Origin: a bacterium | GTDB lineage: Bacteria; ARS69 | Length of the DNA: 64,000 nt | Assembly (NCBI GenBank): GCA_965216835.1 | Contig: OZ244210.1 | Span: forward strand, 237,907-301,906 | Direction: 5' to 3' | Shown here: positions 1 through 64,000 of the stretch, in pieces | How positions within the stretch are numbered: the first letter of the stretch is position 1 | How the letters are laid out: every line of letters begins with the position of its first letter | Position numbers and translations under genes: made by a program | The notes under the pieces: generated by a model | The model's input: only the letters and a program-made list of their open reading frames with translations | Told to the model about the DNA's origin: nothing | Database searches by the model: none

Positions 1-1531
1 CGGATTCTACGAGGGGCTGGACCTTCGCTTCGTGGGCGGGGAGATCGAATCGGAGGGCGGCACGCTGGCGTTCGACGGGACGCTTCCGTTCCAGTGGAAC
101 TTCGAGCATCCCGTGCCGCGGATCGCGCCCGCGCGGGAGCTGGACCTTCGTCTCTCCACCGACGACTTTCCGATCGGCGCGCTCTCGTCGATGCTTCCGA
201 TCTTCGAGGCGGTCGACGGTTCCGCGCGCGCGGACCTCCACTGGACCGGGATGGACGGGACGCTCAAGCTCGCCGGCAACTTCGGGGTGTCCGGCGCCAG
301 GATCCGCATTCCCACGTTCGCCGAGCCGCTGGTGGACGGCGAGGTGGAAGGCCGCTTCGACCCCGTCGGCAACGTGCAGATCACGTCCGCGCGCTTCGGC
401 GACGGTGCGGGCGGCGAGGTCACGGCGGTCGGCATCGTCAAGCTCGAGAACCTGAACCTCGCGGACTTCCACGTGGACGTGGCCGGCCGCGACTACCACT
501 ACGTGGGTGATGGTCTCGGCGTGCGCGGCACCGGCACCGGTCGCGTCGCCATCACCGCGGTTCCGGCGCCCGACGGCGAGCTGGTCCCGCGCTTCACCGG
601 AAACGTCGAGGTGATCCGCGCGGATCTGGATGAGCGCTCGCTCACGCCCCCGGAGGCCGCGCTGGTGGGGCCCGCCATGCCGCCCGGCGTGAGCCCGCCC
701 GAGGAAGTGGCCCCCGACTCGCCCGCCGCGCCGGCGGCGCGGGCGGAGATCTACGCGGAGATCTCCCTGCACGGGGACCGGAACATCTGGCTGAGGACGC
801 CGGAGATGGACCTGGAGCTGGCGGGCGATGCCACGCTGCACGTCACGCCCGAGTATGCGGGTCTGCGCGGCGAGGCCCGGACGCTGCGCGGGACGTACTC
901 CGTGCTGAACTCGCGCTTCAACGTGGAGCGAGCCGAGGTGGAGTTCATCGATCCGGCGCGGCCGCTGGACAGCTACATCGACGCGGAGGCCACCACGCGT
1001 GTGCTGGACGAGGACGTCACCGTGCTGGTGAGCGGCACGCTGGAGAACCCGCTGATCGAACTGTCGACCGACAGCAACATGACGGAGGCGGAGATCTACG
1101 AGATGCTGGCGCTCCGCGTGAAGCGCGACGATCAGGGCGCCGTGCAGGGAGGCGTGCTGGACGCCGCGTTCCGCGACTCCTACGTGGCCGCCTTCACGAA
1201 CCGGTTCGGCGGGGAGCTGTCCCGCGAGCTGGGCCTCGACACGTTCACGTTCGACGCGGGCTCCAGCGATGTGGGCGAGAGCGTGACGATCGGGAAGCGC
1301 GTGGGACGCGACCTGTTCGTCAAGTACCAGGAGTCCGTGGGCGATCCCAACGTCGACGAGACCAATCCCAACTCGGACACGAGCCTGCGCGAGAGCCTGG
1401 AGTCGCCCGAGCGGGCGCTCACGCTGGAGTACCGTCTTTCGGAGATCTTCACTCTGCAGGGCGAGACGGGCACGCTGAAGATCGGAGACGAGTACCTCAA
1501 CGTGGACCTCAAGATGCAGTGGGGCTACTGA
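1..1531 (+). CDS. TamB-like translocation/assembly module protein, C-terminal part (5' end lies outside the window)
   Basis: The frame is open from base 2 with no upstream stop. The beta-rich C-terminus '...ERALTLEYRLSEIFTLQGETGTLKIGDEYLNVDLKMQWGY' resembles the DUF490/TamB tail. Codon usage is GC3-rich like the host. Confidence 0.6.
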   Translation, partial: GFYEGLDLRFVGGEIESEGGTLAFDGTLPFQWNFEHPVPRIAPARELDLRLSTDDFPIGALSSMLPIFEAVDGSARADLHWTGMDGTLKLAGNFGVSGARIRIPTFAEPLVDGEVEGRFDPVGNVQITSARFGDGAGGEVTAVGIVKLENLNLADFHVDVAGRDYHYVGDGLGVRGTGTGRVAITAVPAPDGELVPRFTGNVEVIRADLDERSLTPPEAALVGPAMPPGVSPPEEVAPDSPAAPAARAEIYAEISLHGDRNIWLRTPEMDLELAGDATLHVTPEYAGLRGEARTLRGTYSVLNSRFNVERAEVEFIDPARPLDSYIDAEATTRVLDEDVTVLVSGTLENPLIELSTDSNMTEAEIYEMLALRVKRDDQGAVQGGVLDAAFRDSYVAAFTNRFGGELSRELGLDTFTFDAGSSDVGESVTIGKRVGRDLFVKYQESVGDPNVDETNPNSDTSLRESLESPERALTLEYRLSEIFTLQGETGTLKIGDEYLNVDLKMQWGY

Positions 1532-1543
1532 GCCCGCGCCGGC

Positions 1544-4153
1544 TCAGCCGGACGAGGATCCCCACCGCCGTTCCATCCGGGTCAGCAGCGAGGCCGGCGA
1601 CTCCCGCGGGTCGGCCAGGAAGCGCGGCAGCGCCATCGGGTCGTCGCCGTAGCGGGCCACGTCGGAGATGCAGGTCAGTCCGTGCGCGTAGCCGCAGTCG
1701 GACGCGAGCTGGCGGACCACGGGATCCACGTCGCCGTAGGGATAGGCGATGGCATCCGGACGCGTGCCGAGTTCCCGCTCCATGCGCTCGCGGGACGCCG
1801 TCATTTCCCGGACGGCCTCCACCCGGCTCACGCCGGTCAGCGGCACGTGCGTCACGGTGTGGGAACCGAACCGCACGCCTTCCCGCGCCAGCCGCCGCAG
1901 CTCGTCCCAGCCCAGCAGCGGCAGCGTCTCCCCGAACCGACGGTCCCACTCGTTCGTGCCGCCCGCCCGGTCCGTGACGACGAAGACGTGCGCTCCGAAG
2001 CCGCGCGCCCGCAGCCGGGGCCATGCGGCGGCGGCGAAGTCGACGTAGGCGTCGTCGAACGTGAGCAGGATCGGCCGACTGCGGAGCTGCCGACGCCGCT
2101 CCCGCGCGGCCCGCCACTGCTCCAGCGTCACCGTGCGGTAGCCGCGCGACTCCATCGCGTCCAGGAGCGACTCGAGCCAGCGGACGGGGACGCGCCAGGG
2201 TGCCGTCGCCTCCGTGCCCTCGTCCGCCACGCGATGGAACATCAGGATCGGCAGCCGATCGGCGATCGCCCGGTCCCCCCGCCGCTCGCGGAGCCCGGGA
2301 ATGCCGCGCTCCGCCAGTCGCGCCGCCACGTCCAGTGCGCGTCGGGCGCGCGGGGCCGCGTCGATCACCGGAGGCACGGGCGAGTCGGGCGAACCCGCCT
2401 CCGGGAGCGCGCCGCGCCGCTCGGCGGCCCGCCTCCGCAGCGCGTCGCCCAGACGTCCCGGCGCCCGACCGAGGATCCCGTCCCGGACCGCGGCCACCAG
2501 CAGCTCCGGTCCCAGTCCGTCGAGCAGCGTCCGTCGCAGCGCCGCCGCGGTCACCGCTCCGTCCCGCGTGGGCACCGTGACATCCTTCAGCGACTCGCCG
2601 CCCAGGAGAACGCGCACCACCAGCGTGCGCGCGTCCGTCCGCACGTCGGGCAGGGGATCGGTGATCTCCAGCGCGACGCGTCCGTCGGTCACGCGGATCG
2701 GAGGCGCCGTTCGCCGAGGCGCGATCTCGCGCAGCGCCGCCAGGCGGCTCGCGCTGTTGACGGCCCACTCCTCCATGTCGCGCCTCTTGTGGGGCAGGAG
2801 ATCGCCCAGCCGCGAGGCCGCCTCGCTCACCGCGCGGATCGGTCCGGCTCCCGGGGCGTCGCCGTAGTGGGCGGCCAGGATCCTCCAGAGGTGCTCGCGG
2901 GCGATGCGGTCCGCGACGACCGCTCCCGGCACGGCCGGACTCCGTGCCGCGATGGGCACGGGGCCCAGGTCCGACTCCCCGCGTCGGGCGCGCACCACGA
3001 GGCAGCGGATGTCCTCGCCGGCGGGCAGATCCGGGATCGGCTCCAGGATGTCGACGGTGCGGAGTCGCGTGGATCCCACGCGACCCTCGGCGTCGGCGGG
3101 TGCCTCGCCCGCCACCGCCGCCTCCAGCATCACCCGGACCCGGCGGGCCAGGAACGGCGCTCCGGTGTGCGCCTCCACCGCGTCCAGGAACCGGAGGATG
3201 CGCTCCTCGCGCGTCGGCCAGAGATCCCACCACGCCTTCGGCGTCTCCGCACGGGGAAGCAGCGGCGCCTTGAACGTCGTGCTGAAGACGATCCACGGAT
3301 CGAGACCGGGCGCCTCTTCGCCCCGCACGAGCTCCAGCAGCTCGAGCGGGTCCTTCGATCCGCCGAGCCGCATCCCCGCCGCCCACAGCACGGCGCAGAG
3401 TCGCGCCTCCGCGCGCCCCGCTTCCGGCAGTCCCGACTCCCAGGCGGGCGCCGGCCGCTCCACGCGCGGGTCCGGGCGATGCCCCTGGTCGACCACGGCC
3501 AGCCCGTTGCGGACCAGGTCCACGTCGTCCATCGAAGCCGACCCGGGCGTCATCCGGTACAGCGCCACGCGGCCGGGCACTCGCGTGAAGCGCGCGCCCG
3601 CGCGCGTGAGGCGCTGCCAGAGATCCCAGTCCTCGCACGTCTTCCAGTCCGTGCGGAATCCTCCCGCCTCCAGGATGCGCTCCTTGCGCACCACGACGGA
3701 GTGGATCGCCCAGATGCACGTCCGGGCGAAGTCGATGAAGAGCGTCTCCGGTTCGCCGGCGAGCGTGTCGTCGAAGACGGTGCCGTCCGCGGCGATGCGC
3801 GCCCAGCCGCCGAAGGCTCCGTCGACGGCGGGGTCGGCCAGCGGCGCGGTCAGACGGCTCAGGTGGTGGGGCAGGATCCAGTCGTCCGCGTCGAGGAACA
3901 GGATCGCTTCGCCCATCGCCCGCTTGAGCGCCTCGTTGCGGGCGGCGCCCACGCCGGCCTCCGGTCCGTCGAGGCCGCGGATCCGATCGTCCGCGCTCGC
4001 GAACCGACGGATCACGTCGGCGGTGCCGTCCGTGCTGCCGTCGTTCACGACGATGGCTTCCCAGTCCGCGTGCTCCTGCGCGAGAACGGATTCCAGCGTC
4101 TCGGCCAGCGTGGCCTCGGCGTTGCGCGCCGGAATGACGATCGAGACCTTCAT
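1544..4153 (-). CDS. Fusion protein: N-terminal family-2 glycosyltransferase, long central region of unknown function, C-terminal polysaccharide deacetylase (NodB homology)
   Basis: 'MKVSIVIPARNAEATLAETLESVLAQEHADWEAIVVNDGSTDGT' plus 'ILFLDADDW' are GT2 signatures. The C-terminus carries 'ILMFHRV...', 'PILLTFDDAYVDF' and 'FGSHTVTHVPL' (NodB motifs). The ATG at 4153 overlaps the stop of the upstream gene (ATGA at 4150-4153), so the longer 4234 start was rejected. Confidence 0.85.
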   Translation of the reverse strand: MKVSIVIPARNAEATLAETLESVLAQEHADWEAIVVNDGSTDGTADVIRRFASADDRIRGLDGPEAGVGAARNEALKRAMGEAILFLDADDWILPHHLSRLTAPLADPAVDGAFGGWARIAADGTVFDDTLAGEPETLFIDFARTCIWAIHSVVVRKERILEAGGFRTDWKTCEDWDLWQRLTRAGARFTRVPGRVALYRMTPGSASMDDVDLVRNGLAVVDQGHRPDPRVERPAPAWESGLPEAGRAEARLCAVLWAAGMRLGGSKDPLELLELVRGEEAPGLDPWIVFSTTFKAPLLPRAETPKAWWDLWPTREERILRFLDAVEAHTGAPFLARRVRVMLEAAVAGEAPADAEGRVGSTRLRTVDILEPIPDLPAGEDIRCLVVRARRGESDLGPVPIAARSPAVPGAVVADRIAREHLWRILAAHYGDAPGAGPIRAVSEAASRLGDLLPHKRRDMEEWAVNSASRLAALREIAPRRTAPPIRVTDGRVALEITDPLPDVRTDARTLVVRVLLGGESLKDVTVPTRDGAVTAAALRRTLLDGLGPELLVAAVRDGILGRAPGRLGDALRRRAAERRGALPEAGSPDSPVPPVIDAAPRARRALDVAARLAERGIPGLRERRGDRAIADRLPILMFHRVADEGTEATAPWRVPVRWLESLLDAMESRGYRTVTLEQWRAARERRRQLRSRPILLTFDDAYVDFAAAAWPRLRARGFGAHVFVVTDRAGGTNEWDRRFGETLPLLGWDELRRLAREGVRFGSHTVTHVPLTGVSRVEAVREMTASRERMERELGTRPDAIAYPYGDVDPVVRQLASDCGYAHGLTCISDVARYGDDPMALPRFLADPRESPASLLTRMERRWGSSSG

Positions 4154-5358
4154 CGCGCCAGCTCCCGCGCCAGGTCGTCCGCGAACCGATCGGCCAGCAG
4201 CTTGCGCAGGTGGCCGCCGCGCCAGGGCTCGCACCCCGGATCCTCCGGGACGTTTCCGATCGGCCGATCATTCCAGCTCAGGCGAAGCGCCCGCGGCCGC
4301 GCCTCGTCCAGGCGACGCTCCGCCTCCTCCAGGCCCAGAGCCAGGTCGATCTCCAGCGGCTCCGGCAGGCTCGCGGCCGGGGGGGGCGTCGGGACGGCCG
4401 GGAACTCCCGACGGCACTCCTCGTAGGCCCGCCAGAATCCGTAGAGGTGGAGCAGTCCCCACGCGTGCCGCCACGAACGTCGCGCGCGGAGGAAGGCGAG
4501 CCCGGGCAGCGCGAACCGCACGATCCGATCCAGGACGTCGCCCAGCGTCGGCCGATCGGCGGCGAGGTGCCGCACCGCCCGCTTCATCCGCCCGTCCAGC
4601 AGCGGTCCGGCCTCGCGGGCCGCCGCGAACTCGGGATGCTTCCGGTCCAGCAGCGCGACGCCGCGTCCCTCGCGTCGGGCGTCGTTCAGCGCGCGGCCCG
4701 GCCACGTCGTCTCGATTTCGAAGTGGATCGCGTGCGCCTCCGGACACGGAACGATGCGCTTCCCCCGGCCCAGCCACCGCGTGCCCAGCTCCCAGTCCTC
4801 CGCGCGGCACCCCTCGAACGTCTCGTCGAAGCCGCCCTCGCGCAGGAACGCCTCGCGCCGCATCGACAGGTTGCCCGAGAGCAGGTCGGTGGATCGCAGG
4901 CGATGCCCCGGATCCAGAAGCTCCCGGAAGTGATCCTCCCACCAGTTGCGCGTCAGGATTCGGAAGGGTGACCGCGTCGGCTCGTGGCGCGGTGGGTAGG
5001 GCCCCACCACGGCGACGTCGTCCGCCGCGGCATCGTGCGCGGCCGCGTGGGCCCCCGCCAGCCCCGGCGACGCTTCCAGGTCGTCGTCCAGGAACAGGAC
5101 GATCTCCTCCCGCGCCGCCTCCGCTCCACGGTTGCGCGCGAGGGCGGGGCCGCGACCGTCCGTGTGCAGGCGATGCATCGGCCAGGGCGCCTCGAACGCG
5201 TCGAGCACGGCGGTGGTCGCGTCCAGCGACGCATCGTCCACGACGATCACCTCTCCGATCAGTTCCGGCGAGTCCTGTCGCGCCAGCGACCGGAGCAGAC
5301 GATGCAGCGAGGCGCTCCGGTCCCGCGTCGGCACGACGATCGAGAGGCGCGCGCTCAT
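4150..5358 (-). CDS. Glycosyltransferase family 2
   Basis: 'MSARLSIVVPTRDRSASLHRLLRSLARQD...VIVVDDASLDAT' and 'IVLFLDDDLEA' (DXD) match GT2. The ATG at 5358 overlaps the upstream stop (ATGA at 5355-5358). Confidence 0.85.
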   Translation of the reverse strand: MSARLSIVVPTRDRSASLHRLLRSLARQDSPELIGEVIVVDDASLDATTAVLDAFEAPWPMHRLHTDGRGPALARNRGAEAAREEIVLFLDDDLEASPGLAGAHAAAHDAAADDVAVVGPYPPRHEPTRSPFRILTRNWWEDHFRELLDPGHRLRSTDLLSGNLSMRREAFLREGGFDETFEGCRAEDWELGTRWLGRGKRIVPCPEAHAIHFEIETTWPGRALNDARREGRGVALLDRKHPEFAAAREAGPLLDGRMKRAVRHLAADRPTLGDVLDRIVRFALPGLAFLRARRSWRHAWGLLHLYGFWRAYEECRREFPAVPTPPPAASLPEPLEIDLALGLEEAERRLDEARPRALRLSWNDRPIGNVPEDPGCEPWRGGHLRKLLADRFADDLARELAR

Positions 5359-6506
5359 CGCATCCACCTCGTCGTGACGTAGACCATCGGCCCGATGAGG
5401 CTGCCGCAGAGCCGAACGAAGCCCAGCCGGGGCGGAAGCGCGCCGGGCTTCTCCGTCGCGGCGTTCCACAGGTCCCGGAGCTGGTGCTTCAGCAACCAGA
5501 CGAGGCCGTGCCGGACGGAGGAGAGCTCCCGCTCCCGCAGCAGCGACGCCGTGAACGCCGCGTAGACGCCGACGCCGTAGCCGAAGAACGCCTGCTCCAG
5601 CGCATCGGCCTCCCGGCGGTGCCGGTGCCGGACGACCGCCGTCGGCTCGTACGCGATGCGGTAGCCGCGCCCCAGAATCCGGTGGAACATCTCCGTGTCG
5701 CCCCCGGAACGCGTGGCCGTTCCCGCGTCGAGCGCCTCGTCGAACGGACCCACGAGACGGAGCGCCTCCCGTCTCAGCGCGAAGTTCACGCCGGCGCCCG
5801 CGTTCCCGGCGGCCCCGGGACTGCAGCGGACCGCCTCCAGCGTCCGTCGGCGGTAGCCGCGCCCGAACGTGCTGAACCGCTCGTGATCGATCTGCGCCTG
5901 CGTCTCCAGCTCGGCGGGGACGGTGAGTCCCGTGACCGCCATCACCAGCGGATCGTCGAAGCGGGACCGCAGCGACTCCACCCAGTCCACGTCGGGCCGC
6001 GCGTCATCGTCCGTGAAGGCGATGACGTCCGTGCGCGCCTCGCTCACCGCGCGGTTCCTCGCGCGGTCCAGGCCCGGTCTCTCCTCCACCACTCGCCGCA
6101 CCGACGGGAACTCCGCCGTCACACGGGCCACGGAGTCGGTGCGCGGGCCGCTGTCGATGACCAGGACCTCGTCCACTCCGCGCACGCGCGTGGCCGCCTC
6201 GAGGCACGCGCGAAGATCGTCGGGGCGCTCGTGCGTGCAGACCGCGAGGGTGACCGTGGGCGATGCCCCGGGCGCGCGTCCCAGGAAACGGTCAATGCGG
6301 GCCTCGTCCAAACCGTGGTCCGTCGTGGCTCGCAGCTCCGCCTCCAGTCCGTCCGTGGAGACGACGCCTTCTTCCGCGCGCCGCTGAAGCGCGCCCACCG
6401 GGCGGCCGTGCCGGCGCAGCAGGAACCACGCGCCTTCGTGGTGCGGCTCCACGTCGACGGTGGCGGGCAGGTCGGTGAGCTCCAGGTCGCGGACGGCCAG
6501 CGCCAT
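5355..6506 (-). CDS. Glycosyltransferase family 2 with ~85 aa N-terminal extension
   Basis: 'TVTLAVCTHERPDDLRACLEA...VLVIDSGPRTDS' and 'VIAFTDDDARPD' match GT2. The start 'MALAVRDLEL' at 6506 lies 2 nt after the wzt-like stop at 6509. The rest of the 630-aa track ORF is a shadow of the ATPase gene. Confidence 0.85.
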   Translation of the reverse strand: MALAVRDLELTDLPATVDVEPHHEGAWFLLRRHGRPVGALQRRAEEGVVSTDGLEAELRATTDHGLDEARIDRFLGRAPGASPTVTLAVCTHERPDDLRACLEAATRVRGVDEVLVIDSGPRTDSVARVTAEFPSVRRVVEERPGLDRARNRAVSEARTDVIAFTDDDARPDVDWVESLRSRFDDPLVMAVTGLTVPAELETQAQIDHERFSTFGRGYRRRTLEAVRCSPGAAGNAGAGVNFALRREALRLVGPFDEALDAGTATRSGGDTEMFHRILGRGYRIAYEPTAVVRHRHRREADALEQAFFGYGVGVYAAFTASLLRERELSSVRHGLVWLLKHQLRDLWNAATEKPGALPPRLGFVRLCGSLIGPMVYVTTRWMR

Positions 6507-6508
6507 GG

Positions 6509-7276
6509 TCAGCCTTCCGCGCCTTCGTGGGCGGCCTCGCGGTAGCGGGCCACCACGTCGGCCGCCGGTCCCACCTCGACGCATCGGCCGTGGTCCATCC
6601 AGACGGCGCGATCGGCGCGCTCGGCCACCTCGTCCAGGTCGTGCGAGACGAGGAGGATCGTCCCGCCGTCCGCGTGGTAGCGGTCCAGCCGCTGGAGGCA
6701 TCGCTCCCGGAAGCTCTCGTCGCCGACGGCGAGAACCTCGTCCAGCAGCACCACGTCGGGGCGAACGCTCATCGCCACCGCGAACGCCAGGCGCGCCTGC
6801 ATCCCGGAGGAGTAGTAGCGCACCGGCGTTTCGATGAAGCGGCCCAGGTCGGCGAACTCCAGGATGCCGTCCCGCCGCTCGGCCATCTCGGCCGGGGTCA
6901 TCCCCATCACCGCCCCGTAGAGCGCCACATTCTCGGCGCCGGTGAGGTCTTCGTGGAAGCCGGCGCCCAGCTCCATCACCGCGGCCAGCCGTCCCCGCAC
7001 GTCGATCTCGCCGCGGGTGGGAAGGTAGATCCCGCCGATGAGCCGCAGCAGCGTGCTCTTGCCCGATCCGTTCCGGCCGATGAAGCCCACGACCTCGCCG
7101 CGACGCACCTCCAGGTCGAACGGCGCCAGGTGGAACTCCGGCCCCGGATCCCGCGGTCCCTGCCGGGTGAGCAGGCGGATGAAGCCGTCCCGCATCGTCC
7201 GCGCGCGATGCGTGAAGTAGTAGTACCGCTTCTCCACCGCGCGGCACTCGACGATGGGCGCGCTAGACGAGCTCAC
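6509..7276 (-). CDS. Polysaccharide/O-antigen ABC exporter ATP-binding protein (Wzt/TagH type)
   Basis: Walker A 'GRNGSGKSTL', ABC signature 'YSSGMQARLAFA' and Walker B 'VVLLDEVLAVGD' are present. The 'EFHLAPFDLEVRRGEVVGFIG' layout is typical of Wzt/TagH. The GTG start at 7276 overlaps the permease stop by 14 nt. Confidence 0.9.
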   Translation of the reverse strand: MSSSSAPIVECRAVEKRYYYFTHRARTMRDGFIRLLTRQGPRDPGPEFHLAPFDLEVRRGEVVGFIGRNGSGKSTLLRLIGGIYLPTRGEIDVRGRLAAVMELGAGFHEDLTGAENVALYGAVMGMTPAEMAERRDGILEFADLGRFIETPVRYYSSGMQARLAFAVAMSVRPDVVLLDEVLAVGDESFRERCLQRLDRYHADGGTILLVSHDLDEVAERADRAVWMDHGRCVEVGPAADVVARYREAAHEGAEG

Positions 7277-8105
7277 TGCACACGTCCTCGTAGCGGTGGA
7301 AGAGCGCCGCGCCGATCGTCAGGATCACCGCGGCCGACGCGACGGCGAGGCCCGCGGTGAGGAGATCCGGCATCGACCCCGCGTACAGGACCTGGTGGTA
7401 CAGCGTCAGCAGCGAGGCGAAGGGGTTCAGCGCGAAGAACGGGCGAACCGCCTCCGGTACCAGCGCGATGGGGTAGAACACCGGCGTCAGGTAGAACAGC
7501 GACGTCAGCGCGATGGGCAGCGCGTGGATCACGTCCGTGTACAGCGTGGACAGCGTCGACGCGATCAGTGCGACCCCCAGCGTCAGGACGATCTGCACGA
7601 GGAGGAGCAGCGGCATCAGCGCGAAGGCCGCCGGGACGCCGCCGTGGTGCGCCGTCGCCAGGACGATCAGGAGGATGAGCAGCTCCGCCGCGAACTCCGT
7701 CGCCTTGGACAGCACGGCGGAGAGGACCAGCACCTCCTTCGGCAGGGCGACGCTGCGGGTGAGTCGCGCGTGCTGAGCCAGGACGTAGGACGCCGTGGAG
7801 ATGGACTGGCTGACCGTGTTCCAGGCGAAGTAGCCGCTCAGCAGGAACGCCCAGTAGTGCTCCACGTCCAGACGGACGAACGTCCCGAACACGAGCGCCA
7901 GCACGGCGACCGTGAACAGGGGATTCAGCACGGTCCAGAGGAAGCCGAGACTGGACCGCTGGTACTTGACCTTCAGGTCGCGACGGACCAGGTGGACCAG
8001 CAGGTGGCGGAAGCGCCACATCTCGCGGGCGCGTCGTCCGAAGCCGGCGCCGCCGCCGCGCGTGATCGTGCGTCCGTCGAGGGTGGTCCGGTGGAGGCCC
8101 GTCAT
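7263..8105 (-). CDS. ABC-2 type polysaccharide exporter permease (Wzm type)
   Basis: 'RHLLVHLVRRDLKVKYQRSSLGFLWTVLNPLF' is the classic ABC-2/Wzm N-terminal motif, followed by about 6 hydrophobic helices. The ATG at 8105 overlaps the upstream stop (ATGA). Confidence 0.9.
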   Translation of the reverse strand: MTGLHRTTLDGRTITRGGGAGFGRRAREMWRFRHLLVHLVRRDLKVKYQRSSLGFLWTVLNPLFTVAVLALVFGTFVRLDVEHYWAFLLSGYFAWNTVSQSISTASYVLAQHARLTRSVALPKEVLVLSAVLSKATEFAAELLILLIVLATAHHGGVPAAFALMPLLLLVQIVLTLGVALIASTLSTLYTDVIHALPIALTSLFYLTPVFYPIALVPEAVRPFFALNPFASLLTLYHQVLYAGSMPDLLTAGLAVASAAVILTIGAALFHRYEDVCSELV

Positions 8106-9073
8106 GCGGCCGCCTCCCGCCGCCGGGCGGCCAGCCTCCGCGCGCGGTCGTAGGCCGACAGTCCGCCCAGGCACGCACCCCACATCCGGAGCAGCGCGCC
8201 CACCGGAAGGACGTCGCGGCCGATCAGCCGCCGCGCGATGCGCACGCCCGGCTTGAGCAGACGCCACGCGAGGAACGCCACCAGGGCGCGTCGATCCGCT
8301 CCGCCCGCTTCCCGCATCGACTTCACGAGCATGGCGATGAGGCCGCGCTGGTGGCCGATGATCTGCCGCAGCGCATCGTCGCGGCCCTTGCGGTGCTCGT
8401 GTCGGGCACGAAGCTCCGGCTCGTACACCACGCGGTGTCCTGCGCGGAGCAGCCGCCACATCATGTCGTGGTCGCCGCCGCCGGGGAGCGCCGCGCCCAG
8501 GTCCAGCGCCTCGTCGAAGCCGCCGACGGCCCGAGCCGCCTCCCGACGCACGGCCAGGCAGCTCCCGCTCCCGATGCTGAGGGCCCACGCGATGCGCGGA
8601 GCGCGCCGTCCGTGCAGCGGTCGATGCTCGTCGTCGGGGAGGGTCACCCGCTCCTCCCCGCGGTCGAACCCGCCGTTCGCCTCGAAGAGACGCTGGCCGT
8701 CGGTGTCCAGGCAGAGGGCCGTCACGCGGCCCGTGCAGGCGGCCACGCGGTCGTCCGCGAACACGCGCCGCAGCACGTCCACCGCGTCCGCCTCCAGCAC
8801 GACGTCGTCGTCGACGAACGCGACCACGTCGCCCTTCGCCTCGCGCAGGGCCGCGTTGCGCGCGAAGTCCAGGCCCAAAACCGGTTCCGTCTCGCGCCGG
8901 ACCTCGGGAAACTCGCTCTCCAGCATCTCGCGCGTCGCGTCGTCCGTCGGCGCGTTGTCCACCACGAGCGTCTCGTCCGGCGACGGCTCCTGGGCGCGCG
9001 CCGACGCCAGCGCTCGGCGGAGCGTCTCCGGCCGATCGTGCGTGCAGACGGCGATCGTGATCGTCAGCGCCAT
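8102..9073 (-). CDS. Glycosyltransferase family 2 (paralog of 5355..6506)
   Basis: 'MALTITIAVCTHDRPETLRRALASA...TLVVDNAPTDD' and 'VVAFVDDDVVLE' match GT2. 'GGDHDMMWRLLRAGHRVVYEP' parallels 'GGDTEMFHRILGRGYRIAYEP' in the 5355..6506 product. The start at 9073 overlaps the upstream gene by 10 nt. Confidence 0.85.
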   Translation of the reverse strand: MALTITIAVCTHDRPETLRRALASARAQEPSPDETLVVDNAPTDDATREMLESEFPEVRRETEPVLGLDFARNAALREAKGDVVAFVDDDVVLEADAVDVLRRVFADDRVAACTGRVTALCLDTDGQRLFEANGGFDRGEERVTLPDDEHRPLHGRRAPRIAWALSIGSGSCLAVRREAARAVGGFDEALDLGAALPGGGDHDMMWRLLRAGHRVVYEPELRARHEHRKGRDDALRQIIGHQRGLIAMLVKSMREAGGADRRALVAFLAWRLLKPGVRIARRLIGRDVLPVGALLRMWGACLGGLSAYDRARRLAARRREAAA

Positions 9074-10032
9074 CGCGGTCGCACCTCCGCCGCCGGTTTC
9101 GGCAGCAGATCGCGGATTGCGCCCCGCGCCAGCCCCGCCGTGTACGCGAACCGCGAGACGAGAATGGCCGGCGCGTGCAGCATCGCCTCGAGACGGCCCG
9201 CCCTGAGCCAGCAGCCCAGGACATAGAGCGTCGCGGCGACGGCCAGGATCGGCGCGCCCGCGATCAGCAGCACGGGGTTCCGGTAGAGGAACGACCAGCG
9301 CACGGCGCCGCGCGCCGCGGCCTTCGCCTCCAGCGCGCTGTAGCCCCACCGATAGCTTCGCCGCATGAGATTGCCCAGTCCCGGACGATTGTGGTGGGCG
9401 ACGCGCGCCGACGGCTCGAAGTAGAGACGGCCGCCGTCCCGTCGGAGCTTCGCCTGCCAGCGGAGCTCCTCGTGGCCATCCGCGACCGGATGGCGATCCT
9501 CGAAACCGCCGCAGCGACGGAAGGCATCGCGGCGGACGGAGAGGTTGCAGGGCGGATGGTTGCCGACGAACCCGGCGGCCCGCCGGGGATGCATGTGGTA
9601 CGCGCTGGCGAAGAAGTCCGAGCGGGCGGTGAGCGGCAATCCGCCCGGCATCGACGTGCTGCCGCCGACGGCCTCGTAGCCGCGGGCGTGTGCCGCCAGA
9701 AGATGGTCCAGCCAGCGCGGCTCCGGAACGCAGTCCGCGTCCAGGAAGACGATGGGATCACCGCCGGCGGCCTCCGCTCCACGGTTGCGCGACGCGCCCG
9801 GGTTGCCCGGCGTACCCGGCGCCGCGCCCGGGATCACGCGCGCTCCGGCGCGCTCCGCGACGGCCGTCGTGTCGTCCCGGGAACCGTCGTCCACCACGAG
9901 GATCTCCAGCTCCAGGCCGGCCGGCGCCGCTGCGCGCACGGCTTCCAGCGTGCGCGGAAGACGGGCCGCCTCGTCGCGGGCGGGAATGACGACGGAGATC
10001 CGGCCCGGTGGGGACGACGGATCAGGGGGCAC
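9064..10032 (-). CDS. Glycosyltransferase family 2 with C-terminal membrane segment
   Basis: 'ISVVIPARDEAARLPRTLEAV...ILVVDDGSRDDT', 'ASRNRGAEAA' and 'IVFLDADCVPE' match GT2. A hydrophobic stretch 'NPVLLIAGAPILAVAATLYVLGCWL' lies near the C-terminus. Confidence 0.85.
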   Translation of the reverse strand: MPPDPSSPPGRISVVIPARDEAARLPRTLEAVRAAAPAGLELEILVVDDGSRDDTTAVAERAGARVIPGAAPGTPGNPGASRNRGAEAAGGDPIVFLDADCVPEPRWLDHLLAAHARGYEAVGGSTSMPGGLPLTARSDFFASAYHMHPRRAAGFVGNHPPCNLSVRRDAFRRCGGFEDRHPVADGHEELRWQAKLRRDGGRLYFEPSARVAHHNRPGLGNLMRRSYRWGYSALEAKAAARGAVRWSFLYRNPVLLIAGAPILAVAATLYVLGCWLRAGRLEAMLHAPAILVSRFAYTAGLARGAIRDLLPKPAAEVRPRWR

Positions 10033-11428
10033 GATGCGACCCGGTCGTGACGAAGGTGCCGTACATCGCCTGCACCCGTCCCCGGAACGCGGCCCAGCCC
10101 AGGCGATCCCGGGCGAACGATGCGGCGCGGCGACCCAGCTCGGCCGCCAGCGGTCGATCCATCAGCAGCGTGGCGATGGCTCGACCCATCGCGGCGGGAT
10201 CCTCCGGTGCCACCAGGCGCGAGTTCGTCTCGTCCAGGACGGTCCGATGCGTGGCCGTGTCCGTCGCGACGATGGCGCGGCTGGCGGCCATGTAGTCGAA
10301 CACCTTGAGCGGCAGGTTGCCGACGGCCTCGCGCGGCGAGACGACGACGTCCGCGATCGTGAGAAACGCCGCGATCCGCTCCCGGGGCTGACGCGGCAGG
10401 GTCCTGAGCACGCCGCGCTCCCGCCAGACGGCGGCCTCCGGCGGCAGCCCGCGAGCCGCCTTGCCGTCGCCGCCCACCAGCAGGAAGAGCGCGTCCGGCG
10501 CGGACTCCAGCGTGGCCCCGATGGCCGAGATCAGGCGGGGCAGCCCCTGATAAGGAGCGAAGCTCCCCGTGTACAGCACGACCGGCCGTCCTTCCGGAAG
10601 CCCCAGTTCCCGGCGGAGCTCCGCGACGTCCTTCGCGGAAACGTTCCAGCGCATGGCCGGATAGTGCCACGCGTGCACGGGGACGTCTTCCCGGACGGAG
10701 CGCACGTAGGCTTCCAGCCCGGCGCTGCAAGCCACCAGATCCGCGCGCTCGATCAGCCAGTGCTGCGCCCGCTCCATCAGCGTCGGGAGGGGCGGCACGC
10801 GGAAGAACGCCGACTGACGCATCTGCGTGGGCAGGTGGGACTGCATGTCATAGATCACGGGGACGTCATACCGGGCGGCCAGCTGGACCGCCGGGAATGC
10901 CGCCTCCTCCACGGCGTGCACGCAGCCGTAGGTCCGCGTCGCCAGGCGGTGGGCGAGGACCCGCGTCAGGCTCAGGTCCAGCGCCACCTTCCGCAGCGAG
11001 AAGCCGATCGGCACCGACCGGATACCGAGCGGGTTCGGGCTCCGGAAGACGCTGAGACCCTCCAGCTCCACTGGGCGGCCGATGGGGTAGGTCACCAGGT
11101 CCACCGGGATGTCCAGCTCGCTCAGCGCCAGGACGACCTCCCGCACCGCGATCGGCGTCCCGCGATCCTCGTAGAACGGCTCGGGCGCCACCAGCAGGAC
11201 GGGCAGTCCGGGGCCGGAGGCCGCGATCCGCGGTTTCTGGATCGCTCCGGAGGAGGTGTCGGCGCGGCGCGTGGTCGACAATTCGGCGGACCCGTGGGTG
11301 CGAGGAGAAGGCGCACTCCGCCCGGACCGAGCCGGACGGACTCTCTCCTGCGTTTCGGCCGCCGTGGGTCGCTTCGTGAGGCCTCTCCCCATCTTCATCG
11401 TTCCGCCTCCCGCTGGATTCAGTAGCAC
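10022..11428 (-). CDS. Glycosyltransferase family 4 (GT-B, GT1-type); first gene of the operon, exact start uncertain
   Basis: 'VLLVAPEPFYEDRGTPIAV', 'VVLYTGSFAPYQGLPRLI' and 'FLLVGGDG' match GT4. The first ~80 aa are low-complexity, so the real start may be MKMGRG at 11398 or later. Confidence 0.75.
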   Translation of the reverse strand: MLLNPAGGGTMKMGRGLTKRPTAAETQERVRPARSGRSAPSPRTHGSAELSTTRRADTSSGAIQKPRIAASGPGLPVLLVAPEPFYEDRGTPIAVREVVLALSELDIPVDLVTYPIGRPVELEGLSVFRSPNPLGIRSVPIGFSLRKVALDLSLTRVLAHRLATRTYGCVHAVEEAAFPAVQLAARYDVPVIYDMQSHLPTQMRQSAFFRVPPLPTLMERAQHWLIERADLVACSAGLEAYVRSVREDVPVHAWHYPAMRWNVSAKDVAELRRELGLPEGRPVVLYTGSFAPYQGLPRLISAIGATLESAPDALFLLVGGDGKAARGLPPEAAVWRERGVLRTLPRQPRERIAAFLTIADVVVSPREAVGNLPLKVFDYMAASRAIVATDTATHRTVLDETNSRLVAPEDPAAMGRAIATLLMDRPLAAELGRRAASFARDRLGWAAFRGRVQAMYGTFVTTGSHRAP

Positions 11429-11528
11429 CGCGGCGGGGAATCCGCAATCCCGCCCCGGCGCCGCCGACGGTCAACCGGCGCCCCCCATCTGCCGATCCCT
11501 GACGAGGGAACGCGTCCTCCGGGCGCAG

Positions 11529-14528
11529 GTGTGCCCGTCCGCCCCCCAGCCTCCCGAAAGGCCCCCCTTGCGCCGACTCCACCTCCTCCTTCCGATCCTG
11601 CTCGTCCTGCTGGCGGGATCCTCCCCGGCCGACGCCCGGTCGTTCGGGAGGAACAAGGTCCAGTACGACGACTTCGACTGGCGGGTCCTCCACACGGAGC
11701 ACCTGGAGATCCACTTCTATCCGGAGGAGGAGGCGCTGGCGCACCGGGCCGCGGAGTACGGCGAGGAGGCGTGCCGCCGGCTGGACGAGGAGCTCGGGCA
11801 CTCGCTCAGCCGCCGGGTTCCGGTGATCGTCTACGGCTCGCACCATCACTTCCGGCAGAACAACGTCATGCCCAACCTGGTGGGGGAGGGCACCGGCGGC
11901 TTCACCGAGATCTTCCGCAACCGCGTCGTGCTGCCCTACGCCGGATCGGAACCGGACTTCCGGCACGTCGTGCATCACGAGCTGGTGCACGCCTACGTGT
12001 TCGATCGCCTGTACGGCGGCCCCGTGAAGTCGCTCTTCGTCCTGCAGTACGCGTTCCACATCCCGCTCTGGTTCATGGAGGGGATCGCGGAGTACTACTC
12101 CAACCGCTGGGACTCCGAGGGCGAGATGATGCTGCGCGACGCCGCGCTCAGCGGTTCGCTGCCGCCCTTCCCGCGCATCTACGGCGGCTACTTCGTCTAC
12201 AAGGCCGGGCCGACGGCCGTCGCGTTCCTGGTGGAGAAGCACGGCGAGGACGTCGTGCAGCGGATCCTGGACGAGGTGGCCGAGGTGCGGGACCTGCGCG
12301 CCGCCGTGAAGAACGTCACCGGGGAGTCGCTGGACGAGCTGGGCGGCGAGTGGCTGATCGATTGGCGGAAGCGCACGTGGCCCACCATCGCCGAGCTGGA
12401 CCCGGCCGACGAGTACGGACGCGCCCTGCCCGCGCACGCCGGGAGCGCGCTGGACTCGCACCCGGGACTGTCGCCGGACGGGACGCGCGTCGTGTTCCTG
12501 TCGGACCGGAGCGGCACGCCCGATCTGTGGGTGCGGGGCACGCGGGAGGATGCCGGCCCGGCCGAGGTGCTCGTGCACGGGGCGCGCAGCGACCAGTTCG
12601 AGTCGCTGCACCCGCTGCACAGCTCCGTGGGCTGGTCGCCGGACGGCAAGTTCGTCGTGGCGGCGGCACGGAAGGGCTCCCGCGACGCGCTCTACGTCCT
12701 GGACGTGGACGATCGCGAGAGCGTGGCGGAACTCACGCCGGACCTGGACGCGCTGGAGCGGCCGGACTGGTCGCCGGTCGATGCGCGCTTCGTGTTCACG
12801 GGGATGCGCGGCGGCCAGGTGGACCTCTGGACGATCGAGGCCGACGGCTCGGGGCTGGTGCCGCTCACCAACGATCTGCACGAGGAGCGCGGACCGCGCT
12901 TCAGTCCCGATGGCCGGCGCGTGCTCTTCACCACCGACCGCGGCGACTCCGGCGGGCTGGACCTGTGGACCGTGGACGTGGAGACCGGTCGGGAGATGCC
13001 GCTGGTGGCCGGAGCGGGCGATCAGTGGGACGGCGCGTGGAGCGGCGACGGCGCGTCCGTGTACTACGTCAGCGACGAGTTCGGCACGCGTGACCTCCTG
13101 CGGTACGACCCGGCCACGGGCAAGTCGAATCGCCTGACGAAGCTCATCGGCGGGGCCGGCGCGCCGTCGCTGGCGCGGGACGGCGGCAACCTGGCGTTCA
13201 CCGTCTACGAGAAGGGCCGCTACCGCATCGTGCTGGTGGACGATCCGGACTCGTTGCAGGCGGTCGAGGCGCCGCGGGTGGACGTGGGCGATGCGTTCTG
13301 GTGGAAGACGTACGAGCGCGCCGACTCCGCGGCCGCGGACAGCGCAGCGGTGGAGGTCGCCGAGGGAGGGGGAGCGGTCGACGCGGCGAAAGACGAGGAC
13401 GTGTCGGCGGAAGAGGACGACCCCGATCGGCACTATCCCGACGGCCGCTTCGATCCCTACGTGGACGGCTACGACCCGCGTCTGCGGCCGGAGTGGCTGG
13501 CCGGATCGCTCGGCTACGCCGGATTCGGCTTTCACCTGGGCGTGCAGAGCGAGGTGACCGACGTGCTCGGGAACCACCGCATCGCCGTCAGCGCCAACCT
13601 GTTCCGCACGCTGAAGAACACGGACGCGTACGTCGGCTACCGCTACCTGGCCGACCGGCTGGACTACGGGATCGCGGCGTTCCACTTCCGCGACTTCCTC
13701 TACGACGACCGCACCGCGCTGGGACAGCCCGTGGGCGAGGAGGGCGACGACGCCCGGTTCACGGAACGTCAGTGGGGCCTCAGCGGCATCGTCTCCTATC
13801 CGTTCCACACGTTCCGCCGCGTCGATCTGGAAGTGGCGGCGATGACGCTGGACCGCGAGCGCTACGACCGAATCGACAACCGCTACGTGCTCATCGGTTC
13901 CACGCAGAGCAGCGTGCTGCGCCCGACGCTGTCCCACACGTTCGACAACACGCTCTGGGGCTGGACGGGACCGGTGCAGGGTTCGCGTTCCGTGCTGTCG
14001 GCCAGCTACGTGATCCCGGTCGGCGGGGAGCCGATCGAGTTCGCCACGGTGCTCGCCGACCTTCGCCACTACGACCGGTTCGGAGAGTACGTCCTCGCGA
14101 TGCGCGGCATGGCGACGGCGGGCTTCGGCCCCGACCCGCGCGAGATCCAGCTGGGCGGCCCCGCCACCATCCGCGGCCACGACCACCAGTCCATTCGCGG
14201 CCGCCACGCCGCCGTGGGATCGCTGGAGTTCCGCTACCCGTTCCTGGAGTACGTGCGCCTGGGTTGGCCGCTGCGCTCCGCGTTCGGCGGCGTGCGCGGC
14301 AACCTCTTCCTGGACGTGGGCACCGCCTTCGACGATCCGGAGCAGGCGAAGCTCACCGGCCCGAACGAGTTCGGGGACGACGCGCTGCGCGACCTGCACA
14401 TCGGCTTCGGCTTCGGGATGCGAGCGCGCGTGGCGTTCCTCCCCATGCGCATCGACTGCGGCTGGCCGACCGACGGGTCGCGGGTGGGCAAGCCGAACTG
14501 GGACTTTGCGCTGGGGCCGGAGTTCTAG
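11529..14528 (+). CDS. Outer-membrane fusion protein: signal peptide, HExxH (peptidase-MA-like) region, TolB/PD40-type beta-propeller repeats, C-terminal Omp85/surface-antigen beta-barrel
   Basis: The GTG at 11529 precedes the signal peptide 'LRRLHLLLPILLVLLAGSSPADA'. 'HHELVHAY' lies at 11973-11996, followed by 'MEGIAEYYS'. Repeated PD40 blades are 'SPDGTRVVFLSDRSGTPDLW', 'WSPDGKFVVAA...LYVLD' and 'FSPDGRRVLFTTDRGDSGGLDLWTVD'. The C-terminal barrel carries 'LGGPATIRGH...GSLEFRYPF' and 'GFGFGMRARVAFLPMRIDCGWP'. The ATG at 11256 was rejected because it overlaps the divergent GT4 gene. Confidence 0.75.
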   Translation: MCPSAPQPPERPPLRRLHLLLPILLVLLAGSSPADARSFGRNKVQYDDFDWRVLHTEHLEIHFYPEEEALAHRAAEYGEEACRRLDEELGHSLSRRVPVIVYGSHHHFRQNNVMPNLVGEGTGGFTEIFRNRVVLPYAGSEPDFRHVVHHELVHAYVFDRLYGGPVKSLFVLQYAFHIPLWFMEGIAEYYSNRWDSEGEMMLRDAALSGSLPPFPRIYGGYFVYKAGPTAVAFLVEKHGEDVVQRILDEVAEVRDLRAAVKNVTGESLDELGGEWLIDWRKRTWPTIAELDPADEYGRALPAHAGSALDSHPGLSPDGTRVVFLSDRSGTPDLWVRGTREDAGPAEVLVHGARSDQFESLHPLHSSVGWSPDGKFVVAAARKGSRDALYVLDVDDRESVAELTPDLDALERPDWSPVDARFVFTGMRGGQVDLWTIEADGSGLVPLTNDLHEERGPRFSPDGRRVLFTTDRGDSGGLDLWTVDVETGREMPLVAGAGDQWDGAWSGDGASVYYVSDEFGTRDLLRYDPATGKSNRLTKLIGGAGAPSLARDGGNLAFTVYEKGRYRIVLVDDPDSLQAVEAPRVDVGDAFWWKTYERADSAAADSAAVEVAEGGGAVDAAKDEDVSAEEDDPDRHYPDGRFDPYVDGYDPRLRPEWLAGSLGYAGFGFHLGVQSEVTDVLGNHRIAVSANLFRTLKNTDAYVGYRYLADRLDYGIAAFHFRDFLYDDRTALGQPVGEEGDDARFTERQWGLSGIVSYPFHTFRRVDLEVAAMTLDRERYDRIDNRYVLIGSTQSSVLRPTLSHTFDNTLWGWTGPVQGSRSVLSASYVIPVGGEPIEFATVLADLRHYDRFGEYVLAMRGMATAGFGPDPREIQLGGPATIRGHDHQSIRGRHAAVGSLEFRYPFLEYVRLGWPLRSAFGGVRGNLFLDVGTAFDDPEQAKLTGPNEFGDDALRDLHIGFGFGMRARVAFLPMRIDCGWPTDGSRVGKPNWDFALGPEF

Positions 14529-14529
14529 G

Positions 14530-15144
14530 CTACTCCGCCAGCGTCCACTCCCATCCCAGCGACCGCGCCATCCCGCCGTGCTGTCCGCCGATGGTCGCCT
14601 TCATCGTGGCGCCGTCGCGTTCGTAGGTCACGCGCTGCGGGAAATCGTGGTCGGGATTCTCGAAGACGGCGCGCGTGCCCTCCACCTCGACGAGGCGGAA
14701 CGGGGTGGCCTCCTTGCCGCCGGGCTGCGCCAGGTAGACGACGTTGTCGTCGGACTGGAGCTGCACGCGCAAGAACTCGAACGCGCGGACGACGCCCTCC
14801 GCCGTCGTGCGGCTGAGCCCGAGGATCATGTTGTCCTGCGGGTCCATCCACAGCTCCTCGGTGCGGAGCTCGCCCTCCTCGCGTACCCAGTGGCCGGACA
14901 TCCACGCGACGTCGGCGATGGTGTAGCCGGGGGCGGCATCGGAATCCGCTTCCGCGGCAGCGTCCGGCGCGGCGGCCGCTTCGCCGGACGGCGCCGTCTC
15001 GACGTCCGCATCGGCTTCCGTGCCCTTCGGCACCGGCTCCGCCAGCGCGGTCGTTCCGGCCAGAACCATCACCGCGATCGCGGCGGCGGCGAGGCCCGTC
15101 GTGCTCCGACCGCGTGGCCCGGCTCTCCGTCTCATCGTCATCAT
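14530..15144 (-). CDS. Secreted hypothetical protein, DUF6265-like
   Basis: 'MMTMRRR...' is followed by the signal peptide 'GLAAAAIAVMVLAGTTALA' and an acidic linker. The C-terminal half carries 'VAWMSGHW...EELW' and 'VFENPDHDFPQRVTYERDG', which I recognise as the DUF6265-type signature. Confidence 0.6.
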   Translation of the reverse strand: MMTMRRRAGPRGRSTTGLAAAAIAVMVLAGTTALAEPVPKGTEADADVETAPSGEAAAAPDAAAEADSDAAPGYTIADVAWMSGHWVREEGELRTEELWMDPQDNMILGLSRTTAEGVVRAFEFLRVQLQSDDNVVYLAQPGGKEATPFRLVEVEGTRAVFENPDHDFPQRVTYERDGATMKATIGGQHGGMARSLGWEWTLAE

Positions 15145-15364
15145 GTCGTTCCCTCCGGCGGTCCGCCTGGACTCCTGGAATCGGTCACCATCATGACAGA
15201 CACGCGATCCGTCCGGAAGGGCCGTCGTCCGCATCTTCCGCGCGTGCTACACTGCGTCGCCGCGGTCGGGCCGTCGCGCCCGGACACTCGCGGCGCCTCC
15301 CCGCCGCCGACGCCCCGACCGACAACGCATCACCCCGAGATGTGCGGACGAGGAGGAGGATCGG

Positions 15365-17694
<2,330 letters not shown>

Positions 17695-17698
<4 letters not shown>

Positions 17699-18240
17699 GA
17701 GCGGGAGGGCGGAGCGCCGCAGGTGCTGCGTCGCTGGTCCTGCTGCTCCTCGTCGGCTGCTCCGGCCGCGATGCTTCCCCGCCCGCGCCAGTCTCCCGCG
17801 AAGTGAACGTCTACTTCCATCGCGAAGGCGAGTGCGACGTCCAACCGTTTCCACGGACCGTCACCGCCGCGCAGCCCATCGACTTCGCGCGCGCGGCCCT
17901 GGAGTCGCTGCTGGCGGGACCGCACGAGGACGAGGTCGCGCAGGGATTCCGCTCCGCGCTGCCGGACTCGCAGACGGTGCGGCGCCACTTCCAGAGCCAT
18001 CTGGCGTTCGGAATGGACCCCGGTCACGACGGCGGATCGCTCGGGATCCTCGGCGTGGAGGAGGCCGGGAACCGCCTGCTGCGCGTGAACTTCAGCCGGG
18101 AGATCGAGGCGTACGGCGACGGCGAGGAGCGGCTCTGTCCGTTGATGCGCCAGATCCAGGCGACGGTCCGCCAGTTCGACGAGTACACGGATGTCCTGAT
18201 CCAGGTCGACGGGAAGTCGCGGGGGGTGCTGCAGCCCTAG
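17695..18240 (+). CDS. GerMN-domain lipoprotein
   Basis: The GTG at 17695 overlaps the uvrD stop (GTGA). The lipobox is 'LLLLVGCSG'. 'VNVYFHREG...ARAALESLLAGP...GFRSALP' is a GerM-like layout. Confidence 0.65.
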
Positions 18241-18326
18241 GGATGGCTCTGACATCCGCGCGCCCCTGGTCGCATTGCTTCAATTGATGCTATCGTCCCG
18301 TAGTTGAGTGTGAGGGCGAGCCTGAG

Positions 18327-21257
18327 ATGATATTCGTTTGTCATAGGCGCTCGGACGCTGATCCGTTTGTGGACCGTCTGGCGAGCGCGTTGGAGGGGCG
18401 ATTCGGGCATGAGGCTTCGTTCGCCGACATCAGGCACCTTCAACCCGGCGACCAGTGGGCTGAGGAACTGGATCAAGCGCTCGCGATCGCAAAGGTCGTG
18501 CTTGTAGTCATCGGCACGAAGTGGGACCAACTGCGCTTCCACGACGGTCGGTATCGGGGGTTCCCTCGACTGCACGACCCGTCCGACGTCGTCCGAAGAG
18601 AGATACTTGCATCTCTGGCGAGAGGCCGCGACGTCCGCCTTGTTCCAGTGCTGGTCGATAGGGACGTCCTGCCGAACCGGGACTGGTTGAAGAATTTTGG
18701 CCTCCAAGATCTTCACAGATTTCAGGCGATTTTCGTCCGGTCTGAGTCGCTTGATAGCGATATCGAGTATCTGCTTGAGGAACTGGGTCGGATCAACGGG
18801 CCGGCTGCGACGCCCAGCCGGGCACAGCAGGATTCTCCAAAGGTCTGGATTCCTCACGCTGGACATGTCCTTCAGCGCGCGCCGCATTTTGAAGGACGGT
18901 ATGATCTGAGAAAGGAGCTCACGCAGTGGGCGATGTCGACGGCCACGAGTTGCAGAGTGCACGGCATCGTGGCTCCAGGGGGAACCGGAAAGACCGCGGT
19001 CGTCGAGTGGGTGCTCAGACAGGTTGCAGTCAACCCCGCCGCGGGCGTCTTCGTCTGGTCGTTCTACGCAAGTCAGCACACAGAGGCCTTCATTCGGTCC
19101 GCGATCGAGTACTTCGGTGAGGGGTCTGTCGACGGTTCGGCCCCACCGACTCTTGAGATGCTCCAGACACTGTTGTCAGGCCACCATCCGCACCTACTCA
19201 TCCTGGACGGCATGGAACTGGTCCAAGCAGAGCGTCCCGGTCGTGTGCACGGCTCGTTTCAGGATTCTCTCCTAAGGCGACTCCTGCGTTGGATCGCAGC
19301 CGGGATCGGGACTGGCTCGCGAGCCCTTATCACAACTAGGTTTCCGCTTGTTGACTTGGGTGATTGGCTCGGCACAAGTGTCAAAGAGATCAGGCTCGAG
19401 GATATCTCGGTCCGGGTGGGGATCCAAGTGCTTCGGGCCTGGGGCGTCATCGGTACCGAGAGCGAACTCCGGGAGGTTCTAGTGCCGCTACAGGACCCTA
19501 GGACCGATAGAGTCCATGCGCTCACAACGGCTGTGATCGGATCGTATGTGGGCAAGATGTGGGGAGGAGACCCGAGTAAGGCGCCGACGCTCAGTAAGGG
19601 TTTTCTGGCTCAGGACACTCAGGGCAACAAGCTCACGAAAGTACTGACAAGCTACGCGGACGCACTGAGCCCGTTGGATCGCGACATACTGTCGCGTCTC
19701 TCGATGTTCCCACATGGCATTGGAGTTCGCCTGCTCGAGCAGCTGGCCAAGAGTGGGGGCGAAGTGGCAGGCTCGTTGGTCGGTGCTGACTCGCTCCAGC
19801 TCCGAGATGCGCTGGCCAAACTCCGACACCTCGGTCTGGTCTTTCAAGCCGGCACTGCGACAGACTCCACCTACACAGCTCATCCTTTTCTCCGCTACTA
19901 CTTCTCTCAGATCCACGGTTTGGAGGATCCGACCAGCGTGCCTGAAGAGGTCCGAAGACTCATGGCCCTCGAACTGGATAGGCGTCCAAGTACTCGGCCG
20001 TGGAGCAGCGAAGAGCTGGACCGGTACGAATCGCTGATCGAGGCGACACTACTGGCCGGAGACATTGGCGGCGCCTATCAGCTCTACGCATCACGATTGG
20101 GAGGATTTCGACATGTCGGATGGAAGCTGGGAGCGTATTCACGCGGAGACCGGGTCGCGTCTAGGATCCAGGAAGCAAATGAGGGCAGCCACCCGGGGAA
20201 GGGACTGGGGGCAGGGGAGGAGGCACAACTCCTCGAGGACTGCGGGGCGTTCTCGGCTGAACTGGGGAACCTATCGCGCGCGCTGGAGCTCTTCGAGCTC
20301 CAGCGAACGAGGGCGGAGGACAACGGGATTCCTAGAGCGCTCAGGCGCGGCAGCCTGAATGTGTGCGACGTCCTTGCCCAGCGTGGGGAGTGGGCGAGCC
20401 TGCAGGACATCGCCCGGAGTGTGATGGCGAGATCGGCGTCGTCGGATGCAAGAGACGACAGGGAGATCGCACTTGTCTCGCTCGGTAGCTCTTGGTTCTG
20501 GATGGGTGAAGTTGCTCGAGCGGATGACTTGTTTGAGGAGGCGGAGGCGATTGAGGAACGAGAACTCTACTCTCGGCGCGGCGTCGCTCTCCTGGATTCG
20601 CTGCTGGCGACGGGCCATTGGGATATTGCGGAAGCGCGATGCAAGGCCAATCTAGAATACTGCAAGGAGCGAGGGTGGCTTGATGACGTAGCATTGTGCG
20701 AGTCCGTCATGGGTTGGTGTACCCTAAGGCGGGACGCAGTGACGGCGAGCACGCACCTGGGACTGGCGCGCCAGTACGCGAATCGCACCGGCCACACCGA
20801 GACCTCTTTGCGTTGCTATCAACTCGCTAGCGCTGTCGCTAGGCAAGGGGTTCGTTTGAAGGACGCCGTGTTTGAGGGTCGCAACGGGATCGAGTTGGCT
20901 AAGTCGTGCGGCATGCACAGGTGGGAGTTGGCTCTTCGATTGGAACTAGCAAGGACGTATCGAACGTTGGGGAAGTTCGAGGAAGGCGTTGAGGAAGGCC
21001 TTTTCGTTCAAAGCGCGGCGGAAGATCCAGCGGCAGGCGACTGTTGGATGTCCCTCATCGCGCTGCACTTGGTCGGATCGTGCAACGTGGAGATGGGCCG
21101 CACGATGGAGGGGGAGCGACAGAGGAATCTCGCGATCGCCAGACTTAAGCAGATCCTCCCAAAGGGAGCACTTGAGCGTCGACGGCGCAAGTTTGGCGGC
21201 AGCGCGAATCGGGACCATGGATCAGATATCGGACTGCTGGAGCTGCTCGGAGAGTAG
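18327..21257 (+). CDS. TIR - NB-ARC (STAND NTPase) - TPR protein; candidate antiphage/NLR-like sensor-effector
   Basis: TIR-like N-terminus: 'MIFVCHRRSD', 'PGDQW', 'SDVVRREILASL...VRLVPVLVD'. NB-ARC: 'FEGRYDLRKEL', P-loop 'APGGTGKTA' (18972-18998), Walker B 'HLLILDGME' and 'GSRALITTRF'. The C-terminus is ~450 aa of TPR-like helical repeats. GC is markedly lower than in the flanks. Confidence 0.8.
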   Translation: MIFVCHRRSDADPFVDRLASALEGRFGHEASFADIRHLQPGDQWAEELDQALAIAKVVLVVIGTKWDQLRFHDGRYRGFPRLHDPSDVVRREILASLARGRDVRLVPVLVDRDVLPNRDWLKNFGLQDLHRFQAIFVRSESLDSDIEYLLEELGRINGPAATPSRAQQDSPKVWIPHAGHVLQRAPHFEGRYDLRKELTQWAMSTATSCRVHGIVAPGGTGKTAVVEWVLRQVAVNPAAGVFVWSFYASQHTEAFIRSAIEYFGEGSVDGSAPPTLEMLQTLLSGHHPHLLILDGMELVQAERPGRVHGSFQDSLLRRLLRWIAAGIGTGSRALITTRFPLVDLGDWLGTSVKEIRLEDISVRVGIQVLRAWGVIGTESELREVLVPLQDPRTDRVHALTTAVIGSYVGKMWGGDPSKAPTLSKGFLAQDTQGNKLTKVLTSYADALSPLDRDILSRLSMFPHGIGVRLLEQLAKSGGEVAGSLVGADSLQLRDALAKLRHLGLVFQAGTATDSTYTAHPFLRYYFSQIHGLEDPTSVPEEVRRLMALELDRRPSTRPWSSEELDRYESLIEATLLAGDIGGAYQLYASRLGGFRHVGWKLGAYSRGDRVASRIQEANEGSHPGKGLGAGEEAQLLEDCGAFSAELGNLSRALELFELQRTRAEDNGIPRALRRGSLNVCDVLAQRGEWASLQDIARSVMARSASSDARDDREIALVSLGSSWFWMGEVARADDLFEEAEAIEERELYSRRGVALLDSLLATGHWDIAEARCKANLEYCKERGWLDDVALCESVMGWCTLRRDAVTASTHLGLARQYANRTGHTETSLRCYQLASAVARQGVRLKDAVFEGRNGIELAKSCGMHRWELALRLELARTYRTLGKFEEGVEEGLFVQSAAEDPAAGDCWMSLIALHLVGSCNVEMGRTMEGERQRNLAIARLKQILPKGALERRRRKFGGSANRDHGSDIGLLELLGE

Positions 21258-21266
21258 CGGTGGACG

Positions 21267-22343
21267 TCACCAGCTCTCCGGCAGCTCCACCACCCACGCC
21301 ACCTGAGGATCCACCTTCCGCCGCGACACGCGCTCGTCGAACACGAGGACGACGCTTCGACCCTCCTCGAACCAGTCCATCCCTTCCCAGTTCTCGTGGC
21401 GGATCACTTCCGGAAGGACGTCGTCGAGATCGAGCGGCTCGCCCACCGGCGTTCCGTCGACGCGGAAGCGCTGCAGCCACTTGTAGCACCAGCGCAGCGG
21501 CTTGCCGGCGATCTCCTTGGGACAGAGCTCGGCGGGACCGGGCGTGCTGAGGGCCTCGTAGCCGGAGCTGAGCAGCACCAGGAATCCCCACTCGTCCCCG
21601 TCCAGGCGATGCCACACGAGGTCCGGCGCTCGGAACCGCTGCGCCGACGGCTCCACGCCCGGCGGCACCGGTACCTGCAGCTCCACGTCCACGGCGGCCT
21701 GATCCGGATCAAGGCCGATGCCGCGTTCGCCGGGGGCGATGTCGTGGACGATGACCCGCGGCTTCAGCGCGTGGCCGTCGAGGAACGCTCGCGCTCCGGT
21801 GGGCGTCGACGGTCCGACGGGGTAGCCGCCCTCCCACAGCACCGCCACGCGCGACGTGCCGCCCGGCATCGGGCGGGCGGCCAGGCCCTCGGCACCGCGC
21901 CCGCCCAGTTCCGCGAACCCGGAACCGTAGACCGCCACGAGTCCCTCGGCATCCACGAGCGCGCCGAGCCGCTCGGACAGCAGCACGACGCGCCCGTCCG
22001 TCAGCACCTCGATCGACTCCAGATCCATGGCGTAGTCGCCGGCCGGGATGCGATGTCGCGTGAGTCGCGACTTGCCCAGCGGGATGCGCCCCGGCGGATC
22101 GTCGCCGGCCGGGGCCGGATCGTCCGGCGAGAGCTCCGCCGTGTAGTACGTTCCGGGTTCGTGGTCGCCGACGATGAGCAGTCGATCGCCGTCCCGCACC
22201 ACCCCCGACGCCTCCTCGATGCCGATGAACTGCTGATCGGCTCCGGCCGTCAGGTGGGCGGCGGGGGGAGAAGGAGCGGGCGAGCAGGACGACAGGATCC
22301 CCAGGCCCAGCAGCATCGCGCCCCGGTCGATCCGGATGGTCAC
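21267..22343 (-). CDS. Hypothetical lipoprotein (possibly phytase-like/DUF3616-type beta-propeller)
   Basis: The start is either the GTG at 22343 (GTGA overlap with the upstream stop) or the ATG at 22316. The lipobox is 'LGLGILSSC'. The rest is a beta-rich sequence with host codon bias. The remainder of the 701-aa track ORF is a shadow of glpK. Confidence 0.55.
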   Translation of the reverse strand: MTIRIDRGAMLLGLGILSSCSPAPSPPAAHLTAGADQQFIGIEEASGVVRDGDRLLIVGDHEPGTYYTAELSPDDPAPAGDDPPGRIPLGKSRLTRHRIPAGDYAMDLESIEVLTDGRVVLLSERLGALVDAEGLVAVYGSGFAELGGRGAEGLAARPMPGGTSRVAVLWEGGYPVGPSTPTGARAFLDGHALKPRVIVHDIAPGERGIGLDPDQAAVDVELQVPVPPGVEPSAQRFRAPDLVWHRLDGDEWGFLVLLSSGYEALSTPGPAELCPKEIAGKPLRWCYKWLQRFRVDGTPVGEPLDLDDVLPEVIRHENWEGMDWFEEGRSVVLVFDERVSRRKVDPQVAWVVELPESW

Positions 22344-22645
22344 GATCCCCACACCAGGATGCCGGCCGTCACCGCGCTGAGCGCCAGCAGCAGGCCCGGC
22401 CGGGCCACCTTCGTCCGGTTCAGGATCCCGCGCGAGAGCGTCCAGCCGAAGAAGAGGATCGCGATCGTGGCACCGAGCAGCGCCAGCCCGCGACCGTCGA
22501 CGGTGCCGGAGAGCATGAGCGCACCGCCGAGCAGCGCGAGGCCGCCGATCACGCCGCCGCCGATCAGCGACGGCACGCTGCCGGCCTTCCGGTATCCCAT
22601 CACGCCGCCGGCCAGCATCACGGCGCCGTACAGCAGGGCGGTCAT
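22340..22645 (-). CDS. TMEM14/UPF0136 family small membrane protein
   Basis: 'MTALLYGAVMLAGGVMGYRKAGSVPSLIGGGVIG' matches the TMEM14 'GG.MGY.KAGS.PSL' signature. Four hydrophobic helices are visible in a 101-aa product. Confidence 0.75.
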   Translation of the reverse strand: MTALLYGAVMLAGGVMGYRKAGSVPSLIGGGVIGGLALLGGALMLSGTVDGRGLALLGATIAILFFGWTLSRGILNRTKVARPGLLLALSAVTAGILVWGS

Positions 22646-22793
22646 GGCCAGTCCGGTCACGGGGCTCCTCCGACCTGGGGCAAGGGAAGGGTCGGCGGCG
22701 ACGATCGGCCGACCCGTCGCGGATTCTATCGCCCCGGGGGAAGCGGCGCAGGCGTTTTCGTGCGATGCTCCCGCCCTCACGCAGGAGGGAAGC

Positions 22794-24242
22794 ATGCGCG
22801 TGCTCGCCGTCGATCAGGGGACCACCGGCACCACCGCCGCCATCTTCGACCGCGAGGGGCGGCAGGTGGCGAAGGCCTACCGCGAGTTCACCCAGCACTA
22901 CCCGAAACCGGGCTGGGTGGAGCACGACGCGGAGGAGATCTGGCGAACCGTCGTGGAGACGGTGGAGGAGCTCCTGGAAGCGTCGCCGGGGCCCGTGGCC
23001 GCGGTGGGCCTGACGAACCAGCGCGAGACGACGATCCTCTGGGACCGCGAGACGGGGAAGCCGGTGCACCGGGCGATCGTCTGGCAGTGCCGGCGGACGA
23101 AGGAGCTCTGCGAGGCGCTGGCCCCGCACGCCGATCTCTTCCGACATCGCACCGGTCTGCCGCTGGACGCGTACTTCTCCGGCACGAAGATCCGCTGGCT
23201 GCTGGACCACGTCGACGTGGATCCCGCCCGGCTCGCGTTCGGGACGGTGGACTGCTGGCTCGTATGGAAGCTCACCGGCGGCGCCGTCCATGCCACGGAT
23301 CCCACGAACGCGTGCCGCACGCTTCTCTACGACATCCGCGATCTCTCGTGGTCGGAGGAGCTGGCCGGACACCTCGGCGTTCCCACGTCGATCCTTCCGG
23401 AGGTCCGTCCGTCCATCGGCGACTTCGGAACGGTGAGCACGATTCCCGCGCTGGAGGGGGTGCCGATCGCCGGCATCGCGGGCGATCAGCAGGCCGCGCT
23501 GTTCGGGCAGACCTGCTTCGACGCCGGCTCCATGAAGAACACGTACGGCACCGGCTGCTTCGCGCTGCTGAACACGGGGCAGGAGATCATCGACTCGTCC
23601 GAGGGGCTGCTCACGACGGTGGCGGTCGCCGGCGACGGTTCGCCGTGCTGGGCGCTGGAGGGATCGGTGTTCATCGCCGGTGCCGCCGTGCAGTGGCTCC
23701 GCGACGAGCTAGGTCTCATCGAGCACGCGGCGGAGACGGAAGCCGCGGCGCGCGCCGTGGACGACGCCGGCGGCGTGTACCTCGTGCCGGCGTTCGTCGG
23801 GCTGGGCGCGCCTTACTGGGACATGGACGCGCGCGGCGCGCTCGTGGGCCTCACGCGCGGCAGCCACCGCAACCACGTGATCCGGGCCACGCTGGAGTCG
23901 ATGGCGTACCAGACCGCCGACGTGATGCACGTGATGGAGAAGGAGGCCGGCGTGACGCCGGATCGGCTCTCGGTGGACGGCGGGGCCGCGGCCAACGACT
24001 TCCTGCTGCAGTTCCAGGCCGACGTGCTGGGCGTGCCCGTGGTGCGCCCCGCCATCCTTGAGGCGACGGCCCAGGGTGCGGCCTACCTGGCCGGACTGGG
24101 CGCGGGCGTCTGGAAGGACGCGGCGGAGCTGTCCGCGAAGCATCGCGTGGAAGCGGAGTTCACGCCGGACGGCAACGAGACGCTGCGCGCCGAGCGACTG
24201 GAGGGCTGGGCGCGCGCGGTGCGGCAGGCGCGGACGCGGTAG
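22794..24242 (+). CDS. glpK: Glycerol kinase
   Basis: 'MRVLAVDQGTTGTTAAIFDREG', 'YPKPGWVEHDAEEIW', 'GLTNQRETTILWDRETGKP', 'AIVWQCRRT', 'NTYGTGCF' and 'VDGGAAANDFLLQFQADVLG' are present. An AGGAGGGA Shine-Dalgarno sequence lies at 22783-22790. Confidence 0.95.
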   Translation: MRVLAVDQGTTGTTAAIFDREGRQVAKAYREFTQHYPKPGWVEHDAEEIWRTVVETVEELLEASPGPVAAVGLTNQRETTILWDRETGKPVHRAIVWQCRRTKELCEALAPHADLFRHRTGLPLDAYFSGTKIRWLLDHVDVDPARLAFGTVDCWLVWKLTGGAVHATDPTNACRTLLYDIRDLSWSEELAGHLGVPTSILPEVRPSIGDFGTVSTIPALEGVPIAGIAGDQQAALFGQTCFDAGSMKNTYGTGCFALLNTGQEIIDSSEGLLTTVAVAGDGSPCWALEGSVFIAGAAVQWLRDELGLIEHAAETEAAARAVDDAGGVYLVPAFVGLGAPYWDMDARGALVGLTRGSHRNHVIRATLESMAYQTADVMHVMEKEAGVTPDRLSVDGGAAANDFLLQFQADVLGVPVVRPAILEATAQGAAYLAGLGAGVWKDAAELSAKHRVEAEFTPDGNETLRAERLEGWARAVRQARTR

Positions 24243-24288
24243 CGATGAGCCGTCGCCCGGACCGACCCCGTTCCCGGACCACGGTCCG

Positions 24289-25317
24289 ATGCTGACCCTC
24301 GAGGAGATCCTGGCCGCGGCCGGCGATGATGCGCCGTCCGGCGAGTCGCTGGGCCGCTCGCGCGAGGGGCGCGAGATCGTCGGCCACCGGTTCGGCGCGG
24401 GGAGCCATCGCGTGAGCCTGATCGCCGGCTGTCACGCGGACGAACCGACCGGTCCGCGGCTGCTGCGCGCGCTGGTCCGGGCGCTGGCGGGCCTTCCGGC
24501 CGCGCACGGCGCCCGGGCCGATGTGTCCTGGTGGATCGTCCCGCATGTGAACCCCGACGGCGAGGCGCGCAACGCCGCGTGGCAGCGCTCCGGCGCGGCG
24601 GCCCCGGATCTCGTCGACTTCCTGCGCCACTCCGAACGCGAACCGCCGGGCGACGACGTGGAGTTCGGCTTCCCGCGGGACGACGCGGACGACGGCGCCC
24701 GTCCGGAAACCGTCGCCGTGCGCGAGTTCTGGAAGCGCGCGGGGGGGCCGTTCCACCTGCACGCCTCGCTGCACGGGATGTCGATCGCCGGGGGCGCGTA
24801 CTTCCTCCTCGATCGCACGTGGATCGACCGGACGGAGGAGCTGCGCGAGCGATGTGTCGCCGCAGTCCGCGAGCTGGGCTACCCACTCCACGACGTCGAC
24901 CGGGGCGGGGAGAAGGGCTTCACGCGGATCGCGCCCGGCTTCTGCACGCGTCCCGACTCCCGCGCCATGGCGGGCCACTTCGAACGGCTCGGCGACGCCG
25001 CCACCGCCGCGCTCTTCCGGCCGTCGTCCATGGAGGCGATCCGCGCACTCGGCGGCGACACGCTCACCCTGGCCTCGGAGATGCCGCAGTTCCTCGTCCC
25101 CGACCTCGGCGGCGATGCGGCGGCCTCGTCCGGGAAGATGACCGCCTGGCGGGACCGGCTCTCGGTCTGGCGGGCGAAGGTCGATCGGCCGGGTGGCGAC
25201 GCGGAGGTCCGGTCGGAAGCGAAGTCGGCCGGCGTGCGGGCGATGCCCATCGTCGACCAGATGCGGCTCCAGTGGGCGATGGTGCTCGCGGGACTGGACG
25301 CCTCGCGCCTCCCTTGA
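24289..25317 (+). CDS. M14-family zinc carboxypeptidase-like protein
   Basis: 'IAGCHADEPTG' (HxxE zinc motif) and 'WWIVPHVNPDGEARN' are present. The start is the ATG at 24289 (MLTLEEIL). Confidence 0.65.
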   Translation: MLTLEEILAAAGDDAPSGESLGRSREGREIVGHRFGAGSHRVSLIAGCHADEPTGPRLLRALVRALAGLPAAHGARADVSWWIVPHVNPDGEARNAAWQRSGAAAPDLVDFLRHSEREPPGDDVEFGFPRDDADDGARPETVAVREFWKRAGGPFHLHASLHGMSIAGGAYFLLDRTWIDRTEELRERCVAAVRELGYPLHDVDRGGEKGFTRIAPGFCTRPDSRAMAGHFERLGDAATAALFRPSSMEAIRALGGDTLTLASEMPQFLVPDLGGDAAASSGKMTAWRDRLSVWRAKVDRPGGDAEVRSEAKSAGVRAMPIVDQMRLQWAMVLAGLDASRLP

Positions 25318-25345
25318 CCCGTTTGGCGCGTGTCCTGGGACCTTG

Positions 25346-25374
25346 TTGCAATCAGCGGGGATTCGCGACATTGT
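25346..25374 (+). promoter_or_regulatory. Weak sigma70-like promoter candidate upstream of the stand-alone TIR gene
   Basis: TTGCAA (25346-25351), a 17-nt spacer, then CATTGT (25369-25374), about 58 nt upstream of the GTG at 25432. This is a motif match only, and promoter consensus in this lineage is unknown. Confidence 0.2.
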
Positions 25375-25431
25375 GACCGGTTCGACCCGGAAGCTCGGCT
25401 ACGCGTGGACACCAAGAAGAAGGGCATCGTC

Positions 25432-26376
25432 GTGAAGGTCTTTATCAGCTGGTCGGGCAAGGACGGGCAGAGGCTTGCCGAGATCCTGCGGCGGACCATT
25501 CCCTCGGTCATTCAATCGGCCCAACCATGGGTATCGGCGGAGGACATCGGCGCAGGTCGCGCTTGGAACGATGACCTCAGGCAGGCCATGGAGGACGCCG
25601 ACGCCGCGATCATCTGCGTGACCCATGCCAAGGAGTCCCAGTGGCAGATGTTCGAGGCGGGCGCGTTGATGTGCGGCTCGGGGCGACGCCCGGTGATTCC
25701 GCTGGTTCTCAAGGGCAAGCTCAAGTCTCTCCCTCCTCCGCTGAGGCAGTTCCAGGTCGTTCGCTGCGACCGTAGAGGACTCCTCGAGCTCTTCAAGGGC
25801 TTGAACAAGAGACGAGTGCCGCAGCCGATCGCTGAGACCGTGCTGTACCGGATGTTCCAGGCGGAGTGGCCGTTTCTTTGGGAAGCCCTGCACAAGCTGC
25901 GGGGCGGGTTCGATACGAGAGAGGCACCGCTGGCTGCCGTTCATCCCTACTCAGGGAACTGGTGCTTCCGTGGAACGTGTCGGGTGCCGGAAGGACAATC
26001 CGCGCAAGAAGTGGAGTCCGTAACGTGGAGTGGTGATCTGGACCTCTTTGTGAGCGCGAGTCGGGCGCTCTTTTCCGGAACTCTTCACAGTGAACTCCGC
26101 CTCGAAGGCGGAGAGACTCCGGGCACGGTCTACACCGCGGCCCGCCTCAGGACCTTGAAGATGACGGCCGGCCAGGTCACTCTCGAGTTCGACCAACGTC
26201 TGGCGGACTGGCTGTCGGCGGCCCCGGCCGGGGAGCGCGCGGAGGGAGTCGTGCAGCGCATCCAACTCGAGCTCAAACCTCGGCCCGAAGACTACTTGAC
26301 CCGACTGTCGGGGACCTTTTCCCTCGAAGGGACTCTCGGAGTCTACGAAGGGAAGGTTCGGTTCCGAAAGGCGTGA
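25432..26376 (+). CDS. Stand-alone TIR-domain protein with unassigned ~170 aa C-terminal domain
   Basis: 'KVFISWSGKDGQRLAEILRRTIPSVIQSAQPWVSAEDIGAGRAW...AAIICVTHAKESQWQMFEAGAL' is the bacterial TIR_2-type signature (FISWSG ... W..FEAG). The GTG at 25432 is preceded by the purine-rich AAGAAGAAGGG. The ATG at 25330 is an alternative start. GC is lower than in the flanks. Confidence 0.75.
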   Translation: MKVFISWSGKDGQRLAEILRRTIPSVIQSAQPWVSAEDIGAGRAWNDDLRQAMEDADAAIICVTHAKESQWQMFEAGALMCGSGRRPVIPLVLKGKLKSLPPPLRQFQVVRCDRRGLLELFKGLNKRRVPQPIAETVLYRMFQAEWPFLWEALHKLRGGFDTREAPLAAVHPYSGNWCFRGTCRVPEGQSAQEVESVTWSGDLDLFVSASRALFSGTLHSELRLEGGETPGTVYTAARLRTLKMTAGQVTLEFDQRLADWLSAAPAGERAEGVVQRIQLELKPRPEDYLTRLSGTFSLEGTLGVYEGKVRFRKA

Positions 26377-26439
26377 CGAGCTGCCGTTGCTCCTGCAAAC
26401 TTGGAGCCCGGCATGGCTTCGGGCGGTTGAGCGAGAGAC

Positions 26440-27924
26440 ATGCAGCCCGTCGCGCTGACCGCAAGTTCCGCAAACGATCACAGGTTGCCTCCCGGAGAGA
26501 ACCGGCACGTGACACAGAGACCGAAGCGCGCGTCTTTGGACCCTGACGTCGAGGAGATGCGCCGCGTCGGCTACGCGGCCGTCGACCGCATCGTGAAGCA
26601 TCTCGGGACGCTGGAGGAGCAGCCGGTCGCGAGACGCGGCACCGCGGCCGAGTTCGCGGCGCTTGTCGACGAGCCGCTGCCCGAGACCGGTCGCAGCCTG
26701 GACGACGGCCTCCGCTTCCTGTTCGACCGGGCGATCCCGCCGATGACGCGCGTGAACCATCCGCGCTTCCACGCCTACATCCCGTGCCCGTCCAGCTTTC
26801 CCGGCGTGGTGGGAGAGATCGTGGCGGCGGGAACGAACCCGTTCCTGGGAAGCTGGCTGGGCGGCGCGGCGCTGGGGTCGATGGAACTCACCGTGCTGCG
26901 GTGGATCGCGGAGCTCGTCGGCTACCCGAACGATGCGGCCGGACTGCTGACCAGCGGCGGCTCGCTGGCGAACCTGTCGGCGCTGGCGTCGGCGCGTGCG
27001 CGATTCGGCGAGGAGACGATGCAGCGCGGCGTGATCTACGTCTCCCGCGAGGGTCACGCGTCCATGGACAAGGCGGCCGTCGTACTCGGCTTTCCTCCGG
27101 ACGCGATCCGCGCGATCGACGTGGACGATCGGATGCGGCTGCGGATCGATACGCTGCGGGAGGCCGTGTCCGCCGATCGTGCGGCGGGGCGGCTTCCGTT
27201 CTTCGTCTCGGCCAACGCCGGCACGACCAACACCGGAGCCGTCGATCCGCTGGAGGACGTCGCGGGTTTCTGCGCGGCGGCGGATCTCTGGATGCACGTC
27301 GACGGAGCGTACGGCGGCCTCGCCGCGCTGGACCCCGACGCGAAGCGTCTCCTGGCCGGAATGGAGCGCGCCGATTCCCTCACGCTCGATCCGCACAAGT
27401 GGCTCTACGCCCCGATGGGCTGCGGCTGCGTGCTCGTGCGGCGCGCGGAGTTCCTGGAGCGCGCCTTCACCGCCCACGGCGACTACCTGCGCGACCTGCC
27501 CGGCGACGAGGTGAACTTCCTGAACCGCGGCGTGGAGCTGTCGCGGCCGGCGCGCGTGATTCCCGTGTGGATGGTGATCCGCTCCGCGGGACGCGCGGGA
27601 CTGGCGGCGCAGGTGACGGAGGATCTTCGCCTGGCGCGTCTGGCGGCGGATCTCCTCGCGGAGGACGATCGCTTCGAGCTGGTCGATCGGCCGCAGCTCT
27701 CGGTCGTGGCGTTCCGGCACCGCGCGCGCCCCGGTGAGTCCGAGGAAGATCGGGCGGCCCGCGATCAGGCGCTCATGGAGGCCACGCTGGCGGACGGCGC
27801 GCTGATGCTCTCCACCACGATCACCGGCGGCCGGACCGTTCTGCGCATGGTGGTCATGAACCATCGCACGTCGGAGGAGCACGTGCGCTTCAGCGTCGCG
27901 AGGATCCGGGAGCTGGCGGAGTGA
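26440..27924 (+). CDS. Pyridoxal-phosphate-dependent group II amino-acid decarboxylase
   Basis: 'SGGSLANLSALASAR', 'HVDGAYGG' and 'SLTLDPHKWLYAPMGCGCVLVR' (PLP-lysine motif) are present. The start may instead be the GTG near 26509. Confidence 0.85.
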   Translation: MQPVALTASSANDHRLPPGENRHVTQRPKRASLDPDVEEMRRVGYAAVDRIVKHLGTLEEQPVARRGTAAEFAALVDEPLPETGRSLDDGLRFLFDRAIPPMTRVNHPRFHAYIPCPSSFPGVVGEIVAAGTNPFLGSWLGGAALGSMELTVLRWIAELVGYPNDAAGLLTSGGSLANLSALASARARFGEETMQRGVIYVSREGHASMDKAAVVLGFPPDAIRAIDVDDRMRLRIDTLREAVSADRAAGRLPFFVSANAGTTNTGAVDPLEDVAGFCAAADLWMHVDGAYGGLAALDPDAKRLLAGMERADSLTLDPHKWLYAPMGCGCVLVRRAEFLERAFTAHGDYLRDLPGDEVNFLNRGVELSRPARVIPVWMVIRSAGRAGLAAQVTEDLRLARLAADLLAEDDRFELVDRPQLSVVAFRHRARPGESEEDRAARDQALMEATLADGALMLSTTITGGRTVLRMVVMNHRTSEEHVRFSVARIRELAE

Positions 27925-28448
27925 ATCGACGACTCGTCGGTTCGTTCGCGGCGGCATCGGCCGCGGTGCTGTGGCTGCCCGCCTGCTCGGACCTGGCCTC
28001 CGAGCGCGACGTCCGCATGACGCTCGTGGACTCCGACGGCCTCCCGGTCCCCGGCGCCCTGTTCTACGCCGAGGTCCGGGAGCCGGGCGGGGAACCCTTC
28101 GCCTTCTTCGCCTACCGGGCGGGGCCGTCCGGAGCGGTGCCCGACCAGGCCCGCGAGGCGGCCAAGATCGGGTGGCGTCCCGGTGCCGAGGTGGCGATGG
28201 CCGCCTTCGCGCCGGATCGTCGGCCGTCGGTCGCCCTGCCCGGCGCCGATCCCCCGGTCCCCCTGGAGGGCGGGGTGCTGGTACTGGATCCCGGGCCGGA
28301 AAATCACCCGGATCTGGTTGAGCTGAGAGGACTCCAGGGCTCGCCGCCCGCGGCGGCGGCGCATCTCCCTCGGGACCTCCTGGAGGCCCTCATGGCCCGT
28401 CTGGAGCCCTCCCGCGGCTCCGGCGAGTCGGGAGGCCGGACCCCCTGA
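27921..28448 (+). CDS. Hypothetical lipoprotein
   Basis: The GTG at 27921 overlaps the decarboxylase stop (GTGA). The signal/lipobox is 'AAVLWLPAC'. No motif was recognised. Confidence 0.5.
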   Translation: MNRRLVGSFAAASAAVLWLPACSDLASERDVRMTLVDSDGLPVPGALFYAEVREPGGEPFAFFAYRAGPSGAVPDQAREAAKIGWRPGAEVAMAAFAPDRRPSVALPGADPPVPLEGGVLVLDPGPENHPDLVELRGLQGSPPAAAAHLPRDLLEALMARLEPSRGSGESGGRTP

Positions 28449-28614
28449 CCTGGCCTCCGCCCGAGTTCCACCGAACGGGCCGCCCCGGGCGGTTCACCCC
28501 GGCCCCCGGCCGGATCAAACCCCCCGTGAATTTTCTCAGCCCCCTGGACGATCCGGCCGATGTTGAACAGAGTGGGGCCGACGCTGACCTGAGACCCCGG
28601 GAGTAGGACCCGCC

Positions 28615-28899
28615 ATGAAGAACATCCTCGCCATCTCCTTCGCCCTGACCCTCCTGGGAGTCGCGCCGGTCGCGGCCTCCGAGACCACCGCTCCGGATCG
28701 CGCGCCTCGCGCCGAGTCGTCCCGCGTCGTCGGGCCGCTCACGCAGCAGGCGATCTTCGAGATCCTGTGCGGCGGAATGGAAGCGCAGGAGGGTGCGCTG
28801 GCCCGGCACCTGTGGGACGTCGCCGGCAGCCTCGCGGATCGCGGCTGGACGCCGCCCAAGGTGACCGTGCGCGTGGTGGCCGCCGCCACCGACGGCTAA
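28615..28899 (+). CDS. Small secreted hypothetical protein (94 aa)
   Basis: The signal peptide is 'MKNILAISFALTLLGVAPVAAS'. A GGAG lies ~14 nt upstream of the ATG. No motif was recognised. Confidence 0.45.
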   Translation: MKNILAISFALTLLGVAPVAASETTAPDRAPRAESSRVVGPLTQQAIFEILCGGMEAQEGALARHLWDVAGSLADRGWTPPKVTVRVVAAATDG

Positions 28900-29396
28900 C
28901 GCGGCCGCGGCGGAGGCCGGAGAAGCCGGCGCCCCTCGATCTCGAGCGTTCCGTTCACGAGAGCCGTCCGCAAGCCCTCCGCGATTGCCGTCGGAAACTC
29001 CTCTCCCCTCCAGTCCGGGAGGGAGAGGATGATCCCGTCGATTCCGCTCTCCCCCCGAGCCCCGTGAATCAGTCCGGTCACGTCACAGATGACCGCCTCA
29101 TCGCGGGGGCGAAGCGTCGTCCGGCTCATCACCTGCGCCAGCGGCGCCGCGGCCCGGGCCGCTCGAACCCAGACATCGAGGGGTTCCTGCAGAACGGTCG
29201 TCACGCTACCGAGCAGGAAAGCCTGTGAGATCGCGTAGTTCCCGAGGTCCGGGAGACTCACGCTCAACAGGACGCGGGCCTCTCCCGCGCGGGTGTCCAC
29301 CAGGCGGGCGCCGGTCAGGGGCAGACTCAGTCTCTCCCCGAAGGCGGCGCCGGTGGTCAGTAGAAGGAGCGCTGCCGCGACGGTTGCCCTTCTCAT
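28896..29396 (-). CDS. Secreted hypothetical protein
   Basis: The signal peptide is 'MRRATVAAALLLLTTGAAFG'. The start lies 3 nt downstream of the beta-helix gene stop, so the two are probably co-transcribed. Confidence 0.5.
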   Translation of the reverse strand: MRRATVAAALLLLTTGAAFGERLSLPLTGARLVDTRAGEARVLLSVSLPDLGNYAISQAFLLGSVTTVLQEPLDVWVRAARAAAPLAQVMSRTTLRPRDEAVICDVTGLIHGARGESGIDGIILSLPDWRGEEFPTAIAEGLRTALVNGTLEIEGRRLLRPPPRPR

Positions 29397-29399
29397 GAT

Positions 29400-30686
29400 C
29401 TACTCCTTCGTCCGGAAACGAGACTTGATGTTCGCCCAGGAACTGTCCTCGACGGACACGGTTCCGCAGCCGACGCCGTAGGCACCGATCCGGCCGCAGG
29501 ACGGAGCGTTCTCCTCGGCGCAGGGAGACGTGGAGCGGAGCGTGTAGTCATCGTTGGGGACGTCGCAGAACTGGGGGTCGACGAAGAGGTCGTTCGGTCC
29601 CGGCGTGTAGCTGGAGTGGGCGTCCCCCGAGTTGGCCCAGAAGACGTTGCAGTCGCCCGCTCGAATCTCTCTCGTCGCATGGTAAGCGGTGCCGCCGGAG
29701 CCGAGCGCGAAGATGTTGCGGGTCGCCAAGACGCCGCCTCCGAGCACGCGGTCCAGAACAGCCGTGCCGATGGGCGCCTCGTTTCCGACGAACGTGTTGC
29801 CGGAGTATTCGCCCGGGTCGAGGATCATCAGGCCGCCGCCGCCCGTCGTTGCGCGGTTTCGCAGGAACAGGTTGCCATCGACCACAGCCGGCTCCGAGTT
29901 GGCACTGATGACGAGTCCGGCTCCCAACTCGGCGGTGTTCTCGATGAATCGGCTGTTCGTGACCACGGCCGGATCCACGCCAACGACCGCCAGCCCGCCC
30001 GCTTGGATTCCGAAGTTGTTCCGGAAGACGCATCCCGTCACCAGGATATCCCCGCCCCCCCGCGCGAGCATCGCGGTAGGGCCGCACTCCTCGAAGATCG
30101 AGTCGCGGACGACCGTCCGGCTGTCGCCCGTACCGTTCGCCTTCATGGCGCCTGCCTCCAGGGCGGCCGTACAGCGAACGAACTCGCAGCCGATCACTTC
30201 CAGCGAGCCGCCGTTCTGGGCAAGCCCCGCGGCCGCGTTCGACGATGTTTCGACGTCCACCACGCGGCAGTCCACCACGCTCATGTTCCAGCAGTTCACG
30301 AAGGCCATCCCCCGTGCGTTGGCCACGGTTGTTCGCATCTCGAACCCCTCGACACGTGCCCCGCCCGTTCCGATGCCGTCGCCCCCGACGACCCGCAGGC
30401 CGGAAGACGGACCTCCCTCCACGAGTTCCAGCAGGGTCACGTCCGGGCCGCCCTCCGACAGAAGCGTCAATCCCTCGAAGATGTCCGCAACGCGAGCAGT
30501 ACAAGGACCGTCGTCGCAGTTCGTATAGACTCCTGGAGCCACGAGCACTGTGTCGCCCGCGACCGCCGACCCGATCGCGCTTGCGATCGACGGATACGCG
30601 TCAGGGACCCTCAACGTAGCTGCATCGGCTTGATCCCCAACGGCGAGAAGCCCCGCAAGTCCCCAAATGAGACGTGTCCACTTCAT
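29400..30686 (-). CDS. Secreted right-handed parallel beta-helix repeat protein (pectate-lyase-fold)
   Basis: The start is 'MKWTRLIWGLAGLLAVGDQADA' at 30686. 'GDTVLVAPGVYT' is followed by repeated ~22-aa G/N/V-rich turns ('NCWNMSVVDCRV', 'VTGCVFRNNFG', 'VTNSRFIENTA', 'VDGNLFLRNRA'). The C-terminal tail is 'VSVEDSSWANIKSRFRTKE'. Confidence 0.7.
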   Translation of the reverse strand: MKWTRLIWGLAGLLAVGDQADAATLRVPDAYPSIASAIGSAVAGDTVLVAPGVYTNCDDGPCTARVADIFEGLTLLSEGGPDVTLLELVEGGPSSGLRVVGGDGIGTGGARVEGFEMRTTVANARGMAFVNCWNMSVVDCRVVDVETSSNAAAGLAQNGGSLEVIGCEFVRCTAALEAGAMKANGTGDSRTVVRDSIFEECGPTAMLARGGGDILVTGCVFRNNFGIQAGGLAVVGVDPAVVTNSRFIENTAELGAGLVISANSEPAVVDGNLFLRNRATTGGGGLMILDPGEYSGNTFVGNEAPIGTAVLDRVLGGGVLATRNIFALGSGGTAYHATREIRAGDCNVFWANSGDAHSSYTPGPNDLFVDPQFCDVPNDDYTLRSTSPCAEENAPSCGRIGAYGVGCGTVSVEDSSWANIKSRFRTKE

Positions 30687-30883
30687 CGGGAAAGCCTCAC
30701 GATCTTCGTGGTGAAGGACTGATCTCCCGCCCGGAACCGTACGAAATAGATAGCAATCGCCATCACCTGCTTCAATCCGCTCGACTGACGGCCTCCGCGG
30801 ATGTTGTTGACGGGTGGCCCAAGGGAGGCCCTGCCTTTCCACGGCATCGCACCCGTGCTACCGTCCGCCTCCGGGAGGACGGA

Positions 30884-32017
30884 ATGGCCAAGCTGGAAGC
30901 CGGTCGGCAACCCACGACGTACTGGAACTACCTGAACCTGGAGGAGCTGCTCTCGCTGCAGGGCGGAGTCTCCGGGGACGAGAAGGACCTCACGCCGGAC
31001 GAGGTCGTCTTCATCGTCGTGCACCAGGTCTACGAGCTCTGGATGAAGCTCATGCTCCGCGACCTGGAGGCCGCCCGCGACCTCTTCGCCCAGGATCCCG
31101 TCCCGGACGACGCCATGGGCGAGGCCTCCCGCAAGCTGGCCCGCGTGCGCACGCTGCTGGAGCTGGCGGCGGAGCACTTCCGCGTGGTCGAGACGATCAC
31201 CCCGCGCGACTTCCTCAACTTCCGTGACAACCTCTTCCCGGCCAGCGGCGGACAGTCGATGCAGTTCCGCGAGCTGGAGATCCTGCTGGGGCTGGAGGAG
31301 GAGGAACGGATCCCGTACGTCGGGCAGGGCAGCTACCGTGACGTCCTCCGCGAGCCGGACGGTTCGGAGAGCTGGGTGCTGAAGCGCGTGAACGCGCGCT
31401 TGGCCGATCGGCCGAACCTGCGCGAGGCCATCGACGAGTGGCTCTTCCGCACGCCCATCGACGGTTCTCGTCCGGACGCGGCTGACGACGAGCGCGTGGT
31501 CACGCAGTTCGTCGAGGACTATCTGGAGGCGCACGGCCGGGCCATCGCCGACCTGATGACGCACATCCGCGGCTTCGTGCAGACGGACGCGGAGGCGTCG
31601 CAGCTCCAGCGTCGCTACGAGAAGGAGCGGGAGGCGGCGGCCGCGTTCCTCCGCGCCGAGGACGAACCGGGAGCCACCCGACCGCGCCGCCGCCGAATCC
31701 GCGCCGCCGCACTCTTCCTCGAGGTGTACCGCGAGCTCCCGCTGCTGGCGTGGCCGCGCGAGATCGTCGATGGACTGGTCTCGGTGGAGCAGGCCTACGT
31801 GATCTTCCGCCAGCGGCACGCGCGGATGGTGGAGCGGATCATCGGCCGGCGCGTGGGCACCGGCGGCTCGCGGGGCGTGGACTTCCTGGACGAGGGCGCG
31901 CAGAAGTACCGCGTGTTCAAGGACCTCTGGGCCGCGCGCACGCTGCTCGTCCGCCGGGACCTCCTGCGGGGCCCGCACCGCGCGGACCTCTACGGTTTCC
32001 AGTTCGACGGGAAGTGA
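30884..32017 (+). CDS. kynA: Tryptophan 2,3-dioxygenase (long form)
   Basis: 'TYWNYLNLEELLSLQ', 'DEVVFIVVHQVYELWMKLML', 'TPRDFLNFRDNLFPASGGQSMQFRELE' and 'GTGGSRGVDFL' are present. A GGGAGGA Shine-Dalgarno sequence precedes the ATG at 30884. Confidence 0.85.
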   Translation: MAKLEAGRQPTTYWNYLNLEELLSLQGGVSGDEKDLTPDEVVFIVVHQVYELWMKLMLRDLEAARDLFAQDPVPDDAMGEASRKLARVRTLLELAAEHFRVVETITPRDFLNFRDNLFPASGGQSMQFRELEILLGLEEEERIPYVGQGSYRDVLREPDGSESWVLKRVNARLADRPNLREAIDEWLFRTPIDGSRPDAADDERVVTQFVEDYLEAHGRAIADLMTHIRGFVQTDAEASQLQRRYEKEREAAAAFLRAEDEPGATRPRRRRIRAAALFLEVYRELPLLAWPREIVDGLVSVEQAYVIFRQRHARMVERIIGRRVGTGGSRGVDFLDEGAQKYRVFKDLWAARTLLVRRDLLRGPHRADLYGFQFDGK

Positions 32018-34263
32018 CCGTCCGCCGCGCCGTCACGGCGATGGTCCTGCTGCTGGTGGCGGGGCTCGCCTGGATCGCCCGCGACGCCGCCGACCAGCGG
32101 CATGAGCTGCCGGACGGCGGCTGGGGCACGTTGGACGCCGACACCTTCTACCACCTGCGCCGCGCCGATCGTGCGCTGACCGAGGGTCTGCCGCCGGCGG
32201 GCACGGACTCCTACCTGAATCATCCCGAAGGTTCGGCGATTCCCTGGCCGCCGTACTACGCGATCGTCGGCTGGGCGGCGGCGACCCCGGGCGCGCCGGA
32301 CGATCCGGAGGCGCGTCGCGCGCACGTGGAGCGACGCGTCGCCTCCCTGCCGATGGCGATCGGCGTTGGCACGAGCGTGCTGGCCGGCGTGGCGGGCGCC
32401 GCGCTCGCGGGACCCGTCGGCGCGATCCTGGCCGGCGGCAATCACGCGCTCTGCTTCGGATCGCTGGTCTACACGCGCGCGGGCAACGGCGACCACCACG
32501 CCTGGGTCACGATGCTCCACCTGCTGATGCTGATGCTCCTGAGCGCGGGCCTCGCGCGCGGCGCGGCGGATCGTCGTCGGCCGGCGATGGTCTGGGGCGC
32601 GGCGGCCGGCGCCGTGGCCGGTCTGGCCGTCGGCTCGTGGGTGGGCTTCGTGCTGCACGTCCTGCCGGTGCAGCTGATGTTCGGGGCGATGATCCTGGCG
32701 AGCGGCCGGCGCGATCGGCCGGGAACGGCCGCTTTCGGGGCGGCGTTCCACGTCGCGGCGCTCCTCGTGGTCCTGCCGGCCGCCGCGGTGAGCCCGTGGA
32801 ACGCGGTCCAGCCCGGTTCCGTGGTGAACCTGTCGTGGTTCCATCCCGTCTGGCTCGCGGCGGGCGCCCTCGTCTTCGCCCCGATGTTCTTCCTGCGCGG
32901 CGGTACGGTCGCGGCCCGCCTGCACCCGTTCGCGGTGCTGCTGGGCCTCGGCGCGATCGGCCTCTTCCTGGCCGCCTCCGGCAGCGGTGTCGCCGTCGCG
33001 ATGCGCGAGGCCTTCCAGTGGCTCGGCCGCGAGGACGAGTTCATGGGCTCGGTGTGGGAGTCGCGCGGCGTCGGGCTGCACGAGGCGGGCATCCTGCTGG
33101 GGCGCGCCTACTACTTGCTGCCGCTCGTCGTGGCGGGGGCGGCGTTCGCGGTCGTGCGGCGCGGGCGTTGGGAGCTGCTGCCGTGGACGTTCGCGGTGCC
33201 CGTGCTGGCGGTGGAGGCGGCGCGCCAGTACCGCTTCAACGAGACGCTCACCGCGTCGTGGTCCGTGCTGCTGGCGTGGGGCGTCGTGGCCGCGTTCCGG
33301 TCGGACGCGGTGCGCTCGCGCCTCCGCTTCGTGCCGGCGGGCGCCACGCTCCCGGCGGCGTTGATCGCGTGCCTCGTCTTCCTGGGACTCACGCACCGGC
33401 AGAGCGTGCGCGAGACGATGGAAGGGCTGCGGCAGGACGTTCCCGTGGGCGATGCTCTTTCGCGCGAGATGCGCGACCTGTGCGAGTGGCTGCGGCTCCG
33501 CGCCCCGGGCGACGAGGCCGTGCTCGCCGACTGGAACTTCGGGCACCTGGTGGAGTGGGTGGCCGATCGTCCGACGGTGGGCACGAACTTCGGGATCTAC
33601 GTGGGCGAGGACAGCTTCCGCGACGGCGCGCGATTCTTCCTGGAGACGGATCCGGCCGCCGCGATGGATCTCCTGCGGCGCCGCGACGTCCGCTTCGTGC
33701 TCCAGACGGGCTGGCAGCCGAGGTTCCTGGAGCAGATGGTGCGCGCGGCGAGGCCGTCGTCCCCGGAGAGATTCCTGGTCCGTTCGGGCGAGGGCTCCCA
33801 GGTGGGACCCGCGTGGTTCGAGACGATGAGCGCGCGCCTCCTCTTTAACGGATCGGTCGTCTCGCCGGCCGGCGACGTGGGGCCGCCGCTCTCCACGCTG
33901 CGCCTCGTGCACGTCTCGCCGTCGCCCTTCCCGGAGCCGATGTTCAACGAGGTGCGCCCCGCGGGATGGATCTGGGAACGCGTGCCCGGGGCCGCGCTCA
34001 CCGTGGCCGGCGTTCCCGGCGACACGCTCCAGGTGGAGATCCCGGTCCGCTACGAACCCGCCGACTTCGAGCTGACTTGGTGGGCGGAAGCGACCGCCGG
34101 CGACGATGGCACCGCGACGGTCCGCATTCCCTACGCCACGGACACCCCGAACGGCGACGGCCGCGCGACCGGTCCGGCACGGGTGAGGATGGGGTCCCGC
34201 CGGGGTGAGGTGGCGATCCCGGAGGCGGCGGTCCGCGGCGGCGGGGCGCTGCGTCTCGACTGA
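32014..34263 (+). CDS. STT3/AglB-like GT-C membrane glycosyltransferase with divergent WWDYG motif
   Basis: The GTG at 32014 overlaps the kynA stop (GTGA). 'LDADTFYHLRRA' (32134-32154) resembles the first STT3 D-x-D loop motif, and 'GNGDHHAW' the second. More than 10 hydrophobic helices are present. 'LADWNFGHLVEWVADRPTV' (33529-33543 encodes DWNFG) aligns by eye to the 'SWWDYGHWI...ERP.V' block. Confidence 0.6.
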   Translation: MTVRRAVTAMVLLLVAGLAWIARDAADQRHELPDGGWGTLDADTFYHLRRADRALTEGLPPAGTDSYLNHPEGSAIPWPPYYAIVGWAAATPGAPDDPEARRAHVERRVASLPMAIGVGTSVLAGVAGAALAGPVGAILAGGNHALCFGSLVYTRAGNGDHHAWVTMLHLLMLMLLSAGLARGAADRRRPAMVWGAAAGAVAGLAVGSWVGFVLHVLPVQLMFGAMILASGRRDRPGTAAFGAAFHVAALLVVLPAAAVSPWNAVQPGSVVNLSWFHPVWLAAGALVFAPMFFLRGGTVAARLHPFAVLLGLGAIGLFLAASGSGVAVAMREAFQWLGREDEFMGSVWESRGVGLHEAGILLGRAYYLLPLVVAGAAFAVVRRGRWELLPWTFAVPVLAVEAARQYRFNETLTASWSVLLAWGVVAAFRSDAVRSRLRFVPAGATLPAALIACLVFLGLTHRQSVRETMEGLRQDVPVGDALSREMRDLCEWLRLRAPGDEAVLADWNFGHLVEWVADRPTVGTNFGIYVGEDSFRDGARFFLETDPAAAMDLLRRRDVRFVLQTGWQPRFLEQMVRAARPSSPERFLVRSGEGSQVGPAWFETMSARLLFNGSVVSPAGDVGPPLSTLRLVHVSPSPFPEPMFNEVRPAGWIWERVPGAALTVAGVPGDTLQVEIPVRYEPADFELTWWAEATAGDDGTATVRIPYATDTPNGDGRATGPARVRMGSRRGEVAIPEAAVRGGGALRLD

Positions 34264-34272
34264 GCGGAGTCG

Positions 34273-36804
34273 CTACCGCTCGGGCGGGTCCGGCGGATCG
34301 GGAAGTTCCTCCGCCCGGACGTCGGAGTCCGGATCGCTCTCGTCGCCCATCTCGATCTGGACGGCGCCCGGCAGCTGCCCCGCCACGTCCTTGAGCAACC
34401 GCTCCAGCTTGCCCTCGTCCAGCGACTGCGTCTCCTCGTCCCAGACGTCCCAGCGATCGAACGGGTTCTCGCCGTTCCCGGCCGCGGCCTCCTGCTCGCC
34501 GTGGTGGATCTCGCGGCGCAGGATCCGCTCGCCCCGTCCCTCGCCGAGCGTCTCGTTCATCGCCTGGATGGCGGCGGTCACCTCCTCCTCGTTCCCGTCG
34601 GCCGCGGCGGCCCGCGCCCAGTACCGGTACGCCGTCTGGTCCTCCGGATGCTCCCGGACGTAGGTCTTCGCGTGGCGGACGATGGCGGCGAAGTCGTCGT
34701 CGTCGAAGAGCAGCTCGAACACGTGCTCGTACGCCAGCGTGAATCCGGGATCCAGCGCGATGGCCTCTTCGAACGCGGGAAGCGACGCCGGGCGCGTGTT
34801 TCGACCCGCGTGGTACAGCGCCTCGCCGAGGCCGTACCAGCTCTCCTTCTCGTCGGAGTACTCCTGCGTCAGCCGCTCGTAGCGGGTGATCGCCTCCTCC
34901 CAGTCGTTGCTGAACAGCGAGAGCGCGGCCGCGGCCATTGCCGTGTCCTTCGGCGTGGCGCGCACGTCGCCGTCCAGGATGAGGCGCAGCGGATCCACCG
35001 TTTCGTCGTCCACGCCCGATCCCACCGAGCCCTGATCCCACCAGCGCGCCCAGGAGAGCTTGTACCAGGCCTGCCCGAACCCGGGATCCGCTTCGACCGC
35101 CTGCTCCAGCACCGCGGCCGCCGCGCCGTGCTCGCCGTTGTCCAGCGCCTCCACGCCGGCCAGGTAGAGCCGCTGCGCCTCCAGCGAGGACGACGTCCGG
35201 TCGCGAACGTCGTCGTCCGTGGCGCCGCCGAGGGCCAGTCGCGGTTCCTCGCGCAGGCGGTCCGTCAGCTCGTCGACCATGGCGTAGAGGTCGTCGCCGT
35301 CCACGCGCTGCGACCCGACGACCGTCCCGCTCTCCGCATCGACGAGCTGCGCCGTCACGATCCACTGCTCGCCGAGCCGGCTGAGCGTGCCGTCCATCAG
35401 CGTTTGCGCTCCGGCCTCCCGCGCGATGCGGTTCGCGGTCTCTCGGTCCCACGTGACGGGCTCGCCGCCGGAGAGCTGTTCCGCCAGGTCCTGCATCCGC
35501 TGGCTCGAGAAGATGCGCAGGCGTTCGCTGCCGGACAGATCGGTAATGATCAGTTCCTGCAGGATCTGCCCGAGGCGCTCGGAGTCCACCTCGTCCGCGA
35601 GGTTGCGGAACGGCATGACCGCCAGCGTGTGGTCGGCGATGCGGGGCGCGGCCGGACGCGGCGCACGCTCGGCCGATGTCGGACGATCCGGTGCGCGATC
35701 CGCCCGCCGCTTCCGGTCGCGGTCCTCCAGCGGGCTGAAGTCCGGCCACGAGGACACGATCGCGAAGAAGAGGATGGCCACGCCCAGGATCCAGGCGCGC
35801 TTCACGCCGCGACGCTTCGCCGGACCGGGCGGCGGAGGCGGAGGGACCGGCCCCGTGGACGCGGACGGCGGCGGCGCCGGGAGATCGCCGCTGTCCACGC
35901 GCAGCAGTTCCGGCGACGAACCGGACGCGGGCGCCAGGCTGCCGCTCTCCGACTGCCGGAGCAGCATCCGCAGCTCCACCGACATCTCCTTGGAGTCGGG
36001 GTAGCGGTCGGCCGGGTCCTTCTCCAGGCATCGCTGGATCACACGGGCCAGCTCCGCCGGGATGCTGGGGTTGTGCTGGTACGCGGGCGGCGGATCGTCG
36101 CGCAGGATGTGCGTCAGCGTGTCCGTCGGTGTCTCGCCGGCGAACGGCGAGAGCCCGGTGGACATCTCGTAGAGGATGACCCCGAAGGAGAAGATGTCGG
36201 TGCGCGCGTCCACCGGTCGGCCGCGCGCCTGCTCCGGCGACATGTAGGCGACGGTCCCCAGGATCCGCCCGTCGCGCGTGACGCCGGCCATCGTGGCGGC
36301 CGTGGTGACGTTGCCGTCCTGCATCGGCCCGTCGTCCAGCAGCTTTGCCAGGCCGAAGTCCAGCAGCTTGGCGCGCCCCTCCGCGTCCACCATCACGTTC
36401 TCGGGCTTGAGGTCGCGGTGGATCACGCCCGCGGCGTGCGCGGCGGTCAGTCCCTCCGCGATCTGCGAGGCCAGCGACAGTACGCGTCCGGCCGGCATCG
36501 GCCGACCGGCGATGGTCTCCCGGAGCGTCCGGCCCTTGATGAGCTCCATCGCCAGGAAGATCTCGCCCTCGTGCTCGCCGATCTCGTAGATCGTGGCCAG
36601 GTTCGGATGCGTGACCTTCGCGGCGGTGCGGGCCTCGCGCAGGAAGCGGGCGCGCCGGTCCTCGCTCTCCAGGGATTCCGGGCGCATGAGCTTGATCGCC
36701 ACGGAGCGCTCCAGCTCCAGGTCGGTCGCCTCCCAGACCATGCCCATGCCCCCCTCGCCGAGGGGCTGGTCCAGGCGGAAATGAGAGACGATGCGCTCGT
36801 TCAT
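34273..36804 (-). CDS. Membrane Ser/Thr protein kinase with extracytoplasmic and TPR region
   Basis: 'LGEGGMGMVWEA', 'AIKLM', 'HRDLKPENVMV', 'DFGLAK' and 'GTVAYMSPEQ' are Hanks-type kinase motifs. One transmembrane segment is 'AWILGVAILFFAIVSSW'. The C-terminus has TPR-like repeats. The start is MNERIV at 36804. Confidence 0.9.
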   Translation of the reverse strand: MNERIVSHFRLDQPLGEGGMGMVWEATDLELERSVAIKLMRPESLESEDRRARFLREARTAAKVTHPNLATIYEIGEHEGEIFLAMELIKGRTLRETIAGRPMPAGRVLSLASQIAEGLTAAHAAGVIHRDLKPENVMVDAEGRAKLLDFGLAKLLDDGPMQDGNVTTAATMAGVTRDGRILGTVAYMSPEQARGRPVDARTDIFSFGVILYEMSTGLSPFAGETPTDTLTHILRDDPPPAYQHNPSIPAELARVIQRCLEKDPADRYPDSKEMSVELRMLLRQSESGSLAPASGSSPELLRVDSGDLPAPPPSASTGPVPPPPPPGPAKRRGVKRAWILGVAILFFAIVSSWPDFSPLEDRDRKRRADRAPDRPTSAERAPRPAAPRIADHTLAVMPFRNLADEVDSERLGQILQELIITDLSGSERLRIFSSQRMQDLAEQLSGGEPVTWDRETANRIAREAGAQTLMDGTLSRLGEQWIVTAQLVDAESGTVVGSQRVDGDDLYAMVDELTDRLREEPRLALGGATDDDVRDRTSSSLEAQRLYLAGVEALDNGEHGAAAAVLEQAVEADPGFGQAWYKLSWARWWDQGSVGSGVDDETVDPLRLILDGDVRATPKDTAMAAAALSLFSNDWEEAITRYERLTQEYSDEKESWYGLGEALYHAGRNTRPASLPAFEEAIALDPGFTLAYEHVFELLFDDDDFAAIVRHAKTYVREHPEDQTAYRYWARAAAADGNEEEVTAAIQAMNETLGEGRGERILRREIHHGEQEAAAGNGENPFDRWDVWDEETQSLDEGKLERLLKDVAGQLPGAVQIEMGDESDPDSDVRAEELPDPPDPPER

Positions 36805-36977
36805 GGGGCTCCTCGGGACGGCGAGGGGGCTGTGCGGCCCGCCGATTGTCCGGGGGCCACCCGGACGTGTCAATCGACGGCTCATGGGGAGAGACGGAAT
36901 CCGGCCGGGGAACGTTGCATCGCCGGGGTTTCCGCCGGATTGCCCGCGTCGCGGCCGGGGGTTAGACTCGGTCCATC

Positions 36978-38624
36978 TTGTTGACGGAGCGGAAGTTCGT
37001 GAGCCTTGGGCGTCGTCCGGGTGTGCAGCTGACGATTCTCGTGCTCGCGGGAGCCGCGCTCCGCGCGATCGGTCTCGGCGACGATCCGCTCTGGCTGGAC
37101 GAGGCCAACGGCGTCCTCATCGCCGGCCGATCGCTGCCCGGCATCGTCGAGGCGCTCTCCCGGGACGGCAATCCTCCCCTCCACTACTTCCTGCTCCACG
37201 GCTGGACGACGATCTTCGGCTCGTCCGAGGCGGCCGTCCGCGGCCTCTCCGCGCTGCTCGGCCTCGCGCTGATCCCGGCCGTGTTCGGCCTGATGCGGTC
37301 GATGTTCCCGACGCGCTCCGGCGCCGCGATCGCGGCGGCGGCCGTGGTGACGGTGTCGCCGCTCCACGTCTACTACTCGCAGGAAGCGCGGATGTACTCG
37401 CTCACGCCGCTGCTCGGCGCGGGAGCGCTGTGGACGCTGCACCGCGCGCTGGAGACCGGCCGCCGGTCGATGCTGGCCGCCCACGCGATCCTCCTCGCCG
37501 CCGGGCTGTACACGCACAACCACTTCCTGTTCGTCCTGCCGCTGGCCCCCGCCGCCGCGGTCCTCGCGCCTGGCCCGCGCGGACGCGTCCGCGGCGCCGC
37601 GGAGGCAAGCGGGGCCGTCGCGCTGGCGGTGCTGCTCTGGGCGCCCTGGGTTCCCGTGCTGCAAGAGCAGGCCGCCTCCGGCGTCGGGGCGTGGATCCCC
37701 GGCATCTGGGAGCGAACGCCGCCGATGTTGGCGCTCGCGAAGTCGTTCGAAGCGATGGGCGTCGGCGGCCTCTTCCCGGGCTACCTGCGCGAGCTCGGAC
37801 TGGTGACGCGGGAGGTGCTGCCGCCGGCGGGCTGGACGATCGTCCGCTGGATCGGGGCCGGCCTCGCCACGTTCCTCGTCGGGCTGGCGCTGGCGCCGCG
37901 GCCGCGCGCGGCCGACGCGGCGCCTCCGGCGGCAGAGCGCGTCGCCACGCTCCGTCTTCTTCTCCTCCTGGTGCTTCCTCTTCTCCTGCCGTGGCTGGCG
38001 TCGCTGCTGGTGCGGCCGGTCTACCTCGTCGGCCGATACGAGATGGTCGGGTTCGTCGCGTTCGCGGGACTCGTCGGACTGGGCGGGGAGGCGTCGGGCG
38101 CGCGCTTCGGCCGGGCGATGCGTTTCGGGGCGGCCGGGGTCTGGGTCGTGCTGGCGGCCGTCGTGCTGGCGGCGTACTTCCAGGTGCAGGCCCGCGCGTT
38201 CCCGCACGAGCTGCGCATCGCCCAGTGGCTGCGCGGCAACGCATCGGCGGGCGACGTCGTCGTGTTCCCCGGACTGTCGCGCGCAGTGGGGGAGTACTAC
38301 CTTTCGCGCTGGGAGCATCCCGCGGATCGCCGATCGTTCCCGGCGGAGGTGGGTAAGCACCACGGCTGGTTCGACGCGGGCGAGGCGCTGCGCGATCCCG
38401 CCGCCCTCGACGCGGAGGCGACGGACACGGCGGCCGCCCTGCGCGACGTCGTGCGGGCGGGACACCGCGCCTTCCTCGTCGATCGTCCGGCGGGGGGTGC
38501 GGCGGGCGAGGTGCAGCTTCGCCTGAAGCGTCGGCTGACCGCGGAGCTGGGAGCGCCGCGGCCTGGCTGGCGACCGCACCCGTCGCGGGAACCGTCGCTG
38601 GTGTACTGGGAGGCCGCGCCATGA
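36978..38624 (+). CDS. GT-C membrane glycosyltransferase, family 39/83-like (ArnT/PMT_2 type)
   Basis: '[12 protein letters not shown]...[13 protein letters not shown]...[16 protein letters not shown]' is the typical PMT_2 N-terminus. Multiple hydrophobic helices are present. The start is the TTG at 36978. Confidence 0.7.
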
Positions 38625-40216
38625 CGGACGATCGTTCCCGCCGCGCGGCGCTGCTGGGAGCGGCCGTCGTCCTCGCGGTCCTGCTCGTAGCGATGTTCAC
38701 AAGCCTCGGCCCGCTCCCCATCGACGACGCGTGGATCACGTTCCGCTACGCCGCGAACTTCGCGGCCGGGCACGGCCTCGTCTTCAATCCGGGCGAGCCG
38801 GTGCAGGGTTTCACCACGCCGCTCTTCGCGCTGCTGCTCGGTCTGGCGGGCGCCGCCGGCCTCGACGTTCCGACCGCGGCCACCGGGCTCGGCGGGATCG
38901 GTGCGTTCCTCACCGCCCTGGCGATGGTCCTTGGCCGCCGTGATCCTGTCGCCGTCGCGGCGGGAACCCTCATCGCGGCGGCGTTGCTGCTGACGCCGGA
39001 GTTCCTGCTGAACTCGCTCTCCGGGATGGAGACATCGCTGTTCTGCGGGTGGCTGGCGCTGTCGTTCGTCGCGCTGCGGGACGCGCGCTGGAACCTGCTC
39101 GGTGCACTGCTGGGGCTGCTGGTCCTCACGCGGCCGGACGGCGCGTTCTGGACGATGCCGGTCGGCCTGTGGCTGCTGGCGCGCGAGCGCCGCGAGTTGC
39201 CGCGGGTGGTCGGGCTGGCCGCGCTGCCGGTGGCGGCCTGGGTCGCCTTCGCGTGGATCCGCTACGGCGATCCGGTGCCGCATTCGGTGCACGCGAAGCG
39301 GCTGATCCACGCCGGCGGCTTCGGCGACATCCTGCGCAAGTACCTGGACTACCTGGCCGCGGATCCGGTCGTGCCGGCGCTGGCGTTCCTCGCGGCGATC
39401 GCGTTCATCATCGGCGGCATGGGCTCCGAGCGCCACGCGTCGGCTCCGGCCGCGGCCGATGCGGCACGACGCTTCCGCGAGTCGATGGGGGCGGCGGTGC
39501 GGCGATCGGGGCTCGTCCTGCCCGCCTTCGGGATCGTGCTTTTCCTGATCGGGCTGGGACTCAGCGGCGTGCTCCCGTTCGAGATGCCCCGCTACTTCCT
39601 CTGGTACGCGGTCCCGATCCTGCCCGCGCTGGCGTTCCTCGCCGTGGACGGCACCGCGGTGGCCGCGCGCTTCGCCGGCCGGGCGACGGTGCCGGTCCGC
39701 CTGGCGGTGGCCGCCGTCCCGCTGGTGCTGGCGATCGTTTCGCACGGGCAGATGCGCCGTGACGATCTGCCCGCGATCCGCCGACACTTCGAGCAGCGGG
39801 AGGACGTGTACGCGGTGACCGCCGCGGAGATCGACCGGCGCGCGGGCGGCCGGAGCGTCGACGTACTGGTCGGCGAGGTGGGCGTGCTGGGCTACCGCCT
39901 CCTGGAGCATCGCGTGCACGACAGCTCCGGGATCAACTCGCCGGCGATCCTGCGACTCCGCGAGGCCGACCGGGACGCGCTGCTCGCGCGCGGAGAGACG
40001 CGCTCGCTCTGGCTGCGGGAGGGAACGCCGCGCTGGGTCCTTCGCTTCCTCGAGCGGGAACGACCGGACTACGTCACGGCGTTCCGCGGCTATCTCCACC
40101 TGCAGGCGCTGGAGAAGGATCCGGGCTTCCGCGCGAGCTACGAGTCCGTCGCCGAGGAGACGGTGGGACGCGGCGAGGGGCTCACGCGCAACACGCTGTG
40201 GGAGCGTCGCCCGTGA
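38621..40216 (+). CDS. GT-C-like polytopic membrane glycosyltransferase (arabinofuranosyl/mannosyl-transferase-like)
   Basis: The ATG overlaps the upstream stop (ATGA at 38621-38624). '[36 protein letters not shown]' is a signature I recall from uncharacterised GT-C membrane proteins. About 10 helices are present. Confidence 0.55.
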
Positions 40217-41367
40217 AGCGGCTCCTGGCCGCGACGGGCACCGTCGTCTTCGGGATCGTCGCGGCGCTCATCGTGTTCGAGATCGCGGCGCGCTTCCTCC
40301 ACGATCCGCCGCCCGACGGCTCCAGCGCGTTTCGTTATCACCCCGAGCGTGTGTACGAGCCGCTCCCTGGCGGGGAGGGAACGTTCGTCGTCCAGCGCGG
40401 GCCGGATCGGCCGCCGCTGGAGATGGAGTACCGGTTCTCGTCCCAGGGCCTGCGCGACCGCGAGTTCGGCCCGAAGCGGGAGGGCGAGCGCCGCATCCTG
40501 CTGCTCGGCGATTCTTTCGCCATGGGCTGGGGGCTGGAGGAGGAGGAGACCATCTCGCGCCGGCTGGAGGCGATGCTCCGTGAGAGCGGCCGCGACGTGA
40601 CCGTGATCAACGCGGGCGTCACCGGCTACGGACCCTGGCAGGAACTCGGCCTGCTGGAGGACGTCGGCTTCCGGCTGGAGCCTGACCTCGTCCTGCTCCA
40701 GCTGTTCCCCGGCAACGACGTGGACAACACGCTGGCGCGCGTGGGCAAGCACCTGCCCGCCTACGATCGCGGCTGGAAGTTGCACCTGCACGAGTTCCGG
40801 CATCGCTCGTCGCGGCGGGTGCAGTTCGAGCGCCGCCTCCGTCGCGCATCGGCCGGGTATGGCTTCCTCTGCACGCGCCTGGATCGGCCGGGACTGCTCC
40901 TCGACGTGCTGGGCGCGCTTCCCTTTCTGCCGGACAGCCCGATCCCGCCGCTGCCGCCGAGCGTTCCGCGGCCCTGGTGGCTGGAGACCAGCCGCATCGT
41001 GCCGGACCCCGTGCAGGAGGAGGGCTGGCGTCTCCTGGCCGAGGACGTCGGCCGGGTCCGTGACGCGTGTGCGCGGCGGAACGTCGAGTTCGCGGCGTTC
41101 ACGGTCGTGGGGAGCCACGTCGTCTTCGGGAGACACTGGAAGAGCTTGATGGAGCGCCTGCCCGCGTCGGAATACGAGCGCGGGCGGGAGCTGCGCCGCA
41201 TGAACGCCATCCTGGACGACGCCGGCGTCCCCCGCATCGACCTGGTGGAGGCACTCCATCGTGGGGATCTCGGGGAGATCTACTGGTTCTACGACGGACA
41301 TCTCAAGCCGTTCGGCGCCCGTCGTGTGGCCGAGGCGATCCGGGAGTGGGACAAGGCGCCCCGCTGA
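40213..41367 (+). CDS. SGNH/GDSL-family hydrolase (candidate glycan O-acetyl esterase/transferase), N-terminal membrane anchor
   Basis: The GTG at 40213 overlaps the upstream stop (GTGA). Block I is '[13 protein letters not shown]', block II 'NAGVTGYG', block III 'FPGNDVDN' and block V 'YDGHLKPFG'. Confidence 0.75.
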
Positions 41368-41455
41368 CGTTCTCCGCCGTCCGTTTGACCGCCATCGAAA
41401 CGGAGTTACATTCAGGGTACGCCGCCACTCTCCCCCAACGGAACGGAGGCCCCCC

Positions 41456-42724
41456 GTGCCGAACCGCGTCGCCTACGCCGCGCTGCCGGAGACCCGCGTC
41501 TACAAGTCCGCCACGTCCAACCGGACCGTGAACAAGATCCTGATGGGAACGTGGGTCGGCATCCGGGACCAGAAGGGAAGCCGCGTGAAGGTCACCACCG
41601 CCGGACCGGACGGCTGGATGGAAACGGCCGATCTGCGCCAGGACTGCGGCCTGAAGATCTTCTTCGTCGACGTGGGTCAGGGCGACGGGATGCTGGTGGA
41701 GACGCCGGACCGTCGGATCCTCATCGACGGCGGTCCCAACCAGAGCCTGCGCCGGTACCTTCGCGGCTGGCAGTACTCCTACGTCCTGAAGGCGCGCCAG
41801 CGTGTCCGCATCGACACGGTGCTGGTGTCGCACTTCGATCAGGATCACTACGGCGGACTCGTCCCGCTGCTGAACGACAAGGACTTCGAGTTCGGGACGC
41901 TCTACCACAACGGCATCGCCCGCTTCCACGCCACCAAGAGCAAGCGCCCCGCCGGGATGAACCAGGATCTCGGGCGCGTCTCGAACGGCGTCCTGCGCAC
42001 GTCGTTCGACAACCTGCAGACCGCGAAGGACCTGCTGCAGCAGGGCGGCCTCCAGCTCTCGTTCCGGCGCTTCCTGGAGGCGGTGGTGAAGGCGAACCGC
42101 GAGGGGCGCCTGGACGGGATCCAGCGCCTCACCCGTCGCGACAAGACGGTTCCCGGCTACCGGAAGGATCCGGGGCTCGTCATCGAGGTGGTGGGGCCGG
42201 TGCCGCGCAAGCCTCGCGGCACCATCGACTGGCCGTGGTTCACGGACTCCTCGCACACGCGCAACGGCCACAGCCTGGTGCTGCGGCTGCGCTACGGCGG
42301 CGCCAACGGCAAGACGTTCCTCCTGGGCGGCGACCTGAACACGGAGTCGGAGGAGTACCTGCTGAAGCACTACGGAAGGAAGAACCCGTTCCGCGTCGAC
42401 GTGGCCAAGAGCTGCCACCACGGTTCCGCCGACTTCACGGTGAACTTCATGGACAAGATCTCCCCGTACGCCACGGTCATCTCTTCCGGCGACAACGAGA
42501 GCCACGCTCACCCGCGCGCGGAGGCCGTCGGCTGTGCCGGGAAGTACAGCCGCGGCGAGCGGCCGCTCGTGTTCTCCACCGAGCTGGCCCGATCCATCAA
42601 CAGCGGCGGCGAGATCCTCTACGGGATGATCAACTGCCGCACCGACGGCAAGGACGTGGTCCTGGCCCAGATGAAGGAGCGGCGGACGGGCAGCGACGTC
42701 TGGGACTCTTACGTCCTTCCGTAG
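41456..42724 (+). CDS. SH3-like + metallo-beta-lactamase-fold protein (ComEC C-terminal-domain-like), stand-alone
   Basis: The GTG at 41456 follows a GGAGG. The N-terminus 'VYKSATSNRTVNKILMGTWVGIRDQKGSRVKVTTAGPDGWMETADL' looks like bacterial SH3. 'KIFFVDVGQGDGMLVETPDRRILIDGG', 'VLVSHFDQDHYGGL', 'SCHHGSADF' and 'ISSGDNESHAHP' are MBL/ComEC-type motifs. Confidence 0.7.
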   Translation: MPNRVAYAALPETRVYKSATSNRTVNKILMGTWVGIRDQKGSRVKVTTAGPDGWMETADLRQDCGLKIFFVDVGQGDGMLVETPDRRILIDGGPNQSLRRYLRGWQYSYVLKARQRVRIDTVLVSHFDQDHYGGLVPLLNDKDFEFGTLYHNGIARFHATKSKRPAGMNQDLGRVSNGVLRTSFDNLQTAKDLLQQGGLQLSFRRFLEAVVKANREGRLDGIQRLTRRDKTVPGYRKDPGLVIEVVGPVPRKPRGTIDWPWFTDSSHTRNGHSLVLRLRYGGANGKTFLLGGDLNTESEEYLLKHYGRKNPFRVDVAKSCHHGSADFTVNFMDKISPYATVISSGDNESHAHPRAEAVGCAGKYSRGERPLVFSTELARSINSGGEILYGMINCRTDGKDVVLAQMKERRTGSDVWDSYVLP

Positions 42725-42774
42725 GGCCCGGAGCCGCTAAACCGAAGGGCCCGGGCGGCCGATTCCAGGGGAGA

Positions 42775-42798
42775 GCGGGTCCCGGACGCGGGACCCGC
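42775..42798 (+). other. GC-rich hairpin (9-bp stem, 6-nt loop) between the MBL gene and the GT4 gene; no U-tract
   Basis: GCGGGTCCC-GGACGC-GGGACCCGC is a perfect inverted repeat read directly from the sequence. It is followed by CTCCACG, so it is not a canonical intrinsic terminator. Confidence 0.3.
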
Positions 42799-42824
42799 CT
42801 CCACGTCGAACCGGAATCCGCCCC

Positions 42825-43997
42825 GTGTCCGCACCCCACCGCATCGTCTTCCTGCACACCGCCCAGGGCGATCGCCTGACCGGCGCGCCGCGGATGGTGT
42901 ACCAGCTGGTCTCCCGGCTGGATCGCTCGCGCTTCCTGCCCACCTACGTCACGCCCGGCCCCACGGAGCTCAGCGGGCGCCTGGAGGCGGAGGGCGTGGA
43001 CGTGCGCACCGTGACGCTGCCGGACGGCCTCGACGTCTACGGCCAGGCGCTGACGAAGCCGGGACCGCTGCGGGCGCTTTCGGCGGTGCGCGGACTCCTG
43101 GAGTACAACCGTCGCCTGACGCGGCTCTTCCGGGACGTCCGACCGGAGCTGGTGTGGGTCAGCAACCTCCGCACGTTCCTCTCCGTGTTTCCCGCCGCCG
43201 GACGATGCGGCGTGCCGCTGGTCTGGAACATCTGGCTCGGCCAGCCGTCGCGCGGTCTCGTCCGCTTCATGAACGAGTTCGCGCTGCGTCGCGCGCGGCG
43301 CGTGGTGACGGAGTACCGCGCGCAGGCGGACGAGGTCTTCACCGCCGATCAGCGCGAGCGAATGGCCGGCAAGCTCCGGACCGTCTACACGGGGCATCCC
43401 GTGCCGGATCGTCCCGCGCGATCCCCGCGCCCCGCCCCGGAGGCGCCGATGCGCGTCGGCGTGCTGGCGGCGTTCTCGCCGCGCAAGAACCAGCGCCTGT
43501 TCCTGGAGGCCGCGAAGCTCGTTCGCGAGACGTCGCCCCACGTGCAGTTCCTGCTCGGAGGCGAGGCCGCCACCGAGGCGGATCGCGGCTACGAGGAGGA
43601 GATCCGCGCCTTCGCGGCGCGCGAGAACCTCAACGTGGAGTGGTGCGGCTGGGTCGATCCGCCCGAGACGTTCCTGGATCGCCTGGACGTGTACGTGCAG
43701 TCGTCCGAGCACGAGGGACTGCCGGGCGCCGTCCGCGAGGCGATGCTGAACGGCCTGCCGGTCGTCGCCACGAAGGTCGGCGGCACCGCCGAGATCGTGG
43801 AGGAGGGGGAGACCGGATTCCTGGTCGAGAAGGGCGATGCCCGCGCGCTGGCCGACGCCATCCTTCGACTGGACGTGGATCCGGAGCGGGCGCTGCGGAT
43901 GGGGTCGGCGGGCCGCCGCCGCGCCGAGGAGCTGTTCTCCCGCGAGGCGTTCCTGAGCCACTATCAGGACGTCCTGGACGAAGCGCTCTCCGCCTAG
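42825..43997 (+). CDS. Glycosyltransferase family 4 (GT-B)
   Basis: 'EHEGLPGAVREAMLNGLPVVATKVGGTAEIVEEGETGFLV' is the E-x7-E region of GT4. The start is the GTG at 42825. Confidence 0.85.
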   Translation: MSAPHRIVFLHTAQGDRLTGAPRMVYQLVSRLDRSRFLPTYVTPGPTELSGRLEAEGVDVRTVTLPDGLDVYGQALTKPGPLRALSAVRGLLEYNRRLTRLFRDVRPELVWVSNLRTFLSVFPAAGRCGVPLVWNIWLGQPSRGLVRFMNEFALRRARRVVTEYRAQADEVFTADQRERMAGKLRTVYTGHPVPDRPARSPRPAPEAPMRVGVLAAFSPRKNQRLFLEAAKLVRETSPHVQFLLGGEAATEADRGYEEEIRAFAARENLNVEWCGWVDPPETFLDRLDVYVQSSEHEGLPGAVREAMLNGLPVVATKVGGTAEIVEEGETGFLVEKGDARALADAILRLDVDPERALRMGSAGRRRAEELFSREAFLSHYQDVLDEALSA

Positions 43998-45460
43998 GCC
44001 GACGGCCCGGACGCTTCCGTCCGTCTCTTCTCCCAGCGGAACCCGCCCGCGATCATCGCGCCGATGGCCATCGGGAGCAGACGCATCGTCAGCGTGGACC
44101 CCACCTTGTAGAACGAGCCGCGCGTCACCATCAGCACGAAGATGAACCCGGCCGCCAGCACGAACAGCGCGAACGGGTTGTGCGGGTGCGATCTCCCGTA
44201 CGTGGCTACGATGCGGCCGAAGAAGCCGAGCAGGAACAGCGCAGGGAAGATGCCGAGCAGTCCGTAGTTCAGGTACGCCTCGCCGATGGCTCCCGGGGGC
44301 GCCCCGCCGAACCGCCAGCCGTAGACCTGCTCCGCCAGGATGGAGCCGACGCCCTTCGGCTTCCCCTCCCAGATCCGTCGCGGCACCAGGTTCACGAAGT
44401 AGTGCAGGTAGGACGAACCCTCCAGGTGCGCGAGCTGCACCGGCGTGTAGTGCACGATGCTCAGCAGGTTGTCCATCATGTCGAAGTTGCGGCCGCCCAG
44501 CACGCCCGTGTAGAGCAGCTCCACGTCGGAGAAGTCCATCGACCGGATCTCGGACTCGTCGATGCCCTCGTGCGTGAGGTTCCGGTACTCGAAGTACATC
44601 GAGAAGAGGAGCATCCCCGCCGCCCCGATGAGGAACAGCGACTTGAGCCGCACGGGCCGATCCAGGAAGTGGCGGACGATGAGGATCATCGCGAGCACTT
44701 CCACCGCCCAGGCCCGGCTCCCGAGCAGCGCCAGCGCGATGCAGACGACGGCGGCGTGGACCCGGAACGAGAATCGCGCCCAGCGCGTCGGGCGACGGAT
44801 CACGAGGATCTGCCGGAACAGCAGGGCGATGGGCATCAGCCGGATCGCCATGTAGTAGAGGTGCATCCCGGACGACGTCTCCGTGCGGAGTTCCATGTTC
44901 GTCGCCAGGTAGAAGATCCCACCCGCGGAGCGGACGTAGAACAGATAGACGCCGCCGCCGATCAGCGTGAACAGGATCCACACGAGGCGGGTGCGCCCCA
45001 CGGACCAGACGGACGAGAACGCCGGCAGCCGCGCGCCGACGGCGGCTCCGAGACGGGCACCGTAGCCGGCATAGAACGAGACGACGCCGAGCAGGACCAG
45101 CGCAAGCCCGGTGGCCAGCAGGTCCAGCGCGTCGAGGCGGTCCAGCGGGATGTGGTAGAGGTCGCCGCGCTCGTACCAGAGCAGATGCGCGGATCGGAAG
45201 AGGTAGCCCATCCCCACGATCGCGGTGAACGCCACGACCGGATCGAACGGCTGCCAGGTGCCGCGGATCCCACGGACCACGTGCGGCAGGGCGAGCGCGC
45301 CGCCCAGCATCGCCAGCAGGAGGATCACCGTCGACGCCTCGGCGAAGCTGCGGAACGCGAGGTACGTGACCGCGAAGAACACGGCGCCGAAGACGGCGCT
45401 GCCCATCGGCAGGGATCGACGCGGGGAGGAGGCCGGAAGCGGCGGGGTCTGGACGCTCAT
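43994..45460 (-). CDS. O-antigen/oligosaccharide repeat-unit polymerase (Wzy-like)
   Basis: The ATG at 45460 overlaps the wzx-like stop (ATGA). This is a polytopic membrane protein of ~12 helices with a large loop, positioned directly after the flippase. The call rests on topology and context, not on a sharp motif. Confidence 0.6.
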   Translation of the reverse strand: MSVQTPPLPASSPRRSLPMGSAVFGAVFFAVTYLAFRSFAEASTVILLLAMLGGALALPHVVRGIRGTWQPFDPVVAFTAIVGMGYLFRSAHLLWYERGDLYHIPLDRLDALDLLATGLALVLLGVVSFYAGYGARLGAAVGARLPAFSSVWSVGRTRLVWILFTLIGGGVYLFYVRSAGGIFYLATNMELRTETSSGMHLYYMAIRLMPIALLFRQILVIRRPTRWARFSFRVHAAVVCIALALLGSRAWAVEVLAMILIVRHFLDRPVRLKSLFLIGAAGMLLFSMYFEYRNLTHEGIDESEIRSMDFSDVELLYTGVLGGRNFDMMDNLLSIVHYTPVQLAHLEGSSYLHYFVNLVPRRIWEGKPKGVGSILAEQVYGWRFGGAPPGAIGEAYLNYGLLGIFPALFLLGFFGRIVATYGRSHPHNPFALFVLAAGFIFVLMVTRGSFYKVGSTLTMRLLPMAIGAMIAGGFRWEKRRTEASGPSA

Positions 45461-46977
45461 CGTGCGCCTCCCCGTCCGCGCCGGCGTTCCAGCCAGCGAC
45501 GCTCCTCGTCCGCGAGGCCCAGCGCCATCAGCGTCCCGCCGTACACCGCGCTCATCAGAACGGCCCCCGTGACGAAGAACGGGAACGTGGACGGGAGAGC
45601 GAGCCGGAGGCCGACGCCGGCGACGGCCATCGCCGCGGCCGCGATCACCGGTTTGGCGCAGCTCCGCGACAGCGGCCAGATCCCGTACTTGCGTCGCACG
45701 GCGAGGATGCGCGAGGCGGCCACGCCCGTGAACGCGATCGCCGTGGCGATGGCGGCGCCGATGGCTCCGTAGCGGCTGATGAGCAGGAGGTTGAGAACGA
45801 CGTTGGCGCCGAGGCCGGTCAGCAGGATCCGGAGGTCGCGGTCCTGCTCGCCGGTCATCTGCAGGAACTGCATCGCCACGCCGCCGCCGAGGTTGGCGAC
45901 CTGCCCGGCCAGCAGCAGTCCCAGCAGGATCCATCCGCCCCGGAACGCGTCGCCGAACAACCCGAGCACGGCGTCGCCCCAGACCGCGGAGATGGTGACG
46001 AGCGGCAGCGCGACGAGCATCGTCCAGCGCGTGACGACGTGGTAGACGCGCGCCAGATCGTCGTGGCTGCGGCGATGGTCCAGCGCGGACACGAGCGGAG
46101 CGATCACGGGAGCCATCGCCCCCTGCACGACGCCGAGCTGCCGGCTCAGCCGGAACGCAGCGGCGTACAGGCCCACCGCGGCGGCGTCCGCGAAGTGCGC
46201 GAGCATCAGCTTGTCGATGTGGCCCATGAGGATGTAGCTGAATCCCACGAACAGGATCGGCAGGGAGACGCGCAGCAGTGAGCTCACCGGATAGGGCGCG
46301 GTGTCGGCCGCCGGCATCGAGGCCAGGAGACCGCGGTAGCGGACGAACGCGAACGTGGCGGCGGCCGCACAGGACGCGCCCCACGCCGCGACGATCGCCG
46401 GCAGGCCCAGTCCCAGGCCGACCGCCAGCGCGATCGCCCCGAGGAACAGTGTCGGCTGCAGGAGGTCGACCGTGATCACGTCCAGGTCGACGCGCTTCAT
46501 CGCCCACGCCCAGTACTGCGAAAGGATCAGCCACGCGTAGGCCGGAAGCCCGACGGCGAAGATCCGCAGCGGTGTCTTGAGCGCGGCGTCCGCCAGCCAG
46601 AGATCCGCGATCGCCGGAGCGGCGCTCCACAGGATCCACGCGGAGAGGAGTCCCGCGCCCAGGACGATCGCGTGGGAGACGCGGAAGCAGGCGCGCAGCG
46701 CGGCGTGGTCCTCGTCCTCCAGATGGCGCGCCCCGAACTTCACCACGCCGTTCTGCAGTCCGAGCAGGCTGAACTGCTTCATCACGTCGACGAAGGAGAA
46801 GCCCAGCGAGTAGAGACCGAAGCCCGTGGGACCCAGCACGCGGCCCAGGACGATCTGGAGGAGAAGCTGGAGCCCGCGGCCGGCGATGCGTCCCGGGCCG
46901 GTCCAGCGCAACGTCGCCGACATTCGGGCGGCGACGTCCGGAGCCGGCGCGGCGACCGTGGGAGGCGCGGTGGTCAT
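45457..46977 (-). CDS. Polysaccharide flippase, MOP/Wzx family
   Basis: 'GRGLQLLLQIVLGRVLGPTGFGLYSLGFSFVDVMKQFSLLGLQNGVVKF' is the typical Wzx N-terminus. About 12-14 helices are present. The ATG at 46977 overlaps the wzz-like stop (ATGA). Confidence 0.75.
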   Translation of the reverse strand: MTTAPPTVAAPAPDVAARMSATLRWTGPGRIAGRGLQLLLQIVLGRVLGPTGFGLYSLGFSFVDVMKQFSLLGLQNGVVKFGARHLEDEDHAALRACFRVSHAIVLGAGLLSAWILWSAAPAIADLWLADAALKTPLRIFAVGLPAYAWLILSQYWAWAMKRVDLDVITVDLLQPTLFLGAIALAVGLGLGLPAIVAAWGASCAAAATFAFVRYRGLLASMPAADTAPYPVSSLLRVSLPILFVGFSYILMGHIDKLMLAHFADAAAVGLYAAAFRLSRQLGVVQGAMAPVIAPLVSALDHRRSHDDLARVYHVVTRWTMLVALPLVTISAVWGDAVLGLFGDAFRGGWILLGLLLAGQVANLGGGVAMQFLQMTGEQDRDLRILLTGLGANVVLNLLLISRYGAIGAAIATAIAFTGVAASRILAVRRKYGIWPLSRSCAKPVIAAAAMAVAGVGLRLALPSTFPFFVTGAVLMSAVYGGTLMALGLADEERRWLERRRGRGGAR

Positions 46978-48122
46978 GTCCGCGAAAGGCGTCGGCGAAT
47001 CCGCTCGAAGTCCGCGCCGAACGGGCGCAGGGCGTCGGCCAGCGTGGGCGCCAGGGTCAGCGCGGTCCGCGCGACGATCCAGGAGACGGCGGCGAAGAGC
47101 GCCAGCACCAGCCCCATTGTGACCACGAGGATCTTGTTGGGGTGACTCGGCCGCACCGGCGGGCGCGCCTCGTCCAGCACGCGCAGCACCGGCGTGTTCT
47201 TGACCTCCTCGATCTTGGCGATCTCCTTCTGCTTCATCAGCTCCAGGAAGATCTGCTCCTGGATGAGGAGGTCGCGCTGCAGCCGCTCCTGGCGCAGCAG
47301 CAGTTCGGGAGAGTCCGTGACGCGGCGGTTCGTCTCGCGGAAGTGCGTGATCGCGTTCTCGGCCCGAGTCAGATCGGCGGTCACGACGTCCAGGCGATCG
47401 TCCAGGAAGGCGCGGTTCTTCCCGCCCTCCTGGCTGCGCATGGTGATGAGGAACGACTCCAGCCGCTCCACCAGCCGGTTCCCGACGGCCGCCGCCAGCT
47501 CCGCATCGTCCAGCGTGATCATCAGCGTCACGACGCCGGTCTCGCTGTCCTTGCTGGCCCGCAGCACGTTCTCGCGCACGTTCGCCACGGCGCGACTCAG
47601 ATGCTGGGCCTCGCTGAGGTCCTTCCGCTCCACCAGGTGCTCGGCCAGCATCACCGGCGCCTCGCCCGGCATCGGCGGGAACTCCTCGCGGAGGAGATCG
47701 CGCAGCAGCCGGTCGCTGGTGAGGATGGTCGGGTAGAGGTCGGACTGGCTCATCGCCCCGAACGGCAACGCAAAGCCGAACGACGAGGCGATGCCCGAGA
47801 GCTGCGACGGGAATCCCTGCTCCGCGTCCTCGGTGGGGAGGAGGACGGCCTTGGCCGTGTACTTCTCCGGCAGGACGAGCGCGAGAGCCGCGGCCGCGAT
47901 CATCGCCCCGCCCACGAACGCGACGATCCTCCAGCGGGCATCCACCAGGGCGCGGGCGTACGCGCCCAGCTCCCGCTCGGAGAGGATGGGCTCCGTGTCC
48001 AGGATCCGGTCCGGAACCGAGCGTTCCCCCTCGGGTACGGAGTGGGGACGGCTCTCGGGCGGAGTCTGGGTGTGGGTCGCCACTTGCGAAACCTCGCGGA
48101 TGGGGGACTCGGGCTCTCTCAT
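46974..48122 (-). CDS. Polysaccharide chain-length determinant (Wzz/PCP) protein, no kinase domain
   Basis: 'LGAYARALVDARWRIVAFVGGAMIAAAALALVLPEKYTAKAVLLP' is a Wzz N-terminal domain with TM1. A coiled-coil middle region is followed by the C-terminal TM 'ILVVTMGLVLALFAAVSWIV'. Confidence 0.75.
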   Translation of the reverse strand: MREPESPIREVSQVATHTQTPPESRPHSVPEGERSVPDRILDTEPILSERELGAYARALVDARWRIVAFVGGAMIAAAALALVLPEKYTAKAVLLPTEDAEQGFPSQLSGIASSFGFALPFGAMSQSDLYPTILTSDRLLRDLLREEFPPMPGEAPVMLAEHLVERKDLSEAQHLSRAVANVRENVLRASKDSETGVVTLMITLDDAELAAAVGNRLVERLESFLITMRSQEGGKNRAFLDDRLDVVTADLTRAENAITHFRETNRRVTDSPELLLRQERLQRDLLIQEQIFLELMKQKEIAKIEEVKNTPVLRVLDEARPPVRPSHPNKILVVTMGLVLALFAAVSWIVARTALTLAPTLADALRPFGADFERIRRRLSRT

Positions 48123-48235
48123 GGTTTCGTGACCCGGGAGCGGGATCTTTAGCCGAGTTTTGCGCTTCCCGGCCGGGAGGCGCCCGGGCGACGGGCCGTG
48201 CGGGGTCGTGTATCCTGCCGGCCGGGAGGAGCCTC

Positions 48236-48535
48236 ATGGTCACGCGAGAACAGGTCCTGCACGTCGCGCGCCTGGCCCGGCTGGCGCTGAGCGAGGAGGA
48301 GGCCGACCGCTTCGCGCCCCAGCTCGCCCGGATCCTGGACTACGTGGATCTGCTGGACGAGGCCGCCGGGGAGGGCGATCCGCCCGAGCCCCGGGAGACC
48401 CCGCTCGCGGCCGAGACGCGGCCGGACGAGCCCGGAGAGTGCCTTCCGCGCGAGCGGGCGCTGGCCCTGGCCCCCCGGGCGGACGACGAGACGTTCCGGG
48501 TCCCGCCGGTTCTCGAGGGCGGGGGAGCCGCGTGA
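48236..48535 (+). CDS. gatC: Glu/Asp-tRNA amidotransferase subunit C
   Basis: 'VTREQVLHVARLARLALSEEEADRFAPQLARILDYVDLL' matches GatC. A GGGAGGAG Shine-Dalgarno sequence precedes the ATG. Confidence 0.9.
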   Translation: MVTREQVLHVARLARLALSEEEADRFAPQLARILDYVDLLDEAAGEGDPPEPRETPLAAETRPDEPGECLPRERALALAPRADDETFRVPPVLEGGGAA

Positions 48536-50001
48536 GACCGGCGCTCCGCCCCGTGGAGGAGCTGGCCGAGGCGCTGGCCGCGGGGGACCTGACCTCCGCG
48601 GCGATCGTGGAGGACGGCCTGGCGGCCATCGCCCGCACGGACGATGTCCTGGGCGCGATGCTCCACGTCGACGCGTCCGGCGCGCGCGTCGCGGCCGCCG
48701 CCTCCGACCAGCGTCGTGGCCGCGGCGAGTCCCTCGGTCCGCTCGACGGCATCCCGGTGATCGTGAAGGACAACATCGACGTGGAGGGCCTGCCCACCAC
48801 TTGCGCGTCGCGGATGCTGGAGGGCTACGTCCCCGTCCGCGACGCCACGGCCGTCGCCCGCCTGCGTGCCGCCGGCGCCGTGATCCTCGGCAAGGCGAAC
48901 CTGGACGAGTTCGCGATGGGCAGCTCCAACGAGCACTCCGCCTTCGGCCCGGCGCGCAATCCTCACGACGTCGATCGCGTGCCGGGCGGATCGTCCGGCG
49001 GGTCGTGCGTGGCCGTCGCGGCGGGGTACGCTCCGCTCGCGCTCGGCTCCGACACCGGCGGCTCCGTGCGGCTGCCGGCCTCGTGGTGCGGCGTCGTCGG
49101 GATGAAGCCCACCTACGGCCGGGTGTCGCGCAGCGGGCTCGTCGCGTTCGGCAGCTCCCTGGACCAGATCGGTCCGGTGACGAGATCCGCGCGCGGCACG
49201 GCCCTGGCGCTCGCGGCGCTCTCCGGTCCGGATCCCGCGGACGCCACGACCCGGCCGGACGATCCGGATCCCGCGGCCGCGCTGGACGAAGGCGTCGACG
49301 GACTGCGCGTGGGCGTGGCCCGCCATCTCTTCCGAGAGGGGTGCGACGACGCCGTCCTGGACCGCACGGAGAAGGCAGTGGCCGCGCTGGCGGCGGCCGG
49401 CGCCCGCGTGACCGACGTGGAGATCCCGCGCGCCCGCTTCGGCGTGGCGGCGTACTACGTCATCGCGTCCGCGGAGGCGTCGTCCAACCTCGCACGCTTC
49501 GACGGCGTGCGGTACGGACACCGGTCGGCGGACGCGCGCACGCTGGAGGAGCTGTACGTCGGCAGCCGCAGCGAGGGCTTCGGCGACGAGGTGAAGCGGC
49601 GCATCCTGATCGGCACGTACGTTCTTTCCGCCGGCTACGCGGATCGCTACTACCACCGCGCGCAGGGCGTGCGCGATCACCTGCGCCGGGACTTCGACCG
49701 GGCGTTCGAGACGGTGGACGTCGTCGTGTCGCCGGTCGCGCCGACCGTCGCGTTTCCGCTGGGCGATCGCTCCGAGGACCCGCTGGCGATGTACCTCCTG
49801 GACCTGTTCACGATCCCCGCCAACCTCGCCGGCATCCCAGCCGTCTCCGTTCCGATCGGGCGGGCCGGCTCGATGCCGGTCGGGCTCCAGATCCAGGCGC
49901 CCGCCGGCGCCGACGGCACGGCGCTGCGGGCGGCCGCCGGGCTGGAGCGGGCGATCGGGCCGGCCGCGCCGCCGGCGCTCGCGACGGGAGAGAACTCGTG
50001 A
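48532..50001 (+). CDS. gatA: Glu/Asp-tRNA amidotransferase subunit A
   Basis: The GTG at 48532 overlaps the gatC stop (GTGA). 'LDGIPVIVKDNIDVEGLPTTCASRML' and the amidase signature 'GGSSGGSCVAVAAG...LGSDTGGSVRLPAS' are present. Confidence 0.95.
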   Translation: MRPALRPVEELAEALAAGDLTSAAIVEDGLAAIARTDDVLGAMLHVDASGARVAAAASDQRRGRGESLGPLDGIPVIVKDNIDVEGLPTTCASRMLEGYVPVRDATAVARLRAAGAVILGKANLDEFAMGSSNEHSAFGPARNPHDVDRVPGGSSGGSCVAVAAGYAPLALGSDTGGSVRLPASWCGVVGMKPTYGRVSRSGLVAFGSSLDQIGPVTRSARGTALALAALSGPDPADATTRPDDPDPAAALDEGVDGLRVGVARHLFREGCDDAVLDRTEKAVAALAAAGARVTDVEIPRARFGVAAYYVIASAEASSNLARFDGVRYGHRSADARTLEELYVGSRSEGFGDEVKRRILIGTYVLSAGYADRYYHRAQGVRDHLRRDFDRAFETVDVVVSPVAPTVAFPLGDRSEDPLAMYLLDLFTIPANLAGIPAVSVPIGRAGSMPVGLQIQAPAGADGTALRAAAGLERAIGPAAPPALATGENS

Positions 50002-51440
50002 GCGGGTGGGAGATCGTCGTGGGGCTGGAGGTGCACGTGCAGCTCCAGACGCGGACGAAGCTGTTCTGCGCCTGCCCGAACCGGTTCGGCGATCCTCCCA
50101 ACACGAACGTCTGCCCGGTGTGCCTGGGGCATCCGGGCGCGCTGCCGGTCACGAACGCCGCGGCCGCCGAGCGCGCGCTGCGGCTCTGCCTGGCGCTCGG
50201 CTGCGACGTGGGTGACGTCTCCGTATTCGCGCGGAAGAACTACTTCTATCCGGACCTCCCCAAGGGCTACCAGATCTCGCAGTTCGACCGGCCGCTGGCG
50301 CTCGGCGGCGCCGTCCCGATCGAGATCGACGGGCGGCCGGCCTCGGTGCCGCTCACCCGGATCCACCTGGAGGAGGACGCGGGCAAGTCGCTGCACGACG
50401 AGGCCGCCCACACCGCCGACACCCGCATCGACCTGAACCGGTGCGGCACGCCGCTCATCGAGATCGTGTCGGAGCCGGCGATGCGAACGTCCGAGGAGGC
50501 CGGCGCCTATCTCGAGTCGATGCGTCGCCTCGTGCGCTGGCTCGACGTCTCGGACGGCGACATGAGCCAGGGCAGCCTGCGCTGCGACGCGAACGTGTCC
50601 GTGCGTCGGCGGGGCGAGCCGCTGGGGACGAAGACCGAGGTCAAGAACCTCAACAGCATCAAGATGGTGGAGCGCGCCATCGACGTGGAGGCGCGCCGGC
50701 AGATCGGCGTGCTGGAGGGCGGCGGATCGGTGCAGCAGGCCACGCTCCTCTGGGACGACGATCACGGCGAGGTGCGGGTGATGCGCACGAAGGAGGATGC
50801 GGACGACTACCGCTACTTTCCCGAGCCCGACCTCCCGCCGCTGCGCACACCCCGCGAGTTCCGCGACCGCGTCGCGACGGAGCTGCCGGAGCTGCCGCAC
50901 GCGCGGCGCGACCGGTTCGTGTCCGGGCTGGGGCTTCCGGAGTACGACGCCGGCGTGCTGACGGAGTCGCGCCCGCTCGCCGACCTGTTCGAGCGGACCG
51001 CGGAGCGCGTGGGCGATGCCAAGCTGGCCAGCAACTGGACGATGGGCGAGGTGCTGCGCGTGACGAAGGAGCGCGGCCTGGACGCGGCCGATTTCCCCCT
51101 TTCGCCCGACGCGCTGGCCGAGCTGCTGACCCTGGTCCGCGACGACGTGATCTCCGGCGGCACGGCCAAGAGGGTCTTCGCCGCCATGCTGGAGAGCGGG
51201 GACGGTGCACGGACCATCGTCGACCGGGAGGGACTGGCGCAGGTCTCCGACGAGGGCGCGCTGGAGGCCTGGGTGGCCGATGTCGTCCAAAATCACCCCG
51301 AACAGGGTGCTCAATTCCGCGACGGCAACGAGAAAGTCGTCGGCTTCCTCGTCGGGGCGGTCATGAAGGCCAGTGGTGGGAAGGCCAATCCCAAGCGGGC
51401 CCGCGAGCTCCTGATCGAGCGCCTGCAGGCGGAAGGGTGA
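49998..51440 (+). CDS. gatB: Glu/Asp-tRNA amidotransferase subunit B
   Basis: The GTG at 49998 overlaps the gatA stop (GTGA). 'WEIVVGLEVHVQLQTRTKLFC', 'NTNVCPVCLGHPGALPV', 'KNYFYPDLPKGYQISQ' and 'HLEEDAGKS' are present. Confidence 0.95.
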   Translation: MSGWEIVVGLEVHVQLQTRTKLFCACPNRFGDPPNTNVCPVCLGHPGALPVTNAAAAERALRLCLALGCDVGDVSVFARKNYFYPDLPKGYQISQFDRPLALGGAVPIEIDGRPASVPLTRIHLEEDAGKSLHDEAAHTADTRIDLNRCGTPLIEIVSEPAMRTSEEAGAYLESMRRLVRWLDVSDGDMSQGSLRCDANVSVRRRGEPLGTKTEVKNLNSIKMVERAIDVEARRQIGVLEGGGSVQQATLLWDDDHGEVRVMRTKEDADDYRYFPEPDLPPLRTPREFRDRVATELPELPHARRDRFVSGLGLPEYDAGVLTESRPLADLFERTAERVGDAKLASNWTMGEVLRVTKERGLDAADFPLSPDALAELLTLVRDDVISGGTAKRVFAAMLESGDGARTIVDREGLAQVSDEGALEAWVADVVQNHPEQGAQFRDGNEKVVGFLVGAVMKASGGKANPKRARELLIERLQAEG

Positions 51441-51958
51441 TCGGGCGGCCGCGGCGGATCGCCGTCGCGCTCCTGGCGGCGGCCGGGCTGGCTGGCCTCG
51501 GCTGCTCCCCCAAGCCGATCTTCCGGGGCGATCCGGCGGGCGAGCGCGAGGCTCCCGCTCCCGTCCGCGGTCCCTCTCTCCGCGTCGCCGACCCGCGGAT
51601 CGAGGAGATCGCGTCCTCCTGGCTCGGCACGCCCTATCGCTACGGAGGCACCGACGAGCGGGGGCTGGACTGCTCCGCCCTCGTCCAGAACGTGTTCGCC
51701 GACCTGGGCGTGCGCCTGCCCCGGACCACGAAGGCTCAGCGGGCCGTCGGCACAGCGGTGTCCGTCCGGACCGCCCGCCCCGGCGACCTTCTCTTCTTCG
51801 CTCTGGAATCGGGCCGCGTGAATCACGTCGGGATCCTCCTGGGGCCCGACCGGTTCGTTCACGCCTCCTCCTCGCGGGGGGTGGTGGTCGATCGCCTCAT
51901 GGACGATTATTTCCGCCGCCGGCTCGTCGAGGCTCGACGGGTCCTCCCGGGTCCGTAA
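51437..51958 (+). CDS. NlpC/P60 family peptidoglycan endopeptidase lipoprotein
   Basis: The GTG at 51437 overlaps the gatB stop (GTGA). The lipobox is 'LAGLGCS'. 'GTPYRYGGTDERGLDCSALVQNVF' (catalytic Cys) and 'GDLLFF...VNHVGILLG...FVHASS' (His) are present. Confidence 0.9.
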   Translation: MIGRPRRIAVALLAAAGLAGLGCSPKPIFRGDPAGEREAPAPVRGPSLRVADPRIEEIASSWLGTPYRYGGTDERGLDCSALVQNVFADLGVRLPRTTKAQRAVGTAVSVRTARPGDLLFFALESGRVNHVGILLGPDRFVHASSSRGVVVDRLMDDYFRRRLVEARRVLPGP

Positions 51959-52002
51959 TCTTGGGGGACCGCCCGACGGCGGCACCTGACCGGAGGAAGC
52001 GC

Positions 52003-53310
52003 GTGAACGTCCTGATTCTCGGCGGGGGAGGTCGCGAGCACGCGATCACGTGGGCGCTGTCCCGCAGCCCCGAGGCCGATCGCCTGATCTGCGCGCCCGG
52101 CAACGCCGGCACCGGGCGACTGGCGGAGAACGTGTCCCTGGACGCCTCGTCCGGGACGAAGGTGGCGGAGTTCTGTCGCCGCGAGGAAGTCGATCTCGTG
52201 GTCGTCGGTCCGGAGGCGCCGCTGGTGGCCGGCGTGGCCGACGAGCTGCGGCGCGAGAACGTCGCCGTGTTCGGCCCCGACGCCGCCGGCGCTCGCCTGG
52301 AGGGCAGCAAGGCCTTCGCCAAGGAGATCATGGAGGCCGAGGGCGTGCCCACCGCGCGCGCCGCCACCGTGCGTTCCGTGACGGAGGCCGCCAAGGCGCT
52401 GGAGTGGCTGGGCGATCGCGTCGCCGTGAAGGCCGACGGCCTGGCCGCGGGCAAGGGCGTCGTCATGGCCGAGGACAAGGAGACCGCGCGCGAGACGGTG
52501 CGCCGCTTCGTGGAGGACGGCGTCTTCGGCGAGGCGGGCGCGCAGGTCGTGCTGGAGGAATGGTTGGAGGGCGAGGAGGTCTCGCTCATCGCCTTCGTCG
52601 ACGGCGAGACGGTTCGCCCGCTCGTTCCCAGCCAGGACCACAAGCGCGCGTACGACGGAGACCGCGGTCCCAACACCGGCGGCATGGGCGCGTACGCGCC
52701 GTACCCGGGACTGACCGCCGCGGACCTGGAGCGCGCGGTGGACACGTGCCTTCGCCCGGTGACGGCGGGGCTTCGCCGGCGCGGCATCGACTTCCGCGGC
52801 GTGCTGTACGCCGGCCTGATGATCGGGCCGGACGGACCGAAGGTGCTGGAGTACAACGTGCGCTTCGGCGATCCGGAGACGCAGGTGATCCTGCCGCTCT
52901 TCGACGGCGATCTGCTCCAGACCATGAACGCCGTCGCGCGCGGCGAGCTGGCGTCGGCACCGTCCGTGTCCGTGTCCGGCCGGAGCGCGATGACCGTCGT
53001 GGCGGCGTCGGCCGGGTATCCGGAGTCGTCGGACCGGGGACGCGTCATCAGCGGCGTCGAGGAGCCGGACGACCGCGGCGACGTGATCGTCTTTCACGCG
53101 GGCACCACGCGCCGGGACGACGGTTCCGTGGTCACGGCCGGCGGCCGGGTGCTCGCGGTGACCGGACTGGGCGACACCCTCGCCGACGCCCGTCGTGTTG
53201 CCTACGACGCGCTGGGCGGGATCGGGTTCGAGGGAATGCACCACCGCGCCGACATCGGCGCGCGGACGCTCGGCAACGTCGGCGCTGCGCCGGGAGGAGG
53301 AGGCGCGTGA
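52003..53310 (+). CDS. purD: Phosphoribosylamine--glycine ligase
   Basis: 'VNVLILGGGGREHAITWAL', 'APGNAGT', 'LVVVGPEAPLVAG', 'VKADGLAAGKGV' and 'LYAGLMI...GPKVLEYNVRFGDPE' are present. A GGAGGAAG Shine-Dalgarno sequence precedes the GTG at 52003. Confidence 0.95.
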   Translation: MNVLILGGGGREHAITWALSRSPEADRLICAPGNAGTGRLAENVSLDASSGTKVAEFCRREEVDLVVVGPEAPLVAGVADELRRENVAVFGPDAAGARLEGSKAFAKEIMEAEGVPTARAATVRSVTEAAKALEWLGDRVAVKADGLAAGKGVVMAEDKETARETVRRFVEDGVFGEAGAQVVLEEWLEGEEVSLIAFVDGETVRPLVPSQDHKRAYDGDRGPNTGGMGAYAPYPGLTAADLERAVDTCLRPVTAGLRRRGIDFRGVLYAGLMIGPDGPKVLEYNVRFGDPETQVILPLFDGDLLQTMNAVARGELASAPSVSVSGRSAMTVVAASAGYPESSDRGRVISGVEEPDDRGDVIVFHAGTTRRDDGSVVTAGGRVLAVTGLGDTLADARRVAYDALGGIGFEGMHHRADIGARTLGNVGAAPGGGGA

Positions 53311-53312
53311 CG

Positions 53313-53957
53313 ATGGGAACACCGTCCACGGATCGGCTCGTGCGCGCGGACCACGAGCAGCCGGACCCGGAGCTCGTCGCCCGGATCGCCACGATCCTGC
53401 GGGGAGGGGGCGTCGTGGCGATGCGCACCGACACGGTCTACGGTCTGCTCGGCAGCGTGAACCGCCCCGACTCGCTCCAGAAGCTCGTCGACCTGAAGCT
53501 GCGGCCGGTCGGGAAGCCGTTCATCCTGCTGGCCGCGGACTGGATCGCCGTGCGGTCGGTGACGTCGCACCTGACGCCGGTGGCCCGGCGTCTCGGGCAG
53601 CGCTACTGGCCGGGACCGCTCACGCTGGTCCTGCCCGCGGAGCGGAATCTCCCGGACGAGGTGACCGCGGCCGGGCCCACCGTGGCCGTGCGCATTCCCG
53701 GTGACCCGATGCTGCGCGCCGTGCTCGCGAAGACGGGCGCCGCGCTGGCCTCGCCGAGCGCCAATCGTCCCGGCGAACCGCCCGTGCCGTCGGCCGAGGC
53801 CTGCCTGGAACTCTTCGGCGACGCCATCGACCTGGCGGTCGACGGCGGTCCGGCGCCGCAGAAGCGCCCGTCGACGCTGGTGGACTGCTGCTCGTCGACG
53901 GGAGAGATCCTTCGGCCCGGGCCCGTGCAGCCGGAACCGGAAGAGCTGGCCTCCTAG
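53313..53957 (+). CDS. tsaC: L-threonylcarbamoyladenylate synthase (YrdC/TsaC type)
   Basis: 'VAMRTDTVYGLLG', 'LKLRPVGKPFILL', 'YWPGPLTLVL' and 'SPSANRPGEPP' match the YrdC domain. At 214 aa it is the short YrdC form. Confidence 0.85.
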   Translation: MGTPSTDRLVRADHEQPDPELVARIATILRGGGVVAMRTDTVYGLLGSVNRPDSLQKLVDLKLRPVGKPFILLAADWIAVRSVTSHLTPVARRLGQRYWPGPLTLVLPAERNLPDEVTAAGPTVAVRIPGDPMLRAVLAKTGAALASPSANRPGEPPVPSAEACLELFGDAIDLAVDGGPAPQKRPSTLVDCCSSTGEILRPGPVQPEPEELAS

Positions 53958-53971
53958 CCAATTGGAGCTTC

Positions 53972-54466
53972 ATGGCCCTGCGCATCCTGTTCGTCTGCAC
54001 GGGAAACACCTGCCGCAGTCCGCTGGCCGAGGCCATCGCGCGGCGGGAGCTGGAGGGCGCACCGGGCGGGTTCGAGGTGGCGTCGGCCGGGACGGCGGCG
54101 GCCGACGGATCGTTCGCCTCGTCCGGCGCGCTGGAGGTGGCGCGGGAAAACGGCCTGGATCTGGAGTCGTTCCAGAGCCGTCGCCTGACGCCGGAGATGC
54201 TGGAGGCCGGCGACGTGGTGCTGGTGATGGAACCGGTGCACCGGTCCGGCGTGCTGGGGATCTCCCCGCAGGCGGACCTGCACACCCGCCTGCTCGGCGA
54301 GCTGGCGGGGCGCGAGGGCCGTGAGGCCGCCGTGCCCGATCCGTACGGAGGGCCGGTGGAGTCCTACCGGCGAACGTTCGAGAAGATCCAGGGGCTCATC
54401 CGCGACGCGATCCCCCGGCTCACGGAGATGGCGAGGCGCCGCGAATCATCCGAAGGAGAGGCGTGA
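53972..54466 (+). CDS. Low-molecular-weight protein phosphatase (LMW-PTP / YwlE-like)
   Basis: The P-loop '[16 protein letters not shown]' (C-x5-R-S) and the C-terminal 'VPDPYGG' (DP motif) are present. Confidence 0.85.
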
Positions 54467-54467
54467 C

Positions 54468-55748
54468 ATGAGCAGGTTCGAAGCGCTCAGGACGGGAGAT
54501 CCCGCGGCGTTCGAGATCGTGCAGTCGGAGATCCGGCGACAGAACGACGGCATCGAGCTGATCGCGTCGGAGAACTTCGTCAGCCGCGCCGTGCTGGAGA
54601 CGATGGGTTCCCCGCTGACGAACAAGTACGCGGAAGGCTACCCCGGCAAGCGGTACTACGGCGGCTGCGAGGAGGTGGACCGCGCGGAGGACCTGGCCCG
54701 GGACCGCGCGAAGGAGCTGTTCGGGGCGGAGCACGCCAACGTGCAGCCGCATAGCGGTTCCACCGCCAACCTCACCGCGTACTTCTCCGTGCTGGATCCG
54801 GGCGACAAGATCCTCGGACTGTCGCTGGCGCATGGCGGCCACCTCACGCACGGACACCCGGTGAACTTCTCCGGCCGCTTCTTCGAGGTGATCCCCTACG
54901 AGGTGGAGAAGGACACGGAGCTCATCGACCTGGACCGTGTGCGCTCGCTCGCCCGGGAGCATCGTCCGAAGATGATCGTCGCGGGCGCCAGCGCGTACCC
55001 GCGCGTGTGGGACTTCGAGGCGTTCCGCTCCATCGCCGACGAGGTGGAGGCGATGTTCCTCACGGACATGGCGCACTTCGCCGGACTCGTGGCCGGCGGC
55101 GTCCATCCGTCTCCCGTGCCGTACGCGGACATCGTGACCAGCACGGCGCACAAGACGCTGCGCGGGCCGCGCTCGGGCTTCATCCTGTCGAAGGAGGCGT
55201 TCGCGAAGGACATCGACCGGACGAACTTCCCCGGCATGCAGGGCGGGCCTCTCATGCACATGATCGCGGCCAAGGCCGTCTGCTTCGGCGAGGCGCTGAG
55301 CGGCGACTTCAAGACCTACGCGCGGCAGGTGGTGGACAATGCCGCCGCCCTGGCGGAGGGGCTGATCGAGGAGGGGCTGCGGCTCGTCTCCGGAGGCACG
55401 GACAACCACCTCATGCTCGTGGACATGACGCCCAAGGGGATCAGCGGCAAGAAGGCCGAGCGGCTGCTGGGCGAGGTGGAGATCACCGTGAACAAGAACG
55501 CCATCCCGTTCGATCCCAAGAAGCCGGCGATCACCAGCGGCGTGCGGATCGGCACGCCCGCCGTGACCACCCGCGGCATGGGTCCGGACGCGATGCGCCG
55601 GATCGCGTCCCTGATCGGGCGGACGCTGTCGAACCTCGACGAGGACGAGAGCGTGAAGACGCAGATCCGCGGCGAGGTGAAGGATCTGGCGTCTCAGTAC
55701 CCGCTGTACCCCGACCTCGTGGTCGAGGGTGCGGGAGTCCGGGGCTGA
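54468..55748 (+). CDS. glyA: Serine hydroxymethyltransferase
   Basis: '[40 protein letters not shown]', '[11 protein letters not shown]' and '[15 protein letters not shown]' (PLP lysine) are present. Confidence 0.97.
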
Positions 55749-55749
55749 C

Positions 55750-56553
55750 GTGGAGTTCCTCCAGCGCTACGACTTCGTCGTCGAGGGGTTCGTCGCCGGA
55801 CTGGCGGCGTCCCTCGCCTGCGGGCTCGGCGCCCTGCCGCTGGCGTTCCGCGGCTGGAAGCTGGAAGAGAAGGTGGGCCTCGGCTACGCGTTCGCGGCGG
55901 GCCTCATGTTCTCGGCCTCGGTGTACAACCTGCTGCTGCCCGCGTTCCAGATCGGCGGCGGCGGGGACCATCACGCCATGCAGGCGGGGCCCGTGCTCAA
56001 GACGCTGGCCGGGATGGCGGCCGGCGCCTGGTTCCTCTGGTGGATCCAGACCCGCATCACGCCGGAACGGCTGAAGACCGGATTCCTGTCCGGCCTCGGC
56101 GGTCGCACCGGCGCGCTCGTGTTCCTGGCGATGACGTTCCACTCCATTCCCGAGGGCGTCGCGGTCGGCGTGGGCTACGGCTCCGAGTCGCACCTGGCCG
56201 AGGGCAGCGGCTTCGGGTTCTACATCGCGCTCGCCATCGGCATCCACAACATCCCGGAGGGTTTGGCCGTCGCCCTGCCGATGCGTCTGGAGGGCGCGCC
56301 GCTCTGGAAGGCCGCGCTCCTGGCCACCGTGACCAGCCTTCCGCAACCCATCGCGTCGGTGCCGGCGAGCCTGCTCGTCTGGCTCTTCGAGCCGCTCATG
56401 CTCCCGCTCCTCGGCTTCGCGGCCGGGGCGATGATGTACCTCGTCCTGATGGAGCTCATCCCGGAGGCGCTGGAGGAGCATGGGCGCACCGAGATCGCGT
56501 GGCTGTTCCTCGCCGGCTTCGGCCTCATGGCGCTGGTGCAGGTGGGGCTCTAG
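55750..56553 (+). CDS. ZIP-family divalent metal transporter (ZupT-like)
   Basis: 'MTFHSIPEGVAVGVGY' and 'LAIGIHNIPEGLAVALPM' are ZIP motifs. About 8 helices are present. The start is the GTG at 55750. Confidence 0.8.
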   Translation: MEFLQRYDFVVEGFVAGLAASLACGLGALPLAFRGWKLEEKVGLGYAFAAGLMFSASVYNLLLPAFQIGGGGDHHAMQAGPVLKTLAGMAAGAWFLWWIQTRITPERLKTGFLSGLGGRTGALVFLAMTFHSIPEGVAVGVGYGSESHLAEGSGFGFYIALAIGIHNIPEGLAVALPMRLEGAPLWKAALLATVTSLPQPIASVPASLLVWLFEPLMLPLLGFAAGAMMYLVLMELIPEALEEHGRTEIAWLFLAGFGLMALVQVGL

Positions 56554-56558
56554 CCATC

Positions 56559-58280
56559 GTGCGCGGCGCGCGATTCCGCCCGGTCGCGGCGATGCTGGCG
56601 ATGCTGCTGGCCGGCTGCGCGGACGTCGGCCGAAATGACGATTCCGGCGTCGGGTCCGGACCGCCGGAGCCGGAGACGTCGGCCCCGTCCGCCGGCGTGC
56701 TCGTCGACGTGACCTCGGCCACCGGCATCGACTTCGTGCACGACGCAGGGGATCGCGGGGACTTCTTCCTCCCGGAAGGCATCGGCTCGGGTGGCGCGCT
56801 CTTCGACGCCGACGGGGACGGGGACCTGGACGTGTACCTGGTGCAGGGCGGGCCGATCGCCGGCGAGGAGCCTGATCCGGTCAATCGCCTCTACCGCAAC
56901 GACGGCGGCCTGCGCTTCACCGAGGTCACCGATGCTTGGGCGGCGGGAGTCGGCGGCTACGGCCTCGGCGCCGCGGCGGCCGACGTCGACCGCGACGGCG
57001 ACGTCGATCTCTACCTGACGCGGCTCGGCCCCGACGTGCTGCTCCGCAACGACGGCGGCCGGTTCACGGACGTGACGGAAGCGGCCGGGCTGGGCGATCC
57101 CTCCTTCGGAGCGTCCGCCGCCTTCCTCGACTTCGACACGGACGGCCGCCTCGACCTCTACGTGACGAACTACGTGGACTGGGCGCCCCACCTGGAGAGC
57201 GCCTGCCACGACCCCCGCGGCGTGCGCGACTACTGCGGTCCGCTGGACTACGACGCGCCGTCGGAGGATCGGCTCTACCGCGGCCGCGACGACGGAACGT
57301 TCGAGGACGTGACGGAGGCCGCGGGGATCTCGGGGCAGGTCGGCAACGGACTGGGCGTCATCGCCACGGACTTCGACGGGGACGGTGCGGTCGACCTCTA
57401 TGTGGCGAACGATCAGACGCCGGGCTTCCTCTGGCTGAACCAGGGGGACGGGACGTTCGTGGAGGACGCGATGATCCGCGGCTGCGGGTTCAACGCCGAC
57501 GGCCTGGCCATCGCGGGAATGGGAGTGGCGGCCGAGGATCTCGACGCCGACGGCGATTGGGATCTGGTCGTGACGAACATCCACGACCAGGCGCACCTCG
57601 CGCTGCGCGCGGACGGCGGGTTCTTCCACGACGCCACGCACGAGTGGGGCTTCGGCGGGTGGGGCGTGCCGCACACCGGGTTCGGCCTGGCGCTCTTCGA
57701 CCAGGACCACGACGGTCGCCTCGACGGCTACGTCGCGAACGGGGCGGTGAACCGTCTGGCGGAACCGTTCCGCGCGGACCATCCGTTCGCCGAGCCGGAC
57801 CAGTGGCTGCGCCGCGATCCGGACGGCGCGTTCCGGGACGTGACGGCCGAGGAGGCGCCCGACGTATTGCGGCGGCACGAGATGAGCCGTGCCGTGCTCG
57901 TGGGCGACCTGGACGACGACGGCGATCTGGACCTGGTCGTCACGTCCAACCGGGGGCCGGTCCGGATCCTCCGCAACGAGGCTGACGGTGCCGCCGCCTG
58001 GGCGACCTTCGACGTGATCCACGCGTACGGCTCGCCCGCGCTGAACGCGGTCGTCACCGTGACCACTCCCTCCGGGACGACGTTCCGGCGGGAGGTGCGC
58101 CCGCACGCCGGCTACCTCGGCACGAACGACGCGCGCGTGAACGTCGGGCTGGGTGACGCGGAGCGGATCGAACGTCTCACGGTGGAGTGGCCGGGCGGAG
58201 AGCGCGACGAGTGGCGGGATCTCCCGGTGCGGAGCCGGTTCACGGTGCGGCCGGGCGAAGCGCCGGAGCGTCGGCCGTGA
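56559..58280 (+). CDS. FG-GAP/VCBS repeat + ASPIC/UnbV (CRTAC1-family) lipoprotein
   Basis: The lipobox is 'MLLAGC'. FG-GAP repeats are 'FDADGDGDLDVYLVQGG', 'ADVDRDGDVDLYLT', 'LDFDTDGRLDLYVTNY' and 'TDFDGDGAVDLYVAND'. 'NRLYRNDGG.RFTEVT' is present. The C-terminal UnbV_ASPIC domain is 'VTVTTPSGTTFRREVRPHAGYLGTNDARVNVGLG...RLTVEWPGG'. Confidence 0.85.
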   Translation: MRGARFRPVAAMLAMLLAGCADVGRNDDSGVGSGPPEPETSAPSAGVLVDVTSATGIDFVHDAGDRGDFFLPEGIGSGGALFDADGDGDLDVYLVQGGPIAGEEPDPVNRLYRNDGGLRFTEVTDAWAAGVGGYGLGAAAADVDRDGDVDLYLTRLGPDVLLRNDGGRFTDVTEAAGLGDPSFGASAAFLDFDTDGRLDLYVTNYVDWAPHLESACHDPRGVRDYCGPLDYDAPSEDRLYRGRDDGTFEDVTEAAGISGQVGNGLGVIATDFDGDGAVDLYVANDQTPGFLWLNQGDGTFVEDAMIRGCGFNADGLAIAGMGVAAEDLDADGDWDLVVTNIHDQAHLALRADGGFFHDATHEWGFGGWGVPHTGFGLALFDQDHDGRLDGYVANGAVNRLAEPFRADHPFAEPDQWLRRDPDGAFRDVTAEEAPDVLRRHEMSRAVLVGDLDDDGDLDLVVTSNRGPVRILRNEADGAAAWATFDVIHAYGSPALNAVVTVTTPSGTTFRREVRPHAGYLGTNDARVNVGLGDAERIERLTVEWPGGERDEWRDLPVRSRFTVRPGEAPERRP

Positions 58281-59728
58281 GCGCGCGTCGGCGCAGGAAG
58301 GCGAAGGGCGGCCGATCGGCGTCGCGGCCGCGCCGGAAGATCCGGTGGGGGGCCGTCGTCGCGATCCTCGCCGGGGTGGGCGTCGCGGTCGGAGTCGCCC
58401 TGCGGGATCGATCGCCCGAGGCCGACCCGCCGCCGCTCGCAGTGACCGAGGTTCGCGAAGGCGGTGTGACCGTCGCGGTGCTGGACGAGGTGGCGCTCAC
58501 GAACTGGTGCCGCCGCCACGACCTGCCGGATCCTCCCGGCGTGCGCGAGGTGGAACCGGACTTCGCCGCCATCTTCCTGCAGGCGCTGGAGTCCGTCGCC
58601 GTCGAGCGGTCCGCCGAGGCGTTCGGGACCGTCGGGATGCTCTGCGAGAGCATGGAGTCGCACGGCGTGGCCGAGGAGTACTTCGCCCGCGCCGAAGGGG
58701 AGGATCCGCTGGATCCGCGCTGGCCGTACTACCTCGGCTGCCTGTTCCAGGTGACCGGCCGCAACGATGAGGCGCGTGCGGCGCTGGAGCGTTCGCGCGA
58801 GAGGGACGCCGCCTACCCGATGCTCCACGGCCGGCTCGGGCAGCTCGCGCTGGAGGCAGGGCGCCTGGACGAGGCCGACGCGCATTTCGACGAGTACGAG
58901 CGGCTGCGCCCGGACGACGGGTTCGGGCGGCTGGGCAAGGCGCGCGTGTCGATGCGTCGCGGCGAACCGGAGACGGCGCTGGCGAATCTGGAGGCGGCCG
59001 GGCAGCGTGGCATGCGGGACTTCCAGTTCCTGCGCACGCTGGGGAGCGTGTACGCGGCGCTCGGTCGGGAGGACGACGCGCGCCAAGCGTTCGCCGCATC
59101 GGACGGATTGCCGCAGGGACTGTGGTACCGCATCCGGGATCCGAGGGACCAGGCGCTGCACGAGGTCGGCTCTCCGGTGGCGGCGCTCCAGTCCGAGTTC
59201 GAGCGGAGGGGAAGCAGCGGTGACTGGGCGGCGCTGGCGGATCTCGCGGAACGCATCCTCGAACGTCGCCCGGCCGACGTGCGGACGATGGGCAACCTCG
59301 TCGGCCTCTACCGAAAGCTGGAACGCTACGACGATGCGCACGCGATGCTGGACCGGGCGTTCGCAACCGGCGGCGACGAGCTCCGGCTGAACCTCCTTCG
59401 TTCCGAGACCTACCTGGCCGCGGGCGAGTACGCGGCGGCGCGCGAGGCGGCGGACCGCGCCCGGACCCTGGAGAAGGAGTCCCCCCGGGTGTGGAGCCTG
59501 CTCGGCCGCGCGCTGCTCATGGAGGGTCGAACCGCGGACGCGGAGGCCGCGATGCTCCGGTCGCTGGCTCTCGCGCCGGACGACGTGTCCAATCTCCTTG
59601 TGCTGGGTGAGGTCCGCCGGATCGCGGGGGACCCGGAGGGAGCCGCCGCGGCCTACCGTGACGTCCTGAAGCTGGAGGACAACCTCGTCGCGCGTCAGCG
59701 CCTTGATCAAATCGTCACAAGCGAGTGA
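58277..59728 (+). CDS. Membrane-anchored TPR-repeat protein (partner of the ASPIC/UnbV gene)
   Basis: The GTG at 58277 overlaps the upstream stop (GTGA). A basic N-terminus precedes the TM 'WGAVVAILAGVGVAVGVAL'. The remainder consists of multiple TPR-like 34-mers. Confidence 0.75.
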   Translation: MSARRRRKAKGGRSASRPRRKIRWGAVVAILAGVGVAVGVALRDRSPEADPPPLAVTEVREGGVTVAVLDEVALTNWCRRHDLPDPPGVREVEPDFAAIFLQALESVAVERSAEAFGTVGMLCESMESHGVAEEYFARAEGEDPLDPRWPYYLGCLFQVTGRNDEARAALERSRERDAAYPMLHGRLGQLALEAGRLDEADAHFDEYERLRPDDGFGRLGKARVSMRRGEPETALANLEAAGQRGMRDFQFLRTLGSVYAALGREDDARQAFAASDGLPQGLWYRIRDPRDQALHEVGSPVAALQSEFERRGSSGDWAALADLAERILERRPADVRTMGNLVGLYRKLERYDDAHAMLDRAFATGGDELRLNLLRSETYLAAGEYAAAREAADRARTLEKESPRVWSLLGRALLMEGRTADAEAAMLRSLALAPDDVSNLLVLGEVRRIAGDPEGAAAAYRDVLKLEDNLVARQRLDQIVTSE

Positions 59729-59893
59729 CGCTTCTGATCTTTCGCAGGGTTTCCCGGGCTTGTGACGGGAATCCTTGAGTTGGATGATCGAGATCGCTAG
59801 GATGCTCAGCAGGGAGGACGCCGGGCTGAGCCCGAGGTCCTTCACCCTCAGGCTCCCTCCCCCCTGTCTTCATCCCGGCGTCCGGGCCCTCGT

Positions 59894-59909
59894 GTGCCCA
59901 GATGGGCAC
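59894..59909. promoter_or_regulatory. 16-bp palindrome GTGCCC-AGAT-GGGCAC in the 290-bp intergenic leader upstream of 60019
   Basis: Perfect 6-bp inverted arms with a 4-nt spacer were read directly from the sequence, 110 nt upstream of the ATG at 60019. This could be an operator site or an RNA stem; the function is unknown. Confidence 0.25.
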
Positions 59910-60018
59910 GCGACATTCACGGTCGGCGCCGGCTACGTGCGGAGGGGCGAGACGTCGTCCTTCGTACGTGTGAGGGGGATCCGTCGCCGCCGACCCATTC
60001 CTCTGGGGAGGCGGGTCC

Positions 60019-61131
60019 ATGAAGTTTGCCAAACTCGCACTGTTCTCTCTTTCCATCCTCGTCTTCGCGACCGCTGCGTTCGCGTCGAAGCAGGACGAGC
60101 TGGATCACCAGGCGCTGAAGCCCTGGACGCTGGCGGAGCACATGAGCCTGCTGTCCACGGCCGCCGACGTCAACGAGACCGAGCCCAACAACGTTTGCCC
60201 GGGCGAGTCCTTCACGCCGGGCGACACGTTCCACGGAGAGCTCGTGAGTGGCGATGAAGACTGGGTGTTCTTCAACGCGAACGCCGGCGACGCCATCACC
60301 ATCGGTACGGATGAAGATCTGGGCCTGCCCACAGTGGACACGGTCATCGAGCTGTGGGACGACACATGCGGCGCCATGCTCACGTCGAACGATGACGGCG
60401 GCCCGGGCCTCTACTCCCTGATCGACGGCTTCGAGGCTCCCTACACGGGGCAGTACTCGCTCAAGGTCCGTGGATTCCTGCCGGATCGCGTCGGCAACTA
60501 CGTGCTTCTCGGCAACGTCGTTGTCCCGCTCGGCCCCGGCTTCTGCCCGATCGGTACCTACAAGGCCAGCAAGATCAACGTGAACGCGGCGATCCCGGAC
60601 TTCAGCTCCACCGATCCGCAGCCGCCGCTCGTCACGCCGGCGATCAAGTTCAACGATCAGCCGGGCGTCATCGTCACCGACGTCGTGATCGATCTGGACA
60701 TGGAGCACACGTGGGCCGGTGACCTCATCATCACGCTCGAGCACACCAGCGACAGCGGCGCCGTGACGGCGATCGACCTCGTGCAGCGTCCGGGCGTGCC
60801 GGAGACGGGCTTCGGCTGCGACGGCAACCTCGTGCACGATCCGGAGAACAAGTACTACTTCGGGACGCGTCCGGACCTGAACACGCTCGGCGACGACGTG
60901 TGCCGCGAGGAGATCCCGGGCGGCTGCTACGCCGTGGCTCCCGAGAACCCGGACGCTCTGACCATCTACCGCGGCATGGCCAAGGGTGATGGCACCTGGC
61001 GTCTGATCATCTCCGACAACGCCGCCGGCGATCTCGGCTACGTCTACAACTGGTCGGTGCACCTCCTCTGCGAGTCCCCGATCAGCGTCGAGCCGAAGAG
61101 CTGGGGCAACATCAAGGCGTCCTACCGCTAG
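60019..61131 (+). CDS. Secreted protein with pre-peptidase C-terminal (PPC)-like domain and proprotein-convertase P-domain-like domain, no catalytic domain
   Basis: The signal peptide is 'MKFAKLALFSLSILVFATAAFA'. 'ETEPNNVCPGESFTPGDTFHGELVSGDEDWVFFNANAGDAITI' and 'YSLKVRGF' look PPC-like. 'VTDVVIDLDMEHTWAGDLIITLEH' and 'GDGTWRLIISDNAAGDLGYVYNWSVHL' look P-domain-like. The tail is 'ISVEPKSWGNIKASYR'. Confidence 0.7.
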   Translation: MKFAKLALFSLSILVFATAAFASKQDELDHQALKPWTLAEHMSLLSTAADVNETEPNNVCPGESFTPGDTFHGELVSGDEDWVFFNANAGDAITIGTDEDLGLPTVDTVIELWDDTCGAMLTSNDDGGPGLYSLIDGFEAPYTGQYSLKVRGFLPDRVGNYVLLGNVVVPLGPGFCPIGTYKASKINVNAAIPDFSSTDPQPPLVTPAIKFNDQPGVIVTDVVIDLDMEHTWAGDLIITLEHTSDSGAVTAIDLVQRPGVPETGFGCDGNLVHDPENKYYFGTRPDLNTLGDDVCREEIPGGCYAVAPENPDALTIYRGMAKGDGTWRLIISDNAAGDLGYVYNWSVHLLCESPISVEPKSWGNIKASYR

Positions 61132-61159
61132 TTCTTCCGGGAACAGCGGAACAACGCTC

Positions 61160-61196
61160 GAGGGCCGGGGGATCTCCCCCGGCCCTCTTTCTTTTC
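61160..61196 (+). terminator. Rho-independent terminator (12-bp perfect GC-rich stem, 4-nt loop, T-tract)
   Basis: GAGGGCCGGGGG-ATCT-CCCCCGGCCCTC is followed by TTTCTTTTC, 29 nt after the stop at 61131. It lies between convergent genes. It is the only canonical intrinsic terminator I found in the window. Confidence 0.85.
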
Positions 61197-61222
61197 GGAC
61201 GGAGCGTGTGGGCCGCGAACGA

Positions 61223-63448
61223 CTAGCGCAGGCGGACCGCCTTGCACTGGAAGGAGGCCGCGCCGGTTCCGCGCAGGAAGTAGACGCCGGCCGGCACCGG
61301 ACGACCTGCTTCGTCGCGGCCGTTCCAGCGAAGCCGCGTCTCGCCGGCCTCCAGCGCTCCGTCGAGGAGCGTCGCCAGGCGGCGGCCGGTGACGTCGTGG
61401 ACGGTGACCCTCACGCGGCCGGCACGGGAGAGGAGCAGCGGCAGCTCCTGCATCGCCCGCGCGGGCTGCGGCGAGAGACGTCCCACCCGGAAGCCGGCCG
61501 CGCCCGGCAGCGGAACGCCGACGGCGCCGGGATCGTCGCCCTCCGAGAGGACGAAGCGCGTGTCGACGGGGAGCGGGCCCAGCACCTGCGTGGAGGCGCC
61601 CGGCCACGAGATCACGAGGCTGTCGACGACCGTCGCCGAGCCCAGCCCGAAGTGCAGGTCCAGCGGTCCCTGGAAGCCGCGCCACGAGTTGGCCGTCACG
61701 CGCCGGTGGATCGCCTGTCCGCCGACCCAGCACGTCGCCCGGGCGCCCACCGCCGTTCCGCCCGCCAGCGTCTCCTCCAGCGACAGCGCCAGCCAGTGCC
61801 CGGTCGGGCCGTCGTTCCGGTAGAGGAGCGTCGGCGCCTCGGTCGCGTAGAAGTCCGGTCCCGCCCCCTCCTGGAGGAACAGGTCCAGATCGCCGTCCGC
61901 GTCCGCGTCGGCCCACACGCCGCCGTCGGTGAGCCGTCCGTCATCGCCGTCCACCCAGCCCGCGCCGCCCAGCGCCGAGAACGTGCCGCCGTCGTTGCGC
62001 CAGAGGACGTCGGCCTCGCCCCGGGACTGGGCCGTGCCCTTGTTCACCTGGTGCAGGTCCAGGTCGCCGTCGTTGTCGAAGTCGACGAAGGCGACGTCCC
62101 GCGGATTCGCCGACGTCCCGAGCCCCAGGCTCCCCGTGATCTCCGTGAACACGCCCGCGTCGTTGCGGAACACGCGCGGTCCCGCCGCGGGGACGCTCAC
62201 CTGCTCCAGCAGGGAGTCCGACGGCGCCGCGATGCCCGACGGCGTGAAGACGTCGCCGCTGTAGTTGCCGAACGTGCCCGGAGGCGCCGACACCGCGATG
62301 ACGAACGGGCCGCCCACGGACTCGCGCCAGACGTACATGCCCTCGTCCACGCCCGGCGTGAACGTGGGCGCACCGACCAGCGAGTCGTCCAGGAGGACGA
62401 CGGGGTTGCCGGGATGTGTTCCGGAGGGGCCCAGAAAGATTCGTTCGGCCGTGAAGGTTCCGCGCCACTCGAGGATGGCCACCGGGCTGCCGCTCACGGA
62501 CGAGAAGCGGAAGTAGTCCACGCCGTCGTCGCCGAGTCGATGATTCGCGAAGAACCAAAGGTCCTTCCCGACGACGTCCCACGCGTCGAAGATGGCCTCG
62601 TCGCCCTCCACGATGACGAGATCCAGATCCAGGTCGCCGTCCAGGTCGCCGAAGTCCGCGCCCGCGATCACCGGCATCGCCCCGAGCGCGGTTCCCGTCA
62701 CGTCGACGAACGTGCCGCCGTCGTTGCGCCAGAGTCGCGTGGTGCGGGAGAACTCCTCGCCGCCCACGAGCAGGTCAGGGTCGCCGTCGTCGTCGTAGTC
62801 CGCAAACAGGCCGCCGGTGGTTCCCTCGCCCTCGTCGAGGCCCCAGTCCGCCGCCACGTCGACGAACGTCATCGTTCCGTCGTTGCGATACAGCGAGTTG
62901 GGGCTCGCCACGAGCGGAGCCTTGCCGTGGAAGAGGTCCAGGTCGCCATCCCCGTCGATGTCCGCGGCCGAGAACGCGCGCCCGCGGCCCGACGCATCGG
63001 CCATGCCGCCCGCGCCGCCCACCTCGGTGAACGAGGAGGCCCCGCCGACGGATCGCCACAGCTCGTTGGCGCCGGAGTCGCAGCCGCAGCCGCCGCCACC
63101 TCCGTGCGAGCACACGGCGTCCGGGAAGCCGTCGCCGTTCAGGTCCGCCCAGAGCACACCGTGGCGATCCTCCCCGTCGGGGACGATCAGCTGCGGGAGC
63201 GAGTCGGGGGAGAAGAGGCCCGTGCCGTCGTTGCCGAAGACCTGGATCGTGAAGAAGTGGTGCCCGCTCACGAAGTCGACGTCCCCGTCCCGGTCGACGT
63301 CGATCGCCTGGGCGCCCCACGTGGGAAGGCTGGCCGAGAGGCCGGACGCCACGCCGACCTCGGTGAACTCGGCGCGGGCGGACCCGGTCGGCGCCGCCGC
63401 CGCCAGGACCGCCAGCGTCGCCACGGCGCGGAAGCGAGCGCCGATCAT
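61223..63448 (-). CDS. Secreted FG-GAP/VCBS repeat + ASPIC/UnbV protein with FlgD-Ig-like (T9SS-CTD-like) C-terminal domain
   Basis: The start is 'MIGARFRAVATLAVLAAAAPTGSARA' at 63448. Repeats are 'DVDRDGDVDFVSG', 'DIDGDGDLDLFHG', 'ADYDDDGDPDLLVGG', 'VDFDNDGDLDLHQVN' and 'ADADADGDLDLFLQEG'. 'LDLHFGLGSATVVDSLVISWPG' is UnbV-like. The tail is 'RVRVTVHDVTGRRLATLLDG...LRWNGRDEAGRPVPAGVYFLRG...'. Confidence 0.85.
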   Translation of the reverse strand: MIGARFRAVATLAVLAAAAPTGSARAEFTEVGVASGLSASLPTWGAQAIDVDRDGDVDFVSGHHFFTIQVFGNDGTGLFSPDSLPQLIVPDGEDRHGVLWADLNGDGFPDAVCSHGGGGGCGCDSGANELWRSVGGASSFTEVGGAGGMADASGRGRAFSAADIDGDGDLDLFHGKAPLVASPNSLYRNDGTMTFVDVAADWGLDEGEGTTGGLFADYDDDGDPDLLVGGEEFSRTTRLWRNDGGTFVDVTGTALGAMPVIAGADFGDLDGDLDLDLVIVEGDEAIFDAWDVVGKDLWFFANHRLGDDGVDYFRFSSVSGSPVAILEWRGTFTAERIFLGPSGTHPGNPVVLLDDSLVGAPTFTPGVDEGMYVWRESVGGPFVIAVSAPPGTFGNYSGDVFTPSGIAAPSDSLLEQVSVPAAGPRVFRNDAGVFTEITGSLGLGTSANPRDVAFVDFDNDGDLDLHQVNKGTAQSRGEADVLWRNDGGTFSALGGAGWVDGDDGRLTDGGVWADADADGDLDLFLQEGAGPDFYATEAPTLLYRNDGPTGHWLALSLEETLAGGTAVGARATCWVGGQAIHRRVTANSWRGFQGPLDLHFGLGSATVVDSLVISWPGASTQVLGPLPVDTRFVLSEGDDPGAVGVPLPGAAGFRVGRLSPQPARAMQELPLLLSRAGRVRVTVHDVTGRRLATLLDGALEAGETRLRWNGRDEAGRPVPAGVYFLRGTGAASFQCKAVRLR

Positions 63449-63449
63449 G

Positions 63450-64000
63450 CTAGCGAAGCCGCGTGAGCTTCGACGTCCGGACGACCTCGCCGTCCTCCAG
63501 GCGGACGAAGTACACGCCGCTGGTGACCGCGTATCCGGCATCGTCCCGGCCGTCCCAGCTCACGGAGTGGGAACCACCGGGCGAAGCGCCGTCCAGCAGC
63601 GTGCGGACCGTGCGTCCGGTCACGTCGATGACCGAGAGGCGCATCGGGCCCGCATCGGGACGCGAGTAGCGGATCGTGGTGCCGTCCACGAACGGGTTCG
63701 GCTCCACGGCCGTCAGCCGCGAACCGGCGACGCCGCCCGCCACCACCGGCGCGTCCGTGGCTCCCGCCGCCGGGGCCTGCGTGGCCAGGAAGAACTCCGT
63801 CCCGTTGCCGGGCCGGAACAGGGAGCCGCGCGCGTCGGCCGGCTGCGGCGCGGCGTCCGCGTCGAAGCGGAAGTTGAAGAGCATCTGGTACTCCAGCACG
63901 GACGCCGACGGATCCGTGGCCCAGTCGTCCGTGGACCAGGTCAGGAGTCCGTCGGCGATCTGCCAGGTCCAGTCGTTGCCGGCGTCGTCGTCCAGGTCGC
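63450..64000 (-). CDS. C-terminal part of a secreted protein ending in a FlgD-Ig-like domain (5' end lies outside the window)
   Basis: The frame stays open to base 64000 ('...DLDDDAGNDWTWQIADGLLTWSTDDWATDPSAS' precedes the track ORF). The tail 'MRLSVIDVTGRTVRTLLDG...VSWDGRDDAGYAVTSGVYFVRLEDG' parallels the neighbouring gene's tail. Confidence 0.7.
   Translation of the reverse strand, partial: DLDDDAGNDWTWQIADGLLTWSTDDWATDPSASVLEYQMLFNFRFDADAAPQPADARGSLFRPGNGTEFFLATQAPAAGATDAPVVAGGVAGSRLTAVEPNPFVDGTTIRYSRPDAGPMRLSVIDVTGRTVRTLLDGASPGGSHSVSWDGRDDAGYAVTSGVYFVRLEDGEVVRTSKLTRLR

Follow-up and report, generated by a model that had tools for sequence, protein, structure and literature searches.

A candidate NLR-like TIR-STAND-TPR receptor gene in a low-GC islet between two lipoprotein genes

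Most defense STAND proteins carry TPR-like sensors, and Avs proteins sense phage proteins (PMC13581612). Single proteins combining TIR and TPR regions, with or without an ATPase domain, protect E. coli, and in the TIR-II systems of this species that were tested, the TIR active-site residues were required for defense (PMC11350192). TIR domains within Avs proteins or encoded by standalone genes are regarded as NAD+-depleting effectors (bioRxiv 10.64898/2025.12.03.692087). DUF4062 is a TIR-like NADase that acts in abortive infection and yields only ADPR and nicotinamide, and DUF4062-NACHT proteins include bacterial Swarozyc-type defense proteins as well as human TEP1, NWD1, NWD2, and NPHP3 (PMC13174449). 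PH0952 of Pyrococcus horikoshii is a STAND protein whose sensor is of the TPR type; the clade to which it belongs is the sister of APAF1, and MalT takes a basal position (PMC6468293). Here, we analyzed a 64,000-nucleotide stretch (the window) of a chromosome that probably belongs to Gemmatimonadota. One of its genes is predicted to encode three modules in a single polypeptide, namely, a TIR head, a STAND NTPase switch, and a TPR-like sensor. This effector-switch-sensor architecture, proposed in an earlier reading of the DNA (the sequence-only reading), held in our analysis.

Gene, composition, and insertion site

The TIR-STAND-TPR gene occupies positions 18327..21257 of the forward strand. The open reading frame listing and its translation gave 976 amino acid residues, with an ATG start and the stop codon included in this span, as the sequence-only reading had stated. 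The chance of an open frame spanning 976 codons at the local composition was approximately 1.6e-15. The ATG start was supported because the aligned homologues also open with MIF(I/V).

The gene lies in a segment of 3,026 bp (18241-21266) with a GC content of 0.603, compared with 0.704 in the 10-kb flanks. Sliding-window GC was 0.59–0.61 over 18250-21250 and 0.69–0.74 on either side. The GC3 of the gene was 0.67, versus 0.86–0.95 in host genes, and its codon adaptation index (CAI) was 0.336, about 12 SD lower than the host value of 0.720 ± 0.032. The codons TTT, TTG, ATA, and AAA were used 13.3, 17.4, 3.1, and 3.1 times per 1000 codons, versus 1.5, 1.0, 0.1, and 0.5 times in host genes, respectively. 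These values bear out the earlier claims that the gene is compositionally foreign and that these AT-rich codons are commoner in it than in host genes; the hand counts of G+C given with those claims (32/60 on the line at 18661 and 42/60 on the line at 18061) were exact.

The segment is bordered on the left by a host gene for a GerMN-domain lipoprotein of 181 amino acids (17695..18240, forward strand; Pfam Germane, 48.3 bits; lipobox LLLVGC) and on the right by a convergent host lipoprotein gene encoding 349 amino acids (21267..22316, reverse strand; orthologues 52–58% identical), both of which are outside the insert. Their distances from the gene, 86 bp upstream and 9 bp downstream, had been given correctly. 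As the sequence-only reading had suggested, the junction was compared in syntenic relatives in which the right-border orthologue lies beside uvrD/GerMN (L082, L083, L086, L087, and L089; UvrD 68–77% identical), and the gene was missing at the site in all five. The empty-site loci L086 and L082 remained homologous up to the stop codon of the GerMN lipoprotein gene, and empty-site homology was picked up again at the stop codon of the right-border gene. The foreign segment begins with an 86-bp non-coding part (18241..18326, forward strand; GC 0.54–0.59), which was unalignable with the empty-site intergenic DNA and presumably supplies the gene with a promoter and RBS of its own; it ends, by comparison with the empty sites, with a 9-bp spacer (21258..21266). 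Because the gene is absent from the five syntenic relatives, it is an insertion specific to this lineage, placed between the two convergent lipoprotein genes and probably acquired by horizontal transfer. The GC dip over the segment and the absence from these relatives are the opposite of two outcomes that the sequence-only reading had named as refuting its foreign-islet claim, and that claim stands.

No tRNA was found across the whole window, no direct or inverted repeats above chance-level matches bracketed the islet, and neither an integrase nor a transposase was present within about 10 kb of it, so that all four of the earlier negatives hold within these ranges. No sigma-70 consensus was found upstream of the gene, and no recognizable promoter or terminator was found for it.

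The gene is located outside a defense island, and its neighbors are housekeeping genes with one exception. At 25330-26376, 4 kb downstream, a separate low-GC islet holds a second, unrelated TIR-domain gene. The earlier statement that there is no adjacent partner gene stands for the immediate neighbors, although it overlooked this second TIR gene. No effector gene was found within ±10 kb of the TIR-STAND-TPR gene, and four homologues sit in four unrelated housekeeping contexts with no neighbor in common. We propose, on the basis of these gene contexts, that the protein is self-contained and would not need a second gene.

Predicted modules and their relatives

The AlphaFold model of the full 976-residue protein had a pLDDT of 87.9 and a pTM of 0.79. 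The motifs quoted in the sequence-only reading were all in place: MIFVCHRRSD at residues 1-10, SDVVRREILASL at 86-97, VRLVPVLVD at 103-111, FEGRYDLRKEL at 188-198, APGGTGKTA at 216-224, HLLILDGME at 289-297, and GSRALITTRF at 330-339.

The TIR domain (residues 1-156; 18327..18794, forward strand, as for all parts of the gene below) matched Pfam TIR_2 with an E-value of 3.5e-13 and a score of 50.5 bits, well over the cutoff of 28. Its profile aligned end to end with the SARM1 TIR (E=4e-10; identity 20–22%), and a Foldseek comparison of the isolated TIR model with the SARM1 TIR gave TM scores of 0.73–0.83 and an rmsd of 2.6–3.9 Å. The nearest folds to this model were the enzymatic NADase TIRs of SARM1, AbTir, and SPARTA. 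The TIR-like N-terminus claimed earlier was thus confirmed. Its proposed catalytic residue, E92 (codon GAG, 18600..18602, as had been specified), was invariant in nine of nine TIR modules and aligned with E642 in 'HDCKDWVHKEI' of SARM1, and R7-R8 corresponded in the profile alignment to R569-R570 in 'FISYRR'. The TIR head is predicted to be an NADase with E92 as the equivalent of the catalytic Glu. On the other hand, SARM1 W638, a conserved Trp at -4 from the catalytic Glu, corresponds to Val88 here, the conserved Ser of 'FISY' in beta-A is replaced by Cys5, and residues 63-87, between beta-C and alpha-C, form a low-confidence region about nine residues longer than its SARM1 counterpart. The two nearest full-length homologues likewise carry V or C at the Trp position, and this substitution is therefore a subclade trait rather than a lesion.

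A linker (residues 157-189; 18795..18893), partly disordered with pLDDT below 50 at residues 159-168, leads to the nucleotide-binding domain of the STAND NTPase (residues 190-350; 18894..19376). This domain was the most conserved module, with 48–54% identity. It contains the Walker A motif, or P-loop, APGGTGKT (residues 216-223; 18972..18995), with an invariant GxGK and with the K222 codon beginning at 18990, and the Walker B region HLLILDGME (residues 289-297; 19191..19217), which includes D294 and E297. G219, G221, K222, W244, S245, F246, L293, D294, G295, Q300, and R338 were invariant across homologues, and E297 was invariant in alignments A1, A2, and A4, with conservation of at least 90% in A5. 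In the helical and winged-helix domains (residues 351-535; 19377..19931), whose fold aligned with those of PH0952, Apaf-1, and CED-4, H397 in the GLPL-equivalent 'HAL' was invariant in A1, A2, and A5, and the MHD-equivalent H519-P520, invariant in A1, showed conservation of at least 90% in A2 and A5. The alignments indicate that the NTPase retains intact Walker A and B motifs, both of which had been claimed, together with the sensor Arg (R338) and the winged-helix His (H519).

The NTPase had been described as an NB-ARC-type STAND NTPase. The STAND assignment stands, whereas the NB-ARC class was not supported: the Pfam NB-ARC model did not match the protein at E≤1, the best Pfam NTPase models were NACHT (22.0 bits, below its cutoff of 26.7) and AAA_22, and the Walker B sequence LLILDGME follows a D-G-h-E pattern unlike the hhhhDD(V/I)W of NB-ARC. 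NACHT was matched by 28 of 51 clade members, and NB-ARC is not the model that they match. There was some ground for the label, since after PH0952 the solved proteins closest in fold and sequence profile were Apaf-1, CED-4, ZAR1, and NRC.

The arm and the TPR-like alpha-helical repeat sensor cover residues 536-956 (about 420 residues; 19932..21194), for which the AlphaFold model contains 22 helices; from residue 629 on, these form eight regular hairpins, each about 40 residues long. The C-terminal profile matched the TPR regions of LGN/Pins, AfsR, and MalT, and Foldseek also gave TPR matches, which back the TPR-like C-terminus proposed earlier, with all Pfam TPR models below cutoff in this region. 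The sensor was the least conserved module (21–35% identity).

The NTPase clade comprised 3,288 representatives at E≤1e-30. The distribution was patchy, and the closest homologue showed 44% identity. Among the top 51 members, the N-terminal module on the NTPase-TPR chassis was DUF4062 in 19, TIR in six, CHAT in four, and PNP_UDP in two; SIR2, caspase, EAD5/11, kinase, and HTH modules occurred besides these. Pfam NPHP3_N was matched by six of the top 51 and was not matched by this protein. In the nearest paralogues, P0007-P0014, DUF4062 replaces TIR on the same chassis; since DUF4062 is itself a TIR-like NADase, these paralogues would swap one NADase for another. Such effector swapping on one chassis, together with the low conservation of the sensor, appears to be the signature of a conflict system.

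Proposed function and alternative explanations

With a probability of about 0.65, we interpret the protein as a single-protein, ligand-triggered, oligomerization-activated, NAD+-depleting abortive-infection receptor, NLR-like or Avs-like, that was acquired horizontally. Foreign composition and absence from the five syntenic relatives appear to give the gene accessory status. In the proposed sequence of events, a Gemmatimonadota-type chromosome would have gained the single-gene cargo by horizontal transfer between the two convergent lipoprotein genes. By analogy with PH0952, MalT, and Apaf-1, the resting protein would be a monomer in which the arm and the TPR-like sensor keep the nucleotide-binding domain closed. 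Binding of a phage-derived protein to the fast-evolving solenoid (residues ~536-956) may release this autoinhibition, upon which the NTPase, through K222, D294, R338, and H519, would bind ATP and drive oligomerization. SARM1 is activated by oligomerization; clustered SARM1-like TIRs would likewise form composite active sites around E92 that hydrolyze and deplete NAD+. The infected cell would then stop growth or die ahead of phage release, namely, by abortive infection. Against this reading, the PADLOC system models for Avs, bNACHT, and TIR-NLR did not match the protein, with only weak matches of about 1e-4 in the TIR segment.

The position outside a defense island, among housekeeping genes apart from the second TIR gene, is counted against the receptor reading, and the many kinase- and XRE-HTH-headed proteins of the NTPase clade may be ordinary signaling proteins. 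Both points would suit an alternative that we consider unlikely, in which the TPR region senses an endogenous or environmental ligand and the protein regulates physiology, such as NAD metabolism or cell death under stress or during development, with the TIR serving as a regulated enzyme or interaction scaffold. PH0952, the closest of the solved relatives, is related to MalT and predicted to be a transcription factor (PMC6468293), and defense and non-defense STAND clades are interspersed (PMC13581612). However, the foreign composition of the gene and its absence from all five syntenic relatives argue against a core physiological role, the distribution is patchy, with a best homologue of just 44% identity, and the effectors of the closest members (TIR, DUF4062, CHAT, caspase, SIR2, and PNP) are a cell-suicide set.

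The two substitutions in the TIR, Val88 and Cys5, are likewise counted against the receptor reading. Val88, in the pocket, could alter product specificity. In a second alternative, the activated TIR would produce a signal in a Thoeris-like or plant-TNL-like manner, with a cyclic-ADPR- or His-ADPR-type messenger turning on an effector from another genomic locus, and killing would not come from NAD+ depletion. AbTir and SARM1, both among the nearest structural relatives, are able to cyclize ADPR, and plant TNLs, which share the modular logic, work by signaling. This possibility seems quite improbable, since no candidate effector is adjacent here or in the four homologue contexts, and horizontally moving single-gene cargo cannot depend on an unlinked partner. 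Moreover, the field takes Avs and standalone TIRs as depleting effectors (bioRxiv 10.64898/2025.12.03.692087), and DUF4062, found in the nearest paralogues in place of TIR, gives only ADPR and nicotinamide (PMC13174449). The missing promoter consensus and a CAI of 0.34, 12 SD under host genes, which suggests weak expression, are also counted against the receptor reading. Together with the missing terminator and the same substitutions, they could instead indicate silent or decaying recent cargo, with an intact ORF that makes no present contribution because its expression is poor or its catalysis impaired. Low expression is common among defense genes, however, and the unbroken 976-codon frame (chance P about 1e-15), the retention of every invariant family residue in the TIR, nucleotide-binding, and winged-helix domains, and the sharing of V or C at the Trp position within the subclade make such decay very doubtful.

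Comparison with known systems

Like Avs/AVAST proteins (Gao et al. 2020, 2022; Lee et al. 2026, PMC13581612), including their TIR-headed variants, the protein would combine a suicide effector, a STAND NTPase, and a large TPR-like sensor in one polypeptide, and effectors are swapped on a conserved chassis in horizontally mobile accessory genes; unlike them, it matched no PADLOC Avs model, and its NTPase profile matched Avs4 with an E-value of just 0.72. It shares TIR, ATPase, and TPR content, which can reside in one protein, with E. coli TIR-II (TIR and TPR, joined by an ATPase domain in about 30%; PMC11350192), although hosts and sequence families differ and the likeness is one of domain content. 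The TIR-TPR structure 9m0n matched the TIR profile only (E=9e-4) and not the NTPase profile.

PH0952 (PDB 6mfv) was the best structural match (E=2e-12; TM 0.50 over 787 columns) and also ranked first when the NTPase module was compared by sequence profile (E=6.6e-9). It has the same NBD-HD-WHD-arm-TPR order and is the source of the double-autoinhibition model, but its effector is an ArsR-type DNA-binding domain, it is a predicted transcription factor, and identity is about 11%. SARM1, AbTir, and SPARTA TIR-APAZ resemble the TIR head, with the SARM1 profile match and the E92 and R7-R8 correspondences described above, whereas the driver here is a STAND NTPase and not a SAM/ARM or Argonaute scaffold; SARM1 further differs at W638 and in the shorter counterpart of residues 63-87.

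The TIR-NTPase-repeat logic is also that of plant TNLs (Roq1 and RPP1) and NB-ARC/AP-ATPase proteins (Apaf-1, CED-4, ZAR1, and NRC), and the NTPase profile matched ZAR1, Roq1, and Apaf-1 with E-values of 2e-5, 3e-3, and 7e-3, respectively (Apaf-1 by fold, 1e-9). In these proteins, Walker B is hhhhDDVW rather than LLILDGME and the sensor is LRR or WD40 rather than TPR-like; the Pfam NB-ARC match and a downstream helper pathway are absent here. DUF4062 (NIR, or TIR-like NADase)-NACHT proteins share the chassis through the nearest paralogues, and differ in that the present protein has a canonical TIR_2 instead of DUF4062 and lacks an NPHP3_N match. Because single proteins with TIR, ATPase, and TPR regions and TIR-bearing Avs/STAND proteins have already been described (PMC11350192, PMC13581612), the gene is a clean further example of a well-known architecture.

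Borders, composition and acquisition of the islet

The 976-aa open reading frame proposed in the sequence-only reading was present on the plus strand at 18327..21257 with an ATG start, and the seven peptide motifs quoted from it were all found at the residues assigned to them. The positions of the codons for E92 (18600-18602), the predicted catalytic Glu of the TIR module, and K222 (beginning at 18990), the Walker A Lys, were also correct. The chance probability of an open frame of 976 codons at the local composition was ~1.6e-15, and the ATG start was confirmed by homologues beginning with the same MIF(I/V).

The compositional anomaly of the islet is strong, and the description of the gene as foreign was borne out by GC, GC3, codon adaptation index (CAI) and codon usage. 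Sliding GC was 0.59-0.61 over 18.25-21.25 kb against 0.69-0.74 on both sides, and the islet as a whole had a GC of 0.603 compared with 0.704 in the 10-kb flanks; two earlier hand counts of G+C, 32/60 and 42/60, were exact on recount. GC3 of the gene was 0.67 versus 0.86-0.95 in host genes, its CAI was 0.336 versus 0.720 ± 0.032 for a reference set of 16 host genes, and the codons TTT, TTG, ATA, AAA, AGA and TAT were 6- to 30-fold enriched. Two other patches with a GC of ~0.63 (30401-31100 and 59701-60700) coincide with, or are close to, the 5′ ends of host genes, namely the tryptophan 2,3-dioxygenase gene (30674-32017) and an ORF at 60019-61131, and look like intergenic or promoter regions, not islets.

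Upstream of the gene are uvrD (15365-17698; Pfam UvrD-helicase) and, as the immediate neighbour, a gene for a 181-aa GerMN lipoprotein with the lipobox LLLVGC (17695-18240). The GTG start of the latter and the uvrD stop codon share 4 bp (17695-17698), and the two genes are therefore probably co-transcribed and translationally coupled. On the downstream side, a convergent gene on the minus strand, encoding a 349-aa lipoprotein (21267-22316), ends 9 bp past the stop codon of the gene and is followed by glpK (22794-24242), an M14 peptidase gene and a PLP-dependent decarboxylase gene (26440-27924). The other genes within ±10 kb were of housekeeping type (glycosyltransferases, an Omp85/PD40 protein, DUF6265 and the tryptophan dioxygenase). 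PADLOC matches of the neighbours within ±10 kb were generic and at the level of the fold, with UvrD matching the GajB/DRT helicase and the decarboxylase matching SspA/DndA.

The closest UvrD orthologues (77%, 68% and 64% identity, GJM44860.1 among them) are named Gemmatimonadota, and by sequence similarity the host most likely belongs to that lineage. Six related loci were collected through the downstream lipoprotein on metagenome contigs and through UvrD homologues and their contigs. A UvrD scan of reference genomes was saturated by universal helicase motifs, with a top match of 47% identity, and was uninformative for synteny. In L086 (UvrD, 77%) and L082 (72%), uvrD is followed by the GerMN gene and then, after ~50 bp and ~158 bp, respectively, by the lipoprotein gene, which is convergent in L086. 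In L087 (70%) and L083 (68%), it is followed by NAGPA and the lipoprotein gene, and in L089 (68%) by the lipoprotein gene directly; synteny was lost in L088 (69%). The TIR-STAND gene was absent from all five syntenic loci (5/5; L082, L083, L086, L087 and L089), and it is accordingly an accessory gene, not a syntenically conserved core gene. Because DNA homology to these empty sites stops at the GerMN stop codon and restarts at the lipoprotein stop codon, the foreign segment corresponds exactly to the interval originally delimited, 18241-21266 (3,026 bp).

The earlier statement that mobility hallmarks are lacking held in the ranges searched. Neither tRNA genes nor Rfam families were found in the whole window, no repeats bracketing the islet rose above chance level, and no integrase, transposase or other mobility gene was present within ±10 kb. 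A phage- or plasmid-borne origin was likewise unsupported: no relatives were found on phage records, no family members were found among 2.9 million IMG/VR viral contigs, a viral structure library gave just generic TPR/AAA matches, and the sole match in the plasmid search was weak and partial (a Calothrix WD40 NTPase, 23.6% identity over 31% of the query). The insertion is exceptionally clean, consisting of a single gene without mobility genes and with matching empty sites. With its sharp borders and these empty sites, it lends itself to studies of how defence genes spread where no mobility machinery is recognisable.

The slot between uvrD and the lipoprotein gene varies among these loci. It holds the GerMN lipoprotein gene in the window, L082 and L086 and a NAGPA phosphodiester glycosidase gene in L083 (2957-3799) and L087 (9310-10143), and it is empty in L089 (9265-9392). 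The gene may have arrived when DNA taken up from a relative underwent homologous recombination in the conserved flanks, because this route is expected to leave no scars and because the slot was already variable (GerMN, NAGPA or nothing). The GC of the gene, 0.60, is similar to that of genomes in which paralogues headed by DUF4062 look native (GC 0.61 versus 0.60 in the flanks at locus L084, and 0.58 versus 0.545 at L085). The gene for the closest homologue, P0002 (44% identity; L001 10001-12940), is also solitary, with a GC of 0.645 versus 0.718 in its flanks. Since this gene lies below its flanks in GC while the DUF4062-headed paralogues match their hosts, base composition is suggestive of repeated transfer of the TIR-headed subclade into genomes of high GC.

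A second TIR gene, encoding a protein of 348 aa on the plus strand (25330-26376), was found 4 kb downstream of the first, with three host genes between them. It occupies a low-GC islet at 25.4-26.4 kb (GC 0.63) and has a CAI of 0.43. Its product matched Pfam TIR_2 above the cutoff (46.5 bits) and the PADLOC model TIR-TM with E=2.5e-37, the latter over its TIR half only; the C-terminal ~155 aa, which carry no domain assignment, contained no obvious transmembrane segment. The possibility that the two TIR genes are paralogues was ruled out by BLASTP (E=0.27). The interval from the lipoprotein gene to the decarboxylase gene holds glpK, the M14 peptidase gene and the second TIR gene in the window (22794-26376), whereas the matching interval in L087 (10205-12726) lacks all three and holds two small ORFs only. 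This difference in content therefore marks a second variable slot adjoining the first. With two TIR-type cargo genes, independent of each other, in a span of 8 kb, this chromosomal stretch seems to tolerate insertions.

Modules of the protein

The proposed TIR-like N-terminus (residues 1-156) was supported by a Pfam match, a fold match and the presence of a catalytic-Glu equivalent. Pfam TIR_2 matched residues 2-130 with 50.5 bits against a gathering cutoff of 28 (E=3.5e-13), and F3, D10, L22, G27, G41, W44, E92 and P107 were invariant in nine aligned TIR modules. A profile of these nine modules matched the TIR domain of SARM1, an enzymatic NADase, over its full length (E=4e-10), placing "hdpeDvvrrEi" opposite "HDCKDWVHKEI" of SARM1; E92 was aligned with the catalytic E642, as determined by residue count along chain 6o0u, and R7-R8 were aligned with R569-R570. 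The AlphaFold model of the isolated TIR (pLDDT 80.7), with its flavodoxin-like fold, matched SARM1 TIR with a TM of 0.73-0.83 and an rmsd of 2.6-3.9 Å, and it also matched AbTir with a substrate analogue, SPARTA TIR-APAZ, TIR-1, RPS4, L7 and MAL. In the model, the isolated module is closest to the enzymatic TIRs of SARM1, AbTir and SPARTA. Two positions depart from the usual pattern. The Trp of the WxxxE motif (SARM1 W638) is replaced by V88, giving DVVRRE versus DWVHKE in SARM1; of the six TIR homologues closest to the protein, three carry Trp at -4 of the catalytic Glu and the others V or C. In addition, Cys5 takes the place of the usual Ser.

Residues 63-87 (window 18513-18587), between beta-C and alpha-C, form a low-confidence stretch that is ~9 residues longer than that of SARM1. 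This segment carries a conserved GxxRLHDP; the six TIR homologues nearest to the protein all have it, and those at greater distance (P0025, P0037 and P0087) lack it.

In the nucleotide-binding module (residues ~190-535), the Walker A motif APGGTGKT (K222) and the Walker B motif LLILD (D294) were invariant or nearly so, that is, invariant or at least 90% conserved in 23-51 homologues depending on the alignment. The conserved NTPase motifs comprise GGTGKT (K222), LLILDGxE (D294 and E297), Q300 and TTR (R338), together with "HAL" (H397) at the GLPL position and "HP" (H519-P520) at the MHD position. The model fold and the alignments showed, in order, an NBD-HD-WHD unit with a conserved WHD His, an arm and a repeat sensor (full-length AlphaFold model, pLDDT 87.9 and pTM 0.79). 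A further motif, "WSFY" (W244-Y247; window 19056-19067), directly follows NBD strand beta-2 and is invariant or nearly so across the NTPase clade. To our knowledge, no named STAND motif occupies this position.

The module had been read as an NB-ARC-type STAND NTPase. The STAND part of this reading is supported by the Walker motifs and the NBD-HD-WHD fold; the NB-ARC part is not supported in the form proposed. Pfam NB-ARC (PF00931) had no match in the protein at E≤1, never occurred among the precomputed Pfam domains of 90 homologues and was absent from the 25 families listed for the best 51 clade members. The Walker B motif of NB-ARC proteins has the form hhhhDD(V/I)W; that of the protein is HLLILDGMELVQ instead, with D294, G295, E297 and Q300 conserved. 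Pfam NACHT (PF05729) scored 22.0 bits, below its gathering score of 26.7, and AAA_22 was likewise sub-threshold; among the best 51 clade representatives, NACHT was detected in 28 (E<1e-3, best 6e-8), AAA_16 in 25 and NPHP3_N in 6.

A Foldseek search returned PH0952, a STAND protein of Pyrococcus horikoshii (6mfv, E=2e-12), and Apaf-1 (1e-9), then CED-4 and NRC4, with no NACHT NLRs among the top 50 fold matches. The NTPase-only profile ranked PH0952 (6.6e-9) and ZAR1 (2e-5) ahead of Roq1, Apaf-1, Sr35, NRC and MLA13, with NOD2 (0.05), NLRP and Avs4 (8dgf, 0.72) in lower ranks; the E-values of NB-ARC proteins against this profile were modest (2e-5 to 0.02). The PH0952 and APAF1 clades are reported to be sisters, and MalT to be basal (PMC6468293). 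The family assignment of the NTPase is ambiguous, and the module is best called a STAND NTPase from a clade that has no name, for which "NB-ARC-type" is a fair description of structural resemblance and membership in NB-ARC is not demonstrated.

The TPR-like helical C-terminus (residues ~536-956) proposed earlier was recovered concordantly in the model helices, the family profile and Foldseek. In the AlphaFold model, this sensor of ~420 aa has 22 helices, with eight regular hairpins of ~40 residues from residue 629 onward. All Pfam TPR models were sub-threshold on the protein; the family profile matched the TPR regions of LGN/Pins, AfsR and MalT, down to E=5.6e-18, and Foldseek agreed. It is the least conserved module, with 21-35% identity to TIR-bearing homologues versus 48-54% for the NBD, as expected for a diversifying sensor.

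Family and exchange of N-terminal modules

A word-indexed search yielded 90 homologues, the best with 44% identity, from which the family could be taken for a rare orphan one. This was ruled out by an exhaustive NTPase profile search, which returned 30,201 representatives at E≤1e-3, 8,377 at ≤1e-10 and 3,288 at ≤1e-30, with the NTPase starting anywhere from residue 2 to residue ~670. The N-terminal modules of the best 51 clade members were DUF4062 (19), TIR_2 (6), CHAT (4), HTH_3 (3) and PNP_UDP (2); kinase and EAD5/EAD11 modules were also found on this chassis, and SIR2 and caspase modules occurred among the 90 homologues. The four homologues whose context was inspected were all solitary, in unrelated housekeeping surroundings and with no conserved neighbour.

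DUF4062 is a TIR-like NADase that acts in abortive infection and also in human TEP1, where it adjoins a NACHT ATPase (PMC13174449), and the nearest paralogues therefore appear to exchange one NADase for another. Such an exchange of TIR and DUF4062 on one chassis amounts to a natural experiment in which NADase effectors are interchanged, and domain content provides a lead linking the clade to TEP1/NPHP3-type proteins. The animal DUF4062-NACHT-TPR/WD40 proteins (NPHP3, TEP1 and NWD1/2) might even have their prokaryotic counterpart in this chassis, which would make a single STAND lineage with interchangeable NADase heads, although we regard this as rather unlikely. The idea draws on the frequencies of DUF4062 (19/51) and NPHP3_N (6/51) in the best 51 clade members and on the ambiguity of the NTPase between NACHT and APAF1-like, which is what the "APAF-1-like helical domain" described for human proteins of the DUF4062-NACHT type (PMC13174449) would suggest. 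If it were true, the protein would offer a tractable bacterial model for the switching on of TEP1/NPHP3-type NADase-STANDs.

Proposed mechanism and comparison with known defence systems

The evidence best supports an NLR-like receptor that consists of a single protein and acts by abortive infection. By analogy with PH0952 and MalT (PMC6468293), the resting protein would be closed and autoinhibited, with the arm and the TPR sensor clamping the NBD. A phage protein would bind the TPR-like sensor, as in Avs families (PMC13581612), and the NTPase would then drive oligomerisation. The resulting proximity would turn on the SARM1-like TIR, with depletion of NAD+ and, presumably, protection from the phage. 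Published work supports receptors of this class: proteins combining TIR and TPR (with or without an ATPase) defend E. coli and require the TIR active site (PMC11350192), and TIRs in Avs proteins or in standalone genes have been treated as NAD+-depleting effectors (bioRxiv 10.64898/2025.12.03.692087). This would represent a self-contained innate-immune receptor logic of effector, switch and sensor moving as one gene into a poorly studied phylum.

Three other explanations were weighed against this model, and all of them appear very unlikely. The TIR could produce a signal for another protein; in Thoeris, a ThsB TIR gene is accompanied by a linked effector gene, whereas no signal-activated effector gene adjoins the gene here, and the neighbours encode the GerMN lipoprotein, the lipoprotein, GlpK, the M14 peptidase and the PLP decarboxylase. 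The protein could also be a STAND with a non-immune signalling role. Finally, the gene could be silent cargo; a search for promoter and terminator consensus sites gave nothing, which would fit this reading, and the conservation of the catalytic and nucleotide-binding residues speaks against it.

Among known systems, Avs (AVAST) has the same order of effector, STAND NTPase and sensor of at least 400 aa (~420 aa here) in a single protein; the NTPase profile matched Avs4 (8dgf) with just E=0.72. PADLOC Avs models gave no match in the 2023 library, which lacks Avs7-21 of PMC13581612, and the models for bNACHT (Kibby et al. 2023) and NLR-like proteins gave none either; there were four weak hits only, all on the TIR segment, so that the gene matches no named PADLOC family. 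An 824-aa "Tetratricopeptide repeat protein" with an N-terminal TIR (PDB 9m0n / 9umd) matched the TIR profile (E=9e-4). 9m0n had no match to the NTPase profile and could represent a TIR-TPR defence protein without a STAND module; no paper describing it was found in a literature search. A 2026 survey distinguished 589 prokaryotic STAND clades, 198 of which were defence-associated (PMC13581612). The architecture, the modularity and the likely NAD+-depletion mechanism are already established for TIR-STAND-TPR defence proteins, and the gene therefore opens no new category; if active, it would add a TIR-headed member to a large, mostly unnamed STAND clade.

Follow-up and report, generated by a model that had tools for sequence, protein, structure and literature searches.

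TIR enzymes are common to bacterial, plant and animal immunity and, to our knowledge, how most of them are switched on is an open question. A gene at positions 25432..26376 of the window, that is, the whole 64,000-nucleotide stretch of bacterial DNA analyzed here, raises this question in a single open reading frame. From the sequence alone, a first-pass annotation had described its product as an orphan TIR-domain protein, fused to an unassigned C-terminal domain and encoded on a lower-GC insert. What kind of TIR protein is this, and could the region behind the TIR domain be what controls the enzyme?

The stop-to-stop frame around the gene spans 25318..26376 on the plus strand, with a GTG at 25330 as its earliest start codon, and the public gene call (P0001) starts at 25405, 9 codons 5' of the GTG at 25432. 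Position 1 of a family profile from which the window sequence had been excluded falls on GTG 25432 (consensus 'mkVFiSWsgk' versus 'VKVFISWSGK' in the window protein), and MKVFISW forms the N-terminus in all homologues of the protein. The element GAAGAAGGG (25416..25424, plus strand), read from the sequence 7 nt 5' of the same codon, resembles a ribosome-binding site, and we infer that it functions as one. Because the family profile aligns from GTG 25432 and the ribosome-binding-site-like element lies upstream of it, this codon was kept as the best start, as in the open reading frame list, yielding a coding sequence of 314 amino acids plus stop (25432..26376, plus strand). The peptides quoted in the first-pass annotation were reproduced exactly on recheck. 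The gene is separated from its neighbors by intergenic gaps of 114 nt upstream and 63 nt downstream, and neither a promoter nor a terminator was detected for it.

Pfam, PADLOC, AF2 and Foldseek together delineate a TIR module in residues 1-157 (25432..25902, plus strand), consisting of a TIR fold and a helical extension to near W146. The Pfam model TIR_2 (PF13676) matched residues 3-113 with 46.7 bits (cut-off 28; E=5.3e-12), bearing out the TIR_2 assignment that had been made without a profile search. Given a 132-sequence alignment, AF2 predicted an alternating beta/alpha fold for residues 1-158, with a block-mean pLDDT of 66-98 that mostly exceeded 85. All of the best PDB matches retrieved by Foldseek were TIR domains with a probability of 1.00, namely those of SPARTA TIR-APAZ, SARM1, TcpB/BtpA, PdTIR and BtTir, and the search of BFVD returned generic TIR and deoxyribosyltransferase folds and nothing further; on the AF2 and PDB results, the N-terminus models as a TIR domain, as had been proposed. 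The putative catalytic glutamate, E75 (codon GAG, 25654..25656, plus strand), is part of the motif W71-x-x-F74-E75-A-G77-A78, exactly where the earlier count from the GTG had placed it, and its column shows no variation across 132 family members. In the family-profile alignment, E75 lies opposite the Glu in the 'W.L.E' motif of plant TIRs and opposite its AbTir equivalent, the residue known to be catalytic in TIR NADases. Because all 15 family-invariant TIR residues (15/15) are intact, the enzyme half of the protein is without decay. Profile matches and structure prediction thus demonstrate that residues 1-157 constitute a complete AC1-type TIR module with a putative catalytic Glu.

The type in question is represented by the PADLOC model PDLC03016 ('TIR-TM'), which matched residues 1-157 with E=3.5e-38 across its positions 1-158 of 293 only; in typical members, the coverage ranges from 1-206 to 1-286. 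An HMM of the family that did not include the window sequence recovered the window protein at E=1e-44, and at E<1e-5 a profile of the N-terminal module detected 3,662 clusters of proteins, the majority with a length of 265-285 aa. The label 'orphan' does not survive this comparison, the protein being a divergent member of a 3,662-cluster family that had already been modelled as PDLC03016. Among phage genomes, tblastn matched gp02 of Escherichia phage P2_AC1, which shares 37% identity with the window protein across residues 1-157, and gp47 of the lambdoid phage mEp390. A PADLOC scan of P2_AC1, from which the meaning of the name 'TIR-TM' became apparent, identified two small genes, '2TM-TIR' and '1TM-TIR', followed by the TIR gene gp02, itself a 'TIR-TM' match over positions 1-286 of 293; this three-gene locus is listed by DefenseFinder as Rst_2TM_1TM_TIR. 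The 2TM+1TM+TIR locus cloned from phage AC1 protects against lambda, LF82_P8 and P2, and the AC1 TIR was proposed to produce a nucleotide messenger that activates both TM proteins, although the TIR was tested only together with its two TM genes and never alone (Rousset 2022, PMC9122126).

The family at large is hosted mostly by phages, prophages and plasmids, and recognizable partners are usually absent. At least 128 IMG/VR contigs carry an AC1-type TIR; of 80 viral loci, just two, each almost the same as the AC1 locus, have AC1-type TM genes that tblastn could detect, and a small TM-like ORF on the same strand directly upstream of the TIR gene is present in 20 of 73 viral loci (~27%) and absent in 53. 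The mEp390 member lies between the Q antiterminator and holin genes and adjoins two annotated rho-independent terminators. Phage-related contexts of other members are a Mu-like prophage, a second prophage and a site beside a phage portal gene, and plasmid-related ones are small plasmids and a plasmid-like contig with ParA. A Thauera member belongs to a serine-recombinase island, and one lineage occupies a stable position between glmU and a DUF2189 gene. A conserved helix, 'R..R.LLEEILE..R', forms the start of most tails in the family. When the first 40 residues after the TIR are set aside, the tails of 119 members fall into 20 clusters, 16 of which are singletons; an RNAP alpha-CTD-like tail was observed in 7 of 132 members and a sigma-70 region 4 tail in 1 of 132. 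Such variability is in keeping with a role of the tail in specificity or sensing. Variable tails are, then, a trait of the family, and the oddity of the window protein is a unique tail that lacks the conserved helix; on the evidence of its sequence, the protein is an AC1-type TIR that is divergent, solo and unique in its tail.

That tail, residues 158-314 (25903..26373, plus strand), is non-transmembrane and without a homologue in our searches. Family homology of the window protein ends at residue 156-157, and the conserved post-TIR helix and the canonical tail (profile positions 159-293) are absent from all six frames of 25300-26700. For this reason, the region is to be regarded as a replacement tail and not as a frameshifted copy; a frameshift of the canonical tail was ruled out, no trace of it being present in the six frames. 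A phmmer search with residues 150-314 against 1.84 billion representative proteins retrieved only the protein itself and spurious repeat proteins. The latter, 8 matches at E<1e-3, are long tandem-repeat proteins from unrelated families (PPC, YadA stalk, Cry domain IV and propeller blades) and were rejected as homologues because their scores are sums of weak repeats; a propeller-blade repeat ('SVTWSPELNLFVAV' versus 'SVTWSGDLDLFVSA') was also rejected as a relative, this lone short match being taken as chance. At E<=10, the tail matched no entry in Pfam, NCBIfam or the PDB sequences, with no nucleotide-sensor domain found by Pfam, and neither the family tails nor viral contigs yielded a match. 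No paralogue of the tail was found within the window, and no internal repeat or TM-like segment within the tail. The first-pass description of the region as non-transmembrane and free of assignable motifs holds against Pfam, NCBIfam, PDB and the TM check, and phmmer and the same databases gave no sign of a housekeeping family.

Structure prediction was similarly uninformative, with a pLDDT of 36 in the single-sequence AF2 run and, for the tail modelled both alone and with the alignment, a pLDDT below 50 over most of its length, which in the aligned run rises to 58-70 at best, near residues 241-280. The aligned model draws the tail as helices, mostly at low confidence; these were dismissed as evidence on its structure, since they probably stem from unrelated helical tails of the family having been placed in common alignment columns. 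That the tail is beta-rich is only an impression, gained by eye from the alternation of hydrophobic and polar residues. Because the tail has neither a homologue nor a usable model, we infer, rather than observe, a folded sensor domain.

A tail with these properties may be no domain at all. The gene may be a decaying or accidental chimaera that has lost its canonical tail by deletion or recombination, such that the frame now reads unrelated sequence, residues 158-314 are not a functional domain, and the TIR is inactive, poorly expressed or being lost. The missing homologues and the failure of AF2 on the tail agree with such decay, although the former are weak evidence for it, and for true uniqueness of the tail, because the lineage is poorly sampled. 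Long chance open frames are common in high-GC DNA, but at the local composition a run of 157 codons would stay open by chance with a probability of ~0.010. With a codon model trained on neighboring genes, scored per codon and compared between frames, the annotated frame of the tail scored best, at +0.26 per codon (+0.22 for the TIR-STAND gene of the window, described below). This value combines +0.07 in the first half with +0.45 in the second: over 25903-26136 there is next to no coding bias, and GC3 drops to 0.58-0.64 over 25882-26106, as would suit the chimaera, whereas the last 79 codons look clearly coding in this frame and in no other, and GC3 rises to 0.72-0.88. The promoter and terminator that were not detected also fit a poorly expressed gene; against decay stand the 15 intact family-invariant TIR residues and the absence of a canonical-tail remnant in every frame. 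Overall, we consider the chimaera unlikely, and the codon statistics suggest that the tail is probably translated, with at least its second half under selection. The first 78 codons of the tail, with almost no coding bias, speak against a folded sensor tail.

Together with the short intergenic gaps on either side, the gene forms a patch (25318..26439) in which the GC content is 0.631, whereas the window averages 0.707 (sd 0.032; z=-2.33). The lower-GC insert of the first-pass annotation is thereby upheld, and the hand counts on which it had relied (37/60, 37/60 and 46/60) are exact. Equally low GC occurs in the window only at this locus and in a TIR-STAND region at 17.8-21.6 kb. GC3 is 0.76 in the TIR gene, 0.67 in the TIR-STAND gene and 0.88-0.92 in neighboring genes, and the composition of the TIR gene looks foreign. 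The TIR-STAND region holds the second TIR gene of the window (TIR-NACHT/STAND-TPR, 18327), 4 kb from the first; the two TIR domains have no specific kinship beyond the fold (E=0.14), and the two low-GC loci fit two separate acquisitions.

The TIR gene is flanked by housekeeping genes that share its strand. Upstream are those for a UvrD helicase, a phytase-like protein, glycerol kinase and an M14 peptidase, and downstream those for a PLP decarboxylase, two small unknown proteins, a beta-helix protein, tryptophan dioxygenase and an STT3-like transferase. No SIR2, SLOG, Macro, STING, SAVED, cyclase or Argonaute partner was found among the genes checked (11-34 kb), and the earlier observation that no ThsA, STING, caspase or nuclease partner is adjacent stands after inspection of the neighbors' domains. 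The 1TM and 2TM proteins of AC1, searched against the 64 kb window by tblastn, produced nothing below E=1.7. Flanking direct or inverted repeats, tRNA, integrase and Rfam elements were not found at the locus, nor was a mobile-element hallmark or classical defence island found in the window. For comparison of synteny, 80 genome loci with PLP decarboxylase homologues and 80 metagenome loci with M14 homologues were collected: none of the 160 contains a TIR neighbor, none has the M14 and PLP decarboxylase genes adjacent, and the highest identities reached there are 57-70%. Overall, even the nearest homologues sampled for the flanking genes are just 55-70% identical and none shows the local gene order, so that the lineage must be considered poorly sampled.

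Several observations speak for a role in defence, namely the TIR fold with its Glu, the validated AC1 relative, the association of the family with mobile elements, the mostly partnerless state of its members, the foreign composition of the gene, the variability of family tails, a tail that reads as coding and the precedent of SpbK, described below, for a complete one-polypeptide defence. Observations that speak against such a role are the housekeeping flanks, the lack of a mobile-element hallmark or defence island in the window and the cloning of the one tested relative, the AC1 TIR, along with two TM genes.

The reading we favor, although we consider it evenly balanced between right and wrong, is that the window protein is a horizontally acquired, stand-alone, NAD-consuming defence TIR, the tail of which senses or regulates. 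Under the mechanism we envisage, the C-terminal region would hold the TIR off until a phage-derived cue appears, the TIR domain would then oligomerize and cleave NAD+, and the resulting NAD+ depletion, or the release of an ADPR-type nucleotide, would abort the infection. By analogy with SpbK, sensor and TIR would be united in one polypeptide, with the order of the domains reversed. More tentatively, and on balance doubtfully, residues 158-314 might form a new, lineage-specific, beta-rich fold that recognizes a phage component and gates the TIR, and the AC1-type TIR would be a widely shared 'effector cassette' that is re-armed through tail swapping by bacteria and phages alike. If this were true, the protein would be a complete one-gene immune sensor and the most divergent known version of the AC1-type TIR.

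The stand-alone character of the protein is disputed by a second account, in which the TIR makes an ADPR-derived messenger that acts in trans on a distant effector, the unique tail being the infection sensor; candidates for such an effector in the 4.7 Mb genome would be AC1-like TM proteins, a ThsA-like protein or the TIR-STAND gene 18327. The account draws on the messenger proposed to pass from the AC1 TIR to its TM proteins (Rousset 2022, PMC9122126), but the 64 kb window contains no AC1 1TM or 2TM homologue. Similarly, a small TM-like ORF lies upstream of the TIR gene in about 27% of viral loci (20/73), but family members are mostly solo and a small ORF cannot fit beside the gene in the window. 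The TIR-STAND gene lies in a low-GC patch of its own, 4 kb away, but its TIR domain is unrelated to that of the window protein beyond the fold, and SIR2, SLOG, Macro, STING and SAVED are absent from the genes checked (11-34 kb). Signalling in trans thus appears improbable to us. A role outside defence, in which the protein would be an enzyme of regulation or stress linked to NAD and transcribed together with the glpK-M14-PLP decarboxylase string, might be suggested by the shared direction and short gaps, the lack of a detected terminator and the family lineage held stably between glmU and the DUF2189 gene, but is very unlikely in view of the TIR neighbor missing from all 160 M14 and PLP decarboxylase loci, the foreign-looking composition and the strong ties of the family to phages and plasmids.

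The locus places the TIR of a three-gene phage system that is seldom detected within a far larger, mostly solo family (>3,600 clusters), in which tails are interchangeable and that of the window protein is found nowhere else. If the tail is a sensor, the protein offers a compact, one-protein model of trigger recognition; should the tail instead be junk, the locus would exemplify defence-gene decay. The practical gain is modest, an annotation that changes from 'orphan TIR' to 'divergent AC1-type TIR' and attention drawn to the solo members.

How does the protein compare with TIR systems already described? The best structural match in the PDB is the SPARTA TIR-APAZ protein (8i87 and 8spo, E ~5e-5), in which the TIR is N-terminal as it is in the window protein, but the alignment, with roughly 155-160 columns and an identity of 14-16%, does not reach beyond the TIR, and SPARTA combines APAZ with a short Argonaute, whereas PADLOC found neither APAZ nor Ago in the window protein and its neighbors are unrelated. 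ThsB of Thoeris is a small TIR protein able to sense infection and signal; the window protein matches no PADLOC ThsB model, and ThsA, with its SIR2/SLOG or Macro-TM domains, is absent from the genes checked (11-34 kb). For CBASS/Pycsar, in which the TIR effector is fused to a nucleotide sensor (SAVED, STING or cNMP-binding) and encoded beside a cyclase, the model CAP12-PCTIR_TIR gave E=0.03 and 14.8 bits, below its cut-off of 24.7, and neither a cyclase among the neighbors nor a sensor domain in the tail was found. Membership in Rst_2TM_1TM_TIR, Thoeris, CBASS/Pycsar and SPARTA was considered and rejected in each case; the protein falls outside all four because their defining partners or domains are absent.

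The resemblance to the AC1 system is confined to the TIR protein itself. The TIR of P2_AC1 begins with MKVFISWSG, contains the W-x-x-FEAGA motif and shares all family-invariant residues with the window protein, and both consist of an N-terminal TIR followed by a tail of about 120-160 residues. However, AC1 has 2TM and 1TM partners and the window TIR gene has neither; the post-TIR helix ('ILEEILE..R' in the family, 'IVESLLDISR' in AC1) is absent from the window protein; and the AC1 locus occupies a P2 hotspot, whereas the window gene is chromosomal in an environmental bacterium with 71% GC. The solo members of the family (mEp390 gp47, Thauera sp. CAU 1555 P0140 and the Mu-like prophage P0010) are likewise partnerless and combine the same TIR module with variable tails, but they have clear mobile-element contexts and most of their tails include the conserved helix that the window protein lacks; the literature searched contains no experimental tests of solo family members.

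For the proposed mechanism, the closest parallel we draw is with SpbK, encoded by ICEBs1 of Bacillus subtilis, in which the non-TIR region binds the SPbeta portal protein and thereby turns on the TIR NADase with its catalytic Glu, so that one polypeptide uniting sensor and TIR provides a complete NADase defence that aborts infection through loss of NAD+ (PMC11984713). The sensor of SpbK is N-terminal and its TIR C-terminal, the reverse of the order in the window protein, and what the two may share is a logic and not a family, such that SpbK is used here as a mechanistic analogue only.

Among 132 sequences of the AC1-type TIR family, the tail resembles the RNA polymerase alpha-CTD in seven (best E=1.6e-17) and corresponds to sigma-70 region 4 in one; the members with one or other of these tails are P0003, P0018, P0079, P0082, P0100, P0108, P0120, and P0016. 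Both kinds of tail are DNA-binding or RNAP-contact modules, and their fusion to the TIR suggests that certain AC1-type TIR proteins are sensors of nucleic acid or of the transcription machinery. The conserved helix that opens most tails of the family directly after the TIR is missing from other members besides the 314-aa window protein, namely, the protein encoded at locus L238 (363 aa) and P0007 (325 aa), and therefore, complete replacement of the tail is not unique to the window protein. The tails of these two proteins are long, globular-looking, and of no recognised type. In the exhaustive single-sequence search with the C-terminal tail of the window protein (phmmer), tandem-repeat proteins of unrelated families reached E-values down to 7e-24 because many weak stretches were summed, so that such matches have to be checked before use.

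At 20 of 73 viral-contig loci of the family, a small ORF with one or two TM-like segments is located immediately upstream of the TIR gene, on the same strand and about 30-500 nt from the TIR start (L184, L186, L204, L205, L215, L218, L220, L221, L230, L232, L236, and L247, among others). The products of these ORFs range from 55 to 233 aa, with most at about 120-150 aa, and likeness to the AC1 TM proteins was detected by tblastn at two loci only. TM partners of divergent sequence may occur more often than the three-gene system as annotated. A solo family member, gp47 of the lambdoid phage mEp390 (L168, 3001-3882), is encoded between the Q antiterminator and holin genes but in the opposite orientation, and is followed closely by two annotated rho-independent terminators, one on each strand. 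This is a classic moron position; no report of testing of gp47 was found in the literature searched.

Elsewhere in the window, a large protein of 1117 aa, encoded at 11175-14528 (+), contains PD40 beta-propeller repeats and ends in an Omp85 domain. The bacterial protein encoded at 32050-34263 (+) contains STT3 and AglB_L1 domains and, by virtue of this domain content, resembles an oligosaccharyltransferase. A right-handed beta-helix protein is encoded at 29400-30620 (-) by a gene with somewhat lowered GC (0.65-0.67; GC3 0.78), which may be another acquired gene. The stretch of the lowest GC in the window (about 0.60) includes the gene at 18327-21257 (+; GC3 0.67) for a 976-aa protein in which a TIR is joined to a NACHT/STAND NTPase and to TPR repeats. 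The TIR of this protein showed no relation, beyond the fold, to that of the gene at 25432, and a PADLOC scan of the protein matched no TIR-NLR model and gave only weak TIR matches. In its architecture, the 976-aa protein matches the validated single-gene ‘TIR-NLR’ system (Rousset 2022).
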